This document shows, piece by piece, positions 1-32,000 of a stretch of 32,000 nt of DNA. Origin of the DNA: Halomicronema hongdechloris C2206. GTDB lineage: Bacteria; Cyanobacteriota; Cyanobacteriia; Phormidesmidales; Phormidesmidaceae. The stretch covers positions 1,380,001 through 1,412,000 of the forward strand of contig NZ_CP021983.2 in the NCBI RefSeq assembly GCF_002075285.3. Direction: 5' to 3'. The position numbers were made by a program, and so were the translations under genes. Positions within the stretch are counted from its first letter, which is position 1. Every line of letters begins with the position of its first letter. Under the pieces are notes generated by a model. That model worked only from the letters and a program-made list of their open reading frames with translations, was not told the origin of the DNA and did no database searches.

Positions 1-414
1 CTGGGTGCGGTCTTCGGCCATATCGAGCCGCACCAGAATGGCATTGTGTAGCGACTGTCGCAAGCGATCTTCTACCTCTGTCCATACGGCAGCAATCAGC
101 GTTTTTTCGTTGCCGTCCTTACGGGTGGGTTGCGGCTGCGTTTCTGGCAATCCATAAAAGTAGGCGCTTGAGGCTGCCAGCACCTCCTGCAATACCAGTT
201 TTAAGGTTTCTGCATCCATCCCCTGATGAATCACCACCCGGTTGTTATCACCCAAGATGTTGTCACTTCCCGTGACAATCTTTGCGCCAGTTGCATCGCG
301 GGCGATCGCCACCGCTCCCTGACCAGACGCACTGACCTCCGCCAGTAGCGCCTGAAGGTTTTCCTGAGGGAGCTCCTTCAGTGCCGCTTTCAGGTTTTCC
401 AGGCTATCTGACAT
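1..414 (-). CDS. STAND-class NTPase (NB-ARC/NACHT-like), first 138 codons only; the gene continues past the left edge
   Basis: This ORF is absent from the ORF track because it runs off the window. The ATG is at 414..412, 8 nt after the caspase stop codon, and I checked every in-frame triplet down to nt 1 and found no stop. Translation: MSDSLENLKAALKELPQENLQALLAEVSASGQGAVAIARDATGAKIVTGSDNILGDNNRVVIHQGMDAETLKLVLQEVL...KTLIAAVWTEVEDRLRQSLHNAILVRLDMAEDRTQ. The W.EV..RL.QSLHNA.L..L stretch resembles the conserved segment just upstream of the P-loop in cyanobacterial NB-ARC/NACHT repeat proteins. The P-loop itself lies outside the window. Confidence 0.6.
   Translation of the reverse strand, partial: MSDSLENLKAALKELPQENLQALLAEVSASGQGAVAIARDATGAKIVTGSDNILGDNNRVVIHQGMDAETLKLVLQEVLAASSAYFYGLPETQPQPTRKDGNEKTLIAAVWTEVEDRLRQSLHNAILVRLDMAEDRTQ
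302..309. repeat. HIP1 (GCGATCGC) highly iterated palindrome; one representative copy of at least 26 in the window
   Basis: Other copies read directly include 1873..1880, 2991..2998, 5490..5497, 5659..5666, 6558..6565, 7558..7565, 8135..8142 and 29685..29692. Fewer than one copy of an 8-bp palindrome is expected by chance in 32 kb. Confidence 0.9.
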
Positions 415-422
415 CAAACCAC

Positions 423-1469
423 TTACTCCTTGTCAGCTTGATCAGCACCAAAAGTGTCACCAATGTGCAAACCCTGGATATTGTCTCCCATGCTGATGTT
501 GTACTTACCTTTTTGATTCACAGTCTGCACTCGGTTATTGTTGCCAACGATGTTGCCCTGTCCAGTAACAATCGTTGCCCCCTGCGCGTTCTGAACCGCA
601 ACTGCGCCATCTCCTGAAGCTGCGATCGTGGTTTGAATCATTTGGCCGTTCAATTCACCAGGCTGTGACTCAATCCGAGGCTTGGATGCTAACTCAGGCG
701 GCAGGCCCTTCGGCTGCAGATCGCCTCCGGCATAGTACGCCAGCACAAAGTTATCGGCCTTCTCAATGTCCAGCACAGGGTGTTGTTTATCGCTGGTCAA
801 TGTCGGCACAATGCGGCTGGCATACATCGCTAAATCCGTCGCCCGAATGTAGCCATCTTGCTGGGTGGCTCCTTCCCCACATAATCCCTTCATCAGGGCA
901 TAGGTAAAGGCACTGTAGGGTTCTCCGGCATAGGACAACTCATCTGGCCGTGAGGAGCCAATCATGATGCGTCCGCCTCCTTTGGCAAACATCCTTTGCG
1001 CTTCCGGCGGCAGCGGAGCTTTGGTCGCTGCAAAGGCAGAGACATCACTTAATCCGCCAGCATGGCAGCAATCCAGCATCACCAGCAGTTTCTGCGCCGG
1101 AATCTCGCGCAGGTAATCCACAAACTCACTGCCGCTAATGGCGGTCTCATCCAAAGCTTCAGTGTTGTAGCCGTAGGGCATTAAAAAATAAGACTTAAAC
1201 GGCTTTTGCAGTTGGTGGCCATGTCCTGAGAAATAAATCAGCACCGTCGAATCGTCGTCGGTTGAATTCGCTAAGGTCTCCAAAGTTTGCAAAATCTGGC
1301 TGCGGGTTGCCTTTTCCCCCGTAAGGAAATGCACCTGGCTTTCTGGATAGGCACAGCGCTCGGGGTCTTGCAGAACCTTCGCCAGACCTTTAGCATCGGT
1401 GGCGGTAGTCGGCAAATCGCCACCGACTCCAATCACGCAAGCATGCCCTTGTTCAAAAAGGTGACTCAT
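423..1469 (-). CDS. Orthocaspase / peptidase C14 caspase-like protease with a C-terminal Gly/Asn-rich tail
   Basis: 348 aa with an ATG start confirmed at 1469. The catalytic dyad contexts are VLIYFSGHGH (His) and LLVMLDCCHAGG (Cys), typical of the caspase/metacaspase p20 fold. The last 65 aa (nt 426..620) read ASGDGAVAVQNAQGATIVTGQGNIVGNNNRVQTVNQKGKYNISMGDNIQGLHIGDTFGADQADKE and are not part of the protease fold. Confidence 0.85.
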   Translation of the reverse strand: MSHLFEQGHACVIGVGGDLPTTATDAKGLAKVLQDPERCAYPESQVHFLTGEKATRSQILQTLETLANSTDDDSTVLIYFSGHGHQLQKPFKSYFLMPYGYNTEALDETAISGSEFVDYLREIPAQKLLVMLDCCHAGGLSDVSAFAATKAPLPPEAQRMFAKGGGRIMIGSSRPDELSYAGEPYSAFTYALMKGLCGEGATQQDGYIRATDLAMYASRIVPTLTSDKQHPVLDIEKADNFVLAYYAGGDLQPKGLPPELASKPRIESQPGELNGQMIQTTIAASGDGAVAVQNAQGATIVTGQGNIVGNNNRVQTVNQKGKYNISMGDNIQGLHIGDTFGADQADKE

Positions 1470-1652
1470 TTCTGTTTGCCCTCAACTGGAAAATCCTTCG
1501 AGTCTTCCGCCATTATGACCTCGCCGCTAAGAAGGGTTAGCGTTTTTTAGCAATAAAATTTAGTCTTACGATGACTTAGCCATGTTTTTTTGCAGGCAGG
1601 AGTCGTGAGCTGTAGTCATAACAATTGAGATCGCCCTTCAACCCATCTCCCC

Positions 1653-3185
1653 ATGAAACTCCATCCCACTCCCTGGCTGAGCCTGACACTCTCCCTGCTG
1701 GGCTGCCTCCCGGCCCAACCCAGTTTGGCCCAAACAACTGTTATCGTTACCCCTGAAGCCCTGACGGCAACCGGAATGCGCGGGGAAGCTGAACCGGCAA
1801 TCCGAACTTTGGCGATTCGAGCAACTGAGCCCGTAACCGATTTGCAAATCCACACTCTGGATTTGTACAGTCGCGATCGCGATCGAGTTTTCCCCCAAGC
1901 CCTGATTACCGTTCCCACGACCATCAGCTCAGTTGAGGTAGGTACCCTGACCACTTTGCCAGTTGCGTTTAATCTGCAGGCTGCTCCCAGTGGTGAATTT
2001 CAAGGATCGTTACTGTTAAGCTACGGCGGCGACCAGGTAACCGTTCCAATCACGGTTCGCGTGAAAGATGCCTGGTACTTGCCATTGGCACTATTGATTT
2101 TGGGCGTGATTCTCGGCACCACTGTTTCTAGCTACAGCCGTTGGGGAAAAACAACCGATGAGTTGACGGTCGGCATTGAAACGCTACGCACCCTAGTTCA
2201 AAAGGATTCAGAGATCCCTCCTTCATTTGCCTCTGGCATTGCAGTGTATCTGGCCGATGCCCACTTAGCCCGCGATGTCAAACAACTGGAAAAATCTCGG
2301 CAGTCCCTTAATGCCGCTGGTGAGATGTGGGGCAAATGGTTTCGGGAACGTCCAGCGTGGCTGAGTGCTTTACAGGCAGGCAAGGAATTACAGTCTCAGC
2401 TTGCCGAACAACTCACAGCGGTAAGCCAAGCGCCCTATCTGCAAACGATTCAGTCTAATTTGCAGACGGTGTTAGACAATGTTGCTAACTTTGACAATGC
2501 CGCAGCGTTAGGGCAAACCATCAACCGTTTTTCACAGCAATCGACCCAATATCTGAGAGTTCTCCAGCAATATCGCCAGTTTCAGCAAACCCTGGAAGAA
2601 CTTAATCCCGATGCCTTACCACCCTCCGATCAAGAAACCCTACAGGATATGATTTCTCGGGCTGATGCCTGGAAAGAAATCCTCGTGACCCTGCGACCTT
2701 CTGACTCCGGCGATGATCCCCAACTACAAACCATTGGTTTAGCCATAGCCGAGGCTAAACCGGTTCTAAATACTTTGAAACAGAAAGCAGAGGATTCTGT
2801 TCCTGTGGATGGCTTGCGAGAATTTAAGCCAGGGAAAGGCAAAGCAGCCATAGAAACCAGTCCCCCCTCAGAAGTAGCAATGCCTCAAACAACAGTAATG
2901 GAATCTCCTGTCCCTGCCTTAGACGATACCTTCGTATTCAACGGCATTGCTACCCTGATCAAAAATCCCAAACAACGTCTCAAGCTGTTTGCGATCGCGG
3001 GCTATCTCACCACCATCGGCTTTTTGGCTGGAACCGGCTTCAACCAGCTTTATCTGGAGAACCCGACGTTCGGTTCAAGTGGACTGCGGGATTATTTTGC
3101 CCTCCTAGCTTGGGGCTTTGGCGCAGAAGCGACTCGCAGTGCGGTTACCAATGCCCTGCGACGAACCGATGGTGCGAGAGACTGA
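1653..3185 (+). CDS. Hypothetical secreted, membrane-anchored protein (signal peptide, beta-rich ectodomain, TM, long helical region, C-terminal TM pair)
   Basis: 510 aa with ATG at 1653. The N-terminus MKLHPTPWLSLTLSLLGCLPAQPSLAQT looks like a signal peptide. A TM segment WYLPLALLILGVILGTTVSSY follows a roughly 120-aa beta-rich region. C-terminal hydrophobic segments are LFAIAGYLTTIGFLAGTGF and YFALLAWGFGA. I recognise no catalytic motif. The gene is divergent from the caspase gene across a 183-bp spacer. Confidence 0.6.
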   Translation: MKLHPTPWLSLTLSLLGCLPAQPSLAQTTVIVTPEALTATGMRGEAEPAIRTLAIRATEPVTDLQIHTLDLYSRDRDRVFPQALITVPTTISSVEVGTLTTLPVAFNLQAAPSGEFQGSLLLSYGGDQVTVPITVRVKDAWYLPLALLILGVILGTTVSSYSRWGKTTDELTVGIETLRTLVQKDSEIPPSFASGIAVYLADAHLARDVKQLEKSRQSLNAAGEMWGKWFRERPAWLSALQAGKELQSQLAEQLTAVSQAPYLQTIQSNLQTVLDNVANFDNAAALGQTINRFSQQSTQYLRVLQQYRQFQQTLEELNPDALPPSDQETLQDMISRADAWKEILVTLRPSDSGDDPQLQTIGLAIAEAKPVLNTLKQKAEDSVPVDGLREFKPGKGKAAIETSPPSEVAMPQTTVMESPVPALDDTFVFNGIATLIKNPKQRLKLFAIAGYLTTIGFLAGTGFNQLYLENPTFGSSGLRDYFALLAWGFGAEATRSAVTNALRRTDGARD

Positions 3186-3504
3186 CTGCTATCGTTTTCA
3201 CACGTGGTCTCTAGCTAACCATGGCCAGAGTAGTACACAAACACCGTTACTCCTTAATAAGCGATCTCTTGACCTTCAACAACTCAAAACTGTTCAGGAT
3301 TGCCTGCTGAGTTGTGCCTTCATGATGCAGTAGTCTCAAATACTGCTCATTGTCAGGATAGGCACACAACCTACTCCAGGTAAGAAGAGCGTATCCATGG
3401 ACAAAGTTCTTTTCCATTGCTTAACACCAATCCTAAAAACAACTTTGCGTAAAGCTAATTGAAACAGAATGGTCTTCATTTCATGTAGCCTCTTTCAGAG
3501 TATT

Positions 3505-5781
3505 TCAAGTATTCAACGGCAAGATTAAGCCATCCTCAATTTCTTGGATCAGGTGAGTATTGGAGTGATCCCCACTATGCAAGCATTCAACCAAAATATA
3601 GTTTGCATTATAGTATTCAATTAGCTTCTCTTTCTCAGCGTCAGAGAAGCCCCAGTCATAACCAAAATCGCGATACTTTACCATTAAATTTCTTAGACTT
3701 ATAATCCACTCCTCGCCGTGCTTTTGCCACCAAACGTTCATTTTTTCGGCTTCACAAGGTCCCCAAAGGCGCGTTTTCAGCCACCAGTCCGGCAATGCAT
3801 CGATGAGTTTCTGGATTTCATCGCCGATTTCCTTACTTTTCGAAAGATATGAAAGCTCATTTGGAATTATTTGTTCAAGAACGATGGGAACTGCAAATCT
3901 TAATTGGGGCGACAGAGCAGTCTTGAGATTTCTATCAACTGCAAATTCGCAAATCAGAAGCTCATCTTCTTCTGGATTTTCACCAGGAAGATGATCAAAG
4001 TTCAGATGAATTCCTAACGCATAAGGAAGCTCTGTAAAACTGTCTGAATCATCGAAAGCCAAAATCAATGCTAAAGCCCGCAAAGATGACGGTTGATAAG
4101 AGTATTTAAAGGTATTAGCTTTTCTGCTTACCCAACTCAAAAAACACTGAAACTTTTCGTCCTCAAGATAAAGATCAATCTCGTGTTTCGTTGTACGAAA
4201 TAAAGCATCTAGATCTTGAGTATTGTCTATGACGAGTAAGAATACCTCTTTCCAGTGTTCTTTATAGAGTTGTCGTGCTAAATCCTTCCAATTGTTAGAG
4301 GTATAGAATGGTCTGGAAACTAAGTACTCTTGAAAAGTTAAGTGGGAAAACGACCAGATTTCATGAGCTTGCTCAACTAAGATTCCATGCTGCTCTGAAA
4401 TACTTTCTAGTACTGCTCCACTTTCCTCGGTCGAAATCTGAAGATGCTCTGCGATGTAACTACAGGCTTCTGCTTTGTCAAATAATACAAAATTTTCTGT
4501 TTGCTCAAACTTGCGAACTGCTAAGTAGCTTAGTAATTGCTTTCGTTCCTCCAGTGTTAGTTGCCGATAGATTTCACTCTTTGTCTCTCGATTGATTCCT
4601 CGTCGGTCATCCCATTGTCCTAGCAGTAAATCCAACCCTTCCCGATACAGATCAGACCGTTTTTCTGGTAAGCACTGAGAGTCTTCAAAAATCCAACACG
4701 TCAAACTCAAGAGCACTGGTGTTACCGCAAGTTCAGCGGTTTGCGGATGTTCACCAAGCTTTTCCATGAAGTGCTCTTTTAGCGCTTCACCTTCTTCCGG
4801 TGTCTCCACTATTGCCGTAAACCAGTTCAAAGCGAAGCTTTCTACCTGCTCTGGCTTAAAGTCTGCTACCTCTATGGGGATGAACTGTTCTGGAATGTAT
4901 TTCGTCGTTTGAGTACGACAAGTCAGCACAAAGCGATTTTTGTCGTATTGTTTGGCAAACCTTCGCAGTTCATCCTGTACTTTTGGCTGTAAAACGCTGG
5001 AGACTTCATCTAGACCGTCCAACAAAACCATAACTTTTCCTTGCCTTAGAAGTTGCTTGGTTTGCTCTTCTTCGGCTAATTCAAATTCCTCATGGATATG
5101 CCGAAACAGGCTAAATTCAGCTTCATCAACATCCCGTAGCTCAAGCAAATAGGGGATGTAGTTTTCTAGAAAATCACCTTTGGCACAGCCTACTGCTAAG
5201 TGCCTCAAAAATGTGCTTTTCCCGGAACCCGGCTTCCCTAAGACCATCAACCGAGGATATTCTTCGCTTTCGGCGATTTGTAACCCCTGTAACCGCTCTC
5301 CTCTTTTTGCCAGACCCAATCGGTCAAACTGCTTTCGGACATTCTGCCCTTTAAGTAATTCTGGAATATTGGCTCGATAATCCTGTACTTCCAGAACATA
5401 AACATCTACATAAAGCTGATCGACATCAACCTGGCGTCTATTCAGGAGCTGAATCTTACCGAAATTTCTGAGGCCTTTCTCTGATGCTCGCGATCGCACC
5501 TGCTCAATAATTGAGTCAATGGGTGCTGGCGGAGGACGAAGATATTGACGAATGATTTCCGCATCGGCTCCCTCGAAGATGATGTTGCCATCACCGATGA
5601 TGTTGTGATCGCCAGTAATCAGCACTGCATTATCCGCGTTCCCCCCCATGGCCAAAGCGCGATCGCCGGTAACCAGCGTGGCCTGGCCGGATTGAATTGC
5701 CTCTACTAACTGCTGTTGCTGTTCCGGAGTTAAGGATGTGCCCACAACACGCTGAATGATGGATTTGAGGTCTTGAGGCAT
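3505..5781 (-). CDS. NACHT-family STAND NTPase with an N-terminal Gly/Asn-rich adaptor-like motif
   Basis: The ORF-track start at 5793 is a TTG. The first ATG is at 5781 (MPQDLKSIIQRV...). Walker A is LGKPGSGKSTFL, Walker B is VMVLLDGLDEV, followed by FVLTCRT. The pre-P-loop segment QLLNRRQVDVDQLYVDVYVLE is typical of cyanobacterial NACHT proteins. N-terminal aa 31-71 (nt 5569..5691) read SGQATLVTGDRALAMGGNADNAVLITGDHNIIGDGNIIFEG. The C-terminal roughly 300 aa show no WD40 or TPR repeats that I can see. Confidence 0.8.
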   Translation of the reverse strand: MPQDLKSIIQRVVGTSLTPEQQQQLVEAIQSGQATLVTGDRALAMGGNADNAVLITGDHNIIGDGNIIFEGADAEIIRQYLRPPPAPIDSIIEQVRSRASEKGLRNFGKIQLLNRRQVDVDQLYVDVYVLEVQDYRANIPELLKGQNVRKQFDRLGLAKRGERLQGLQIAESEEYPRLMVLGKPGSGKSTFLRHLAVGCAKGDFLENYIPYLLELRDVDEAEFSLFRHIHEEFELAEEEQTKQLLRQGKVMVLLDGLDEVSSVLQPKVQDELRRFAKQYDKNRFVLTCRTQTTKYIPEQFIPIEVADFKPEQVESFALNWFTAIVETPEEGEALKEHFMEKLGEHPQTAELAVTPVLLSLTCWIFEDSQCLPEKRSDLYREGLDLLLGQWDDRRGINRETKSEIYRQLTLEERKQLLSYLAVRKFEQTENFVLFDKAEACSYIAEHLQISTEESGAVLESISEQHGILVEQAHEIWSFSHLTFQEYLVSRPFYTSNNWKDLARQLYKEHWKEVFLLVIDNTQDLDALFRTTKHEIDLYLEDEKFQCFLSWVSRKANTFKYSYQPSSLRALALILAFDDSDSFTELPYALGIHLNFDHLPGENPEEDELLICEFAVDRNLKTALSPQLRFAVPIVLEQIIPNELSYLSKSKEIGDEIQKLIDALPDWWLKTRLWGPCEAEKMNVWWQKHGEEWIISLRNLMVKYRDFGYDWGFSDAEKEKLIEYYNANYILVECLHSGDHSNTHLIQEIEDGLILPLNT

Positions 5782-5907
5782 TTCTTGAGGCAAACGTCGC
5801 TATGTCGTTCTTCACAATCATACCTACTCTACTCCTCCCTCTGTGGAACTGGATCAGCGACAATTCAAGAGCTTTAATAACTTCAGTGATACATTTCCTC
5901 GCTGCAG

Positions 5908-7356
5908 CTAACGTTCTAAAGCCTCACAGCCGCTCGGGCGGATTGGACTCAGAGAATGTGTTTGCTGTAGCCGTTTTGCCTCAACCATAAATCGCTGTTT
6001 ATCTAAGTGCGTCACCTTTGATAGCTCAACCACAAATCCCCTTGCTTGAAATATCAAACCACGTGAAGCTGCTCTCACGATCAGATGCTGTCCTTCAGAC
6101 TCAAAAGTGTATGTATGGCCATGTAGCAAACGCTTTCGCGGCGACCAGTCATCCCGATCTGTGTGGTGTTTAGCTGTTTGAATAGTTGGCGATTGTCTCA
6201 AAATGTAATGCAGGTCCCTCACCACATTCTGGAGTTCTCCTCCCTTCAGATAACCCCCAGCCGATAGCTCTGCTTGATTAGTCTGTCCGATTGAAGAGTA
6301 GCTTGGATATTTGAGATGACTTAAGGCCTGCACCCGTTTCCAGGCACTCTCATCCCCACCTGCAAAAACCGCTGCTGGAATACACTTCTCGGGGTCAACA
6401 ATACTTTGAATAATCCGCTCTACCCGTTCGACATCAATTCCTAAAGCTGCCCCAGCTTCCTTCGCCAACGCCTCAGCATCTCCATTAATCGGCACCCCAT
6501 GCTCAGTAGCCCAATTCTCCCAGCCATAGAACTCGCGTAGAGCATAGGTCAGGGAGTGCGATCGCGACTCCAAGGGGCTCTCCCCCTGCAGCACCGCCTG
6601 AGCCTTGGCCGTCGCCAGGTCTTCCAGCCGTAATACTCCTGGTTGGGCAGGGTGTACCTGAATTGGGGGCCGAAGGTGAGTTGGTTCACTCTGACCTCGT
6701 CTACGGCTAACCGGATACACCCCAATCGCCTCCAACCGTTCCACCCACACGGGTGATACCCGCTGCAAGTTGACATAAGACTGTCCACTGGGGCCAATCG
6801 TTGGTGCGAGTACTGTAAAGCGTCCTTGGCCCAGGGCTTCCCCCATGTGCTGACCGCCCAACCCATCCAGCGAGAAGTTGGTGAAGCGTTTTTCTGGAAC
6901 TCGCACAGCAAACCGCCAGCCACCACTATGGGTCCGTTCTGTAAAAGTTTGCTGCAGTCGAGGATGCTGGCTGAGCCAGTGGCTGATGCGGGCATTACAG
7001 GCCTCTTGGGAGCCAAACTGTTTTACGTCCACATCGAGCCAAACCAGGTTCTGCCATCCTCCCAAAGTACCGATGCCATTGGCAGGATGAGTAAACCAGG
7101 TCCGGAACTCTTGCTCAGTCGGAAGCTGGTGCTGATATTGAGTGTGGCGGATCAGATGAGGAATGCCATTGGCATCCAGAAAGCTAGGATTTTTGCCCGT
7201 AAAAGCAGGGATTAAGGCTCCATTTGAGTCGCGCTTCAACGTGCCGTCTCGCTCCCTTGCCGGATACTGCTGAGGATGCTGAGCAGGCGCTATGGGTAAA
7301 GGGGGCAATCCCTGAGCCTTGAGCCAGTCAAAGGTTTTTCGTAAGTCTGGTTTCAT
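5908..7356 (-). CDS. Bifunctional DNA primase/polymerase (archaeo-eukaryotic primase superfamily, PrimPol N-terminal domain) with a C-terminal extension
   Basis: 482 aa with ATG confirmed at 7356. Motifs are FTGKNPS, NLVWLDVDVK (acidic metal-binding motif) and ERTHSGGWRFAVRV (the sGG.H-type motif of plasmid and phage PrimPol domains). The C-terminal 57-aa module (nt 5959..6129) is shared with two neighbouring proteins; see findings. Confidence 0.7.
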   Translation of the reverse strand: MKPDLRKTFDWLKAQGLPPLPIAPAQHPQQYPARERDGTLKRDSNGALIPAFTGKNPSFLDANGIPHLIRHTQYQHQLPTEQEFRTWFTHPANGIGTLGGWQNLVWLDVDVKQFGSQEACNARISHWLSQHPRLQQTFTERTHSGGWRFAVRVPEKRFTNFSLDGLGGQHMGEALGQGRFTVLAPTIGPSGQSYVNLQRVSPVWVERLEAIGVYPVSRRRGQSEPTHLRPPIQVHPAQPGVLRLEDLATAKAQAVLQGESPLESRSHSLTYALREFYGWENWATEHGVPINGDAEALAKEAGAALGIDVERVERIIQSIVDPEKCIPAAVFAGGDESAWKRVQALSHLKYPSYSSIGQTNQAELSAGGYLKGGELQNVVRDLHYILRQSPTIQTAKHHTDRDDWSPRKRLLHGHTYTFESEGQHLIVRAASRGLIFQARGFVVELSKVTHLDKQRFMVEAKRLQQTHSLSPIRPSGCEALER

Positions 7357-7386
7357 GGTCTTGACCCAATTGAAGAGCCGCCACGG

Positions 7387-10300
7387 TCATCGTTCTCTGC
7401 CTGCACAGGTTGCGGTCTGCGTGCGCGTAGTTTCCAAGTGCTGGGCAAACCGTTGAAAACGGTGGCAATCGTCGGCGGTAACCACTGTGCGTTGAATCTT
7501 GCCTGCCGCCATTTCCAGAATGGTTTGGGGCTGGGGGGCAACCTTGCGAACGATGAGGCGATCGCCCGTTTGCTGCAGTTCATAGGTCTTGCCGCGAAAT
7601 AGGGTGTCTGGTCCCTGGCCTTGACCGATGGCGGACAGAATATGCTGTGACACTTGGGCAACGAACTCGCCCCGCTGCTGGAAAGCTTGATATAGAGCCA
7701 TGTCTTGGGCCATGGCCTGCTGGTCTGCTGCCGCCACGGTAAAACCATGACCATTCGCATCTCTGGCAGAGATACCTAGCTGCTTAATTTTTTCCAGGTG
7801 CAGTGGGTCATGCCCTAAATCACGAGCCGCCCGATACCAGTCCCGAAGGGCTTCTAGGGTGGCAGGTGTTCCTTGCGACCGAGAGGGGAGAGCTTCAGGA
7901 ACAGCCGTCTCGAGCGTTTGAGGTGGCTCTTGGGGCTGCACCTGCCGCCTATTTGGAGGAGCCGCACTGAACTGATTGGTATCAAAGAGGCTCTGGACTT
8001 GGAACTCAGGTTCTTGCGTTTCTACCACTGTCACTGACTGAACGGGTTCTGATGTGGGGACCAGGGGCGAGGTTGCTTCGACAACTGCGGAGCTTTCTAG
8101 CTGCGTATGAACTGTGGTTTCTCCCTGCCAGTCCGCGATCGCCACCTCACTCACCTGCCTCAGTGGCTCCAGATACTTCTCCAGACTTTTCACTGGGAAA
8201 CCTGATGCTGGAATTCTCTCAGCGCCGGGAGCGGTGCATGTCTGGCTGGTGAGAATTAGATCGAGGGTTTGGGCCAGCTGTTTGGCATCATCAAAGAAGG
8301 TCTCGTAGAAGCGGCGATCGCTCGTTTGAACCAGCACCATTGCCTCGGAATGCTGGTCTTTGACGGTCAGATATTGCTGAACATCTGCGGGCAAAGCCTG
8401 CCGATCACTCTGCGTAGGGCTACCCGGAGATTGGATTTCCGGTTTTGCTGCCACCTTCTCTTCTTGGGACTCTTGCTGTTGCGCCTTGGCTGCTTCGGCA
8501 AAGCCCTGCTTCAAGATGTTCTTGGAAAAGATCTGGGCAAACTGGCGATCGGGAATACGAGATTCGCCGCCATAGGGCGTTTGCACGGCGGTCTCCTTAA
8601 ACTGCAGCTGCCCTTCTGGCAGCACCGTGAAGACCATCTCAGCGTCAATGTACATGTCGCCGTTCTGGGTCAGGTAGTGGGTTAGATACAACTCATCCCC
8701 CTGACGCTCCACAACGAGTGGGATGAAGGGCTCATTCTCAATCCGCAAGTGGAACTCATCGGTGTTCATTACCGCCTGATCAATGCCCGCCTCCCGCAGA
8801 AATCGGAGAATTCGCTTTTCCAACTGCCCCATCTGGGGATGATTGGAGCCAGTGGAGGCGCTTACCGTCGGAGCCTCAACCGTAGGTTTTGGTCCTGGCG
8901 TTTCAGTTGTAGGACTGGAGACTGGAGGTTGGATAACGTGGAGGGCAGGAGTTACTGAAGCTTTGGGTGCTGCTGCTTCCACCTTTTCCAGGCTTGGTAG
9001 GGTCACACCAAGGAACTGTCGAGCGATATCTTTGGATTCAAAAGCGGCCAGGGTGTAGTTGCGCTGATGCATTAGCACCGCTAGGGTCTGCTCCAACCGT
9101 TCGGGCGGAATAACGACTTCCATGCGATCGCCCACGGAATAGAAGTCCGATCCGGCAACAGCAATCAACCCCTCATCTAGAAAATATTTGCCTCCCGACT
9201 CCTTTGATTTGGGGGTTTGCAGCACAAAGCCTTCACCGTTGAACTGCGTTTTGAGAATCAACAGTTCATCCAGCGTTTTCACAATGCCTCGGCGGCTGGT
9301 CAGTTCCGTGATGAAGGTCATCACCTGTTGCGGAGTGCTGAAGGCCACCGGCTCTTTGGTCAGCTCTTCCTGAATGTCAAAGCCCTTGGGCATCATCAGC
9401 CCCTGGCGTACCTGCCCCTGGTAGTCGGTGTAATTCAGCAACTTGCCATTCGGGTACTTCTCAAACGCCTTGATCAAGTTGCCGGTGAAGATTTGCCGAT
9501 TGACGCGCCCGGCTTCCTGCTGCTTATCGAACAGGCCATAAACATCATTGCCGAACCAATCTTCGGTTTGAACCATGGCCTCCAATGACCCACCCCGTCC
9601 GGTATTGAACTTAGACAGGGGCACCGTCAACTGACGGACTGAATCGGCCACCAGAATCCGCAGCTTCCAGCGGTTCGGGGCAGCGGGACTGCCGGAGCGC
9701 TTCTTGGCATCAATCCCAGCGACCACCCCGTAGAAGATGGATTTGCTGGCGGGCGTGACCAACCGTAATGGCATCCCCGGCGGAAACTCCTCTAGGACGC
9801 TGGTGACATGAGCCCGTTGCTGATGGATGCGATCATTGAGCTTGTCAATGGCTTTGTCGTCCTGTTTTCCAGCGATCGCCCCCTGCCGATACTGTTCCGT
9901 GGCTGTCTCTAACTCCGCAATGGTTGCCTGGGTTTGCTGGCGGGACTGGTTTTCTAAGTCATCCCGATCGTGCTCCTCAACTGACCTCACACCGTTCAGG
10001 CCCACCTGTTCCCGTACCGCATTGATCACCTGCAACTGGGTTAGGGGCTTGGTCTGGCTCTTTGCGTCCACCATCTCCAGATAAACGGGTCCGGTAAACT
10101 CACTGCGGGTGTTGCCTTCATCGGCCACCACCTCCATTCGCGCCAGAGGACGGGCATCAAGGTCGAGTTGGTCTGCCTCCAAAATGCTCTCGCCCATGGC
10201 TCTGGCTTGGTCCACCAGGTCTCGGTATTCCGACTCAATCAGGCTGTAGAGGGCTTCCTGCTCCTCAATCGGCAGCAGGGGAATTCGCCCGGTCACCTTC

Positions 10301-12480
10301 TTAATCAGGGCGATATCGGAGGCATCGTTTTCCGCTTGGGCGGAGGGGAAGTCCAACTTGGCATTGAGTTCTGGGTCATCTGCTAGCAGTTCGGTGATCA
10401 CCTGCTCCCCGTAGGAATTCATAAAGTCCACCACGTTGTTCAGAGAGATATCCGTCTCCCGTGCGGCAGTAGTGTTGGCGTTGAGGCTAGCCATCTTGCG
10501 ACAGAGAATCGCCCCCGGTCGCTTTTCGGCAGGCAGATCGCCCATCAATAAGGTGTAGCTGGGCAGAGCCACCTGTCCGGTGCGATGGACCCGTCCCAGC
10601 ATCTGCATGAACACGTTGATATCCCGTTCGGCCTGGGCCACAATCATGTGGCGCGGACGCTGGTCGGCGAACTTTTCAGAGGCGTGGAGTGAGATGCCGG
10701 TGGAGCCCGAGCAGTTCAGGAGAATGACATCGGCATCCCCGGCGTTGAACTTGGCCACCGCATCGATCTTGCCTTTAGCCGTGGTCTCTTGATCCGATCG
10801 CACCCGATAACTCATGGAACCATCAGCCGCATAGTCAATGCCAGCTTTACGTCCAGTGACTTCAGTGACGCGGAACCCCGCTCGCTCCAACTGCTGTTCG
10901 ATGTAGTCAATCGGGCTGATAGGAATGCCGCTGAAGTCTGCTTCCCGAATGCAGTCCAGCGCCCCTTCGTAAGCAAGGACTCCTTCGGCTCCCAGTTGCT
11001 CATCCGTTAGCCGCAAGCGATTGGCCTGTCCCCGGTAGTCCTTGGTGACGACATCCCGCGATCGCTCTAGATACCGTTCCAGTAAATCCGCGAAGGAGAG
11101 ATTCATCTCATCTCCCGGCTTCAAGTCCTGGGCATCGGCATAGGCCTGAATGAAACTGCCCATGGTGTTGGCCACGGTAATCACGGGCTTTTCACAGTTC
11201 TGGAGGGCCGCGATCGCGGCCTGCACGGTGGCATCGGCCTTTTGCGCCAACAAGCCTTGCTCAATGCAGTTGTGCATCAGCGACGTAAAGTTGGTACTCT
11301 TCGCTCCGACTTCCCCGATCGCCCCATCTTCCCCAATCGCCTTGGCTTCGGCCTTCAGTTCTTTGCTGATGGTTTTGACTGCTCGTTGTTTGGCTCGGTC
11401 AAAGTCTTTGATGGCCCGCATGGCAGCGGAGAAGTCGTCTGCGACATCGCGATCTACGGGAACCGTATTGGCCTGAAAGGAGATGCCGTCATAGGAGCGC
11501 TCTCGCCGCAGCATCTGCCCGGAAGCGACAAACTTGCTGGCCACAATCTGCTGTAAGGGGACACCGCCACGGGTGAGGATATTCTCCAGTGCAGTCATGC
11601 TGCTAACGCCCAGGCGCAGGTCAGTGCGGCGAGCGTAGAGATCCATCACGTCGGGACGTTTGGCGTAGGTCGCGGAGGAGTAAAAGACGCCGGAGGACTT
11701 GTCGATCAGCTCTCGGACGAAGTCGGCCCGGTCAGGGGGACCCGCTTCCTTCCATCCCCCTTTGCTGCCGCCCGCTTGATGGGCTTCATCCAGAATTAAA
11801 ATCGCCTGGGGAGCCAGCTTACGGAGAAAGTTCCGCCGCAACGGCTCCTTCTTCCCCACCGTCTGCAGCTGGCTATAGGTGGTGAAGACAGCGCTGTAAT
11901 GCCCCAGATTGCCCCGCTGCATTATGGCCTGCATTTCTTCTTTCTGCTTCGCCGCTCCTGCCGTCTTCAAGGCCGCCCCATTAGCCAGCGGAATTTCAGT
12001 GCTGCTATCGGTAATGAAGGGGGTAAATCGCCGCATCCCGATATCGCTGACATCGCGCATCATGTCGGCGTAGAGGGGCTTGTCTTTGGTGATGAAAATG
12101 GCGATTTTGCCTTGCTGCTGGGCATAGCGCATGATGCTGGCACAGATGCGCCCTTTGCCGATGCCGGTCTGGTCGCCCGTGATAAAGCCTGCTCCCTGTT
12201 CCAAGTTACCGATCGCCAGGGCGGCAGCATCCACCTGCTCAGCACTGAAATATTGGTGCAGCTCTTCAACGGAGCCGTAGCCTAAGCGAGTCGCTAGATA
12301 AGCATCAATAGCCCCATGCTGCTGCTCGAACTGGTCGAGAGCCTGTTGAGCCGCGCTGGCCATGTTGCAGGGAATCAGCGTTTGAGTGGAGAAACCCTGA
12401 CTTTTGGGCACATAGGGCACCTGGCGGGGCTGGACATCATAGGCGTCTGAAGGGGTATCAACGGAAAGCGGGGTATTCAT
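7387..12480 (-). CDS. Strawberry-notch / SNF2-type superfamily-2 helicase, a large multi-domain ('polyvalent') conjugative-element protein
   Basis: The track ORF (7387..13074) is trimmed to the ATG at 12480 (MNTPLSVDTPS...), which has GGAG 6 nt upstream and lies 21 nt after the stop of the upstream gene. The 198 codons further upstream are Arg/Pro/Ser-rich and overlap a better ORF in another frame. Motif I is GDQTGIGKGR (nt 12151..12177). Motif II is ILILDEAHQAGG (DEAH). The helicase C-terminal region reads LLNCSGSTGISLHASEKFADQRPRHMIVAQAERDINVFMQMLGRVHRTGQ. The protein is 1697 aa and carries about 700 aa of extra C-terminal modules. Confidence 0.85.
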   Translation of the reverse strand: MNTPLSVDTPSDAYDVQPRQVPYVPKSQGFSTQTLIPCNMASAAQQALDQFEQQHGAIDAYLATRLGYGSVEELHQYFSAEQVDAAALAIGNLEQGAGFITGDQTGIGKGRICASIMRYAQQQGKIAIFITKDKPLYADMMRDVSDIGMRRFTPFITDSSTEIPLANGAALKTAGAAKQKEEMQAIMQRGNLGHYSAVFTTYSQLQTVGKKEPLRRNFLRKLAPQAILILDEAHQAGGSKGGWKEAGPPDRADFVRELIDKSSGVFYSSATYAKRPDVMDLYARRTDLRLGVSSMTALENILTRGGVPLQQIVASKFVASGQMLRRERSYDGISFQANTVPVDRDVADDFSAAMRAIKDFDRAKQRAVKTISKELKAEAKAIGEDGAIGEVGAKSTNFTSLMHNCIEQGLLAQKADATVQAAIAALQNCEKPVITVANTMGSFIQAYADAQDLKPGDEMNLSFADLLERYLERSRDVVTKDYRGQANRLRLTDEQLGAEGVLAYEGALDCIREADFSGIPISPIDYIEQQLERAGFRVTEVTGRKAGIDYAADGSMSYRVRSDQETTAKGKIDAVAKFNAGDADVILLNCSGSTGISLHASEKFADQRPRHMIVAQAERDINVFMQMLGRVHRTGQVALPSYTLLMGDLPAEKRPGAILCRKMASLNANTTAARETDISLNNVVDFMNSYGEQVITELLADDPELNAKLDFPSAQAENDASDIALIKKVTGRIPLLPIEEQEALYSLIESEYRDLVDQARAMGESILEADQLDLDARPLARMEVVADEGNTRSEFTGPVYLEMVDAKSQTKPLTQLQVINAVREQVGLNGVRSVEEHDRDDLENQSRQQTQATIAELETATEQYRQGAIAGKQDDKAIDKLNDRIHQQRAHVTSVLEEFPPGMPLRLVTPASKSIFYGVVAGIDAKKRSGSPAAPNRWKLRILVADSVRQLTVPLSKFNTGRGGSLEAMVQTEDWFGNDVYGLFDKQQEAGRVNRQIFTGNLIKAFEKYPNGKLLNYTDYQGQVRQGLMMPKGFDIQEELTKEPVAFSTPQQVMTFITELTSRRGIVKTLDELLILKTQFNGEGFVLQTPKSKESGGKYFLDEGLIAVAGSDFYSVGDRMEVVIPPERLEQTLAVLMHQRNYTLAAFESKDIARQFLGVTLPSLEKVEAAAPKASVTPALHVIQPPVSSPTTETPGPKPTVEAPTVSASTGSNHPQMGQLEKRILRFLREAGIDQAVMNTDEFHLRIENEPFIPLVVERQGDELYLTHYLTQNGDMYIDAEMVFTVLPEGQLQFKETAVQTPYGGESRIPDRQFAQIFSKNILKQGFAEAAKAQQQESQEEKVAAKPEIQSPGSPTQSDRQALPADVQQYLTVKDQHSEAMVLVQTSDRRFYETFFDDAKQLAQTLDLILTSQTCTAPGAERIPASGFPVKSLEKYLEPLRQVSEVAIADWQGETTVHTQLESSAVVEATSPLVPTSEPVQSVTVVETQEPEFQVQSLFDTNQFSAAPPNRRQVQPQEPPQTLETAVPEALPSRSQGTPATLEALRDWYRAARDLGHDPLHLEKIKQLGISARDANGHGFTVAAADQQAMAQDMALYQAFQQRGEFVAQVSQHILSAIGQGQGPDTLFRGKTYELQQTGDRLIVRKVAPQPQTILEMAAGKIQRTVVTADDCHRFQRFAQHLETTRTQTATCAGRER
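8125..8382 (-). other. MutS domain-I-like (mismatch-binding N-terminal domain) segment embedded in the helicase C-terminal region
   Basis: The segment is VQQYLTVKDQHSEAMVLVQTSDRRFYETFFDDAKQLAQTLDLILTSQTCTAPGAERIPASGFPVKSLEKYLEPLRQVSEVAIADWQ. It aligns by eye with the E. coli-type MutS N-terminus as I remember it: MQQYL.LKAQHPE.LLFYRMGDFYELF.DDAK.AS.LLDI.LT.RG...GE.IPMAG.P.HA...YLAKL...GE.VAICEQ. Confidence 0.6.
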
Positions 12481-12500
12481 AGGAGCCTCTGGGTGAAGCG

Positions 12501-13010
12501 TTACAGAGTCAGGTTGCCGAGCCAGTCCTCCAGAGTGATGTCGTCGTGAAGGTCCAGAGCGTCGGGGTAACTGGGGTGATCCGGTGCCATCGGGACGGCT
12601 GGAAAGGTCAGGCCGTAGTGCCGCATCCGGTCTCGAAATCGCCAGTTGCTGAGGATCAAGGTCTCGCTCCACTGCTGCCGCCACTGGCTCAGGGCGAACT
12701 CCGGATCGGCGTCCGACTCCAATAGGGGGATTGCCTGGGCGGCGTCCAGCTGACTGAGATGGGTTGCGAGTAGCTGCTGAGTTTCGATTTGAGACGTGGC
12801 TGCGGCCCAGTCCTGAATCAGCTGGTCTAAGCGCGTCTGCATCAGGGCCAAGTAGATGGGTTCCTGCAGGCTCTCCAGATCCGGCGGCACTTTGACGATA
12901 AATAACACGCCCATCGCTTCCGGCTGCCAAAGGTAGGGAAAGGTGGGATATTGGGCGGTCATGAAGGGATAAATCCAGCGAGATTGGGTGTAGGTGTCGG
13001 AGGGATTCAT
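12501..13010 (-). CDS. Hypothetical acidic protein between the methyltransferase and the helicase
   Basis: 169 aa from the ATG at 13010 (MNPSDTYTQSRWIYPF...). AAGGAG lies 10 nt upstream. The sequence is rich in aromatic residues and looks globular, unlike the overlapping frame. It is in the same reading frame as the methyltransferase, separated from it only by the TAA at 13110..13112 and 33 codons. Confidence 0.55.
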   Translation of the reverse strand: MNPSDTYTQSRWIYPFMTAQYPTFPYLWQPEAMGVLFIVKVPPDLESLQEPIYLALMQTRLDQLIQDWAAATSQIETQQLLATHLSQLDAAQAIPLLESDADPEFALSQWRQQWSETLILSNWRFRDRMRHYGLTFPAVPMAPDHPSYPDALDLHDDITLEDWLGNLTL

Positions 13011-13109
13011 GGGGCAATTGCTCCTTAAGTTCGGCAAACGTTTGATAGATGGTAGGTACCTGGGCAGCGGGCAACGGGCGATCAGCAGGTCCTTTTCCTT
13101 CAATGACAA

Positions 13110-13970
13110 TTAGATCAATGGAAAGCCTGCGCCTTGCTTGCGGTAGAGGTCACCTGAAATCGACAGATGCTGCGTGACCCGATACTGCTGATACAGGAGG
13201 TAGTAGAAGGCGCGACTTTCGCGGGTGTTATAGCGCTCCGAGCGGAGTTCCTCCTCATGGCCTCGCTTCCCGCCGAGAATCAGTACAGCTCGTCCTTCGG
13301 GTTTCATGACCGATAGCGCCTTTAGAGCAATCACCTGGTCAATTTGGGTCGTCCAGGTGTCGGCGATGGGGAAGCGGCGGGTGTGAAGCTGCTCGTCTTT
13401 GACGGAGCCAAAGGGGGGATTGCAGATGATGACATCATGTTGCTGGTGGGGTTGGTACTCACTGGCATCAAACTGAGTGACGGAGTAGCCTTGTGCCCGC
13501 AAATCAGCCGCGCGATCGGCGTTGAGTTCATTGACGGTAGCTTTAGCCGGATCCGTTCCCAGCAGTAATGCACCATGTCCGGCAGTGGGTTCGTAGACGG
13601 TCTTGTCTGGTGTGACTCCCGCTAAGGATGAGGCCAGAAACGCGATAGGGATGGGGGTGCTGTAGGCCTGCTGCAGAACGCTGGTGGAGGAGCGGACATT
13701 GAGAGCCGGTTGGCGATCGTGCAAGTCCACTAGCCGATCATAGGTGTCGTGAGTCGTAGTTGAGGTTTGGAGGATTCCCTGAGCGGTTCTCACCACCCCA
13801 GCTTCCACGGCTTCATCCACCTGCTTGGCCAGCGCCGTACCCGGAAGCACCGGTTCACCTAACACCGCAGATGCCTGCTGACGAGCCTGGGTGATCGTGG
13901 CAAAGCTCCCCCCCGCCCCCAAGTGACGGGCAAAGAATTCCACCAGTTCCGGCTGATGTGCCATCCCCAT
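13110..13970 (-). CDS. N6-adenine DNA methyltransferase (gamma-class motif order), of the type usually fused to strawberry-notch helicases on conjugative elements
   Basis: 286 aa with ATG at 13970. The AdoMet-binding motif-I-like segment is VYEPTAGHGALLLG, and the catalytic motif IV is VIICNPPFG. The protein ends at ...RKQGAGFPLI. Confidence 0.75.
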   Translation of the reverse strand: MGMAHQPELVEFFARHLGAGGSFATITQARQQASAVLGEPVLPGTALAKQVDEAVEAGVVRTAQGILQTSTTTHDTYDRLVDLHDRQPALNVRSSTSVLQQAYSTPIPIAFLASSLAGVTPDKTVYEPTAGHGALLLGTDPAKATVNELNADRAADLRAQGYSVTQFDASEYQPHQQHDVIICNPPFGSVKDEQLHTRRFPIADTWTTQIDQVIALKALSVMKPEGRAVLILGGKRGHEEELRSERYNTRESRAFYYLLYQQYRVTQHLSISGDLYRKQGAGFPLI

Positions 13971-13973
13971 CGC

Positions 13974-15506
13974 CTACTCACCCGCCGCGAGTTCCAATGG
14001 CGGATGGCGTTGCCTCGGATTGAGCGGGGTCAAGGTTGCGGGAGCGGGCAACTTCAAGTCCTGGCTGAGTTCTCGATCAATGAACCGGAAGTAGGTGATG
14101 TCTTGGGGCGTCAATTCCGACTTGATTTTGCCGTTATCGATGCTGAGAATGGTGCCCCGCTCAGCCGCCTGAAGCTTGAGGCTATTCGGCGTCTCTTCGA
14201 TGCGGTACTGGCTGCCGCCCTGAAAGATGCGCTTACCCTGGACATTAGGCCGACTGCCGATGACATCCAACAGTTTGCGAGCGGTTTTGGCCAGGGCTAG
14301 GGCTGTCAAATCACGGGTCAGTCCCCGATCGGCTGCCGGAGCGAGGTTGCCGAGCTGTCGCGATCGCATCGGCGGTTCCGAAGAAATTCCGTCCAGCCCT
14401 TGAATGTGAATCTGCTGACGGGCTTTCAAGAAATCTGCTTCCTGAGACGCAACCATCTCGTTTTTGAGGATGTCCAGCCCCCAACGGGTCTTGCGGAACA
14501 TCATCAGTTCCGTGCCTTCGCGATCTGTGATGGTGACCATGCGACCCTTGGCGTTGAGGCTGTATTTCTCAGCGACATACAGGCCTCTGCCAGGACTGTA
14601 TGTGGTACCAAATTTCTGTAGTAAGTCCACAGCGGTAGAGGCGACCTGACGACTGCGAATATTAGCGGCAATGGCCACGACCTTGTCGGTCAACTGTTGG
14701 GACGATCTCCGCATGACGCGGGTCGTCTGCTGCATCCATTGCCGGGTAGCCGTTTCGACAACCTGCTGATTCTGGCGATCTAAGACCTCCAGGATGGAGA
14801 CGACATTAGGAGAGTGCGACTTCAATGGTTGAGCCGCCAATGGCTGCTGATTGGGGATGGCAGGTTCAGGTGTCGTTATGGACGAAGGCACTACCGATTC
14901 TGGTAACGGAGAAGGCGTTTCGTGCTCTTTGGTTTTGGCCCGTTCACGGACTTCTGGAGAAACGTCTGCTGTTTTGATCGAACTTTGATCAACCTCTAGA
15001 GCTGGATCTTCCTGTTGATTGGCGGCACTGCTAGGGTGCAGTTGGTTCACCTCTACAGCCCCTTTGCTCAGGCGATAGACCAACTCATCACCAGCTTTGA
15101 TATTGATCGTCCCTTTAACATCGGAGGTAATTGCATCCTCCGTTTGCGCAGACACGTCTAACGCAGCTTGCAACAGCTTCAGCTTGTTGAGACTGAGCTT
15201 GTCGATGGGGTCTTTGTCGGCATAGCCTTCCCGGTAGACAATTTCGCGACCCAGCTTGATTTCAATGGGTTCCGGAGTGTCTTGTGGCAGCTCGTCTAAT
15301 CCGTCCCATTGTTCGTCCGTCTGGGCCTCCGCATTCTCCCGCTTTCGGGCAGCCTGGAGGCGATCGCGCAGCATCTGGATAAAGGCTTGCACCGCCTCTG
15401 CTGTAGATTGAGCGGTCACAGCAGCAATTTCGCTAGAGGCGAGGGTCGTGTGAGCATAGTCTTGCTCGATTTGTTTGGCTTCGCCTGGATTTACAACGGC
15501 TTGCAT
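13974..15506 (-). CDS. Hypothetical protein (510 aa) with a low-complexity acidic/Pro-rich centre and two copies of a module shared with the PrimPol and helicase C-termini
   Basis: ATG confirmed at 15506. I see no HUH, HxH, Walker or other catalytic motif. The clearer C-terminal module is at nt 14061..14228; a weaker upstream copy reads LYVAEKYSLNAKGRMVTITDREGTELMMFRK... Confidence 0.6.
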   Translation of the reverse strand: MQAVVNPGEAKQIEQDYAHTTLASSEIAAVTAQSTAEAVQAFIQMLRDRLQAARKRENAEAQTDEQWDGLDELPQDTPEPIEIKLGREIVYREGYADKDPIDKLSLNKLKLLQAALDVSAQTEDAITSDVKGTINIKAGDELVYRLSKGAVEVNQLHPSSAANQQEDPALEVDQSSIKTADVSPEVRERAKTKEHETPSPLPESVVPSSITTPEPAIPNQQPLAAQPLKSHSPNVVSILEVLDRQNQQVVETATRQWMQQTTRVMRRSSQQLTDKVVAIAANIRSRQVASTAVDLLQKFGTTYSPGRGLYVAEKYSLNAKGRMVTITDREGTELMMFRKTRWGLDILKNEMVASQEADFLKARQQIHIQGLDGISSEPPMRSRQLGNLAPAADRGLTRDLTALALAKTARKLLDVIGSRPNVQGKRIFQGGSQYRIEETPNSLKLQAAERGTILSIDNGKIKSELTPQDITYFRFIDRELSQDLKLPAPATLTPLNPRQRHPPLELAAGE

Positions 15507-15874
15507 GGTCTTTCCTCCAAAGCTTTCAGGGTTTCGAGATTGAGTTGCGGGACGGCGGGGAGACGGTTAATCACTTCCCGCCCTTGTACGGAGAGATAGG
15601 CGGTTTCACCATCCACCAACCACTCGACCAGTTCCGGCTGATAGTCAGCGGCAACAGGCGGGCATTGATAGGTCATCTGGCCGTCCTGCCACTCCACGAC
15701 AGTGACGTCATCAAACAGGACACTGATTTCGCGCGGCACATAGTCCTCGGCCAATCGGGGCTGATCGAATACCGGCAGTAACTCAGCCGCGATTTCGGGA
15801 TGTTCCAGCAATGCCGCCAGCGTTTCAGCGGGGAGCTTGTCTCCCAAGGCTTGGACCAGCATGGGTTCTGTCAC
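15491..15874 (-). CDS. Small, highly acidic hypothetical protein
   Basis: 127 aa. The start is a GTG at 15874, preceded by AGGAGG with a 6-nt spacer; the next ATG is at 15862. By hand count there are about 23 Asp+Glu against 8 Lys+Arg. The gene overlaps the next one by 16 nt. Confidence 0.55.
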   Translation of the reverse strand: MTEPMLVQALGDKLPAETLAALLEHPEIAAELLPVFDQPRLAEDYVPREISVLFDDVTVVEWQDGQMTYQCPPVAADYQPELVEWLVDGETAYLSVQGREVINRLPAVPQLNLETLKALEERPCKPL

Positions 15875-15884
15875 GGGGCACCTC

Positions 15885-17615
15885 CTAAAGCAAACTGCCG
15901 TACTTGTCGATTAGATCAGCGGGGTCAGGATAAGCGGAATTCACGGGGGCAGGCGGTTCCGGCAGCATCGATTCCACCAGTTGCCGCCGTCGCTCCAAGT
16001 CTTCCGTGGTGGGGACTCGTTGGGGACTGCGCTGCATCAAGCGAGCTTGAATCTTGGCCCAGAGCGCTTCGCTGGCTTCTGTCGCCTGCAGATCCGCCTT
16101 GGGAATCTTGATGGTCTGCCGAATCGGGATAGCGGCTTCTCCTTTGGAGGTAAAGCCCGGATTAATCAGGACGCACTTTCCTTGAGGCAGCCGGAGAAAC
16201 TGGCTCGGTTCAAACAGCTTGCGGGTGCGTTCCTGCTCAGAAATCGTGGTGCTGGACTTGCCGCCCCCGCGATTGCGAGATTTCTGCTTGTAGCGGATCT
16301 CTTCGTCCCCTAGAAAGTCGGAGAACATCCGAGCGGCTTCATACTCCTGAGGATTGAAGATGGCCTTGGTGGCACAGGCTCCCAGGATGGCCCGTGCTAA
16401 TTCGCGCCCATAGGTTTTCTCTAGCTGCACTAGGTTTTGAAAGCCCAGGATGACCGACAGTCCATCCTCTCGGTTTTCGTTCAGCCACTGCACTAGAGTC
16501 GGCAAATACAGCGTCGGCAGCTCGTCGATCGCGACAATCAGCGGATCTTGCCGTCGCTTCGCCACATTACGAGTAACGATCATGTGCAGGACGGTTGCCA
16601 CCAAGGGACCAACCACGTCCCGCCGTTCCCGATCCATTCCAAAAATCAGCAGCTGCTTGCCTTCTAGTTCTAGAGGAATCGAGGTCCGACCACAGAAGCT
16701 GCCCAGGACACCTTCCTTCATAAAGCGGGTAAAGGTTTCGCTGGCGCTGCCGACAATGCCGCTAGCAGTTTTCTCCGCATCCTTCACCCCAATTAGCTGG
16801 TTGAACGAGACGCGAATCCAACTGTTCATGTCCTTGGCTGCGGCGATGCGATTCCCCAGATTAGTTAGTCCCAGTACCGCCTGAGCGGTCATGATATCGG
16901 GATACTCGGTAGACTTTGCCAGCATTAACAGCGCTTCGGTAAGCTGATCTCCGGCAGCGGCAAAGAAGCCATCTTCGCTGCTCTGGGTCATCAGCCGGAA
17001 GTTCTTGTTCAACACGGTGGCAATCTGCCGCGCCATTTCCGCATCCGACTCACTGCGTAGGAAATCGATAGGATTACACACGCCGGACTCGGGAAATCCA
17101 GGAGCCAGAACATGGACCTGGTAGCCCAACTTGGCCGCATAGGCCGCATGGCGAGCACTCTGAGTCGGATATTTGAAGTCGTACAACGCGACGGGCAGTC
17201 CTTGCTCTAACGCAGAGCGAATCAACGGGTCGATGACACTGAAGGTCTTACCAGAACCCGGTCCCCCACAAACAGCCACACCCCGTTGTAAATCCGGTAG
17301 ATAAATTGACCGGGCATCTTTCGGGCGTTGAGGTTTGCCGATATAGAGGGAGACCGCATTGTGTTTACGGGCCGTTAGTTGCTTTACAGCTCGCTTGCGA
17401 GCCGCTCCTTTTTCTTTGGCGCTGCCAAAGCGACTGGTGGCCAGCTTGCCCTTTTTGCGATCGCCCAACAGGGCAAAGACCCCCACCAGCAAACAGCAGC
17501 CCAACAAAACTAGGCCATTGCGGGACTGGAGGGAGGAAGCCAGCTGGGAAAAGGACTCGCTAGCGGCTGGATTCGTTTGCGCCAAGGTAGCAGGCTGTTC
17601 TGTAAATGTCTTCAT
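15885..17615 (-). CDS. virD4: Type IV secretion coupling protein (VirD4/TraG/TraD family)
   Basis: 576 aa. The N-terminal TM is GLVLLGCCLLVGVFALLG. Walker A is CGGPGSGKTFSV and the Walker B-like motif is PLIVAIDELPTL. The start forms an ATGA overlap with the upstream gene at 17612..17615. Confidence 0.85.
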   Translation of the reverse strand: MKTFTEQPATLAQTNPAASESFSQLASSLQSRNGLVLLGCCLLVGVFALLGDRKKGKLATSRFGSAKEKGAARKRAVKQLTARKHNAVSLYIGKPQRPKDARSIYLPDLQRGVAVCGGPGSGKTFSVIDPLIRSALEQGLPVALYDFKYPTQSARHAAYAAKLGYQVHVLAPGFPESGVCNPIDFLRSESDAEMARQIATVLNKNFRLMTQSSEDGFFAAAGDQLTEALLMLAKSTEYPDIMTAQAVLGLTNLGNRIAAAKDMNSWIRVSFNQLIGVKDAEKTASGIVGSASETFTRFMKEGVLGSFCGRTSIPLELEGKQLLIFGMDRERRDVVGPLVATVLHMIVTRNVAKRRQDPLIVAIDELPTLYLPTLVQWLNENREDGLSVILGFQNLVQLEKTYGRELARAILGACATKAIFNPQEYEAARMFSDFLGDEEIRYKQKSRNRGGGKSSTTISEQERTRKLFEPSQFLRLPQGKCVLINPGFTSKGEAAIPIRQTIKIPKADLQATEASEALWAKIQARLMQRSPQRVPTTEDLERRRQLVESMLPEPPAPVNSAYPDPADLIDKYGSLL

Positions 17616-18142
17616 GGCAGGACCTCGTAGCTATCGATTGGCAGCTCAATGCCCAACTGCTCCAGCGCCCAGATGTGCTCGGGCGGAAATTCGCTGCGGG
17701 TGCCTTCCGGAGCGCTGGTGAGATAGTCCGTCAGCTGCTGTTGATACGCCTCTCGACCGCCTTGCTCTTGAAGCACGCGGGTATAACGCTGTAGCGCTAA
17801 CTCCCGTGCTAGTTGGAGGGGAATGTAGTGACTGAGCACCGGATCGTTTTCGGGCAGGAGCGATCGGCAGGTGTCTTCCGGGTTCAGATAAATCAGCACC
17901 TCCTGATAGACCGCTTCCTCACGCTCCGTCCAGCTTGTGCCAATCAGGTGATAACTGCCGGTCTCGGTATCCACGACGCCCCAAACCTTGGCATTTTGGG
18001 TTGATGGCGGCAGGCAAGTTTGGACGGTGGCGGGAATATCGTCTGAGGCTCGCGCCAGATTCAGACTGACCGATGCAATCAGGCTGATCAGCAGGATCAA
18101 GATCCCGAGGAATGGGAGCACTAGAGTGCGATTTCGTCTCAT
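17612..18142 (-). CDS. Hypothetical exported protein of the T4SS operon
   Basis: The track start at 18157 is a TTG. The ATG at 18142 gives MRRNRTLVLPFLGILILLISLIASVSLNLARA, which looks like a signal peptide or membrane anchor. I recognise no family. Confidence 0.5.
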   Translation of the reverse strand: MRRNRTLVLPFLGILILLISLIASVSLNLARASDDIPATVQTCLPPSTQNAKVWGVVDTETGSYHLIGTSWTEREEAVYQEVLIYLNPEDTCRSLLPENDPVLSHYIPLQLARELALQRYTRVLQEQGGREAYQQQLTDYLTSAPEGTRSEFPPEHIWALEQLGIELPIDSYEVLP

Positions 18143-18153
18143 ATCACTGGCCC

Positions 18154-19863
18154 TCAACTAAGATAGTTCATGGGGTTTTGGGGCTGACCGTTCTGGCGGA
18201 TCTCAAAGTGGAGATGCGGTCCGGTCGAGCCGCCGCTGCTGTTAGCTCGTCCCACCGGATCGCCCTGGGCAATGATGTCGCCCTGTCGGACAAAAAAGCC
18301 CTGCAGATGGGCGTAGTAGGTCTCCGATCCATTGCCGTGATCAATGATGACGAGCCTGCCGTAGCCGCTAGTCAGGGACCCACTAATGCCTGCAAAGGTG
18401 ACCTGCCCTCCATCGGCAGCGCGGATAATCGTGCCATTGGGCGTGCCTAAATCAGTCCCGGCATGGAGACGGCGATCGCCATGAATCGGATGGGTGCGAT
18501 AGCCAAAACTACTGGTAATGGGATATCCCGGTGCCGGATTGATGAAGCCACCGGTGGCAATGCCAGGAGAGCTTGAAGTTCTAGCAACCGGCGTTGGAGT
18601 GGGGCTAGGCTCGCCGGTCTGAGGATCAATTCCTTTCGCCGCAGCTACTTCAGCAGAATCAGTGGTTGAAAGACCTTCCTTAATTTGACCCAGAAAAATC
18701 ATGCCTTTTTCTTGGATAGGCAGCCAGGGAATGGGACCGATAAAGTAAGGCGTACAGCCCAAGTCCACAAAGGCATTGCGGACGCACATGCGAAAGTAAA
18801 GCCCGGTTTCAGCGGTGCCCGTAGCCTCATCGGTTTCCAACACCGCGACCTTGAAGGCATTGCCAAAAGGATGACGCCCGGTCGGTTCTAAGCCACCGTT
18901 AGCGGAAGCTAATGTGCCTCGTCCCCCTTGGACCTGCTGATACTTGCCGGAAATCCACTGGGTACCTTTCACCAGTTCCGGTTGAGCCAATTCCAAGTGA
19001 GCACAGTCAGCCTGACAAGGTACGTTGAAGCCTTCGACATAACTGCCGCTAATGGTGTTCGTCCGATCGCCCTCCGCCGGACCAAACACCACATCCACCA
19101 TCCCCACAACTACACCCTGCTCCACGATGGGATTGGGAAAATTGGCAAAGGGCACATCGGCTAATCCAGGAATCTGGTCGATGACCGATTGCTGCCAGTT
19201 TTGAAAAGTTTCTAGGGGGGCGTCGATCAGTCCTGGGATGGCGCTTAACTCATACTGCTCCAGGTTGAGCTCTCCTAGGCTCAGTTCTGCTAGGACTTCG
19301 TTTTGAACGACCTCGGCAATCGTCTGCGGAACCTCAAGTTGCCCCTGGAGCAAATCGGCGATCGGTGGCACTTCTCGGACAGGCAAATCGGCTAGGTCCG
19401 GAATGGCCTGCACCAAATCCGCGATCGTCTGCCAACCGACCAGTGCCAAATCGGCGAGCCTGAGTGCTTCCCAATCCAGACCGACCAGAGCGGCAATATC
19501 GGACAGGGAAAATCGCTGCAGTTGAAAGCTGTCCTGGAAATCGCCCAGCAGCAGGTATTCATCAGCAGTCTGTCCGGCTTGCCAAAGGCGAGAGGGATCG
19601 TAGCCCAACTCGCGAATCAGATCGGTCGGGGCTTCAAACGAACCTGATGTCAAAATCGCGGGGAGCGATCGCAAGGTGATGCGCGTCCAATCAGGTTTGA
19701 TGCCGAGCATCTGATCCTGAATAACCGGGACGGGCGAACCCGGCTGAGTACTGGAGTGGGCAGGCGCAAGGGGGGCAAGATGTAGGGCGATCGCGAAAAC
19801 AAAGACAAGCAGCCCTATCACAGACCACCTGAGGCGTCTGCGCCTGAAGATAGAAGAGTTCAT
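18154..19863 (-). CDS. Exported M23-family (LytM/lysostaphin-type) metallopeptidase, probable T4SS-associated peptidoglycan hydrolase
   Basis: 569 aa. The N-terminal TM or signal segment is WSVIGLLVFVFAIALHLAPLAPA. The C-terminal M23 motifs are HAGTDLGTPNGTIIRAADGG (HxxxD), YYAHL and GSTGPHLHFEIR (HxH). Confidence 0.85.
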   Translation of the reverse strand: MNSSIFRRRRLRWSVIGLLVFVFAIALHLAPLAPAHSSTQPGSPVPVIQDQMLGIKPDWTRITLRSLPAILTSGSFEAPTDLIRELGYDPSRLWQAGQTADEYLLLGDFQDSFQLQRFSLSDIAALVGLDWEALRLADLALVGWQTIADLVQAIPDLADLPVREVPPIADLLQGQLEVPQTIAEVVQNEVLAELSLGELNLEQYELSAIPGLIDAPLETFQNWQQSVIDQIPGLADVPFANFPNPIVEQGVVVGMVDVVFGPAEGDRTNTISGSYVEGFNVPCQADCAHLELAQPELVKGTQWISGKYQQVQGGRGTLASANGGLEPTGRHPFGNAFKVAVLETDEATGTAETGLYFRMCVRNAFVDLGCTPYFIGPIPWLPIQEKGMIFLGQIKEGLSTTDSAEVAAAKGIDPQTGEPSPTPTPVARTSSSPGIATGGFINPAPGYPITSSFGYRTHPIHGDRRLHAGTDLGTPNGTIIRAADGGQVTFAGISGSLTSGYGRLVIIDHGNGSETYYAHLQGFFVRQGDIIAQGDPVGRANSSGGSTGPHLHFEIRQNGQPQNPMNYLS

Positions 19864-19884
19864 GGCCTTAACCAGAATGAAGGA

Positions 19885-20610
19885 CTAACGGTCAGTTGAA
19901 GTCAGCGGCGGGTCATCACGAGCTCTGGCTCCCCAGTCTGCGAGTTGAGTAATCAGGTCCAGGGAAACTCCGGCCTGTTCTGCGGCCACCGGCATCTCTA
20001 GCCCTTGCTGAGTGAGGGCTAAAAAGGTTTGCAGCCGACTCCACAAATCCTGTTCGGGGCGAATCAGGTCTCTGGATGCCGCAATTGCCAAACCTCGCCG
20101 CACGTCGCCAGGACCCAACAGCGCATGAATGGGCGACGACGGCTGGATGGCAACGGTGTGGTAGTCAGGATCGCCATCACCAAATTCGATGCGAAATTCG
20201 TAGAGATGGCGATCACCATTTGTCGTTTCGGTAATGACGGTCAGCAAGGTGCCGCTAGCGCTAGGCAAGTGCCTAAAGTCCAATCCCTGAATTCGTCGCA
20301 TGTGAATGACTGAGGGATTGCCTGAGACACAATCTGATGCGGCAACGGTAGGACAGAGGGGTTCATCGAAGTCCAGAGCGACCCGAGCCGGGTCATCAAT
20401 CCATACCTGCACGATATGCTCATCGGTGGGCAGGAAGCTGAGATTCGTGCCATAGCCGGTCCAGAGATGGACAACTGGCGTGACACCAACGAGCCCTTGA
20501 GCCCGATCAGCAGAAATTGCCACCACAGACTGCGCCTGAGCGGATGAAATGGGCCAGCCGCTGACAGCGATCGCCCCGATAAATAGCCAGGGAAGGCAGT
20601 GTCTGTTCAT
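19885..20610 (-). CDS. VirB9/TrbG-like periplasmic T4SS core component (tentative)
   Basis: 241 aa. The signal peptide is MNRHCLPWLFIGAIAVSGWPISSAQAQ. The beta-rich segment IVQVWIDDPARVALD...GTLLTVITETTNGDRHLYEFRIEF resembles the VirB9 N-terminal domain pattern. The call also rests on position next to the VirB10-like gene and an ATGA overlap at 20607..20610. Confidence 0.45.
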   Translation of the reverse strand: MNRHCLPWLFIGAIAVSGWPISSAQAQSVVAISADRAQGLVGVTPVVHLWTGYGTNLSFLPTDEHIVQVWIDDPARVALDFDEPLCPTVAASDCVSGNPSVIHMRRIQGLDFRHLPSASGTLLTVITETTNGDRHLYEFRIEFGDGDPDYHTVAIQPSSPIHALLGPGDVRRGLAIAASRDLIRPEQDLWSRLQTFLALTQQGLEMPVAAEQAGVSLDLITQLADWGARARDDPPLTSTDR

Positions 20611-22109
20611 AGCGTCACCGTTTGATTGATGTACACTTCGACTTCCAGTCCAGGCGGGAGATACCAGATGGTGGGCCGATTGAGAATTTCCTCTAGGGCT
20701 GCTTGATGGCGCTCCGCCATTTGCTGACTCAGTTGGTCAAAGGCCCCTTCGAGCAAACCAGCCAGAATATTGGGATCCCCGGATTCCTGGGTGATCGTGC
20801 TGCCCCCGACATTGCTGATGACTGAGGATGATTTAGGCCGATTAATTAGCTCAGCGACTCGAGACACCCCCGACATCGCCGCCATATTCAGATCCATCCG
20901 AGCAATGTCGCTGCCAGGATCGCCATACTTTTGGGCAATCAGAGGTGTCCCTTCAAGTCCTCGCAATTGAACCGCACCTGTCGGGAGTGCCACTTCGCGA
21001 CCATCCTGAATGAACGAAACCACCGCCAGTTGGGCTAACCCGCTTTCATCAACCGAGTCCACTTGCACGACCAACGCAGTTTCTGCGGGGAGACCGACTA
21101 CTGACTCCGGTGTCAGCAAGGGTTCTGTAAGGCGCACCACAAACTGGGGTGTTTCTACTTCGTCTATTGCCGTCGCCCAAATTAAGGGCGTCTCCAAAAC
21201 CGCTGTGGTTTGAGTGCCGGTGACGAGTGCTATCGATGAGCCGGAAAGGGGGCGTTCTTGAAGGATTGCAGCTTCCTCAGCATGATTGATCTCTAACGTG
21301 GATGACGTGGTCGTGTTGCGGGCTAGTCCCCCCGAGTCAGGAGACGATAATGGCTCTGCCCGTTGAGTGGTGGAAGACTCATCCACCGCAGAGGGGGGTG
21401 TGACCCGGCGATAACTGCCGACCTGGGATAAGACCATCCACTGCTCCATAGGATCCCCTTCTGGCTCCGGAACCGTTGCAGTTGGCGGCTGAACGGCAGG
21501 TCTGACCGGAGGTGCAGGCGCGGAGCGCGGGAGCGACGGTGGGGCCGAACGCTGCCCGACTGGTTGGGGCGATCGCGATACCGATCTCGGCGGCGACGAA
21601 AATTGTGGCGTTTCCTGAATTGCCTCAGGTTCTGGTCGAGCGGTAGGCTCTTCCTCTGTTAAGGCTTCCAATTCTGCCTGCTGTTGCCCCATTGCTAAAT
21701 CCGTCAGCAATTGTCCGCGATCGTCTACCGCTGATTCGTCTGCTTCCACCATCGGCTCGGCAAAATCAGCCTGCGTCTCTTCGACGGGCTGAGAATTCTC
21801 TCGATTCATAATGCCGCTGGTGAATACCGCGAGCACGCCAATCACCAAGCCCGTCCCTGCCGCCACCACGCCCAGTTTCGTGAAGGGATTAGCGGCGGGC
21901 GATCGCCCCGATTTTTGAGCAGCGCCGACGGCAGCGGACTCATCCAGGTCTTCCGGGTCTAACAGCGGTCCAGGGTCAGAGACGTGACCATTGTTAGTCG
22001 CTGGCGGAGCCGACTCCGTTTCCGAAGCCGCCGCTGCTTGGTCTGGTAGCTGCAAGCCCACCAGATCCGCCATTTCCTGTTCATTCCAGAGATAATCGGG
22101 GGTACTCAT
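20607..22109 (-). CDS. VirB10/TrbI-like T4SS core component
   Basis: 500 aa with the canonical VirB10 architecture. An acidic cytoplasmic N-terminus is followed by a single TM (LGVVAAGTGLVIGVLAVFTSGIM), a Pro-rich linker (PPSLPRSAPAPPVRPAVQPPTATVPEP) and a C-terminal beta domain ending TIWYLPPGLEVEVYINQTV. Confidence 0.6.
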   Translation of the reverse strand: MSTPDYLWNEQEMADLVGLQLPDQAAAASETESAPPATNNGHVSDPGPLLDPEDLDESAAVGAAQKSGRSPAANPFTKLGVVAAGTGLVIGVLAVFTSGIMNRENSQPVEETQADFAEPMVEADESAVDDRGQLLTDLAMGQQQAELEALTEEEPTARPEPEAIQETPQFSSPPRSVSRSPQPVGQRSAPPSLPRSAPAPPVRPAVQPPTATVPEPEGDPMEQWMVLSQVGSYRRVTPPSAVDESSTTQRAEPLSSPDSGGLARNTTTSSTLEINHAEEAAILQERPLSGSSIALVTGTQTTAVLETPLIWATAIDEVETPQFVVRLTEPLLTPESVVGLPAETALVVQVDSVDESGLAQLAVVSFIQDGREVALPTGAVQLRGLEGTPLIAQKYGDPGSDIARMDLNMAAMSGVSRVAELINRPKSSSVISNVGGSTITQESGDPNILAGLLEGAFDQLSQQMAERHQAALEEILNRPTIWYLPPGLEVEVYINQTVTL

Positions 22110-22843
22110 GGCAAGTCCTCGCGGTTGAGTTCACGGATGGCATAGATTTGCAGTCCCGCTTGGCGAATGCTGTAGATAGCCTGCTCCAATGGCGTTTCGC
22201 CGTCGGGAACCGCTGGGGCAGTGACCGCTTCCACAAACACCTCGCGGTTAAAGGGAATCGCCTCTCCCAGGGCATTGGTTTCATCAAACACATAAAGGTG
22301 AGCCACGACGTCCACTTTCCAGCGCCCCTCACCGACCACTACGGGCTCGGAGACATGGTTGACTACCATCACCACCTGAGTCGTGCCGCTGAAAACCCCT
22401 GGTGGCGTCAATTCGGCGACCCGCTTGAGAAAGTCCTGACGGAAGTCTTCTGAGAAGGCAAAACTGGCTTGCCAACTGGCGGTGGCCACCTGCCCTTTAC
22501 CGCGATCCATCTCTACTGGTAGCCCTGGATCGGGCTGAGGCTGACTGGCCTCTTCAGCAGTGGCCGCCGGGAGGCTGCCGCTCCAGTTGAACATCAACAC
22601 CAAGGTATCGTTGACAAAACGCCGAATGGTTTCTGGGGTACGGTCTTGGGCATCCATCGCCCCGACCCGGATGGCCTGACCATCCTGCATCTGCACCAGG
22701 GTGGGAGCCGCTTGGCGACTCAGGCGACTCAGCGCCCCGGCTTGAACAAACAGGAACACCAGAATCACCAGTTGGAGTCCCACGCTGCCCAAAACAAACA
22801 GGGGCAAATAGTTCGTGTTGCGTTTTTCGATTAACTGCACCAT
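22106..22843 (-). CDS. VirB8/TrbF-like bitopic T4SS protein (tentative)
   Basis: 245 aa. A short cytoplasmic N-terminus is followed by one TM (YLPLFVLGSVGLQLVILVFLFV) and a roughly 190-aa periplasmic domain. The call relies on position between the VirB6-like and VirB10-like genes and an ATGA overlap at 22106..22109. Confidence 0.5.
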   Translation of the reverse strand: MVQLIEKRNTNYLPLFVLGSVGLQLVILVFLFVQAGALSRLSRQAAPTLVQMQDGQAIRVGAMDAQDRTPETIRRFVNDTLVLMFNWSGSLPAATAEEASQPQPDPGLPVEMDRGKGQVATASWQASFAFSEDFRQDFLKRVAELTPPGVFSGTTQVVMVVNHVSEPVVVGEGRWKVDVVAHLYVFDETNALGEAIPFNREVFVEAVTAPAVPDGETPLEQAIYSIRQAGLQIYAIRELNREDLP

Positions 22844-22866
22844 GGGAGGTTTCCTTACAAGTACTA

Positions 22867-23994
22867 TCAGCGGCGCACTCGATAAGCGCGGCGGCGAGCG
22901 GAGTAACCGGGAGCACGAGCAATGCCGCCCATCGCGCCGGTTCCGGCAATCACACCGGCTGCACTGGTCAAGGCTCCAAACACCGTCATGCCCCCACCAG
23001 AGGCCAAGGCTAACGACAAAATGGGGGCGAGCAGCCCCAGAAAGAAGGGCGCAATCAGGGGATGGGCGTCCCCCGCATTCAGCACCGCCAGCGAGACCAG
23101 CCCGGAGAGAATGTTGAAGCTAAGTTTGGCCACCGCGAGCGAAAAGAAGCCGGTCAACCAGGCAAAGAGCGGTTTCGCTCCCACCGGCAGCAACGACCCA
23201 CCGACTGCCAGAGGACCGAGCGTTGCTGTGAGCAGCATTGAGGCTTCAATCAGCCACTGAAACGCAATGTGCAACGCCATCAAAATGCCTCGCGTCACGG
23301 TCTGAAACCCTGAGCCCATCAGCGCTCCGCCAAACCGCAAACCGGAATCAAGGGGATTGTCTCCCGCTTGAGCCGCTTCCCAGGCCCGAGACAAGGCATT
23401 GGGATTGCCCGTTCTAGCGCGGTAGTCTTCAATGAATTCCCGTGCCTCAATTGCCGCCAGTTCAATACAGTTCGCCCGCTCCTCTGGATTCTGGAGTTCG
23501 TAGCACTGGTTGCGCCGCTGAATGATGGTCTGCTCCACAGAGCCTTCCAAAACAGCGGTTTGGTACGCCTCTTGCAGCTGAATATCGGCAGCGGTGTAGG
23601 CTAAAACGTCTTGGTTGACCTGGTTGATGTAGTTGCGAATATCCAGCGTGATCGCTGCCAGCCGCTCGCCATTGTTGGACAGCAAGATGATCACCAACAG
23701 CGGCCAGATGAAGTCGGCATAGGCTCGCTGGCTGTCCCCTTCCACCATCTGCCGGGTCCACTGGGTCAGGAAAAACAGTAGGGTCGCCACGGCAAAGAGG
23801 ACGCCCACTCGCGCCAGGGCAAAATAAAGTCCCCCTTGCAAGACGCTATCCCACAGCTGATTCCAGCTCTCGGCCACCGCCTCCGACGCGATTTGCCCGC
23901 CTTCAATGATGTCGGCGGTATCACGCGGAACTTGAGAGATCGGGAGAGAGAACCAAAGTGACAACATAGTTAGGAAAGTCCAAATTGACGTCAT
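22867..23994 (-). CDS. VirB6/TrbL-like polytopic inner-membrane T4SS protein
   Basis: The track ORF starts at 24081 and would overlap the upstream gene by 74 nt. The ATG at 23994 (MTSIWTFLTMLSLWF...) lies 13 nt after the upstream stop. There are at least five hydrophobic segments, a large central loop and a Gly/Ala-rich C-terminus. Confidence 0.55.
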   Translation of the reverse strand: MTSIWTFLTMLSLWFSLPISQVPRDTADIIEGGQIASEAVAESWNQLWDSVLQGGLYFALARVGVLFAVATLLFFLTQWTRQMVEGDSQRAYADFIWPLLVIILLSNNGERLAAITLDIRNYINQVNQDVLAYTAADIQLQEAYQTAVLEGSVEQTIIQRRNQCYELQNPEERANCIELAAIEAREFIEDYRARTGNPNALSRAWEAAQAGDNPLDSGLRFGGALMGSGFQTVTRGILMALHIAFQWLIEASMLLTATLGPLAVGGSLLPVGAKPLFAWLTGFFSLAVAKLSFNILSGLVSLAVLNAGDAHPLIAPFFLGLLAPILSLALASGGGMTVFGALTSAAGVIAGTGAMGGIARAPGYSARRRAYRVRR

Positions 23995-24007
23995 GGCGAA
24001 CTGACGC

Positions 24008-24730
24008 CTAGAACAAGCGGGCTTGACTGCTGATTTGCAGCGTATCCAGAGCACTGCCGAGATCCTGAAGGCGGCGGGCACGGGCTTCCTGATCCAGGTT
24101 TTGCGAAATATTGGCCAAGTTGAGATTGGTCAGCTGCGTATCCTGCCGCGACTGCAACAGCTCCGATTGCACCGCGCCCAATACTTCCGACTGCCGAGCA
24201 TTTTGCTGGGCCATCGCCTTGATCGCATCCTGGGTGGAGACCGCCACCTGGGCTGAGTCAGCGTGCTGCTGTACTTGACCAATGGTGTTTTCCATCCAGG
24301 TGATTTTGTCGCGGGTCGCGGTTTGGCCTGACTGGCTTAACACCGCATCCACTTGGGCGCGAGTGAGCTGACGGTCAATCTCGTTGGCAGTTTCAGCGGC
24401 GGCTTGAACGGTATCGGACTGGGCCAAATCCCCGGTCAAAGTAGCGGCTAGCTCTTCGGCGATCTCAGAGCGAACGAGATTCGGATCAACCAGGCCCAGA
24501 TCGCCCACAGCATTGTGGATGACCCCATCCAGCTCACCGGGGAGAGAATCCATCACACCAGTAATGGTTTGTTCGACGTAAGCTCTCACCTCCTCAAAAG
24601 CTTGGCGAAAGATGCCAAAGATGTCGTTAAACGTCGTATCGACTTGGGATGCCGCTGCTGGTTTGACCGGTGCAAGTAGCAATGTGGTGGCCAGAATCGG
24701 GATCAAGGCAAAGCGGAGTTTGGGAGTCAT
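24008..24730 (-). CDS. VirB5/TrbJ-like exported helical T4SS protein (tentative)
   Basis: 240 aa. The signal peptide is MTPKLRFALIPILATTLLLAPVKPAAAS, followed by Gln/Ala-rich sequence that looks coiled-coil. The gene lies immediately after VirB4, as trbJ follows trbE, with an ATGA overlap at 24727..24730. Confidence 0.45.
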   Translation of the reverse strand: MTPKLRFALIPILATTLLLAPVKPAAASQVDTTFNDIFGIFRQAFEEVRAYVEQTITGVMDSLPGELDGVIHNAVGDLGLVDPNLVRSEIAEELAATLTGDLAQSDTVQAAAETANEIDRQLTRAQVDAVLSQSGQTATRDKITWMENTIGQVQQHADSAQVAVSTQDAIKAMAQQNARQSEVLGAVQSELLQSRQDTQLTNLNLANISQNLDQEARARRLQDLGSALDTLQISSQARLF

Positions 24731-27540
24731 CGGGAACCTCCAGAGTGAAGAGAGTTAAACGGTGCGATCGGCACTTCAGGATGGGGATTGCGTTCGGCAA
24801 ACCAGCGCTCAGTGATGACTGACAGTGGTTCGCCGGATTGAATAGACTGCACCAGTAGCCTGGCAAATTCAGCGAGGCCGGTAAATTCATCTGGGGCATG
24901 GCGCAGCACCAGATCTCTGGTGGCTTGCTCATCCGGGTTATTCGCGACTGCCGCCAGCTGGGCAAAGGCGGGATAGTAGCGGCAGTAGGTGTAGATGCCG
25001 TTGTTGTCCAAGAGCCACTGGCTGTAGATACCCTCCCGCTTGGGAAAGAAGCTGTCACTAGCATTGCGATTGATGATGGCGGGCGGATACTTGAGGATGC
25101 GCTCAAAGCTATCGACGGCTGTGGGTTGCACCCGGCCAATCAGGCGTGTCGTCAGATTCTGAAAGATCTTGGCGCTGGCGGGGGATTTATGGACGGTATC
25201 GGGATCTTGCGCCGAAATAATCACTCGAATCCCGGCTTTCGCACCGTTGGCGCAGAGGCGGCCAATCAACGCACCGATTTCGTCAAACTCAAACAGAATC
25301 GGGGCTTCATCAATGAAGAAGACCGAGGCGGGTGCTTCCAAAGCGCGCCGTAGGGCAGCGGCATAAGCCGAAAGCGCCAGCACCGCCGCATCTTCCTCAT
25401 TCGCCAGATTACGCAGCGCAAAGACCAGTAACTGGGCATCGGTCGGGAAGCTGGACGGAGCCGAAATCGCTCGCCCGACCCGACTGGAGAGCCAGAACCG
25501 GAGCCGCAGTTCAATCATGTTCAAGGCGGCTTCGATGTTGCCGCCCACTTGCTGCAGATCAAGCTGCTCAGGGGTACAGAATGTGAGAAAGTCAGCCAGA
25601 GTGGGAATTCTGTCCCAAGCAGCAGAGCCCAAACGACCTTCCATCGCTTCCAAATAACGCCGCTGGATTGAGCGATCGCTAAAGAAAGCATTCAGCGCCA
25701 GTACCAGGATGGAGCGAATGGTCTGAGTCATCACCGACTCGCTCGCCCCCGAACCTACAATCATCGTCAGCAGCGCCGATTCAAGAAACGATTGGAAGTC
25801 TTGCAGGCGTTCTTTTTGCTCGTCGCCCGGCAGGTGTCGCAAGTCGGGCAGCTCAAACAGGTTGTTGGACTCACGAGAGATATCAAAGTAGGCACCGCCG
25901 ACCAACTGGGTGTAGTCCGTGAAGGTGGAAGAACCATCGGGTTTCGGGAAGTCCAGGGCAACGACGGGAAAGCGGTAGGCCAAGGCTTGGGTCAGAATAC
26001 CGGAGACCAGCACGGACTTCCCGGCACGGGTGGTCGCGAACAGTCCCAGGTTCTTGTGCTGGGTAAACAAATCCAGGTGAATCGGGCTGCCTCCTTCCTC
26101 CGCAATCAGTTCAAAGCCTTGGGTATCACAGGGCTGGGTGAGCACTAAGGGCATCAGCCCCGGCACTTCTCCCGTCAGATACAGCTGCCTGCGGTTGAAG
26201 GGACTGACCATCAAGGCATCCCAAACGATGGGCAGCGTCTGGAGCCAGACTTTCCAGGCATAATCTTGCTCTCGCTCTACCCAAGCGGGACGACGAAAGC
26301 AGCTCTGGAGATACCGACAGGCTTCATCCAGCTGCTCCAGATTCGGGCGATGAATCAGGAAAACCACAGCCGTGTGAATGGGCAGGGCACCTTCGAAAAG
26401 TTCTTCCTGGGCCTCAATGGAGCGCTTCATTTTTAGCTCTGCGGCCACATCTACGGAATTACCTTCTTCTGCCAGGGTGGCCGTCAGGTTAGACTGCTTC
26501 AGCATCCGCTGGACGGTCGTTTTCACCAAGGTTTCGTTGGCGCGGGTTAGCTGGCAGAAGATCTCGGTATCCGCCACAGTTTCCCTAGAAAGCACTTCCC
26601 AGAGGTAGCGCAGTTGAGCAAACTCGTTGGCCCAGCCCCCCGGTTTTTCCAGAAAGGTGAGGGGAGCTACATACCGACCATTGACCTTCGTCCAGGATTT
26701 GCCTGCAGTGGGGACCCCAGCGCGGGTGAGCAGGGTTGTGCTGTGGATTTCAGAATTAACTTGCTCTTGCAAGCCCTGTTGGTTCAGGATGATCAGCTGC
26801 GGAATATCGATGGGAGCACTGGTATTGAACCGTTGCCAGAGCAACGTCCACAGGTCAACTTCACCCAACGGCTTGATAGATAGCCCCATCTTGTTGGAGA
26901 GTACCTGTTCCCACAGCAGAAAGCCGTCGGTAAACGCCTTGGTAATTACCGTTTGCAGGCGTTGGTTCTTCGCGTTTTGCAGTTCTCCCGTAAACGACTT
27001 CCACAGCGTTTCCCCGCGACCGATCAGCTTTTCGATCAGGTCTTGGGCTCCTTCAGAGCCGCTTTGTACCGTGTAAGTGACATAGAGCCTGAGAAACTTC
27101 GGCTTTCGTAGCCCCTGTTGGGTGAGTTGTTGAATGCGGGCGCGATCGCTGGTGAGCAGAAACTTCAGGGCACTGCTGGGGGCCAGATCGGTGAGTTGAG
27201 CGAGATCTTGCTGGCGATCAGAATCAGACGAAAACGATCCCAGATGGATGGTCAGCCGTTCACCCCCAGGCAGGTCTTTCAACCCCGATTCCAGTTGGCT
27301 AAAAATAGTCTCAACCTGTGCATCGGTCAGCGTGTTGTGGATGCCTTTGCAGTCAAAGCAAAAGACGAAGCACAAGTGCTCTCGGTTCTGCCCCTTCGTC
27401 AGGACGTAAGCGCCCACCCGTCGCCCCCGCAGTTCAACCCGCAGCATGGCAGCGAGATTGAGGGCATCTTCAAAAGGGGTCAGGGTGCCGACGAATTGGC
27501 CGCCGAGTTTGAGGCGGTGTTTGCCGATTTTCTGTTTCAT
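24727..27540 (-). CDS. virB4: VirB4/TrbE-family T4SS ATPase
   Basis: 937 aa with ATG at 27540. Walker A is LFATTRAGKSVLVSG and Walker B is ASVFFIDEAPILFEF. Size and operon position are typical. An alternative ATG at 27447 would remove the 71-nt overlap with the upstream ORF. Confidence 0.85.
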   Translation of the reverse strand: MKQKIGKHRLKLGGQFVGTLTPFEDALNLAAMLRVELRGRRVGAYVLTKGQNREHLCFVFCFDCKGIHNTLTDAQVETIFSQLESGLKDLPGGERLTIHLGSFSSDSDRQQDLAQLTDLAPSSALKFLLTSDRARIQQLTQQGLRKPKFLRLYVTYTVQSGSEGAQDLIEKLIGRGETLWKSFTGELQNAKNQRLQTVITKAFTDGFLLWEQVLSNKMGLSIKPLGEVDLWTLLWQRFNTSAPIDIPQLIILNQQGLQEQVNSEIHSTTLLTRAGVPTAGKSWTKVNGRYVAPLTFLEKPGGWANEFAQLRYLWEVLSRETVADTEIFCQLTRANETLVKTTVQRMLKQSNLTATLAEEGNSVDVAAELKMKRSIEAQEELFEGALPIHTAVVFLIHRPNLEQLDEACRYLQSCFRRPAWVEREQDYAWKVWLQTLPIVWDALMVSPFNRRQLYLTGEVPGLMPLVLTQPCDTQGFELIAEEGGSPIHLDLFTQHKNLGLFATTRAGKSVLVSGILTQALAYRFPVVALDFPKPDGSSTFTDYTQLVGGAYFDISRESNNLFELPDLRHLPGDEQKERLQDFQSFLESALLTMIVGSGASESVMTQTIRSILVLALNAFFSDRSIQRRYLEAMEGRLGSAAWDRIPTLADFLTFCTPEQLDLQQVGGNIEAALNMIELRLRFWLSSRVGRAISAPSSFPTDAQLLVFALRNLANEEDAAVLALSAYAAALRRALEAPASVFFIDEAPILFEFDEIGALIGRLCANGAKAGIRVIISAQDPDTVHKSPASAKIFQNLTTRLIGRVQPTAVDSFERILKYPPAIINRNASDSFFPKREGIYSQWLLDNNGIYTYCRYYPAFAQLAAVANNPDEQATRDLVLRHAPDEFTGLAEFARLLVQSIQSGEPLSVITERWFAERNPHPEVPIAPFNSLHSGGSR

Positions 27541-27823
27541 CGTGGATAAACCTTAGATATCGGGCATAGCCGCGACTCCAGGTGGGAGTCGGCACAAATT
27601 TGGCGGTGAACTTCCAGCTTTGGCCCCCCGTGAGAATCCACCAGGTAGACATGCCCCAAGCCGCGAGGAAGCCGATTGCCATCCAGCTGAGGTTGAACCC
27701 GCGACCCACCAGGTAGGACACACCGGTGATGCAAAACCAGGGAATGATTTGGTCGGCAGGGATGGGGCCTAAGCGCGGTTGGGCTCCCAAAATGGTGTTA
27801 ACCGGGCGAAATGGAGATGCCAT
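27470..27823 (-). CDS. Small two-TM membrane protein, positional VirB3/TrbD analogue (tentative)
   Basis: The track ORF (to 27967) is trimmed to the ATG at 27823 (MASPFRPVNTILG...), downstream of the preceding stop at 27883. Hydrophobic segments are IIPWFCITGVSYLVG and WMAIGFLAAWGMSTWWIL. The Arg/Pro-rich tail overlaps the virB4 start by 71 nt. Confidence 0.35.
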   Translation of the reverse strand: MASPFRPVNTILGAQPRLGPIPADQIIPWFCITGVSYLVGRGFNLSWMAIGFLAAWGMSTWWILTGGQSWKFTAKFVPTPTWSRGYARYLRFIHDETENRQTPPQTRRPIRRHPDPF

Positions 27824-27882
27824 AAGCAGCTCAGGCGAGGCTGGAAGAACAGTGGAAGCTGCACCCTCAATCTGATGCGCAA

Positions 27883-28464
27883 CTAGCCAGTAATCAGGGT
27901 TGTCAGGATATCGCCAGCGGTGACAGCAATGATGATAATGAGCGGTGTGCGGGCGATCGTTTGCCAATCCTCATCTTGGCGAGCCCCGTTAATCACTCGT
28001 ACCAGCGAGATGCCCACGTAGAGCAAAAAGAGACCGCGCAAAACGTTGAAGACCAGCGGAATCGCGTCTCCCGTTGCGGCTCCAAAGTTAGTTTGCATCC
28101 AAGTTTCGGCCCCGCCAAAGAATTGTGCTTGGGCCGGAAAAGCCAATACGGTCAGAAGTGACAGCAAACTCAGACCAATGGCCAGAATCGTTTGGCGGCG
28201 GGCGGTCCAACCTCTGGAAGCTTTCGCGGAGGGACCTTTGTCGCTGGTCGCTTCTTGATGCCAAATCAGGCCCAAGCCGCTACCGGCCATCACGAGCAAG
28301 AGCAAAGCTGAACCGTGAAGCACAAAATTAGCGCTCATAAATCCCACCATGATCGCAGCCAGTAGCGAGCATGGCAATTGATAAAAAGAATGGGTGATTT
28401 GGGCTACAAAATCGAATCGATAAACCAGATTTTCTGCGCGTACTTTTGAGTGCTGACTGATCAT
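27883..28464 (-). CDS. VirB2/TrbC-like pilin precursor with an unusually long N-terminal extension (tentative)
   Basis: 193 aa with ATG at 28464. The C-terminal part reads ...LSLLSLLTVLAFPAQAQ/FFGGAETWMQTNFGAATGDAIPLVFNVLRGLFLLYVGISLVRVINGARQDEDWQTIARTPLIIIIAVTAGDILTTLITG. This is a leader ending AQA, then two hydrophobic helices separated by a charged loop and a Gly-terminal end, as in VirB2 and TrbC. It is the first gene of the operon. Confidence 0.45.
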   Translation of the reverse strand: MISQHSKVRAENLVYRFDFVAQITHSFYQLPCSLLAAIMVGFMSANFVLHGSALLLLVMAGSGLGLIWHQEATSDKGPSAKASRGWTARRQTILAIGLSLLSLLTVLAFPAQAQFFGGAETWMQTNFGAATGDAIPLVFNVLRGLFLLYVGISLVRVINGARQDEDWQTIARTPLIIIIAVTAGDILTTLITG

Positions 28465-28565
28465 TTCAGTCTCCTTGAATCAGGTCAGCCTGTCTTGACT
28501 CGCGAACCTTAAAAGATGCCTTGAGCAATTCAATTTCCGGGAAGATTTGATCACTATAGCAATGA

Positions 28566-28597
28566 TTTTCAGGAACCGGGATCAAACATCCTGAAAA
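28566..28597. repeat. Inverted repeat TTTTCAGGA-(14 nt)-TCCTGAAAA
   Basis: The 9-bp arms at 28566..28574 and 28589..28597 are perfectly complementary, read directly. The repeat lies about 100 nt upstream of the pilin-like gene start. Confidence 0.7.
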
Positions 28598-28740
28598 CTC
28601 AAAGGGCATCTATCCATAGCTAAAGGCTAGCTGGGATCTTCAAATGGTGGGCGGCTTCTGTAACGATGCGTGATTTTAATCAAGCTTTTGAGGACTTAAG
28701 CAGGAATACTGAGAAGCCTCTTTTGACTGATACATTTTCC

Positions 28741-28781
28741 AATAGAGAGACAGATTAACTTGATATGTATTGCTCTCTATT
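28741..28781. repeat. Inverted repeat AATAGAGAG-(23 nt)-CTCTCTATT
   Basis: The 9-bp arms at 28741..28749 and 28773..28781 are perfectly complementary, read directly. Confidence 0.7.
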
Positions 28782-28806
28782 TAGATGATTAGCAATGTCG
28801 TGATTA

Positions 28807-28818
28807 GTCAATATTGAC
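28807..28818. repeat. 12-bp perfect palindrome GTCAATATTGAC
   Basis: Read directly. It is flanked upstream by a TGATTAG direct repeat (tgattagcaatgtcgtgattag). Confidence 0.7.
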
Positions 28819-28880
28819 CCAGCCGCTTAACAGAAATTTCCTTCAATCGCCAAAAGAATTAAATTTTGGATGATCTCTTT

Positions 28881-28892
28881 TTCGAATTCGAA
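28881..28892. repeat. 12-bp perfect palindrome TTCGAATTCGAA
   Basis: Read directly. Confidence 0.7.
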
Positions 28893-28967
28893 TTTCTGAC
28901 TCAAAGATGCGCTTAAAAGTGAACATCAATGGGCAATTATTGTTGAGCACACAAAAGTTAAAGCGTT

Positions 28968-28999
28968 TTGACGTCAATACGTCTTGACGCTTTGACGCT
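28968..28999 (+). repeat. TTGACG(C/T) iterons upstream of parA; candidate centromere or operator
   Basis: TTGACGTC is at 28968, and TTGACGCT occurs twice in tandem at 28984..28999. AATGGC follows twice (29001..29006 and 29010..29015). Type Ib par loci usually carry their centromere/operator repeats upstream of parA. Confidence 0.45.
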
Positions 29000-29012
29000 A
29001 AATGGCTTTAAT
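28984..29012 (+). promoter_or_regulatory. Candidate sigma70-type promoter for parA
   Basis: TTGACG (28984..28989), a 17-nt spacer, then TTTAAT (29007..29012), about 80 nt upstream of the parA ATG. It overlaps the iterons, which fits autoregulation. Confidence 0.3.
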
Positions 29013-29090
29013 GGCGGCAGGTTCCCTTGTTCGGTAAAGACGCCCAGCCTGTTAGAAAGTTCTGGGTTTGGTTATTGGGAGCGATCGCCT

Positions 29091-29855
29091 ATGAAGACTT
29101 TGAGCTGCTTGTCGCTCTCAGGAGGACAAGGGAAAACGTCGATCTCGCTATTACTAGGCCGACTGTTGGCCCAGCAAGGGCAGCGGGTGTTGATGGTGGA
29201 TGCCGACCCCCAGGCGAATCTGACGTTTTATTTGGGCCATGACGTGCAGCCAGATGCCCCGACGTTGCTGGAAGTGTTGCGGCGTCAGGTGGAGACAGCG
29301 GCGGGCATTTATCCCCTGGCTTCCGAAAACCTGTATCTGTTGCCTGCCGACGAGGGGTTGCATCAGGCCCAGGAGTATTTGGCCACCAGCGGCATGGGAG
29401 CGTTGGCGCTGCGCTACAGCTTGGAAGCCGTGGGGGAGCTGTTTGACGTTTGCCTGATTGATTCACCGCCTCAGCGCACTCAGATTTGTCTATCGGTCGT
29501 CGGCGCGTCGGACTGGGTCTTGATTCCAGCGGAGGCTTCGACCAAGGGGGTGAATTCGCTGTTGCGGAGTCTGGATCTGTTGGAGGAGATGCGGCGCATC
29601 CGCGCGTTTACGGGGCAGGTGCTGGGAGTGTTGCCGTTTCGTGATAAGTGGTTTGGCCGATCACAGGCGACGGATAGTCGGGAGGCGATCGCAGCGATGC
29701 GACAGGTGGCAGGCGAGATTCGAGTGCTGCCGTCGATTTTGGAGAGTGAGCGCTACAAGCAAGCGATTCGGCAGGGGCGGTTATTGGCAGAGCTGGGGTA
29801 TGGGGAGTTGGAATTGCCGCTGCAGCAGGTGATTGAGATCTTGGAACAGGTGTAG
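29091..29855 (+). CDS. parA: ParA-family partition ATPase (small, type Ib-like)
   Basis: The track ORF starts at 28968 on a non-ATG codon inside the iteron region. The ATG at 29091 gives MKTLSCLSLSGGQGKTSISLLL, a deviant Walker A. Other motifs are VLMVDADPQANLT and VCLIDSPP (Walker B). The protein is 254 aa. Confidence 0.85.
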   Translation: MKTLSCLSLSGGQGKTSISLLLGRLLAQQGQRVLMVDADPQANLTFYLGHDVQPDAPTLLEVLRRQVETAAGIYPLASENLYLLPADEGLHQAQEYLATSGMGALALRYSLEAVGELFDVCLIDSPPQRTQICLSVVGASDWVLIPAEASTKGVNSLLRSLDLLEEMRRIRAFTGQVLGVLPFRDKWFGRSQATDSREAIAAMRQVAGEIRVLPSILESERYKQAIRQGRLLAELGYGELELPLQQVIEILEQV

Positions 29856-29858
29856 GCC

Positions 29859-30305
29859 ATGAATGAAGATGCCCTGGAAAGACTGATGCAACGGCAGCGC
29901 CCGGTAGTGCCGCCACGATCTGACGGTCTGGAGGAAACGTCCCGTGTGAAGTCTCGTCAACCGGCTGCAGATGCAGCCGTGACATCAAGATACAGTGACT
30001 CTGATGAGTCTGCAGGTGTTGACGTCAGCATGTCTATGAGTCAGGGTGAAGGGGCTGATCTGCCCCAGTTGGTGCGTACGACCACGCGGTTGGAAGAGGA
30101 GATTGATAAGGCGCTAAGGCATCTCTGCATGGATGAGAAGATCACCAAGGAGGTGTGGTTTGAAGCGGCGTATCAGTATCTAGCGGAGCATCCCAAGGCG
30201 ATGAAGGTGGTGAATGGGATGGCGAAGGAGCGGTATCAACGGCGGAAGCGGGCAGCGGATTTAAGGAAGTTGGAGACGATGCAGAAGCGGTTAAAGGGAT
30301 CGTGA
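29859..30305 (+). CDS. Probable ribbon-helix-helix centromere-binding partition protein (ParG/omega-like)
   Basis: 148 aa, starting 3 nt after the parA stop. A disordered N-terminal half is followed by LVRTTTRLEEEIDKALRHLCMDEKITKEVWFEAAYQYLAEH, which fits a beta-strand plus two-helix RHH pattern, and then a basic tail. Confidence 0.5.
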   Translation: MNEDALERLMQRQRPVVPPRSDGLEETSRVKSRQPAADAAVTSRYSDSDESAGVDVSMSMSQGEGADLPQLVRTTTRLEEEIDKALRHLCMDEKITKEVWFEAAYQYLAEHPKAMKVVNGMAKERYQRRKRAADLRKLETMQKRLKGS

Positions 30306-30355
30306 GCTACCATCCAAGAAAATAGTTTAAAGAGTGATCTTTCTATATAACCGCA

Positions 30356-32000
30356 ATGCCTCTTCCTGAATCTTTTGCTGCTGGAGCCTTTGCGGCAGGA
30401 ATCGCAACGAATCTTGCAAGCGATATCCTTACCCATCATGCTGCCTCGCTCGACAATTCGGTCATTGGCAAAGCCTTGAAATGGGCAGGTTTTGCTCAAC
30501 CTAATTTTCAAGAAAGGCTACGGGATGCCCTGGAAAAAGCTTTGAAACTTTATTTTAGTGAGTATTCACAGAGACAGGCCTTGGGGGTCGATGAGTTTTT
30601 TCAAAATTCTGTAGTGGTCGAACAGATTGGGGGGGCAATCTTGAATCGGGCTCCTTTAGATAGGGCAGCACTGCAAGATGCCTGGAAAGCATATCTGAGC
30701 GCGAACCCAGTTTTGTCACTTTTGAATCAGCAGCAGAACTTTACCGCTGTAGAAATTATTGACGATTTTTTGGGTTGTTATCGGCGAGTTTTGAGAGAGC
30801 AGCAGAGCATACCAGAACTAGCCATTACTTATGACCTTCTGGAGCAAAGAGAAGAGTTCATAAGAGAACTGGAGGCTAGTGAGGAGAGACTAAAAAATTA
30901 TGTTTCTGAGCTTCTGAAGTACAGATCTTTAATTCAGGAAAAAGACACTTCATTTTATGGTCGAGAAATTGAAGAGAAAATCAAGGAGATTATTAATGAA
31001 TATGCTCATCAACCGTTTGCAGGGCGTTCTAATGAACAACTAGATATTGATCGATTTCTCGAAATAAATAATAAAGGAGTTTTATTGGTAACTGCACCAG
31101 CAGGATTCGGGAAATCTGCACTCTTAATAAATTGGCAGCAAAGATATCGAGAAGATTCCTACATTGTCTTTCACTGCTTCCGGTCTAATTCCGATATCGT
31201 AAGTTCGCTTCAAAATGGTTACCGACATCTTTTAAGGCAACTCCTCCATTACCACAAGCAGAGATATCGAGAGTTTCCCAAGGATGAAAGTGAGATGCGA
31301 GATCTACTTTGCGATCTTATTCAATCCGGCGCTTCTACAGGAGACCGTTTAATTATTATGATTGACGGTTTAGATGAAGCCGATAAAGTTCTGGAACCCT
31401 TTTGGGGATCATCACTACCTGACGGAGTCTACATCATTGCATCAGCTAGAGCCGATAAAAAAGATGAACCAGACTATTTAAAGAATTGGATTATAAATGC
31501 AAAAAGAATGGCGCTGGAACGTTTGCCAATCGAGGCAATTGCAGACTGGTTAAAAAGAGTTAATGAATTAGCTCCTTATGCAACAGACAACTCTTTTATC
31601 GAGACATTAGACAGAATTACTGTGGGCTTCCCTTTATATTTGAAATACCTGATAGATGATTTAAGGTTAGCGGTCATACAGAAACAAGACATCAAGCCTT
31701 TAGTGGCAAAAACTCATAAAGGATTCTCAGTTTATGTAAAAGATCAATTTAAACTTTTAGCTAAGCTTGACGAAGTTCAACAACGAGCGGAAACCCAAGA
31801 ATTATTTGTATTATTGACAGTAGCCCGAGGTCCACTCTCTGAGGATGATATTCAAGTAATCACAAGTTTGACTTCTTGGAATTTGGAAGCGCTTCCTTGG
31901 CAAATCACTCGTTGGTTCAGCATCCGTTCTGGCTTTTATAGTTTTGCCCATCCACTTTTAGCTCAAGAATTTGCGAGTGTTTTAGGCCAACAAGGCCGGA
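30356..32000 (+). CDS. STAND-class P-loop NTPase (NACHT/AAA-like) with a roughly 230-aa N-terminal domain; 3' end outside the window
   Basis: Absent from the ORF track because it runs off the edge. I translated by hand from the ATG at 30356 to nt 32000 and met no stop. Walker A is LLVTAPAGFGKSALL, Walker B is RLIIMIDGLDEA, followed by VYIIASARA. The N-terminus reads MPLPESFAAGAFAAGIATNLASDILTHH... Confidence 0.75.
   Translation, partial: MPLPESFAAGAFAAGIATNLASDILTHHAASLDNSVIGKALKWAGFAQPNFQERLRDALEKALKLYFSEYSQRQALGVDEFFQNSVVVEQIGGAILNRAPLDRAALQDAWKAYLSANPVLSLLNQQQNFTAVEIIDDFLGCYRRVLREQQSIPELAITYDLLEQREEFIRELEASEERLKNYVSELLKYRSLIQEKDTSFYGREIEEKIKEIINEYAHQPFAGRSNEQLDIDRFLEINNKGVLLVTAPAGFGKSALLINWQQRYREDSYIVFHCFRSNSDIVSSLQNGYRHLLRQLLHYHKQRYREFPKDESEMRDLLCDLIQSGASTGDRLIIMIDGLDEADKVLEPFWGSSLPDGVYIIASARADKKDEPDYLKNWIINAKRMALERLPIEAIADWLKRVNELAPYATDNSFIETLDRITVGFPLYLKYLIDDLRLAVIQKQDIKPLVAKTHKGFSVYVKDQFKLLAKLDEVQQRAETQELFVLLTVARGPLSEDDIQVITSLTSWNLEALPWQITRWFSIRSGFYSFAHPLLAQEFASVLGQQGR

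Follow-up and report, generated by a model that had tools for sequence, protein, structure and literature searches.

The C-terminal tail of a caspase-family protein from Halomicronema hongdechloris carries two predicted bare cores of effector-associated domain 10 (EAD10) in tandem, termed modules A and B. Module A is mirrored near the N-terminus of the protein encoded by the next gene, a predicted EAD10-NACHT NTPase. Across related loci, the core subtype of a caspase predicts the core subtype of its neighbours. In the most likely mechanism, to which we assign a probability of roughly 60%, the shared core would serve to recruit the caspase, which would then be activated by proximity. The DNA analyzed here, referred to as the window, is the whole stretch of 32,000 nucleotides, and the features of the locus are listed in Table 1.

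Table 1. Features of the caspase locus in window coordinates; functional names are predictions.
Feature	Position (nt)	Strand	Details
EAD10-NACHT NTPase gene, 5' part, 138 codons, cut by the window edge	1..414	(-)	Pfam EAD10 E 1e-12, aa 3-78
NTPase subtype A EAD10 core, aa 29-60, ASGQGAVAIARDATGAKIVTGSDNILGDNNRV	235..330	(-)	modA HMM E 7e-12
Intergenic spacer, 8 nt	415..422	(-)	AAGGAG 11 nt before the ATG, overlapping the last caspase codons
Caspase-family (Peptidase_C14) effector gene	423..1469	(-)	348 aa; Pfam PF00656 E 5e-19
Tail module B, caspase aa 315-340, QTVNQKGKYNISMGDNIQGLHIGDTF	450..527	(-)	modB HMM E 4e-14; bare EAD10 core, subtype B
Tail module A, caspase aa 284-314, ASGDGAVAVQNAQGATIVTGQGNIVGNNNRV	528..620	(-)	modA HMM E 4e-15; bare EAD10 core, subtype A, BASS6-like
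Catalytic dyad span	1062..1223	(-)	His83 at 1221..1223 in SGHG; Cys135 at 1065..1067 in DCCHAGG
510-aa protein	1653..3185	(+)	Signal peptide, single TM helix (aa 137-162), C-terminal segment Gly-rich and highly conserved
Second NLR-like NTPase, 762 aa, EAD10 + NACHT + NCH2	3505..5793	(-)	NACHT E 7e-19, NCH2 E 4e-24
Second NTPase subtype A core, aa 42-72	5578..5670	(-)	modA E 3e-11

The caspase comprises a protease domain (approximately residues 1–250), a conserved linker in which a PKGLP motif is near-invariant, modules A and B, and an acidic end. The caspase-hemoglobinase fold and the His-Cys dyad that characterize Peptidase C14 are both indicated, by the PF00656 match, by His83 and Cys135, and by Foldseek, whose best matches are the MALT1 paracaspase, metacaspases, and caspase-9 (probability 1.00). 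Residues 20–270 are modeled by AF2 with pLDDT values of 80–96. The dyad is intact, with H83, C134, C135, and H136 invariant in 31 homologues. The 559 homologues are mostly cyanobacterial. PADLOC returned a generic 'caspase' match and weak NTPase matches on the locus, and nothing further.

The caspase TAA stop (425..423) and the ATG start of the downstream ORF (414..412) are separated by the 8 nt on the same strand that the original prediction had given, and no terminator-like site was found between the two genes. The AAGGAG within the caspase end, together with the 8-nt gap, suggests an operon with translational coupling. The N-terminus of the downstream product scores 48.3 bits against Pfam EAD10 (PF19954; cutoff 24.1), and the alignment covers profile positions 2–77 of 77. 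In the AF2 model of this domain (pLDDT 57 overall and below 50 in the core), helices are predicted around the core at residues 2–13, 17–30, and 68–86 with moderate confidence. The core on the NTPase side is placed between conserved helices, and is not a bare N-terminal peptide. No NTPase domain is visible within the window, and the gene is designated as a putative NACHT STAND NTPase on the basis of a 683-aa EAD10 and NACHT protein in the orthologous locus L001, to which the visible part is identical at 133 of 138 residues (96%). In this orthologue, the NACHT domain scores 34 bits (cutoff 26.7), with a Walker A/P-loop at residue 180. A homologue search with the 138-aa fragment retrieved only four proteins. 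When the EAD10 domain was compared with PDB sequences, no match fell below E 0.3, and HHpred matched EAD10 only to itself.

Module A and the NTPase core are identical at 21 of 31 residues with one gap, and both the coordinates and the sequences of the shared motif were confirmed. A BLASTP comparison of the 96-aa tail with the 138-aa fragment gave 26/53 identities (E 7e-12, with composition adjustment). Local alignment gave a score of 107, against 28 ± 5 (maximum 62) in 5000 shuffles of the tail, and the cores alone score 95, against 23 ± 5 in shuffles. Both segments are short and rich in Gly and Asn, as would be expected if the motif were functionless, arising from chance or low-complexity similarity or left over from a recent local duplication or gene conversion. 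However, the similarity of the pair stands about 15 SD above composition-preserving shuffles. The DNA of the two cores is identical at 60 of 93 positions (64.5%), and the same codon is used at just 8 of the 21 identical residues, with saturated synonymous divergence. The DNA is thus only moderately similar, as had been judged by eye. With so few common codons, this speaks against any recent event of duplication or gene conversion, and indicates that the core motif is old and maintained.

The caspase tail scores 15.9 bits against Pfam EAD10 (E 0.013), below the 24.1 threshold, in two stretches that correspond only to profile positions of approximately 36–61. The better scoring of these is module B, which aligns to positions 36–61, and a precomputed PF19954 match is present on several homologous caspases. 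In the AF2 monomers, calculated from shallow alignments of 31 and 34 sequences, both tail modules are unstructured (module A with pLDDT below 50), and residues 37–61 of the NTPase core likewise have pLDDT values below 50. The two sides of the pair are asymmetric: the caspase carries bare cores without helices, whereas the NTPase cores are helix-flanked. The modules had been regarded as two pseudo-repeats matching a single motif on the NTPase, in the manner of HET-s and NWD2. This relation was rejected, since A and B align poorly with each other (hhalign P 0.049, probability 1%) and B cores have their own N-terminal partners. Judged by sequence, modules A and B belong to different subtypes of the EAD10 core, and each subtype has a separate class of partners. 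No partner of module B was found within the window; in orthologous loci, B-type NTPases lie further downstream, and B-type N-termini are present in L001 and L003. An assignment of module B to BASS4 was rejected, with only six columns aligned at a probability of 4%.

The correspondence between subtypes was evaluated in the neighbourhoods of 127 dereplicated caspase loci. An A-type N-terminus lies nearby in 15 of the 33 loci whose caspase has an A core and in 5 of the 94 without one (P 6e-7), while a B-type N-terminus accompanies 12 of 27 caspases with a B core and none of 100 without (P 8e-10); taxonomy is a partial confounder of these comparisons, since most tail-less caspases come from Chloroflexota. 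Caspases with only an A core have six A-type and no B-type neighbours, and those with only a B core have two B-type and no A-type neighbours. The expectation that motif-bearing caspases and motif-bearing neighbours would co-occur beyond chance is thereby borne out by a wide margin. Cognate pairs are also slightly more alike than non-cognate pairs. Compared with permuted pairs, the effect is modest for A (P 0.025), where the window pair ranks first of 19 pairs; for B, P is 0.001. In some pairs (loci L017 and L094), idiosyncratic insertions are common to both members.

The arrangement of the genes follows a recurrent pattern. In 13 of the 19 A-type pairs, the partner lies 4–13 nt downstream on the same strand, and of 35 dereplicated loci with a tail-bearing caspase, 16 have a gene within 150 nt downstream whose product starts with an A or B core region. 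Among 5380 ORFs, 153 confident motif matches were obtained, of which 83 are C-terminal to the protease domain of flagged caspases and 64 are near the N-terminus of another protein; the remaining six lie elsewhere, four of them in two further caspase ORFs missed by the caspase flag. The position and sequence of the motif are kept over dozens of loci whose caspases are 50–90% identical. The motif therefore behaves as the maintained, position-specific module that had been proposed, located at the effector C-terminus and the neighbour's N-terminus, and the objection that it is a ubiquitous low-complexity linker is not upheld by the local neighbourhood tests. The neighbourhood, permutation, codon, and motif-position tests together refute a functionless motif, and we give that explanation practically no weight. 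The putative identification of the neighbour as a STAND NTPase, made for this pair through its EAD10-NACHT orthologue, does not extend to all related loci: the gene that bears the motif next to the caspase lacks a P-loop in 11 of 16 such loci, and encodes EAD10 fused to TPR, to a globin-like domain, or to an unknown domain. Because of these genes, the caspase may sit in a many-to-many EAD10 network and not in a dedicated pair.

In the proposed recruitment mechanism, the NACHT NTPase would undergo NTP-dependent oligomerization in response to a trigger, for instance a phage or some other invading element, and its EAD10 cores would thereby be clustered or uncovered. The caspase tail would then co-fold with the NTPase cores into a shared beta structure, which could be either a finite complex or an open-ended amyloid. 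Several caspase domains would thereby be brought together and activated by proximity, in parallel with caspase-9 on the apoptosome, caspase-1 on CARD filaments, and MALT1 on BCL10 filaments. Once active, the protease would cleave cellular targets, leading to growth arrest or death. Through core B, the same caspase could also be recruited by the B-type EAD10 NTPases that lie downstream in orthologous loci.

A stricter alternative is prion-like amyloid signalling as in HET-S/NWD2 or Bab/Agp, in which a cross-beta nucleus formed by the core of the oligomerized NTPase would template the open-ended polymerization of the caspase tail, and the resulting fibril would activate the protease. Evidence in this direction comes from BASS6, a family described by Dyrka et al. 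(2020, bioRxiv 10.1101/2020.01.06.895854). The BASS6 profile matches module A with an hhalign probability of 96% (score 34.3, E 4.6e-9), and none of 100 column shuffles reaches this score (maximum 20.3). When 3336 ORFs were searched with the BASS6 HMM, the top matches were caspase module-A sites, whereas the window tail alone matched weakly (E 0.41). The shared core thus appears to resemble BASS6, and the link holds at the profile level only. Both frameworks named in the original prediction, EAD and BASS, accordingly fit the pair, and no link between EAD10 and BASS motifs was found in the papers of Kaur et al. (PMC7159879, PMC8195603). As in BASS6, the motif occurs both at the C-terminal end of the effector and in the N-terminal part of the NLR-like NTPase, the genes are co-linear and no more than 10 bp apart, and the pattern ASG-x-[RG]-[AS]-V-A-[VI]...G...[IV]-x-TGD is recognizable, for example in ASGQGAVAVQHNSGIISTG. 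The general layout of BASS, a motif of approximately 25 residues on the effector C-terminus and on the NACHT/NB-ARC N-terminus of adjacent co-linear genes (Dyrka et al. 2020), is likewise found here.

Further features of the caspase tail are compatible with the amyloid alternative. Module A is rich in G, N, V, A, and Q and contains no P, K, or L, which is the bias described for BASS motifs. The caspase carries the bare core only, unstructured as a monomer, like prion-forming domains. In addition, amyloid signalling has been shown in a bacterial abortive-infection system with BASS11. Several differences weigh on the other side. The published BASS6 pairs, in the accessible part of their source, are actinobacterial, with Bell-domain effectors and a motif close to the NLR N-terminus, whereas the effector here is a Peptidase_C14 caspase without a Bell domain; CHAT, TIR2, alpha/beta-hydrolase, and cyclase domains are the rarer BASS effectors besides Bell (Dyrka et al., bioRxiv 10.1101/2020.01.06.895854). 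The core here exceeds the BASS6 motifs in the same part of the source by about 10 residues, and its copy on the NTPase is enclosed by conserved helices, whereas the listed BASS6 motifs on NLRs start at residues 1–26. The BASS experiments found in the literature consulted concern BASS1 and BASS3, for which Podospora prion assays were used, with none on BASS6, and no literature report of amyloid formation by BASS6 was found. The distinctness of modules A and B also runs counter to prion-like repeats of one motif. We consider strict amyloid signalling rather unlikely, although it is by no means negligible.

Conjugation genes, including those for a T4SS coupling protein and TrbI as well as others, lie at the border of the locus, in agreement with the conjugative element that had been reported next to the pair. 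The second NTPase, whose EAD10 domain is matched by Pfam at E 3e-6 when the N-terminus alone is searched, shares 100% identity with a protein of Halomicronema hongdechloris C2206. The 510-aa membrane protein, which is encoded divergently to the caspase, belongs to no Pfam or NCBIfam family and has no meaningful PADLOC match. It divergently adjoins 15 of 24 dereplicated tail-bearing caspase loci versus 2 of 65 tail-less ones, and is possibly a third, constant component of the system. This frequent association is one reason to consider that both proteins bind a common third party, for example this membrane protein, or that the motif marks both of them as substrates or regulators of the protease. 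Adjacent EAD10 genes that often do not encode NTPases are compatible with the same explanation, as is the caspase domain itself, which is nearest to the NCBIfam 'caspase, EACC1-associated type' (NF047832; E 1e-27, 97 bits, below the cutoff of 140), a type that occurs in systems where the caspase is accompanied by a membrane protein. However, no A or B core was found in the membrane protein, and the subtype matching and idiosyncratic insertions of adjacent pairs are what direct homotypic contact predicts. This explanation, in either form, is accordingly judged improbable. The locus is similar to the EACC1-caspase System 4 of Kaur et al. (2020), a two-gene membrane-associated system, in that the gene for a conserved membrane protein lies beside that for a caspase whose C-terminus varies. 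In System 4, the 5' gene encodes EACC1, a small single-TM domain, in contrast to the divergent 510-aa protein without a family, in which no EACC1 match was found, and the identification of this neighbour as EACC1 was rejected.

Returning to recruitment through the shared core, the coupling of effector to sensor by EAD10 is already catalogued as a computational prediction (Pfam EAD10; Kaur et al.). The supplement of 2021 lists both the CASPASE+EAD10 and EAD10+NACHT architectures (PMC8195603), homologues are named 'Caspase domain/Effector-associated domain 10' by JGI, and BASS motifs on CHAT metacaspases had also been noted (Dyrka et al., bioRxiv 10.1101/2020.01.06.895854). A caspase effector is therefore not novel in such an arrangement, and the locus adds little to the catalogue, since its architecture is listed and has a Pfam model. 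The added value lies in the EAD10/BASS6 link, the A and B subtypes with their matched partners, and the asymmetry between bare and helix-flanked cores, which are not mentioned in the parts of the literature covered by our search. These features can be combined into a tentative and, in our estimation, doubtful synthesis: EAD10 would be a BASS6-type beta-arch or amyloid core, held by helices on the sensor and bare on the effector, the caspase would be a dual-input executioner serving two NLR-like sensor classes, and the divergent membrane protein would be the third constant component. If the amyloid-core reading of EAD10 were true, EAD10 and BASS6, computational families that were defined independently of each other, would merge, and the caspase would be the first amyloid-switched caspase in bacteria. 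If the recruitment mechanism holds, the locus would belong to a defence island bordering a conjugative element in a multicellular filamentous cyanobacterium. Since the locus is compact, comprising genes for the caspase, for two EAD10-NACHT proteins (the first of them 8 nt downstream), and for the conserved membrane protein, it offers a practical test case for homotypic recruitment by EAD10 and for the amyloid-like contact that the resemblance to BASS6 suggests.

Among known systems, the closest is the EAD coupling introduced by Kaur, Burroughs, Iyer, and Aravind (eLife 2020, PMC7159879; eLife 2021, PMC8195603), although no EAD10 entries were found in the accessible supplement text of the 2020 paper. 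As in that principle, a putative STAND NTPase carries one copy of the domain N-terminally, an effector from the neighbouring gene carries another, and adjacent copies are closer to each other than non-adjacent copies, here with a modest effect size. The domain also resembles the EAD10 of Kaur et al. in being small, non-enzymatic, of mixed alpha+beta type, and found in multicellular bacteria. Unlike the standard form, the caspase carries two different central cores in tandem, without helices and below the Pfam threshold; no description of A and B core subtypes with separate partner sets was found in the accessible text of Kaur et al. The fungal HET-S/NWD2 system (HRAM) shares the gene-pair logic and has two modules on the effector tail and one on the NLR. 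In the HRAM arrangement, the two effector modules are pseudo-repeats of the single NLR motif, whereas the tail modules here are not, and the effector is a protease instead of the pore-forming HeLo domain of HET-S. The metazoan platforms apoptosome/caspase-9, ASC/caspase-1, and BCL10/MALT1 resemble the proposed mechanism in that a caspase-fold protease is brought to a STAND NTPase or a filament by a shared adaptor module and activated by proximity, although the EAD10 adaptor is not a six-helix death fold. If the mechanism is true, the locus would represent a bacterial counterpart of inflammasome and apoptosome logic, in which an NLR-like NTPase switches on a caspase-fold protease by means of a shared adaptor motif.

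The caspase gene ends at a TAA stop codon (425..423), and after 8 nt the ATG of the downstream gene follows, with an AAGGAG sequence 11 nt 5' of this ATG; a search for a terminator-like site between the two genes found none. The original prediction had placed a common motif in the caspase tail and the N-terminus of its neighbor, and both peptides are present where it located them. The two cores have 21 of 31 residues in common, and BLASTP with composition adjustment aligned the caspase tail and the downstream fragment with 26/53 identities (E 7e-12). Local alignments of the whole tail and of the core alone each scored approximately 15 SD over 5000 composition-preserving shuffles; chance or low-complexity similarity is refuted as the origin of the motif and retains a negligible probability. 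The core DNA is 64.5% identical, and just 8 of the 21 shared residues have the same codon in both genes. Together, these values argue that the shared motif is old and maintained by selection on the protein, and that neither recent duplication, also discounted in the prediction from the moderate DNA similarity, nor gene conversion is its source.

Features of the caspase locus and the adjoining element (window coordinates)
Feature	Position (nt)	Strand	Details
Downstream ORF	ATG 414..412	-	138 codons visible up to the window edge
EAD10 module, downstream ORF	130..414	-	
Core of downstream protein	235..330	-	aa 29-60; ASGQGAVAIARDATGAKIVTGSDNILGDNNRV
Caspase	423..1469	-	348-aa Peptidase_C14 protein; Pfam E 5e-19
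Caspase core	528..620	-	aa 284-314; ASGDGAVAVQNAQGATIVTGQGNIVGNNNRV
PKGLP motif	705..719	-	aa 251-255 region; K254, G255, L256, P257
510-aa protein	1653..3185	+	signal peptide, one TM helix (aa 137-162); divergent from caspase
Second NTPase	3505..5793	-	EAD10-NACHT-NCH2, 762 aa; Pfam
EAD10 module, second NTPase	5500..5793	-	
PrimPol	5908..7356		conjugative-element gene set
SNF2/Strawberry-notch helicase	7387..13074		1895 aa, with DUF6908 and MutS_I domain
N6 methylase	within 5908..29855		
T4SS coupling protein	15885..17615		
M23 peptidase	within 5908..29855		
TrbI	20607..22109		
ParA	28968..29855		

The protease domain of the caspase yielded a confident AlphaFold2 (AF2) model (pLDDT 80–96), its catalytic residues (His83 of SGHG and Cys135 of DCCHAGG) are invariant, and Foldseek matched it to MALT1 paracaspase, metacaspases, and caspase-9. 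The match to NCBIfam NF047832 ('caspase, EACC1-associated type'; E 1e-27), at 97 bits below the cutoff of 140, points to a lineage that is sister to the actinobacterial EACC1 caspases. The linker joining the protease domain to the tail contains a near-invariant PKGLP motif. Since orthocaspases cleave after basic residues, this motif is a candidate autoprocessing site; it is likewise a candidate for docking.

Over all 77 positions of the Pfam model of effector-associated domain 10 (EAD10, PF19954), the N-terminus of the downstream protein reaches 48 bits, for which the cutoff is 24.1. The 138 codons inside the window show no NTPase domain. At 133 of 138 positions, the fragment is identical to the N-terminal part of a 683-aa protein with EAD10, NACHT, and Walker A in the metagenomic locus L001, where the gene starts 8 nt after a caspase 90% identical to that of the window. 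The second NTPase of the window is 100% identical to a protein of Halomicronema hongdechloris C2206, placing the source among cyanobacteria of the Nodosilineales. The EAD10 modules of the window, L001, a second related locus (L005), and the protein P0191 are exchanged among NTPase bodies. Specifically, residues 1–95 of the fragment recur with 91% identity in NACHT-NCH2 proteins (816–852 aa) with an unrelated remainder, such that one N-terminal segment heads either these or the 683-aa NACHT protein, and NB-ARC-TPR proteins in L001 and L005 have nearly the same N-terminus as the 762-aa NACHT protein of the window. The PrimPol, helicase, T4SS coupling protein, TrbI, ParA, and accompanying genes (5908..29855) indicate that the locus borders a conjugative element, as predicted.

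Among 559 caspase homologs, mostly cyanobacterial, the common tail plan comprises a conserved linker (PKGLPxEL..IESxPGE), module A (ASGDRAVAIGGNAxGATIITGDGNVVGxxN), module B (VxQRGKYNINxGxAxxLxIGD), and an acidic end; only module B is present in short versions from Nostoc, and only module A in some others. HMMs of both modules were run over all ORFs of 164 related loci and the window (5380 ORFs). Confident hits were located almost exclusively C-terminal to the protease domain in caspases (44 A, 39 B) and, in other proteins, within the N-terminal 130 residues (35 A, 29 B); of the six remaining, four were also in caspases overlooked by the caspase flag. In the non-caspase proteins, both cores lie between the same conserved helices ('L..IL.RI..G..TE.DI..L' ahead, 'GADAE.I...L' behind), indicating that A and B are two core subtypes of the single domain EAD10, whose Pfam model scores highest on the B type (73 bits in locus L003 versus 43–48 bits for A types). 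The caspase tail reaches just 15.9 bits, in two stretches, because it consists of cores without the helices. In hhalign, the A and B cores showed no significant similarity to each other (P 0.05), and the two HET-s-style pseudo-repeats of the prediction do not hold. The motif itself is real and significant, and the prediction was largely right in its framing. Six caspase homologs of ~560 aa (P0012, P0068, P0079–P0081, P0084) have the A+B tail in an internal position, followed by a TIR domain at the C-terminus, so the cores can be internal linkers joining two effector domains. The same caspase family, 47–58% identical, occurs in Chloroflexota, Methanothrix, and Accumulibacter loci (L025–L084), being common in Anaerolineae and present also in Methanothrix archaea; these caspases have different C-termini without A and B cores.

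Caspases at least 90% identical were collapsed into 127 clusters for neighbor tests. Where the caspase has an A core, its locus also encodes an A-type N-terminus in 15/33 clusters, versus 5/94 otherwise (Fisher P 6e-7); the corresponding counts for B are 12/27 versus 0/100 (P 8e-10). Part of this enrichment is attributable to taxonomy because tail-less caspases are mostly from Chloroflexota, and the sequences are not phylogenetically independent. A-only caspases had six A-type and no B-type neighbors, and B-only caspases had no A-type and two B-type neighbors. Cognate pairs outscored permuted pairs for A (P 0.025), with the window pair ranking 1 of 19, and for B (P 0.001). Furthermore, idiosyncratic insertions are common to both pair members in L017 ('..GKYSTY.E..') and L094 ('..STR[DE]SS..NIGD'), and 13 of the 19 A-type pairs have their partner on the same strand, 4–13 nt downstream. 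Of the 16 loci with an adjacent motif-bearing gene, 11 have one that lacks a P-loop and encodes EAD10 joined to TPR, a weak phycobilisome-protein-like domain, or an unknown domain; the system resembles a local EAD10 network more than a strict one-to-one pairing. Small EAD10 proteins directly downstream of related caspases (L108:1369-2523, L110:2190-3176, L107:2514-3506) have a C-terminal half weakly resembling the globin-like Pfam 'Phycobilisome protein' (E 7e-6 to 6e-4), an unexpected joining of a defense adaptor with a light-harvesting-type fold.

The 510-aa membrane protein matched no Pfam or NCBIfam family, and its C-terminal segment at aa ~443–497 is Gly-rich and very strongly conserved. 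It is encoded divergently to the caspase in 15/24 dereplicated tail-bearing loci versus 2/65 without the tail, with identity as low as 29%, and is possibly a constant third component, one that would be analogous to EACC1 and yet distinct from it. That the caspase and its neighbor both bind such a third party is improbable.

BASS6, a bacterial amyloid signalling motif family, is represented by pairs such as ASGQGAVAVQHNSGIISTG / ASGDRAVAVGHNQGIVSTGDGAV in Table S2 of Dyrka et al. A profile of 23 sequences of this type matched the module A profile in hhalign (probability 96%, score 34.3; 100 column-shuffled controls, 9.7 ± 2.9, maximum 20.3). Over 3336 ORFs, caspase module-A sites took the top ranks of the BASS6 HMM; the window's own caspase tail matched weakly (E 0.41). 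Module B did not match BASS4, and the EAD and BASS papers searched make no EAD10-BASS connection. In AF2 monomers, the cores are unstructured (pLDDT <50 at caspase aa 275–348 and NTPase aa 37–61), and the flanking helices are modelled. Because the caspase has the core only, two whole EAD10 domains could not pack symmetrically and contact would have to pass through the core; this favors a beta-strand-mediated co-fold. Strict amyloid templating between NTPase and caspase is a rather unlikely rival. The BASS6 link, composition, and disorder of the core point toward it; a search for BASS6 experiments in the literature covered found none, and the EAD10 helices set the locus apart from published BASS. 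By analogy with the EAD principle and death-fold platforms, the observed anatomy and co-occurrence are best read as recruitment of the caspase by a NACHT oligomer through the A core, with proximity activation (probability about 0.6). A trigger would induce NTP-dependent oligomerization of the NACHT protein, clustering or exposing its EAD10 cores, with which the bare A core of the caspase would co-fold; the concentrated caspase domains would be activated by proximity and would then cleave targets in the cell. The B core would permit recruitment by B-type EAD10 NTPases, which L001 encodes further downstream.

The window pair shows the defining features of EAD coupling, its NTPase side being a full EAD10 member. 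Kaur et al. 2021 (PMC8195603) give 'CASPASE+EAD10' and 'EAD10+NACHT+FGS' in their supplement, where EAD10 is biased toward terminal positions (27 N-terminal, 5 middle, 3 C-terminal), JGI names homologs 'Caspase domain/Effector-associated domain 10', and Dyrka et al. (10.1101/2020.01.06.895854) noted BASS motifs on CHAT metacaspases. The caspase/EAD10 architecture is therefore already catalogued, and the finding adds a member to a kind known from computation alone. Four features have apparently gone undescribed: the identity, at profile level, between BASS6 and the EAD10 A core; the matching of A and B subtypes; the two bare cores in tandem on the caspase; and the conserved membrane protein encoded divergently.

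What the first reader, a model, noticed from the sequence alone, without database searches (positions are those of the whole stretch)
3505..5793. A second, unlinked NACHT gene carries the same adaptor-like motif, suggesting one effector serving two sensors
The NACHT protein N-terminus (nt 5569..5691) reads SGQATLVTGDRALAMGGNADNAVLITGDHNIIGDGNIIFEG. This is the same SG..., ..ITGD.NI.GD.N.. pattern seen in the caspase tail and the STAND gene at 1..414. No effector gene is adjacent to it; its neighbours are a convergent membrane-protein gene and PrimPol. Two different sensor NTPases within 6 kb could therefore converge on the single motif-bearing caspase. That would be a many-sensors, one-executioner arrangement. 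The NACHT C-terminal roughly 300 aa lack obvious WD40 or TPR repeats and may form a novel sensor domain.
Basis: partly seen in the sequence, partly recalled or inferred. Interest (0 to 1): 0.65.

Follow-up and report, generated by a model that had tools for sequence, protein, structure and literature searches.

The report
EAD10-adaptor NACHT sensor beside a caspase
The gene is an ordinary member of a published class of cyanobacterial immune-type sensors (EAD10-NACHT-NCH2).

Summary
Window 5569..5691 (-) encodes exactly the quoted peptide, and it is the beta-rich core of Pfam EAD10 (PF19954). The same core occurs in the STAND fragment at 1..414 and in the caspase tail.

The gene at 3505..5781 encodes EAD10-NACHT-NCH2. 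Its C-terminus is therefore not a novel domain: NCH2 (PF22727) scores 85 bits and the region is predicted all-helical.

The gene is not "unlinked". The caspase, membrane-protein and EAD10-STAND block is conserved. All six other contexts of this NACHT lineage that I examined have a caspase gene within 10 kb. In Leptolyngbya PCC 6406 the caspase follows immediately, as a two-gene cassette among housekeeping genes.

Several EAD10 NTPases per single EAD10-tailed caspase recur across loci. This fits the many-sensors, one-executioner reading, but it is the published "EAD principle" (Kaur et al. 2020, 2021). No interaction is shown. Core identity between NACHT and caspase tail (41-42%) is only at family background level.

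Extras:
- The caspase tail is a helix-less tandem of two EAD10 core flavours.
- The NACHT is a three-module recombinant.
- An uncharacterised membrane protein is the caspase's conserved divergent partner.
- The island is cargo of a conjugative element.

The parts
3505..5781 (-). NACHT gene, 758 aa from the ATG at 5781 (the mechanical ORF extends to a TTG at 5793). Architecture is EAD10-NACHT-NCH2.
   Evidence: Walker A (G182-T190) and Walker B (D255-E259) are invariant in a 57-sequence alignment. AF2 mean pLDDT is 83 and the top fold matches are NLRC4, NOD2 and NLRP3.
5542..5781 (-). I call this flavour 'B'.
   Evidence: Pfam EAD10 scores 27.4 bits on the N-terminus alone. DNA of 5540-5832 is 75-81% identical to the 5' ends of two NB-ARC-TPR genes in L003. 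GC3 is 0.53 here against 0.40 for the rest of the gene. AF2 gives H3-14, H19-30 and H71-81, with the core at 31-70 at low confidence.
4320..5541 (-). NOD module (aa 81-487): NACHT P-loop NTPase plus helical and winged-helix parts.
   Evidence: Pfam NACHT scores 68.7 bits. The module is about 90% identical to P0002, P0004, P0005, P0006 and P0007, whatever their N- and C-terminal modules.
3505..4319 (-). C-terminal all-helical sensor module (aa 488-758), ending in NCH2 (about nt 3517-3816). This module is swapped between orthologues.
   Evidence: Pfam NCH2 PF22727 scores 85.1 bits. Identity is 83% to P0002 but about 22% to P0004, P0006 and P0007. There is no DNA match to L001 for 3325-4318. GC is 0.40-0.43. 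AF2 predicts helices only, pLDDT 85-95.
1653..3185 (+). Uncharacterised 510-aa membrane protein, divergent from the caspase gene and convergent with the NACHT gene. It is the conserved partner of this caspase family.
   Evidence: No Pfam or NCBIfam family. Homologues at 32-90% identity are divergently paired with the caspase in L001, L003, L004, L006, L007, L062, L064, L066-L069, L071 and L072. TM segments at aa 137-162 and 445-463.
423..1469 (-). Caspase (Peptidase_C14, 348 aa) with a conserved C-terminal adaptor tail.
   Evidence: Pfam scores 69.2 bits. NCBIfam caspase_w_EACC1 scores 97 bits, below its cut-off of 140. The H83 and C134/C135 motifs are invariant in 74 homologues. AF2 folds the catalytic domain confidently but the tail 277-348 is below pLDDT 50.
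528..638 (-). Caspase tail core-1 (aa 278-314, ...ASGDGAVAVQNAQGATIVTGQGNIVGNNNRV): the long EAD10 beta-core of the A/B flavour, without flanking helices.
   Evidence: A custom HMM built from STAND N-termini scores it 26.5 bits. Alignment in register with the NACHT and STAND cores is shown.
450..536 (-). Caspase tail core-2 (aa 312-340, QKGKYNISMGDNIQGLHIGDTFG): the short 'type C' EAD10 core.
   Evidence: An HMM built from type-C N-termini (Q.GKYNVNIG.G.DI.IGDR) scores it 17.7 bits. The best Pfam EAD10 stretch in the tail falls here. It is conserved family-wide.
1..414 (-). N-terminus of the STAND gene immediately downstream of the caspase (cut by the window edge). It carries EAD10 flavour 'A'. 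The L003 orthologue is a full NACHT-NCH2 protein.
   Evidence: Pfam EAD10 scores 48.3 bits. L003 11059-13617 is 90% identical over 95 aa and has EAD10+NACHT+NCH2.

Best explanation
The gene at 3505..5781 encodes a bacterial NLR-like STAND sensor with three modules:
- an N-terminal EAD10 adaptor;
- a NACHT NTPase switch;
- an all-helical C-terminal sensor ending in NCH2.

It belongs to a conserved, mobile 'EAD10 island' in filamentous cyanobacteria. The hub of the island is a caspase whose C-terminal tail carries helix-less copies of the EAD10 beta-core, paired divergently with an uncharacterised membrane protein. Several NTPases with N-terminal EAD10 surround this hub.

Proposed mechanism (inferred, not shown): an invader cue sensed by the C-terminal module triggers NTP-dependent oligomerisation of the NACHT. 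The clustered EAD10 cores then capture or template the caspase tail through homotypic beta-core contacts. Proximity activates the caspase, which executes cell suicide or dormancy. The adjacent STAND (1..414) and the NACHT would thus be parallel inputs to one protease.

Shown here: domain identities, synteny, recurrence of many NTPases per caspase, and the modular recombination. Inferred: the interaction, its specificity, and the output.
For: Domains:
- EAD10, NACHT and NCH2 are identified.
- The NLR fold is confirmed.
- The NTPase motifs are intact.

Shared core:
- The same core is aligned in register in the NACHT, the STAND and the caspase tail.

Linkage:
- L001 has the same NACHT, membrane and caspase order at 85-87% DNA identity.
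- All six other contexts of this NACHT lineage contain a Peptidase_C14 gene within 10 kb: L001, L002, L066, L070, L071 and L072.
- In Leptolyngbya sp. PCC 6406 (L070) the NACHT is followed at once by a tailed caspase, between housekeeping genes. In L002 the two genes are also adjacent and co-directional.

Many sensors per caspase:
- L003 has 3 EAD10 NTPases per caspase, L062 has 4 and L066 has at least 4. L001, L006 and L007 have 2 each.

Adaptor module tied to the locus:
- The same B-flavour EAD10 cassette (DNA 75-81% identical) heads NB-ARC-TPR genes in L003 and L062.
- The cassette has the local GC3 (0.53), unlike the NACHT body (0.40).

Literature:
- Kaur et al. define EADs as coupling adaptors. 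EAD10 is listed among those that recruit effectors, and multiple same-EAD proteins occur per genome (PMC7159879; PMC8195603).
- Kibby et al. list EADs as N-terminal adaptors and NCH as C-terminal domains of bacterial NACHT proteins.
- CARD-mediated protease recruitment is experimentally shown in bacteria (PMC10312443).
Against: - No interaction data exist for any EAD10.
- Core identity between the NACHT and the local caspase tail is 41-42%, inside the cross-locus background of 28-63%. The tail is clearly closer to the adjacent STAND (63%). So there is no specific co-evolution signal.
- The NACHT gene is convergent to the membrane gene and cannot be co-transcribed with the caspase.
- Its body is compositionally foreign (GC 0.40-0.44 against 0.52-0.57) and mosaic. 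It may therefore be a recent arrival matched to another effector.
- Effectors with full EAD10 of similar flavour exist elsewhere, for example TIR-EAD10 (P0130) and EAD10-CHAT (L068).
- AF2 gives no confident fold for the beta-core in either protein.
- Only 32 kb of the source genome is visible, so other EAD10 effectors cannot be excluded.
Confidence: 0.6

Rival explanations
1. The NACHT uses its EAD10 to recruit a different EAD10-bearing effector encoded elsewhere in the genome (for example TIR-EAD10, EAD10-CHAT or another caspase). Its position near this caspase reflects clustering of defence genes on a mobile island, not a functional pair.
For: - The core match to the local caspase is at background level, and the tail matches the adjacent STAND better.
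- The NACHT body has foreign GC and is a recombinant.
- The gene is convergent, so it is not in an operon with the caspase.
- Other EAD10 effectors exist in relatives.
- Kaur et al. note that further EAD copies lie elsewhere in genomes.
Against: - All six other contexts of this lineage have a tailed caspase-family gene within 10 kb. These include a minimal two-gene cassette in PCC 6406, where core identity is only about 32% by my own hand count on the sequences printed. Low identity therefore does not argue against pairing.
- No other EAD10 effector is present in the 32-kb window.
- The B-flavour EAD10 cassette stays at this locus while the NTPase bodies change.
Confidence: 0.22
2. The N-terminal EAD10 serves the NACHT itself, in self-association, autoinhibition or membrane/partner tethering, or the gene is a decaying mosaic passenger. 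On this reading the motif shared with the caspase reflects common ancestry only.
For: - AF2 does not give a confident independent fold for the core.
- The orthologue in L002 appears frameshifted, and the adjacent STAND in L001 is truncated. Members of these islands therefore do decay.
Against: - The ORF is intact with all NTPase motifs.
- The EAD10 architectural pattern, with one copy on an NTPase terminus and one on an effector nearby, is exactly what defines coupling adaptors.
- The caspase tail is strongly conserved across more than 80 of the 121 family members scanned (120 database relatives plus the window's own caspase), although it is predicted unstructured. This implies a partner-dependent function.
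Confidence: 0.1
3. The resemblance is chance similarity of low-complexity G/N/I/V-rich sequence.
For: The segment is short and compositionally biased. The full-length Pfam score (22.6 bits) is just under the gathering score.
Against: - Composition-adjusted BLASTP gives E 2e-4 and 3e-8.
- Pfam scores 27.4 bits on the isolated N-terminus.
- phmmer finds 174 cluster representatives at E<=1e-3 among 1.84 billion proteins. Of 99 of these scanned with Pfam, 49 match EAD10 and at least 58 are STAND NTPases.
- The flanking helices are conserved and aligned in register.
Confidence: 0.02

Closest known systems
EAD-coupled NTP-dependent conflict systems of multicellular bacteria (Kaur, Burroughs, Iyer, Aravind 2020, PMC7159879; 2021, PMC8195603), specifically EAD10 (Pfam PF19954)
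   Same: - A small non-catalytic domain sits at the N-terminus of a STAND or VMAP core, with another copy on an effector encoded nearby.
- Several same-EAD proteins occur per genome.
- EAD10 is described as mixed alpha+beta and effector-recruiting.
- Related loci here also couple the same caspase to VMAP/MoxR/vWA ternary systems.
   Different: - The caspase copy is not a full EAD10. It has only the beta-core, in two tandem flavours, without the flanking helices.
- That copy is below Pfam's threshold in this protein.
- A conserved membrane-protein partner of the caspase did not turn up in the passages of those papers that I read.
Bacterial NACHT (bNACHT) antiphage proteins (Kibby et al., bioRxiv 10.1101/2022.07.19.500537)
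   Same: - A central NACHT module.
- N-terminal adaptor class including EADs.
- C-terminal NACHT C-terminal helical (NCH) domains.
- Many paralogues in cyanobacteria, with effector and sensor modules shuffled.
   Different: No tested bNACHT corresponds to this protein. NCBIfam EruA matches only weakly (25.5 bits against a cut-off of 1000). Defence activity is untested.
Bacterial amyloid signalling sequences (BASS) shared by NLRs and effector C-termini (Dyrka et al., bioRxiv 10.1101/2020.01.06.895854) and the Bab/Agp system (10.1101/2024.11.07.622273)
   Same: - A short motif rich in G, N, V and I at the effector C-terminus and the NLR N-terminus of neighbouring genes.
- Pseudo-repeats in the effector and a single copy in the NLR.
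- The motif region is predicted unstructured in the monomer.
- Multicellular cyanobacteria. CHAT/caspase effectors are reported in that work.
   Different: In the NTPases the core is embedded between conserved helices. Membership of BASS1-10 could not be checked because the logos are not held. No amyloid evidence exists for this motif.
CARD-NLR-like, protease and gasdermin defence systems (Wein et al., PMC10312443) and animal inflammasomes/apoptosomes
   Same: A STAND sensor recruits a protease through a homotypic adaptor. The protease then activates a membrane-acting executioner. Several sensors can feed one caspase in animals.
   Different: The adaptor is not Death-fold, there is no gasdermin homologue, and the membrane protein here is unrelated and of unknown role.
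EACC1-caspase two-gene membrane-associated system (Kaur et al. 2020, System 4)
   Same: A caspase of a related subfamily (NCBIfam caspase_w_EACC1, 97 bits) sits next to a membrane-protein gene that has a glycine-rich TM helix.
   Different: The score is below the cut-off of 140. The membrane protein has no EACC1 match, is 510 aa long and is divergently transcribed.

Membership tests
EAD10 (Pfam PF19954) | Profile match at or above the gathering score (24.1 bits) | tested here: met
   27.4 bits (E 3.4e-6) for aa 1-115 alone. Within the full protein it scores 22.6 bits, so it is borderline. Orthologues P0002, P0004 and P0005 carry precomputed EAD10.
EAD10 (Pfam PF19954) | Terminal position on a core NTPase, with a second copy on an effector encoded nearby | tested here: met
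   It lies at the N-terminus of the NACHT. The caspase tail 2 kb away carries the core. The pattern repeats in at least 10 related loci.
EAD10 (Pfam PF19954) | Small, non-enzymatic, mixed alpha+beta domain | tested here: inconclusive
   AF2 predicts helices at 3-14, 19-30 and 71-81. The core at 31-70 has pLDDT 46-66, with only short strands.
EAD10 (Pfam PF19954) | Homotypic interaction that couples effector to core | not testable with these tools
   No multimer prediction or experiment was available.
EAD-coupled conflict systems (Kaur et al.) | [quoted passage not shown] | tested here: inconclusive
   This holds for the caspase tail vs the adjacent STAND in the window (63%), in L019 (61%) and in L066 (62-68% to B-type STANDs). 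It does not hold for the NACHT vs the local tail (42%, within the 28-63% background), nor in L003 and L062.
NACHT STAND NTPase (PF05729) | Profile match, Walker A/B motifs and NLR-like NOD fold | tested here: met
   68.7 bits against a gathering score of 26.7. GxPGxGKT and DGLDE are invariant. Foldseek top hits are NLRC4, NOD2 and NLRP3, with E down to 5e-11.
NCH2 (PF22727) | Profile match at the C-terminus of a NACHT protein | tested here: met
   85.1 bits against a gathering score of 27, at aa 660-759. The region is predicted helical.
BASS amyloid signalling motifs | Motif of about 25 aa shared by the effector C-terminus and the NLR N-terminus of adjacent genes, with G/N/Q/V/I bias | tested here: met
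.
BASS amyloid signalling motifs | Match to one of the BASS1-10 consensus motifs; amyloid or prion behaviour | not testable with these tools
   The motif logos are figures that are not held. No biophysical data are available.
EACC1-caspase system | Caspase passes the NCBIfam caspase_w_EACC1 cut-off and the neighbour has an EACC1 domain | tested here: not met
   97 bits against a cut-off of 140. The membrane protein has no EACC1 hit.
CARD-NLR/gasdermin systems | Death-fold adaptor and gasdermin effector | tested here: not met
   No CARD/Death or gasdermin family appears in Pfam or PADLOC scans of the cluster.

The most novel reading that the evidence does not exclude
The caspase tail is a helix-less tandem of two different EAD10 beta-core flavours: the long ASG..ITGD.N type and the short GKYN..IGD type. 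It acts as a universal socket that folds only when templated by clustered EAD10 cores of activated NTPases, in an amyloid-like or beta-solenoid manner akin to HET-s/NWD2. One protease could then integrate inputs from sensors carrying distinct adaptor flavours (STAND A, B and C types and VMAP/MoxR systems). The conserved, uncharacterised membrane protein encoded divergently from the caspase would be the protease's substrate or executioner, as a gasdermin analogue.
Probability: 0.2. Interest if true: 0.7.

Novelty: new member of a known kind. Interest (0 to 1): 0.3.

Why it matters
The finding gives a clean, compact example of the bacterial counterpart of inflammasome logic: modular NLR-like sensors plugged into a shared caspase through a short adaptor, carried on a conjugative element. 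The principle, the adaptor family and both other domains are already catalogued, so the finding adds an instance, not a concept.

Three things could be worth an experiment:
- the bipartite, helix-less adaptor tail of the caspase;
- the conserved membrane partner of unknown function;
- the sharp recombination junctions that swap adaptor and sensor modules around a nearly invariant NACHT core.

These offer natural chimeras for testing adaptor specificity.

Tried and rejected
- **Word-indexed search with the EAD10 alone.** I replaced it with exhaustive phmmer.
- **Exact-sequence look-up of the window's own protein.** It failed, and the source genome is not among the GTDB representatives. The full STAND gene upstream of the window and a genome-wide EAD10 census were therefore not obtainable.
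- **Hexapeptide (left-handed beta-helix) periodicity of the tail.** Autocorrelation is positive at lag 6 but equally so at lag 8, and the sequences are not independent. I do not claim this.
- **Co-variation of the caspase tail with a specific partner.** I first thought the L001 tail tracked its NACHT-HEAT neighbour and the window tail its STAND. The wider identity matrix shows no consistent rule. The minimal L070 pair has only about 32% core identity by my own hand count on the sequences printed, so identity is not a usable specificity measure.
- **Promoter and terminator scan of 1400-6000.** It gave fewer hits than shuffles.
- **PDB sequence search.** It found only NACHT/AAA+ matches, and nothing for EAD10 or NCH2.
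- **PADLOC.** It gave only generic hits: PDC-S60, a caspase model and a weak LeoA match.
- **BASS family assignment.** It could not be made from the held text.
Full report
**1. Observation**

The ORF at 3505..5793 (-) is real. The likely start is the ATG at 5781. The database copy of the protein (P0001, 758 aa, from a 5.58-Mb contig) and the orthologues begin there, and DNA similarity to related loci stops there.

Pfam assigns three domains:
- EAD10 (PF19954) at the N-terminus: 22.6 bits in the full protein and 27.4 bits, E 3.4e-6, when the first 115 aa are scanned alone. The gathering score is 24.1.
- NACHT: 68.7 bits.
- NCH2 (PF22727): 85.1 bits at aa 660-759.

The truncated gene at 1..414 is a clear EAD10 (48.3 bits). 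The caspase (423..1469, Peptidase_C14) matches EAD10 only weakly in its tail (15.9 bits, two stretches).

Composition-adjusted BLASTP gives:
- NACHT vs caspase tail: 13/32 identical, E 2e-4.
- NACHT vs STAND fragment: 18/47, E 3e-8.
- STAND fragment vs tail: 26/53, E 7e-11.

A profile alignment puts all three cores in register.

**2. What the gene is**

The protein has intact Walker A and B motifs, invariant in 57 homologues. Its AF2 model has mean pLDDT 83, and the best structural neighbours are NLRC4, NOD2 and NLRP3.

The C-terminal 270 aa are predicted entirely helical at pLDDT about 85-95 and end in NCH2.

The NACHT-NCH2 family is very large in cyanobacteria: 2376 hits at E<=1e-5 among the candidates scored. 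Its N-termini vary and include EAD10, HTH, CHAT and others. This matches published descriptions of bacterial NACHT proteins.

**3. Mosaic structure**

The protein has three modules with discordant relationships:

| Module | vs P0004/P0005 | vs P0002 | vs P0006/P0007 |
|---|---|---|---|
| EAD10, aa 1-100 | 78-81% | 39% | about 40% |
| NOD core, aa 100-450 | about 90% | about 90% | about 90% |
| C-terminus, aa 500-758 | about 22% (P0004 only; P0005 ends at about aa 550) | 83% | about 22% |

DNA comparison places the junctions at about nt 5540 (aa 80) and about nt 4319 (aa 487). The 240-bp EAD10 cassette is 75-81% identical to the 5' ends of two NB-ARC-TPR genes in Leptolyngbya sp. CCNP1308 (L003). 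The EAD10 part has the local composition (GC 0.53, GC3 0.53). The rest of the gene is GC 0.40-0.44 (GC3 0.40), against flanks of 0.52-0.57.

I infer that recombination swaps adaptor and sensor modules around a conserved NTPase, and that this adaptor flavour stays with the locus.

**4. Surroundings and related loci**

The window block 130..3366 (STAND N-terminus, caspase, membrane gene) is about 87% identical to L001 and L003.

Across 12 or more loci the invariant hub is the caspase plus a divergently transcribed membrane protein with no family assignment. Membrane-protein identity ranges from 32% to 90%. The most distant examples are Gloeothece verrucosa, a Nostoc plasmid and Scytolyngbya.

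The gene immediately after the caspase always starts with an EAD10 that I call flavour A. Its body varies:
- NACHT-NCH2 (window, L003)
- NACHT (L062)
- NB-ARC-TPR (L006)
- NACHT-HEAT (L007, L066)
- NB-ARC/APAF1-like (L019)
- VMAP, or a 320-aa protein followed by MoxR and vWA (L067, L069, L071)

Further EAD10 NTPases lie nearby. L003 has three in all, L062 has four and L066 has at least four. In L066, L068 and L069 the gene just downstream of the membrane gene is an EAD10-STAND. In the window and L001 that slot holds the finding's NACHT, in inverted orientation. The gene is thus part of a conserved cluster and is not "unlinked".

The rest of the window encodes a conjugative apparatus: TrwB/TraG coupling protein, TrbI, M23 peptidase, ParA, and a Strawberry-notch-like helicase. 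L006 and L068 are plasmids, and L002 lies next to a TrwC relaxase. The island is mobile-element cargo.

**5. Does this NACHT lineage go with a caspase?**

I examined six other genomic contexts of EAD10-NACHT-NCH2 orthologues. All have a Peptidase_C14 gene within 10 kb: L001, L002, L066, L070, L071 and L072.

The clearest case is Leptolyngbya sp. PCC 6406 (L070). The NACHT is followed directly by a tailed caspase, and the pair is flanked by G6PD/OpcA and TatC-type housekeeping genes. In L002 the two genes are also adjacent and co-directional, though both look frameshifted.

This argues that the lineage does signal through such caspases.

**6. Specificity**

Core identity between the window caspase tail and the adjacent STAND is 63%. 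Against the NACHT it is 42%, and the cross-locus background is 28-63%. In L066 the tail matches the B-flavour STANDs best (62-68%). In L003 and L062 it matches none well (41-44%). In the L070 minimal pair identity is only about 32%, by my own hand count on the sequences printed.

Sequence identity therefore neither supports nor excludes a NACHT-caspase pair here. No specific co-evolution is demonstrated.

**7. The caspase tail**

The tail is conserved across the family (556 relatives at E<=1e-10) and has two parts:
- Core-1 (aa 278-314) is the long ASG..GA.AI..A.GATI.TG..N.VG core, as in flavours A and B. A custom HMM scores it 26.5 bits.
- Core-2 (aa 312-340, QKGKYNISMGDNIQGLHIGDTFG) matches the short core of a third flavour, C (Q.GKYNVNIG.G.DI.IGDR). 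That flavour occurs at the N-termini of other NTPases and of an EAD10-CHAT protein. An HMM scores core-2 at 17.7 bits.

The best Pfam EAD10 stretch in the tail is core-2. I scanned 121 family members: 120 database relatives plus the window's own caspase. Of these, 86 have core-1 and 84 have core-2. Longer members place TIR or CHAT after the tail.

The tail lacks the helices that flank the core in NTPases. AF2 leaves it below pLDDT 50 even though the catalytic domain is confident. The core in the NACHT is also low-confidence. This is compatible with folding on assembly, as proposed for amyloid-type signalling motifs, but it does not show it. The A/B/C labels are my own informal grouping from a small sample.

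**8. Comparison with the known**

Kaur et al. 2020 define EADs as coupling adaptors found on a core component and on effectors encoded nearby or elsewhere, with many same-EAD proteins per genome. They list EAD10 as an alpha+beta, effector-recruiting EAD. The 2021 paper restates the principle.

JGI already names some relatives "Caspase domain/Effector-associated domain 10". Of 99 cluster representatives carrying this EAD10 type, at least 58 are STAND NTPases and only a few are effectors (TIR_2 2, FGS 2).

The experimentally supported analogue is CARD-mediated protease recruitment in bacterial gasdermin systems.

**9. Verdict**

It is wrong on "unlinked" and on the novel C-terminal domain, unproven for this particular pair, and already a published principle. 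It is a new member of a known kind, and I rate interest at 0.3.

The most novel reading not excluded is a templated, dual-flavour adaptor tail together with a membrane executioner. I give it a probability of about 0.2.

Noticed in passing
window 1653-3185 (+); homologues in L001, L003, L004, L006, L007, L062, L064, L066-L069, L071, L072: A 510-aa membrane protein with no Pfam, NCBIfam or PADLOC family. It has a signal-like N-terminus, a beta-rich segment, a TM at about aa 137-162, a long helical region and a Gly-rich TM at aa 445-463. It is divergently paired with this caspase family across distant cyanobacteria (32-90% identity). It is a candidate substrate, executioner or sensor of the caspase.
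   Followed up: partly
window 450-638 (-), caspase aa 278-340: The caspase tail is a tandem of two different EAD10 beta-core flavours without the flanking helices. It is conserved family-wide but predicted unstructured (pLDDT <50). In longer relatives it sits between the caspase and a TIR or CHAT domain (L002, L005, L066).
   Followed up: yes
window 3325-4318 and 5540-5781: The NACHT gene has sharp recombination junctions. The C-terminal module has no DNA match in the otherwise syntenic L001. The 240-bp EAD10 cassette is shared with NB-ARC-TPR genes in L003 and L062. GC3 jumps from 0.40 to 0.53 at the EAD10 junction.
   Followed up: yes
window 7387-30305: The rest of the window looks like a conjugative or integrative element:
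- a 1895-aa Strawberry-notch-like helicase with DUF6908 and MutS_I domains;
- an N6-methylase-like gene;
- a TrwB/TraG coupling protein;
- an M23 peptidase;
- a TrbI/VirB10-like protein;
- ParA.
A similar helicase flanks the EAD10 island in L066.
   Followed up: partly
L001 6250-6513: In this syntenic metagenomic contig the STAND gene downstream of the caspase is truncated after about 35 codons. The caspase, the membrane gene and the NACHT are retained, and an EAD10-NACHT-HEAT gene lies 2 kb further on.
   Followed up: partly
L070 10001-13845 (Leptolyngbya sp. PCC 6406, KI913949.1): A minimal two-gene cassette, EAD10-NACHT-NCH2 followed by a tailed caspase, sits between housekeeping genes with no membrane-protein gene. 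It would be a good system for testing the pairing experimentally.
   Followed up: partly
L067, L069, L071 (downstream of the caspase): The same caspase and membrane hub is coupled to EAD10-VMAP or 320-aa proteins plus MoxR (AAA_5) and vWA (CoxE-like) genes, in place of STAND NTPases. This is the VMAP ternary system of Kaur et al.
   Followed up: no
window 28001-29000 and 30001-32000: GC drops to 0.45, 0.46 and 0.395 at the far end of the window. These stretches were not examined.
   Followed up: no

Follow-up and report, generated by a model that had tools for sequence, protein, structure and literature searches.

A shared near-C-terminal module of conjugation-associated proteins as a candidate recruitment signal of cyanobacterial type IV secretion systems

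Relaxases are the canonical substrates of coupling proteins, and the TSA/TSB signals of F/R1 TraI, as well as the C-terminal signals of Agrobacterium and Dot/Icm substrates, are read by the coupling protein or by adaptors. A folded C-terminal signal has its precedent in the BID domain, found together with a tail on relaxases and effectors (PMC6509941), and in XVIPCD, a C-terminal signal domain that binds the all-alpha domain of VirD4 and needs its flexible tail for translocation (PMC8740702). For the cyanobacterial MPF_C conjugation systems, the choice of substrates is essentially unstudied, experimentally or computationally (PMC4027160). In this study we analyzed a module shared by three proteins encoded in a 32,000-nucleotide stretch of Halomicronema hongdechloris C2206 DNA (the window): a PrimPol, a methylase-helicase polyvalent protein (hereafter the helicase) and a 510-aa protein. 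The proposal of the initial annotation, that this module is a signal for recruitment to, or translocation by, a type IV secretion system (T4SS), is supported by the sequence comparisons described below. On balance we consider it probable that the module and the tail behind it form a bipartite C-terminal recruitment signal of the cyanobacterial (MPF_C-class) T4SS, by which the carriers would be recruited and then exported.

Module copies in the window and their common origin

All four copies are encoded on the minus strand, and translation of nt 5959-6129 (PrimPol, aa 410-466), nt 7426-7602 (core module of the helicase, aa 1825-1883), nt 14061-14228 (terminal module of the 510-aa protein, aa 427-482) and nt 14409-14579 (upstream copy of the same protein, aa 310-366) reproduced exactly the peptides quoted in the initial annotation. 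A module of about 57 aa at the extreme C-termini had been described there; the shared core and its near-terminal position hold, but the folded unit starts about 25 residues earlier with an N-terminal helix, and tails of 16 (PrimPol), 12 (helicase) and 28 (510-aa protein) residues follow it. The PrimPol module plus tail occupies 5911..6129 (minus strand; HMM E 1e-14, HHalign), the tail being encoded by nt 5911-5958 and ending in ...CEALER. The C-terminal unit of the helicase extends over 7390..7680 (minus strand; HMM E 5e-19, AlphaFold pLDDT 77.5, HHalign). In the 510-aa protein, the terminal (C-type) module lies at 14055..14330 (HMM E 1e-21, HHalign, AlphaFold pLDDT 84.5), its disordered tail (aa 485-510, ending in ...LELAAGE; pLDDT <50 for model residues 206-231) at 13977..14054, and the upstream diverged (U-type) copy at 14400..14666 (U-type HMM E 9e-29, HHalign, AlphaFold), all on the minus strand. 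No additional module copy was detected within the window by HMM search.

Pairwise identity among the copies is just 20-30%, and the upstream copy of the 510-aa protein aligned with the others at chance level (z -0.6 to 1.4; Smith-Waterman, 2000 shuffles), as would be expected if the similarity were a matter of chance or composition with common origin absent. This reading is already refuted. In the same Smith-Waterman comparison against 2000 shuffles, the PrimPol and helicase modules gave z 7.3 (0/2000), the helicase and 510-aa modules z 5.8 (0/2000), and the PrimPol and 510-aa modules z 4.5 (5/2000). HHalign of ortholog-group profiles, a statistical alignment of the kind the initial annotation had called for, gave 98.1-98.9% with E values of 1e-13 to 2e-17 among the three terminal copies, an independent whole-library search returned 80 clusters that were nearly all matched C-terminally, and the fold predicted by AlphaFold was consistent between two different copies. 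As judged from these alignments, the three terminal modules are homologous. When HMMs were built from one element, the C-terminal modules of the other element were among the top non-self matches, some of them with weak E values of up to 3.4. HMMs from the terminal copies only missed the upstream copy of the 510-aa protein, whose pairwise scores were also at chance; it was reached by iterating a separate profile and comparing profiles with each other. The weaker upstream copy proposed earlier was then borne out as a diverged paralogue, which matched the C-type with HHalign 86.6% and E 4e-6 over 53 columns (run with one bridging sequence removed) and shares the predicted fold.

As modelled by AlphaFold, the module comprises about 75-90 aa and consists of a helix, a five- or six-stranded antiparallel sheet and a second helix. 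In the helicase unit, the first helix (aa 1800-1816) is followed by five strands (aa 1823-1863) and a helix from aa 1867, which is modelled to aa 1890, yet pLDDT falls below 50 after about aa 1884; the tail, ending in ...CAGRER, is a low-confidence part of the model. The C-type module of the 510-aa protein has a helix at aa 393-416, five strands at aa 426-463 and a helix at aa 467-484, and the U-type copy, with a helix at aa 281-299, six strands at aa 301-349 and a helix at aa 353-369, has the same helix-sheet-helix architecture. Neither in the window proteins nor in the further carriers that were scanned did a Pfam-A or NCBIfam family match over the module, a PDB sequence search with the module was empty, and Foldseek of both AlphaFold models against PDB gave no significant match. 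The top Foldseek matches to the two-copy model were polo boxes (E 0.009-0.07, probability 0.14-0.28, TM 0.13-0.18, not significant). The Polo-box domain (Plk1 PBD), a peptide- and protein-binding module, is a tandem of a six-stranded antiparallel sheet plus one helix, with a helix before it, in the same order of secondary structure as in the module; it differs in being eukaryotic and without sequence similarity to the module. We take this model-based resemblance as a possible lead at the level of fold and not as a classification.

Upstream of the helicase module, at 7774..7860 (minus strand), sequence inspection revealed the helical motif LRDWYRAARDLGHDPLHLEKIKQLG, which, as read by eye, other helicases, a Toprim primase and short carriers also have ahead of their modules. 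The first 200 residues of the helicase ORF, rich in R/P/S/G, were considered as a possible out-of-frame artefact, and this was rejected because they align in frame with intact relatives; the real lesion in this ORF is a single-base deletion.

Distribution, carriers and locus context

A word-indexed search with the three tails found only 11 close fragments. Because a word index misses divergent copies, a T4CP-anchored locus search and a full-library HMM search were used. The module is rare: against 1.84 billion representatives, the full-library search gave 80 clusters, some eight of which are spurious, and the hosts are all cyanobacterial wherever taxonomy is known. Among 72,556 plasmids, 11 carried a match, all of them cyanobacterial. 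The HMM search that the initial annotation had suggested indeed found the module to be near-C-terminal: in 153 non-redundant carriers, the median distance between the end of the last copy and the C-terminus is 13 aa, and in 93% of them it is 35 aa or less. Tandem copies are common, with up to 3-4 per protein. A few hydrolases have internal modules with other domains after them; at the threshold used, the last module detected in P0104 and P0117 stops 180-211 aa short of the C-terminus. The predicted link to T4SS was found as well: carriers were located in T4CP-anchored cyanobacterial loci, in T4SS loci or on mobilisable plasmids, and all contexts examined that had enough flanking DNA were cyanobacterial-class T4SS loci or mobilisable plasmids, so the module is not mainly a feature of non-mobile chromosomal proteins.

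[quoted passage not shown] In most related loci a carrier is directly downstream of the T4CP, and this order, sometimes with one small ORF between, extends from Anthocerotibacter to Nostoc; the family encoded directly after the T4CP makes up 28 of the 46 carrier ORFs in loci. P0127 is two genes after a T4CP, and T4SS loci also contain the hydrolases P0078 and P0130, the latter immediately upstream of the T4CP. For one T4CP subclade (L016, L035-L038, L044), no module was found by the HMMs, and by eye short degenerate look-alikes only.

The carriers span many unrelated protein families, among which are the known T4SS substrate classes of relaxases, primases and anti-restriction-type proteins. 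Methylase-helicase polyvalent proteins (MTase-SNF2) are represented, as are the primases PrimPol and P0129 (DUF3991-Toprim), peptidoglycan hydrolases with SLT, M23 or PG_binding domains, and small calcium-binding proteins with TSP3 repeats. P0077 is a MobA/MobL relaxase of the MOBQ type with the module (Pfam 4e-72), and two MOBP relaxases with the module are encoded by Crinalium pCRI9333.05 and Leptolyngbya NIES-3755 plasmid1, both typed mobilisable by MOB-suite. On the two contigs of P0077 (16 and 9 kb), no T4SS gene was called, and a TA pair, a resolvase and DUF3854 were seen. All three module-bearing relaxases are on replicons without a visible T4SS, from which it follows that a helper T4SS must recognise them in trans.

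Not all proteins of these classes carry the module. Among relaxases of elements in this class, the PF03432 relaxase of L051 and the MobF of pNPUN03 are without it, PrimPol homologues from other cyanobacterial plasmids are alignable over aa 1-350 only and have no module, and the polyvalent proteins of the closest relatives, L003 and L005, are without the sheet module. The L003 polyvalent protein keeps an ...AEVER ending. Within the window itself, profile searches detected no recognisable relaxase.

Module-bearing hydrolases and TSP3 proteins have no hydrophobic N-terminal segment (maximum Kyte-Doolittle <1.0), and the open frame of P0078 could be extended upstream by no more than 6 codons. Those M23 hydrolases of these loci that are full-length and module-free, the window's among them, have an RRRR-plus-hydrophobic signal (maximum KD 2.0-2.6). 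Signal peptide and module are thus, as far as predicted from the protein sequences, complementary among hydrolases and TSP3 proteins.

The short tail after the last module usually ends with a hydrophobic residue, Glu/Asp and Arg/Gly, and in the orthologues of the 510-aa protein the ending is conserved as ...MGE/VGE. The pattern hydrophobic-[ED]-[RKH] stands at the very end of 18% of carriers and 2% of other ORFs (p 1e-8), and a broader pattern, set after viewing the data, is found in 67% of carriers and 10% of other ORFs; p-values for the tail pattern are optimistic, because of its post hoc definition and the phylogenetic relatedness of the carriers. In the window, this ending is confined to the three carriers. 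The tails have a median net charge of 0 and are as a rule not Gln-rich.

Proposed role and its alternatives

The module is most likely an export tag, given that relaxases, primases and cell-wall enzymes lacking a signal peptide, all of one T4SS class, bear it. It would act as a small autonomous protein-interaction domain with a flexible tail of 10-30 residues after it, and module-bearing proteins would be recruited to the secretion channel, the neighbouring coupling protein being the most probable binding partner and presumed receptor. The recruited carriers would then be exported through the T4SS, those that process DNA reaching the recipient together with the transferred DNA or alongside it, and the tail motif may have a function of its own in this process. 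The predicted substrates in the window are the 510-aa protein, the methylase-helicase polyvalent protein and PrimPol; polyvalent proteins of the MTase-helicase type are already thought to be delivered with DNA (PMC5512222). Tandem copies would be superfluous for a pure tag and argue against this function, though by analogy BID domains also multiply. The module-free relaxases, the want of a recognisable relaxase in the window, the polyvalent proteins of L003 and L005 without the sheet module, the T4CP subclade without detectable modules and the internal modules in a few hydrolases are observations that also count against a tag.

The tandem copies fit an alternative in which the module is a donor-side assembly domain that links carriers into a DNA-processing complex at the channel, the carriers themselves not being exported. 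Association of like or unlike partners, for example by sheet augmentation with U- and C-type copies, would be the means, and the T4CP-adjacent protein of the 510-aa family would be the hub or adaptor. That the gene of this family follows the T4CP in most loci and encodes two diverged copies, U and C, speaks for such an arrangement, as does the weak fold resemblance to polo boxes, peptide binders that associate in pairs. It leaves unexplained, however, why hydrolases and TSP3 proteins that act in the periplasm have the module but not signal peptides, and why the module is on relaxases whose replicons show no T4SS; should the hub dock on the T4CP, this model would also overlap with recruitment. 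We therefore regard a purely donor-side role as rather unlikely. Binding of nucleic acids, for instance of ssDNA or oriT, might be expected of a domain that in the window is confined to three carriers acting on DNA and elsewhere occurs on relaxases and primases. The near-neutral or acidic character of the module (median net charge -1, median pI 6.0) argues against it, however, and so do its presence on peptidoglycan hydrolases and small TSP3 proteins unlinked to DNA and the lack of a match to a known DNA-binding fold in Foldseek against PDB, which together make this function highly improbable. The position of the module beside SLT, M23 and PG_binding_1 domains in several hydrolases could point instead to a cell-envelope or peptidoglycan anchor, similar to SH3b or LysM. 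Most carriers, however, are enzymes that act on DNA in the cytoplasm (relaxase, PrimPol, Toprim, MTase-helicase), PG_binding_1 is present in those hydrolases anyway, and a constant near-C-terminal position with a conserved terminal tail is unexpected for an anchor; we give wall targeting very little credence.

An extension of the recruitment signal is put forward more tentatively, as possible but not the expected case. The polo-box-like sheet-helix domain plus the hydrophobic-Glu-Arg peptide may be the MPF_C machine's own signal, which would define a whole 'conjutome' and would have been captured by mobilisable plasmids in order to hijack MPF_C machines. Its members would be relaxases, primases and polyvalent anti-restriction enzymes, together with signal-less peptidoglycan hydrolases and calcium-binding proteins, which would be injected to open the thick wall of the recipient; the T4CP-adjacent protein with two diverged copies would be a dedicated pilot or adaptor.

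If the module is indeed a recognition signal, its HMM provides a sequence handle with which the proteins that these elements transport can be listed from any cyanobacterial genome, and the mobilisation of small relaxase-only plasmids in cyanobacteria would be explained. It would also offer a portable tag of about 90 residues for bringing cargo, such as Cas proteins or recombinases, into hard-to-transform cyanobacteria.

Comparison with known T4SS signals

Dot/Icm and VirB/D4 substrates have their signals at the C-terminus, and in Dot/Icm hydrophobic or acidic residues close to the end are important. TSA/TSB are internal helicase subdomains, and the Agrobacterium and Dot/Icm signals are unstructured peptides; they all differ from the module in that none is a portable folded domain across many protein families.

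The BID (Bep intracellular delivery) domain of Bartonella effectors and alphaproteobacterial relaxases is closer in organization, being a folded unit of about 100 aa near the C-terminus with a short tail, bipartite, common to relaxases and otherwise unrelated proteins, and sometimes present in multiple copies (PMC6509941). It belongs to another phylum and another T4SS class, and its fold is a hooked four-helix bundle, in contrast to the helix, 5-6 strands and helix of the module; the BID tail is positively charged, whereas the module tails are about neutral and end hydrophobic-acidic-Arg/Gly. Neither the PDB search nor Foldseek gave a sequence or fold match of the module to BID, structures of which are contained in PDB (PMC6509941). 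The XVIPCD of the antibacterial X-Tfe effectors of Xanthomonas, a conserved C-terminal domain of about 120 aa with a folded N-terminal part and a flexible tail, is likewise attached to unrelated catalytic domains including peptidoglycan hydrolases (PMC8740702). The carriers of the module differ in being mostly conjugation and DNA-processing proteins, the conserved sequence motifs of XVIPCD were not found in the module by Pfam, NCBIfam or PDB sequence comparison, Foldseek gave no match, and the Gln-rich tail of XVIPCD has as a rule no counterpart in the module tails. The module may be an analogue of BID and XVIPCD, unrelated to them in fold. If this is true, it would be a third, structurally unrelated T4SS signal made of a folded domain plus a tail, and would strengthen the view that bipartite signals evolve repeatedly.

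The shared module in the conjugative block

[quoted passage not shown] A gene for ParA is found on the right, and STAND/caspase-type genes flank both sides. The T4CP shares 97% identity with those of Leptolyngbya sp. SIOISBB and a Halomicronema MAG, and the T4SS is of the cyanobacterial class MPF_C, for which Guglielmini et al. found neither experimental nor computational study (PMC4027160). Despite the T4CP, VirB4-like, VirB10 and hydrolase genes, no relaxase was recognised by Pfam or NCBIfam across 1-32000; it lies outside the window or is of an unrecognised type, or else the element is not self-transmissible.

The defence-like genes around the block (423-1469, 3505-5793 and 30338-31999) encode a caspase/CHAT protein, an NACHT-EAD10 STAND NTPase (G+C lower, 0.43-0.47) and a right-hand AAA_16/NACHT protein. 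In the related element L055, STAND, TIR, NB-ARC and CHAT genes and an integrase likewise come after the element (locus positions 15765-25358), and such flanking genes may be recurrent cargo or mark an integration hotspot. A 127-aa ORF (15491-15874, minus), with similar ORFs of 133 aa in the corresponding position of Nostoc punctiforme pNPUN03 and Anthocerotibacter, lies between the T4CP and 510-aa genes and is a candidate adaptor or chaperone.

The initial annotation had described a module of about 57 aa at the extreme C-termini of PrimPol, the helicase and the 510-aa protein, with a weaker upstream copy in the last. On translation, the window gave exactly the reported peptides, and the three terminal copies were significantly similar in pairwise comparison against 2000 shuffles (z 4.5-7.3). 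For HHalign, group profiles were made from the orthologues of each copy, drawn from related loci and protein searches; the helicase matched PrimPol at 98.1% (E 1e-13) and the 510-aa group at 98.5% (E 2e-15), and PrimPol matched the 510-aa group at 98.9% (E 2e-17). When HMMs were built from a Leptolyngbya boryana plasmid alone or from the window alone, each other's C-terminal modules were among the top non-self matches. The upstream copy scored at chance in pairwise comparison with 2000 shuffles, but belongs to a diverged subfamily (U-type) kept in the T4CP-adjacent protein family, of which the broad profile matched that of the terminal copies (C-type) over the whole length (86.6%, E 4e-6) after one bridging sequence, a domain in locus L017 matched by both HMMs, was taken out. 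No further copies were found in the window, and Pfam, NCBIfam and PDB sequence searches gave no known family over the module. The initial observation is confirmed and also extended.

The upstream copy was supported also by predicted fold. In the AlphaFold model of aa 280-510 of the 510-aa protein (pLDDT 84.5), both copies take the same architecture, the U copy as helix, six strands and helix, the C copy as helix, five strands and helix, while the final 26 residues are disordered; the model of the helicase tail (pLDDT 77.5) agrees. From these architectures, the folded unit is predicted to span about 75-90 residues, beginning about 25 residues ahead of the motif first described; it is longer than 57 aa, and a tail follows it.

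Distribution, carrier proteins and the C-terminal tail

A scan of one genome per species with a T4CP alignment gave 43 loci, 42 of them cyanobacterial. An iterated HMM, run over six-frame ORFs of these loci, the L. boryana plasmid loci and the window, identified 43 modules in 42 ORFs, almost all ending 10-30 residues ahead of the stop codon. In one T4CP subclade the HMMs detected no module, and only short degenerate look-alikes were seen by eye. HMMER over 1.84 billion representative proteins gave only 80 clusters at E <= 1e-3, about 8 of which were spurious matches to large repetitive surface proteins. A tblastn search with the consensus matched 11 of 72,556 plasmid records, all cyanobacterial. 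Carriers were found in Anthocerotibacter (Gloeobacterales), a Cyanophyceae MAG, Leptolyngbya, Nostoc, Fischerella, Crinalium and others. The C-terminal position proved general, the last module ending at most 35 residues from the C-terminus in 93% of 153 non-redundant carriers (median 13 residues, interquartile range 11-22); exceptions are a few hydrolases whose last module detected at the threshold used is followed by other domains and stops 180-211 residues short of the C-terminus.

Clustering of the non-module parts gave several unrelated carrier families: the protein encoded directly after the T4CP, including the 510-aa protein (28 ORFs), methylase-SNF2 polyvalent proteins (9 ORFs), PrimPol (3 ORFs), methylase-only short forms, SLT/M23/PG_binding_1 hydrolases (P0078, P0081, P0104, P0117 and P0130), a large family whose members, 137-184 aa long, consist of bacterial TSP3 calcium-binding repeats and the module, and further large proteins of no assigned function, together with a DUF3991-Toprim primase (P0129). 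After the module come a variable linker and a recurrent ending (LER, IER, VER, FER; MGE, VGE; LELG, VEVG, EIG; IDRD; MQR, LSR), present even where the last module detected at the threshold used is far from the C-terminus. A terminal hydrophobic-[ED]-[RKH] was found in 18% of carriers and 2% of other long ORFs of the same loci (p 1e-8), and a broader tail pattern in 67% and 10%, values that are optimistic because the pattern was defined after the data were seen and carriers are related to one another. No protein of the window other than the three carriers has such an ending (...CEALER, ...CAGRER and ...LAAGE). A cysteine stands 4-5 residues ahead of the terminal ER in the PrimPol and helicase tails (SGCEALER, 5911-5934; ATCAGRER, 7390-7413) and is absent from most orthologues.

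The methylase and helicase ORFs are one gene broken by a single-base deletion between 13119 and 13120 on the minus strand (13110-13125: GGCTTTCC-ATTGATC in the window, GGTTTTCCGATTGATC in related loci L007 and L010), which is either a genuine frameshift (split gene or pseudogene) or an error of assembly; in relatives the protein is intact, at about 2225 aa. The stretch 7387-13970 represents a cyanobacterial polyvalent protein with N6-MTase, SNF2, DUF6908 and MutS-I domains. In a 2017 survey, polyvalent proteins were scarce in cyanobacteria, MutS-I occurred in those of Bacteroidetes and Firmicutes only, and MTase-SNF2 forms were proposed to travel with DNA (PMC5512222). In L003 and L005, the nearest relatives, the polyvalent proteins terminate in a Toprim domain and a helical WxWHLTAKxLG motif and have no sheet module; that of L003 retains the ...AEVER ending.

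Other shared segments were noticed. The helical motif LRDWYRAARDLGHDPLHLEKIKQLG ahead of the helicase module (7774-7860, aa 1739-1767) recurs, by eye, in other helicases, the Toprim primase P0129, the short carriers P0071 and P0089 and the ends of the L003 and L005 proteins, and could belong to the C-terminal unit as well. The N-terminus of the 510-aa protein contains twice a hairpin-like motif, IEIKLGREIVYREG (15225-15266, aa 81-94) and INIKAGDELVYRLSKG (15060-15107, aa 134-149), preceded by an EAKQIEQDY-type start; by eye it is common to many T4CP-adjacent carriers and the L. boryana 667-aa and 768-aa proteins, and looks like a second conserved domain. A central PrimPol segment (...REFYGWENWATEHG...GIDVERVERIIQSI; 6400-6555, aa 268-319) resembles by eye part of the L. 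boryana 667-aa carrier (L001, 16009-18012), which suggests further domain shuffling among carriers.

Relaxases and signal-less hydrolases

Three relaxases, the class of protein that defines coupling-protein substrates, were identified among the carriers. P0077, a MOBQ MobA/MobL relaxase (Pfam 4e-72, NCBIfam MobQ 4e-78), carries two modules and ends ...GFER; its contigs showed a toxin-antitoxin pair, a resolvase and a DUF3854 protein, with no T4SS genes. The MOBP relaxases of Crinalium epipsammum pCRI9333.05 and Leptolyngbya sp. NIES-3755 plasmid1, both typed as mobilisable by MOB-suite, carry one module each, 27 and 21 residues from the stop, and end ...QLEL and ...LEIGD, respectively. For a relaxase on a plasmid without T4SS, recognition must be in trans. 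The module is absent from some relaxases of the class, namely the PF03432 relaxase in locus L051 and MobF of Nostoc pNPUN03.

In hydrolases and TSP3 proteins, signal peptides and modules are complementary. M23 hydrolases without the module (that of the window and full-length relatives in related loci) start with an RRRR-plus-hydrophobic signal (maximum Kyte-Doolittle 2.0-2.6), while the five hydrolases that carry the module, like every TSP3 protein checked, showed no hydrophobic N-terminal segment (below 1.0). For P0078 a missed signal peptide is excluded, because the open frame leaves room upstream for only six extra codons. The T4SS-associated window hydrolase (18154-19863, minus) starts with MNSSIFRRRRLRW and then a hydrophobic stretch, a signal sequence with a run of arginines, possibly of Tat type, which module-bearing relatives lack. 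P0078 and P0130 are encoded within T4SS loci, P0130 directly upstream of the T4CP. Since the hydrolases act outside the cytoplasm, TSP3 repeats are extracellular as a rule, and neither has a signal, the simplest reading is that the module would serve there as a C-terminal export tag.

A proposed bipartite recruitment signal and its closest known systems

That the module is a T4SS recognition or translocation signal, as the initial annotation proposed, is supported, short of proof, by convergent comparative evidence. Counting against it, or limiting it, are the relaxases of the class that lack the module, the L003 and L005 polyvalent proteins, the T4CP subclade in which the HMMs detected none, and the few hydrolases with modules far from the C-terminus. 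A folded docking domain and a flexible tail would together make up a bipartite signal that recruits proteins to the MPF_C T4SS, of which signal the most probable reader would be the T4CP encoded beside the most constant carrier. The main rival is donor-side assembly, in which the domain merely builds a complex, for instance on the two-copy 510-family hub, without export; this leaves unexplained both the signal-less hydrolases and the relaxases on T4SS-less replicons, and would merge with the recruitment reading were the hub to dock on the T4CP. Nucleic-acid binding, for all the DNA enzymes among the carriers, is unlikely because the domain has almost no net charge (median charge -1, pI 6.0) and occurs also on proteins unconnected with DNA; those same cytoplasmic enzymes make wall binding, which the hydrolases might suggest, unlikely as well.

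Functionally closest to the module are BID, which with a charged tail occurs on Bartonella effectors and relaxases (PMC6509941), and XVIPCD of Xanthomonas effectors, whose folded part binds the VirD4 all-alpha domain and whose tail is required for translocation (PMC8740702). The module belongs to neither family: BID is a four-helix bundle, in contrast to the helix-sheet-helix of the module, and XVIPCD has its own motifs and a Gln-rich tail; sequence (PDB) and fold (Foldseek) searches gave no link to either. The sole fold-level lead is the peptide-binding polo box, with similar tandem units of a six-stranded sheet plus helix, for which the Foldseek matches were not significant (E 0.009-0.07, TM at most 0.18). 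With the module, a T4SS class so far unstudied gains a new domain family, which on the supported reading would fill there the part taken elsewhere by BID and XVIPCD.

Follow-up and report, generated by a model that had tools for sequence, protein, structure and literature searches.

A MutS domain I without the remainder of MutS in a strawberry-notch polyvalent protein of cyanobacterial conjugative elements

Results

Organization of the locus

The window, i.e., the whole stretch of 32,000 nucleotides from Halomicronema hongdechloris C2206 that was analyzed (contig NZ_CP021983.2, positions 1,380,001 to 1,412,000), carries a gene for a 1697-aa protein that consists of a helicase, DUF6908, MutS_I, a disordered linker and a C-terminal domain, here termed H (Table 1). 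The two lobes AAA_34 and Helicase_C_4 identify the helicase as one of the strawberry-notch type. The assigned start codon agrees with the domain offsets of a homologue of 1724 aa (P0008). A start at TTG 13074 was rejected as spurious; the 198 N-terminal codons that it would add are rich in R, P and S and overlap a separate upstream gene. The ORF 7353-7760 (135 aa) is probably no gene, as it overlaps the end of the helicase gene in a different frame and its apparent conservation follows the main one.

In the AF2 model, DUF6908 folds into an alpha+beta domain, for which no PDB relative was found by sequence or fold and a literature search returned no papers. The H domain is also predicted to be folded and had neither a Pfam match nor a PDB match by sequence or fold. 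Its C-terminal half resembles the C-terminus of the Prim-Pol protein encoded in the window. The linker preceding it varies in sequence and length among homologues, with the exception of one motif. No PADLOC family matched the 1697-aa protein at E values up to 0.001, and a reading of the helicase as part of a defense system was ruled out on these zero matches.

Table 1. Positions of genes, domains and motifs within the window.
Feature	Position	Strand	Basis or remark
Prim-Pol primase/polymerase gene	5908..7356	-	Pfam Prim-Pol 39.7 bits; directly downstream of helicase gene
Strawberry-notch polyvalent protein gene, 1697 aa	7387..12480	-	start ATG 12480
C-terminal H domain (LRDWYRAARDLG...ER), primase-associated	7393..7860	-	folded in AF2 model
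Disordered linker, MutS_I to C-terminal domain	7873..8094	-	AF2 pLDDT <50, segment residues 262-335
QVQSLF, candidate beta-sliding-clamp-binding motif in linker	7984..8001	-	sequence resemblance
MutS domain I	8107..8388	-	Pfam envelope 8125-8382; profile, PDB match, fold
Phe-Tyr-Glu codons	8302..8310	-	aligned to E. coli MutS F36-Y37-E38 (phmmer)
DUF6908	8497..8817	-	Pfam 65.8 bits
Helicase_C_4, strawberry-notch C-terminal helicase lobe	10189..10872	-	Pfam 93.6 bits
AAA_34, first strawberry-notch ATPase lobe	11443..12198	-	Pfam 75.2 bits
Small conserved upstream gene, 169 aa	12501..13010	-	start ATG 13010
N6-adenine methyltransferase-like gene	13110..13970	-	Pfam N6_Mtase 24.7 bits; PADLOC mad2/MTase_I
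VirD4/TraG-type type IV coupling protein	15885..17615	-	conjugative context marker

The small conserved gene upstream of the helicase gene had no family match. An in-frame stop or readthrough joining the ORFs 13110-13970 and 12501-13109 was ruled out, as the latter region harbors a separate gene starting at ATG 13010. The methyltransferase-like domain encoded further upstream is fused to the helicase N-terminus in relatives from Chroococcidiopsis and Leptolyngbya (L002, L003 and P0018). On the same strand lies a cluster encoding VirD4-like, TrbI/VirB10 and M23 peptidase proteins together with a weak, sub-threshold match to a VirB4/TraC-like ATPase. Judged by these predicted products, the genomic context is conjugative and represents a type IV secretion cluster. 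ArdC-N had no match in the helicase protein and seven further ORFs of the window at E values up to 1, or in the other neighboring ORFs tested at E values up to 0.01. The protein thus combines unrelated functional domains (strawberry-notch helicase, DUF6908, MutS_I and H) within 1697 aa, is encoded beside transfer genes and has homologues on plasmids, as is characteristic of polyvalent proteins.

The embedded segment corresponds to MutS domain I

The initial annotation had described a MutS mismatch-recognition domain I embedded in a conjugative strawberry-notch helicase, and profile, structural and neighborhood evidence bore this out. The MutS_I peptide is the exact translation of positions 8125-8382 on the minus strand, the plus strand being interrupted by stops, and corresponds to residues 1565-1650 of the ORF 7387..13074(-). 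It matched Pfam MutS_I (PF01624) at profile positions 4-86 of 113 with 49.8 bits (E 4.7e-13; gathering cut-off 20.6 bits), and the isolated segment of 114 aa reached 53 bits. In a phmmer search against the PDB, the segment matched residues 14-100 of E. coli MutS (E 3.2e-12), with 39-41% identity to domain I across about 90 residues. The AF2 model of the segment had a pLDDT of 83.6, and the top 24 Foldseek matches were all bacterial MutS domain I (E 2e-7), with an rmsd of 1.8-2.3 Å over 90 columns for the best E. coli matches. A second AF2 model, for which the alignment contained the cyanobacterial family only and no true MutS sequences, folded alike, which rules out a bias of the fold by MutS sequences in the alignment. 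Chance similarity was ruled out by the profile, PDB and fold evidence.

No further MutS domain was found, as had also been claimed: Pfam MutS_II-V (connector, core, clamp and ABC ATPase) did not match anywhere in the 1697-aa protein, and the NCBIfam MutS equivalogs were matched only in their first 90-107 (approximately) of 793-840 positions, with 60 bits versus cut-offs of 480-642. As only the N-termini of the equivalogs were matched, connector, clamp and ATPase domains are absent after MutS_I. By its profile matches, the protein is not a member of the MutS/MSH family, and the modeled fold indicates that the segment is a genuine folded MutS domain I homologue that was captured without the remaining MutS.

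Compared to MutS (MutS1; E. coli residues 2-115; PDB 1E3M, 1EWQ), the window domain shares the alpha/beta fold at an rmsd of about 2 Å and retains Phe-x-Glu, D-A, L-T, the G-[FIV]-P loop and the Y-L helix, whereas the protein lacks the connector, core, clamp, ATPase and HTH domains. The likeness to the N-terminal MutS consensus noted earlier therefore stood overall and required correction in two places: the sequence SDRRFYETF has an insertion of two residues relative to E. coli GDFYELF, and the last beta-strand (VERKVVRIVTPGT), which leads into domain II in MutS, is swapped for a short hairpin (GETTVHTQ).

Conservation of the Phe-x-Glu motif

The Phe-Tyr-Glu of the window domain aligns to E. 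coli F36-Y37-E38, so that the mismatch-contacting Phe-x-Glu is retained. To determine its conservation independently of the domain itself, 39 related copies were collected through DUF6908 and not through MutS_I, with identities to the window domain down to 37%; in all of these and in the window copy, F-[YF]-E was invariant and stop codons were lacking. The motif was also kept in 19/19 internal MutS_I domains of other proteins with unrelated architectures. Conversely, MSH2 and MSH3, which do not make the mismatch contact, lack Phe-x-Glu (PMC3848065). Recognition of distorted or mismatched DNA by MutS_I, as proposed initially, is therefore favored on the basis of conservation. F36, Y37, E38, G70 and P72 are conserved in MutS and in captured domains alike, while the MutS-specific R58 and Q95 are relaxed in the captured domains. 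This pattern suggests that the DNA-contact motif is under purifying selection, supporting a role as a sensor.

Alternatively, the fold may be maintained for structure or partner binding without DNA contact, with MutS_I serving as a protein-protein adaptor or an inert spacer. The domain is optional (see below) and acidic and has disordered linkers on both flanks, which would fit an adaptor or spacer. However, the residues invariant in every captured version are the DNA-contacting Phe, Glu and G-x-P loop, while those relaxed are the MutS-only R58 and Q95, the reverse of what a spacer would lead one to expect, and we consider this explanation highly improbable. The net charge over the core is about -6.5 in the cyanobacterial captured domains versus -2.5 in MutS domain I. 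We counted this acidity against a sensor, although net charge is uninformative on DNA binding since MutS domain I is itself acidic. In a neighbor-joining tree of 68 domains (100 bootstraps), the deep nodes that would separate one capture from MutS from several were unsupported.

MutS_I is an optional cassette next to a primase-linked module

The helicase family comprised 64 genomic loci and two plasmids, the latter from Chroococcidiopsis and Leptolyngbya, and every named source was cyanobacterial. The elements carrying it are abundant and occur in multiple copies in filamentous cyanobacteria. Relatives additionally contain N6_Mtase and DUF3991-Toprim and reach 2256-2578 aa. Among loci whose C-terminal arm was complete, MutS_I was present in about 40, and its slot was fixed, always directly after DUF6908 and before the Toprim or H domain. 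The primase-linked module that follows occurred in two forms, either as a fused DUF3991-Toprim primase or as an H domain whose partner Prim-Pol is encoded by a gene of its own. Wherever downstream sequence was available for an H-type C-terminus, a Prim-Pol gene followed, which was never the case for a Toprim-type C-terminus in the same survey. This synteny and mutual exclusion indicate that the Prim-Pol gene functionally stands in for the DUF3991-Toprim primase that is fused in relatives. An H-like domain also followed Prim-Pol in L033, L035 and L052 and Toprim in L056 and L061.

Close relatives without MutS_I were found in L045/L046 (92% helicase identity), L048 and L053-58. MutS_I is thus an optional cassette within the helicase family and, as such relatives exist, is not essential to priming. 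Short proteins of 80-195 aa that appeared to be 'stand-alone' MutS_I turned out to be pieces of the large gene, which frameshifts or IS elements had disrupted, and do not form a small-protein family. Likewise, matches on Acinetobacter plasmids were IS-flanked mutS fragments and no polyvalent proteins. A profile search with diverse captured domains against a set of 5.8 billion proteins was dominated by partial true MutS and was used for alignment depth only.

A clamp-like motif in the linker

Motifs for binding to the bacterial beta clamp have the consensus QL[SD]LF, with QAMSLF in the delta subunit and QLNLF in UmuC as further forms. The conserved motif of the otherwise variable, disordered linker resembles these in being a Q-x-x-S-L-F or Q-L-[SN]-L-F peptide. 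In the window protein it lies within the peptide EPEFQVQSLFDTNQF, in the segment with an AF2 pLDDT <50. The motif was found in about 40 loci, with the variants QLSLF (L002; Chroococcidiopsis plasmid copy), QLNLF in L065/L066 and QPSLF in L033-35; unlike the known motifs, some copies have lost the Q (GETLFDL, EASLFDL). By this resemblance, we infer that the linker may bind the beta clamp. A clamp-like motif also occurred in copies without MutS_I (L045, L048, L053, L057 and L058) and, according to this sequence distribution, is a feature of the backbone and not of MutS_I. The earlier suggestion that MutS_I might recruit host factors gains indirect support from the adjoining motif, a putative clamp-binding site that belongs to the backbone.

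The motif also bears on the possibility that MutS_I acts as a decoy in the recipient, where it would occupy mismatches or compete for the clamp or other partners, block host MutS and so ease the restraint that mismatch repair puts on recombination or establishment. Recombination after conjugation is known to be limited by mismatch repair, and in MutS itself the peptide QMSLL mediates binding to the beta clamp. Both the retained mismatch-contacting residues and the clamp-like motif next to MutS_I would fit such a decoy. However, preventing anti-recombination would offer little benefit to an element, plasmid or ICE, that replicates or undergoes site-specific integration, and domain I by itself should be a poor competitor of the dimeric, clamp-closing MutS. 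As, in addition, the motif is shared with copies lacking MutS_I and some close relatives do without the domain, we regard interference with recipient mismatch repair, also raised in the initial annotation, as improbable.

Discussion

The initial annotation implied that the arrangement was novel; however, a study from 2017 had already described MutS-I within the polyvalent proteins that conjugative elements encode (Iyer, Burroughs, Anand, de Souza & Aravind, J Bacteriol 199:e00245-17; PMC5512222). In that study, MutS-I was regarded as a DNA-binding module and polyvalent proteins as acting on the transferred strand; the cases came from Bacteroidetes and Firmicutes only, and about 80% contained ArdC-N (PMC5512222). 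The window protein resembles them in that an excised MutS domain I forms part of a huge multidomain protein from a type IV secretion element, alongside a SWI2/SNF2-type helicase, an adenine methylase (fused or adjacent) and a primase, and in that an accessory role in DNA binding, exerted on the transferred strand, is predicted for the domain. It differs in belonging to a cyanobacterial family without ArdC-N or MPTase, in its helicase being of the rarer strawberry-notch type, and in the fixed partner DUF6908 and the fixed slot before a primase-linked module. The case therefore represents a new lineage and architecture of an already published phenomenon.

For the MutS-I of polyvalent proteins, it has been proposed that, like ArdC-N, the domain coats the transferred strand and shields it from recipient nucleases, i.e., serves anti-restriction and not the guidance of replication (PMC5512222). 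Architectures of the type ArdC-N-MPTase-MutS_I do exist (P0019 and P0083). In addition, the methyltransferase-like gene lies in the same operon as the helicase gene, and pairs of methylase and helicase typically serve conjugative elements as anti-restriction modules. However, ArdC-N is absent from the helicase protein and its neighbors, a single MutS_I per protein would be unable to coat DNA, and the position of MutS_I is tied to the primase-linked arm and not to the methylase end. The strictly kept Phe-x-Glu also points to contact with a single base rather than to generic binding of single strands. For this family, we consider strand coating unlikely, while giving it serious thought.

Instead, we tentatively propose that MutS_I is a sensor of DNA distortion within an arm that helps to prime and replicate the incoming strand, a reading that we find plausible without placing firm confidence in it. 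In this reading, MutS_I was captured without the rest of MutS and inserted as an optional cassette into a polyvalent helicase borne by a family of cyanobacterial conjugative plasmids or ICEs. By analogy to polyvalent proteins in general, we assume that the helicase protein travels with the transferred single strand or acts on it in the recipient, where the C-terminal arm would help to turn this strand into duplex DNA. As an accessory sensor, MutS_I may insert its Phe beside a base that is unpaired, mismatched or only weakly stacked, e.g., in imperfect hairpins or at junctions between single strand and duplex, and so place the arm where priming and clamp-dependent synthesis begin. The fixed slot beside the primase module, the clamp-like motif and the conjugative context, all read from sequence, lend support to this proposal. 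Against it, the DNA affinity of MutS requires the clamp domains and dimerization, so that an isolated domain I may bind weakly; MutS_I is dispensable among close relatives; and its slot could be merely a permissive linker.

As functional analogs of the C-terminal arm, RP4 TraC1 and ColIb/R64 Sog are likewise conjugative-element proteins that carry or recruit a primase. Both primases are transferred with the DNA and, after entry into the recipient, are believed to prime complementary-strand synthesis there (PMC5512222). In contrast, the window copy has no fused primase and only an adjacent Prim-Pol gene, and the known common ground is the Toprim family in its relatives. A bolder and, as a whole, doubtful extension of the sensor proposal is that DUF6908, MutS_I, the clamp motif and the primase or primase-docking domain form a self-contained module for 'establishment' in the recipient, a mini-MutS with distortion sensor and beta-clamp hook rewired to a primase. 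Such a module would recognize junctions or imperfect hairpins of the incoming single strand, recruit the host clamp and start the complementary strand, and the H domain shared with Prim-Pol would serve docking or export by the type IV secretion system.

With these findings, a third phylum and a different architecture are added to those in which polyvalent proteins of conjugative elements were known to carry captured MutS sensor domains. The relatives with and without the cassette, together with the two interchangeable primase solutions, constitute a natural experiment that renders the role of a free-standing domain I testable. The practical value is modest but may be relevant to genetic tools for filamentous cyanobacteria. 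Synthesis of the complementary strand in the recipient is a poorly understood step of conjugation. If MutS_I indeed targets the arm to distorted DNA and the motif binds the clamp, the family would illustrate how host replication comes to be assembled on the incoming strand by a conjugative element.

Identity and fold of the MutS domain I

The initial annotation had described a MutS domain I (MutS_I) within a conjugative strawberry-notch helicase, and the peptide given for it is the exact translation of the minus strand across the domain, where the plus strand contains stops throughout. The domain lies within a long minus-strand ORF (7387..13074). The domain offsets of P0008, a homologous protein from the profile search, supported ATG 12480 as the true gene start, yielding a protein of 1697 aa. 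Both strawberry-notch lobes were matched by Pfam, in line with the proposed helicase host. C-terminal to them come an extended middle part, DUF6908, MutS_I, the linker and the C-terminal domain H. No paper on DUF6908 was found in the literature, and no PADLOC defence model matched the helicase protein. An additional ORF overlapping the end of the helicase gene in another frame showed 30-44% apparent 'conservation' in relatives, but most likely mirrors the main frame and was rejected as a gene.

Features of the helicase gene and its surroundings
Feature	Position (nt)	Strand	Remarks
CHAT-like peptidase gene	423-1469	-	caspase/CHAT-like; adjoins transfer region
NACHT NTPase gene	3505-5793	-	EAD10 N-terminus, NCH2 C-terminus; PADLOC PDC-S60 match; adjoins transfer region
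Prim-Pol gene	5908-7356	-	downstream of helicase gene
Prim-Pol C-terminus	5911-6129	-	weakly homologous to C-terminal half of H (E 6e-4)
Rejected ORF	7353-7760	-	135 aa
Helicase gene	7387-12480	-	
H domain	7393-7860	-	~155 residues; folded in model
Linker motif	7984-8001	-	QVQSLF
Linker			~75 residues between MutS_I and H; predicted disordered
MutS_I	8125-8382	-	
AAA_34 and Helicase_C_4		-	N-terminal part of host protein (Pfam)
Discarded extension	12481-13074	-	first 198 codons from TTG 13074; out-of-frame junk over real small gene
Small gene	12501-13010	-	ATG 13010; 169 aa; no family; position conserved in relatives
N6-adenine methyltransferase-like gene		-	upstream
ORF510	13974-15506	-	510 aa; between coupling protein and methylase
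VirD4-type coupling protein		-	upstream
M23 peptidase		-	upstream
TrbI/VirB10		-	upstream
937-aa ORF		-	upstream; weak sub-threshold VirB4/TraC-like matches

A Pfam search placed MutS_I (PF01624) at ORF residues 1565-1650, scoring 49.8 bits (gathering cut-off 20.6; E 4.7e-13), and phmmer against PDB sequences matched residues 14-100 of E. coli MutS (E 3.2e-12). Full-length MutS equivalogs (NCBIfam) aligned over the first ~90-107 positions only and a profile scan of the host protein yielded no MutS_II to MutS_V, bearing out the earlier statement that no further MutS domain follows. Because the ATPase and clamp domains that define MutS were looked for and are absent, the host protein is not a MutS protein.

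An AlphaFold2 model of a 126-aa segment (pLDDT 83.6) displayed the MutS domain I fold, with the best E. coli matches at an rmsd of 1.8-2.3 Å over 90 columns. All 50 significant PDB matches in Foldseek belonged to the MutS family, bacterial MutS followed by human MutSβ; the top matches were domain I of E. coli and Taq, and the best E. coli ones shared 39-41% identity. As the underlying alignment consisted mostly of true MutS sequences, a second model, covering the C-terminal 496 residues, was produced from the cyanobacterial family alone. In it the domain took the same fold, and the significant structural matches were again MutS domain I only. The final strand of MutS domain I is swapped for a short hairpin in the window domain. 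The initial identification of the domain is correct, and its mismatch-contacting Phe-x-Glu is retained, F-Y-E aligning on F36-Y37-E38 of E. coli (phmmer, PDB). Two residues are inserted before the Phe (SDRRFYETF versus GDFYELF in E. coli).

A cyanobacterial family among polyvalent proteins

Of 1.84 billion representative proteins, 5451 matched in a profile search, and the best non-fragment ones were not MutS proteins. Pfam scans of the best matches revealed a recurrent architecture, [N6_Mtase]-AAA_34-Helicase_C_4-DUF6908-MutS_I-[DUF3991-Toprim], annotated on two complete cyanobacterial plasmids, Chroococcidiopsis sp. CCNUC1 pB (WP_250017822.1) and Leptolyngbya sp. NIES-3755 plasmid1 (BAU15915.1). 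Other non-MutS architectures comprised ArdC-N-MPTase-MutS_I, in which MutS_I is single or double, and those of the proteins P0075, P0039 and P0127: a fusion of MutS_I to the DNA phosphorothioation-associated DndB, three MutS_I in tandem with DarA_C, and an LPD1/LPD38 giant of 3504 aa. With one genome scanned per species, the DUF6908 family was recovered at 64 loci, every one of them cyanobacterial and often several per genome, from Nodosilinea, Leptolyngbya, Phormidium, Thainema, Kaiparowitsia, Elainellales, Brasilonema and Chroococcidiopsidaceae. The nearest was from a Thainema MAG (96% identity in the helicase core, 87% in MutS_I).

MutS-I has been described as a DNA-binding domain of conjugative polyvalent proteins in Bacteroidetes and Firmicutes, its sole occurrence outside MutS, accompanied by ArdC-N in ~80% of cases; strawberry-notch-like ATPases, Toprim/Prim-Pol primases and a methylase-helicase dyad also occur in such proteins (Iyer, Burroughs, Anand, de Souza and Aravind, 2017; PMC5512222). 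The window case belongs to this class, but differs in its cyanobacterial lineage, in the lack of ArdC-N or MPTase, in the fixed DUF6908 partner and in its constant placement ahead of a primase-linked module. ArdC-N was detected neither in the host protein nor in the tested neighbouring ORFs. Single-strand shielding or anti-restriction, first proposed by Iyer et al., appears rather unlikely here.

In a fold search of viral proteins (BFVD), the window-domain model also matched tailed-phage proteins of 74-153 aa (A0A8S5PPT8, A0A8S5PL02, A0A8S5L9N2) annotated as MutS domain I or DNA mismatch repair protein. This suggests stand-alone MutS_I modules in phages, which would make free modules more widespread in mobile elements than stated in 2017.

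MutS_I is an optional cassette with a conserved contact motif

Where present, MutS_I always resides between DUF6908 and the Toprim or H module. It is absent in several lineages, including the related loci L045/L046 at 92% helicase identity, and in stand-alone DUF6908-H proteins (P0284-7, L048), and therefore represents an optional cassette. L045/L046 are two copies on one contig within a large inverted duplication. Identities to the window were mosaic: MutS_I was 78-85% identical where the helicase reached 59% (L018, L019, L021 group; 85% in L019), and 43-48% identical where the helicase reached 88% (L006-L015; 47% in L006). This points to domain-level recombination between element lineages.

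Among related domain copies from loci recovered through DUF6908 rather than MutS_I, F-[YF]-E occurred in 39/39, without a single stop codon and at identities to the window down to 37%. F-x-E was likewise present in 19/19 internal domains from unrelated architectures, which is weaker evidence because the profile used for their selection contains the motif. MSH2 and MSH3, MutS paralogues not touching the mismatch, are devoid of Phe-x-Glu (PMC3848065). The captured domains do not retain the MutS-specific R58 and Q95. In the host protein, MutS domain I is folded, has its mismatch-contact motif intact, is under purifying selection and occupies a fixed slot by a primase-linked module.

Two primase arrangements and a clamp-like linker motif

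The C-terminus occurs in two forms. In one (L003, L004, L017-L032), a DUF3991-Toprim primase is fused and Prim-Pol never follows; in the other (window, L005-L016), H is followed by a separate Prim-Pol gene wherever downstream sequence is available. These mutually exclusive forms are a clean non-orthologous displacement. H had no relatives in Pfam or PDB. H-like domains are also found behind Prim-Pol (L033, L035, L052) and behind Toprim (L056, L061), and the window Prim-Pol C-terminus resembles the C-terminal half of H, so that H is a primase-associated domain. Both H and the window Prim-Pol terminate in ...ER, and H may serve in docking or export as a domain common to both.

Within the disordered linker, conservation is confined to a short motif, which varies as QLSLF (Chroococcidiopsis), QLNLF (L065/L066) and QPSLF (L033-35), is located at ~15450 in L002, ~10650 in L065 and ~10870 in L033, and also occurs in copies without MutS_I. 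Bacterial beta-clamp-binding motifs include QL[SD]LF, QAMSLF of delta and QLNLF of UmuC. Judged by this resemblance, the linker motif is a candidate beta-sliding-clamp-binding motif.

Conjugative neighbourhood

The surrounding region is a conjugative element, as initially proposed, with the VirD4-type coupling protein, TrbI/VirB10 and M23 peptidase encoded on the same strand. The arrangement of genes from the coupling protein through ORF510, the methylase and the small gene to the helicase protein is conserved. ORF510, which matched nothing in Pfam, NCBIfam or PADLOC, shares 55-91% identity between loci. The adjoining CHAT-like peptidase and NACHT genes resemble defence cargo. Gene copies are often broken by IS elements (DDE_Tnp_1 in L001, a JGI contig copy with 93% identity; IS66 in L004) or frameshifts, and these elements decay quickly in cyanobacterial genomes.

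Proposed role and significance

We tentatively favor, at somewhat less than even confidence, a joint role in which the C-terminal arm would get the incoming single strand primed and replicated in the recipient, MutS_I would assist as a sensor of junctions or of bases that are unpaired or mismatched, and the linker motif would bring in the sliding clamp. Several points count against this role: on its own, domain I probably has a weak affinity for DNA, the cyanobacterial MutS_I versions are acidic, and the cassette is dispensable. Among the rival readings, an anti-mismatch-repair decoy, the final idea of the initial annotation, is improbable in our view, and a non-DNA adaptor or spacer very improbable. 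For specialists, the domain capture itself is unsurprising; what the family offers are concrete testable handles, namely the natural experiment of the optional cassette, the primase swap and the clamp-like motif.
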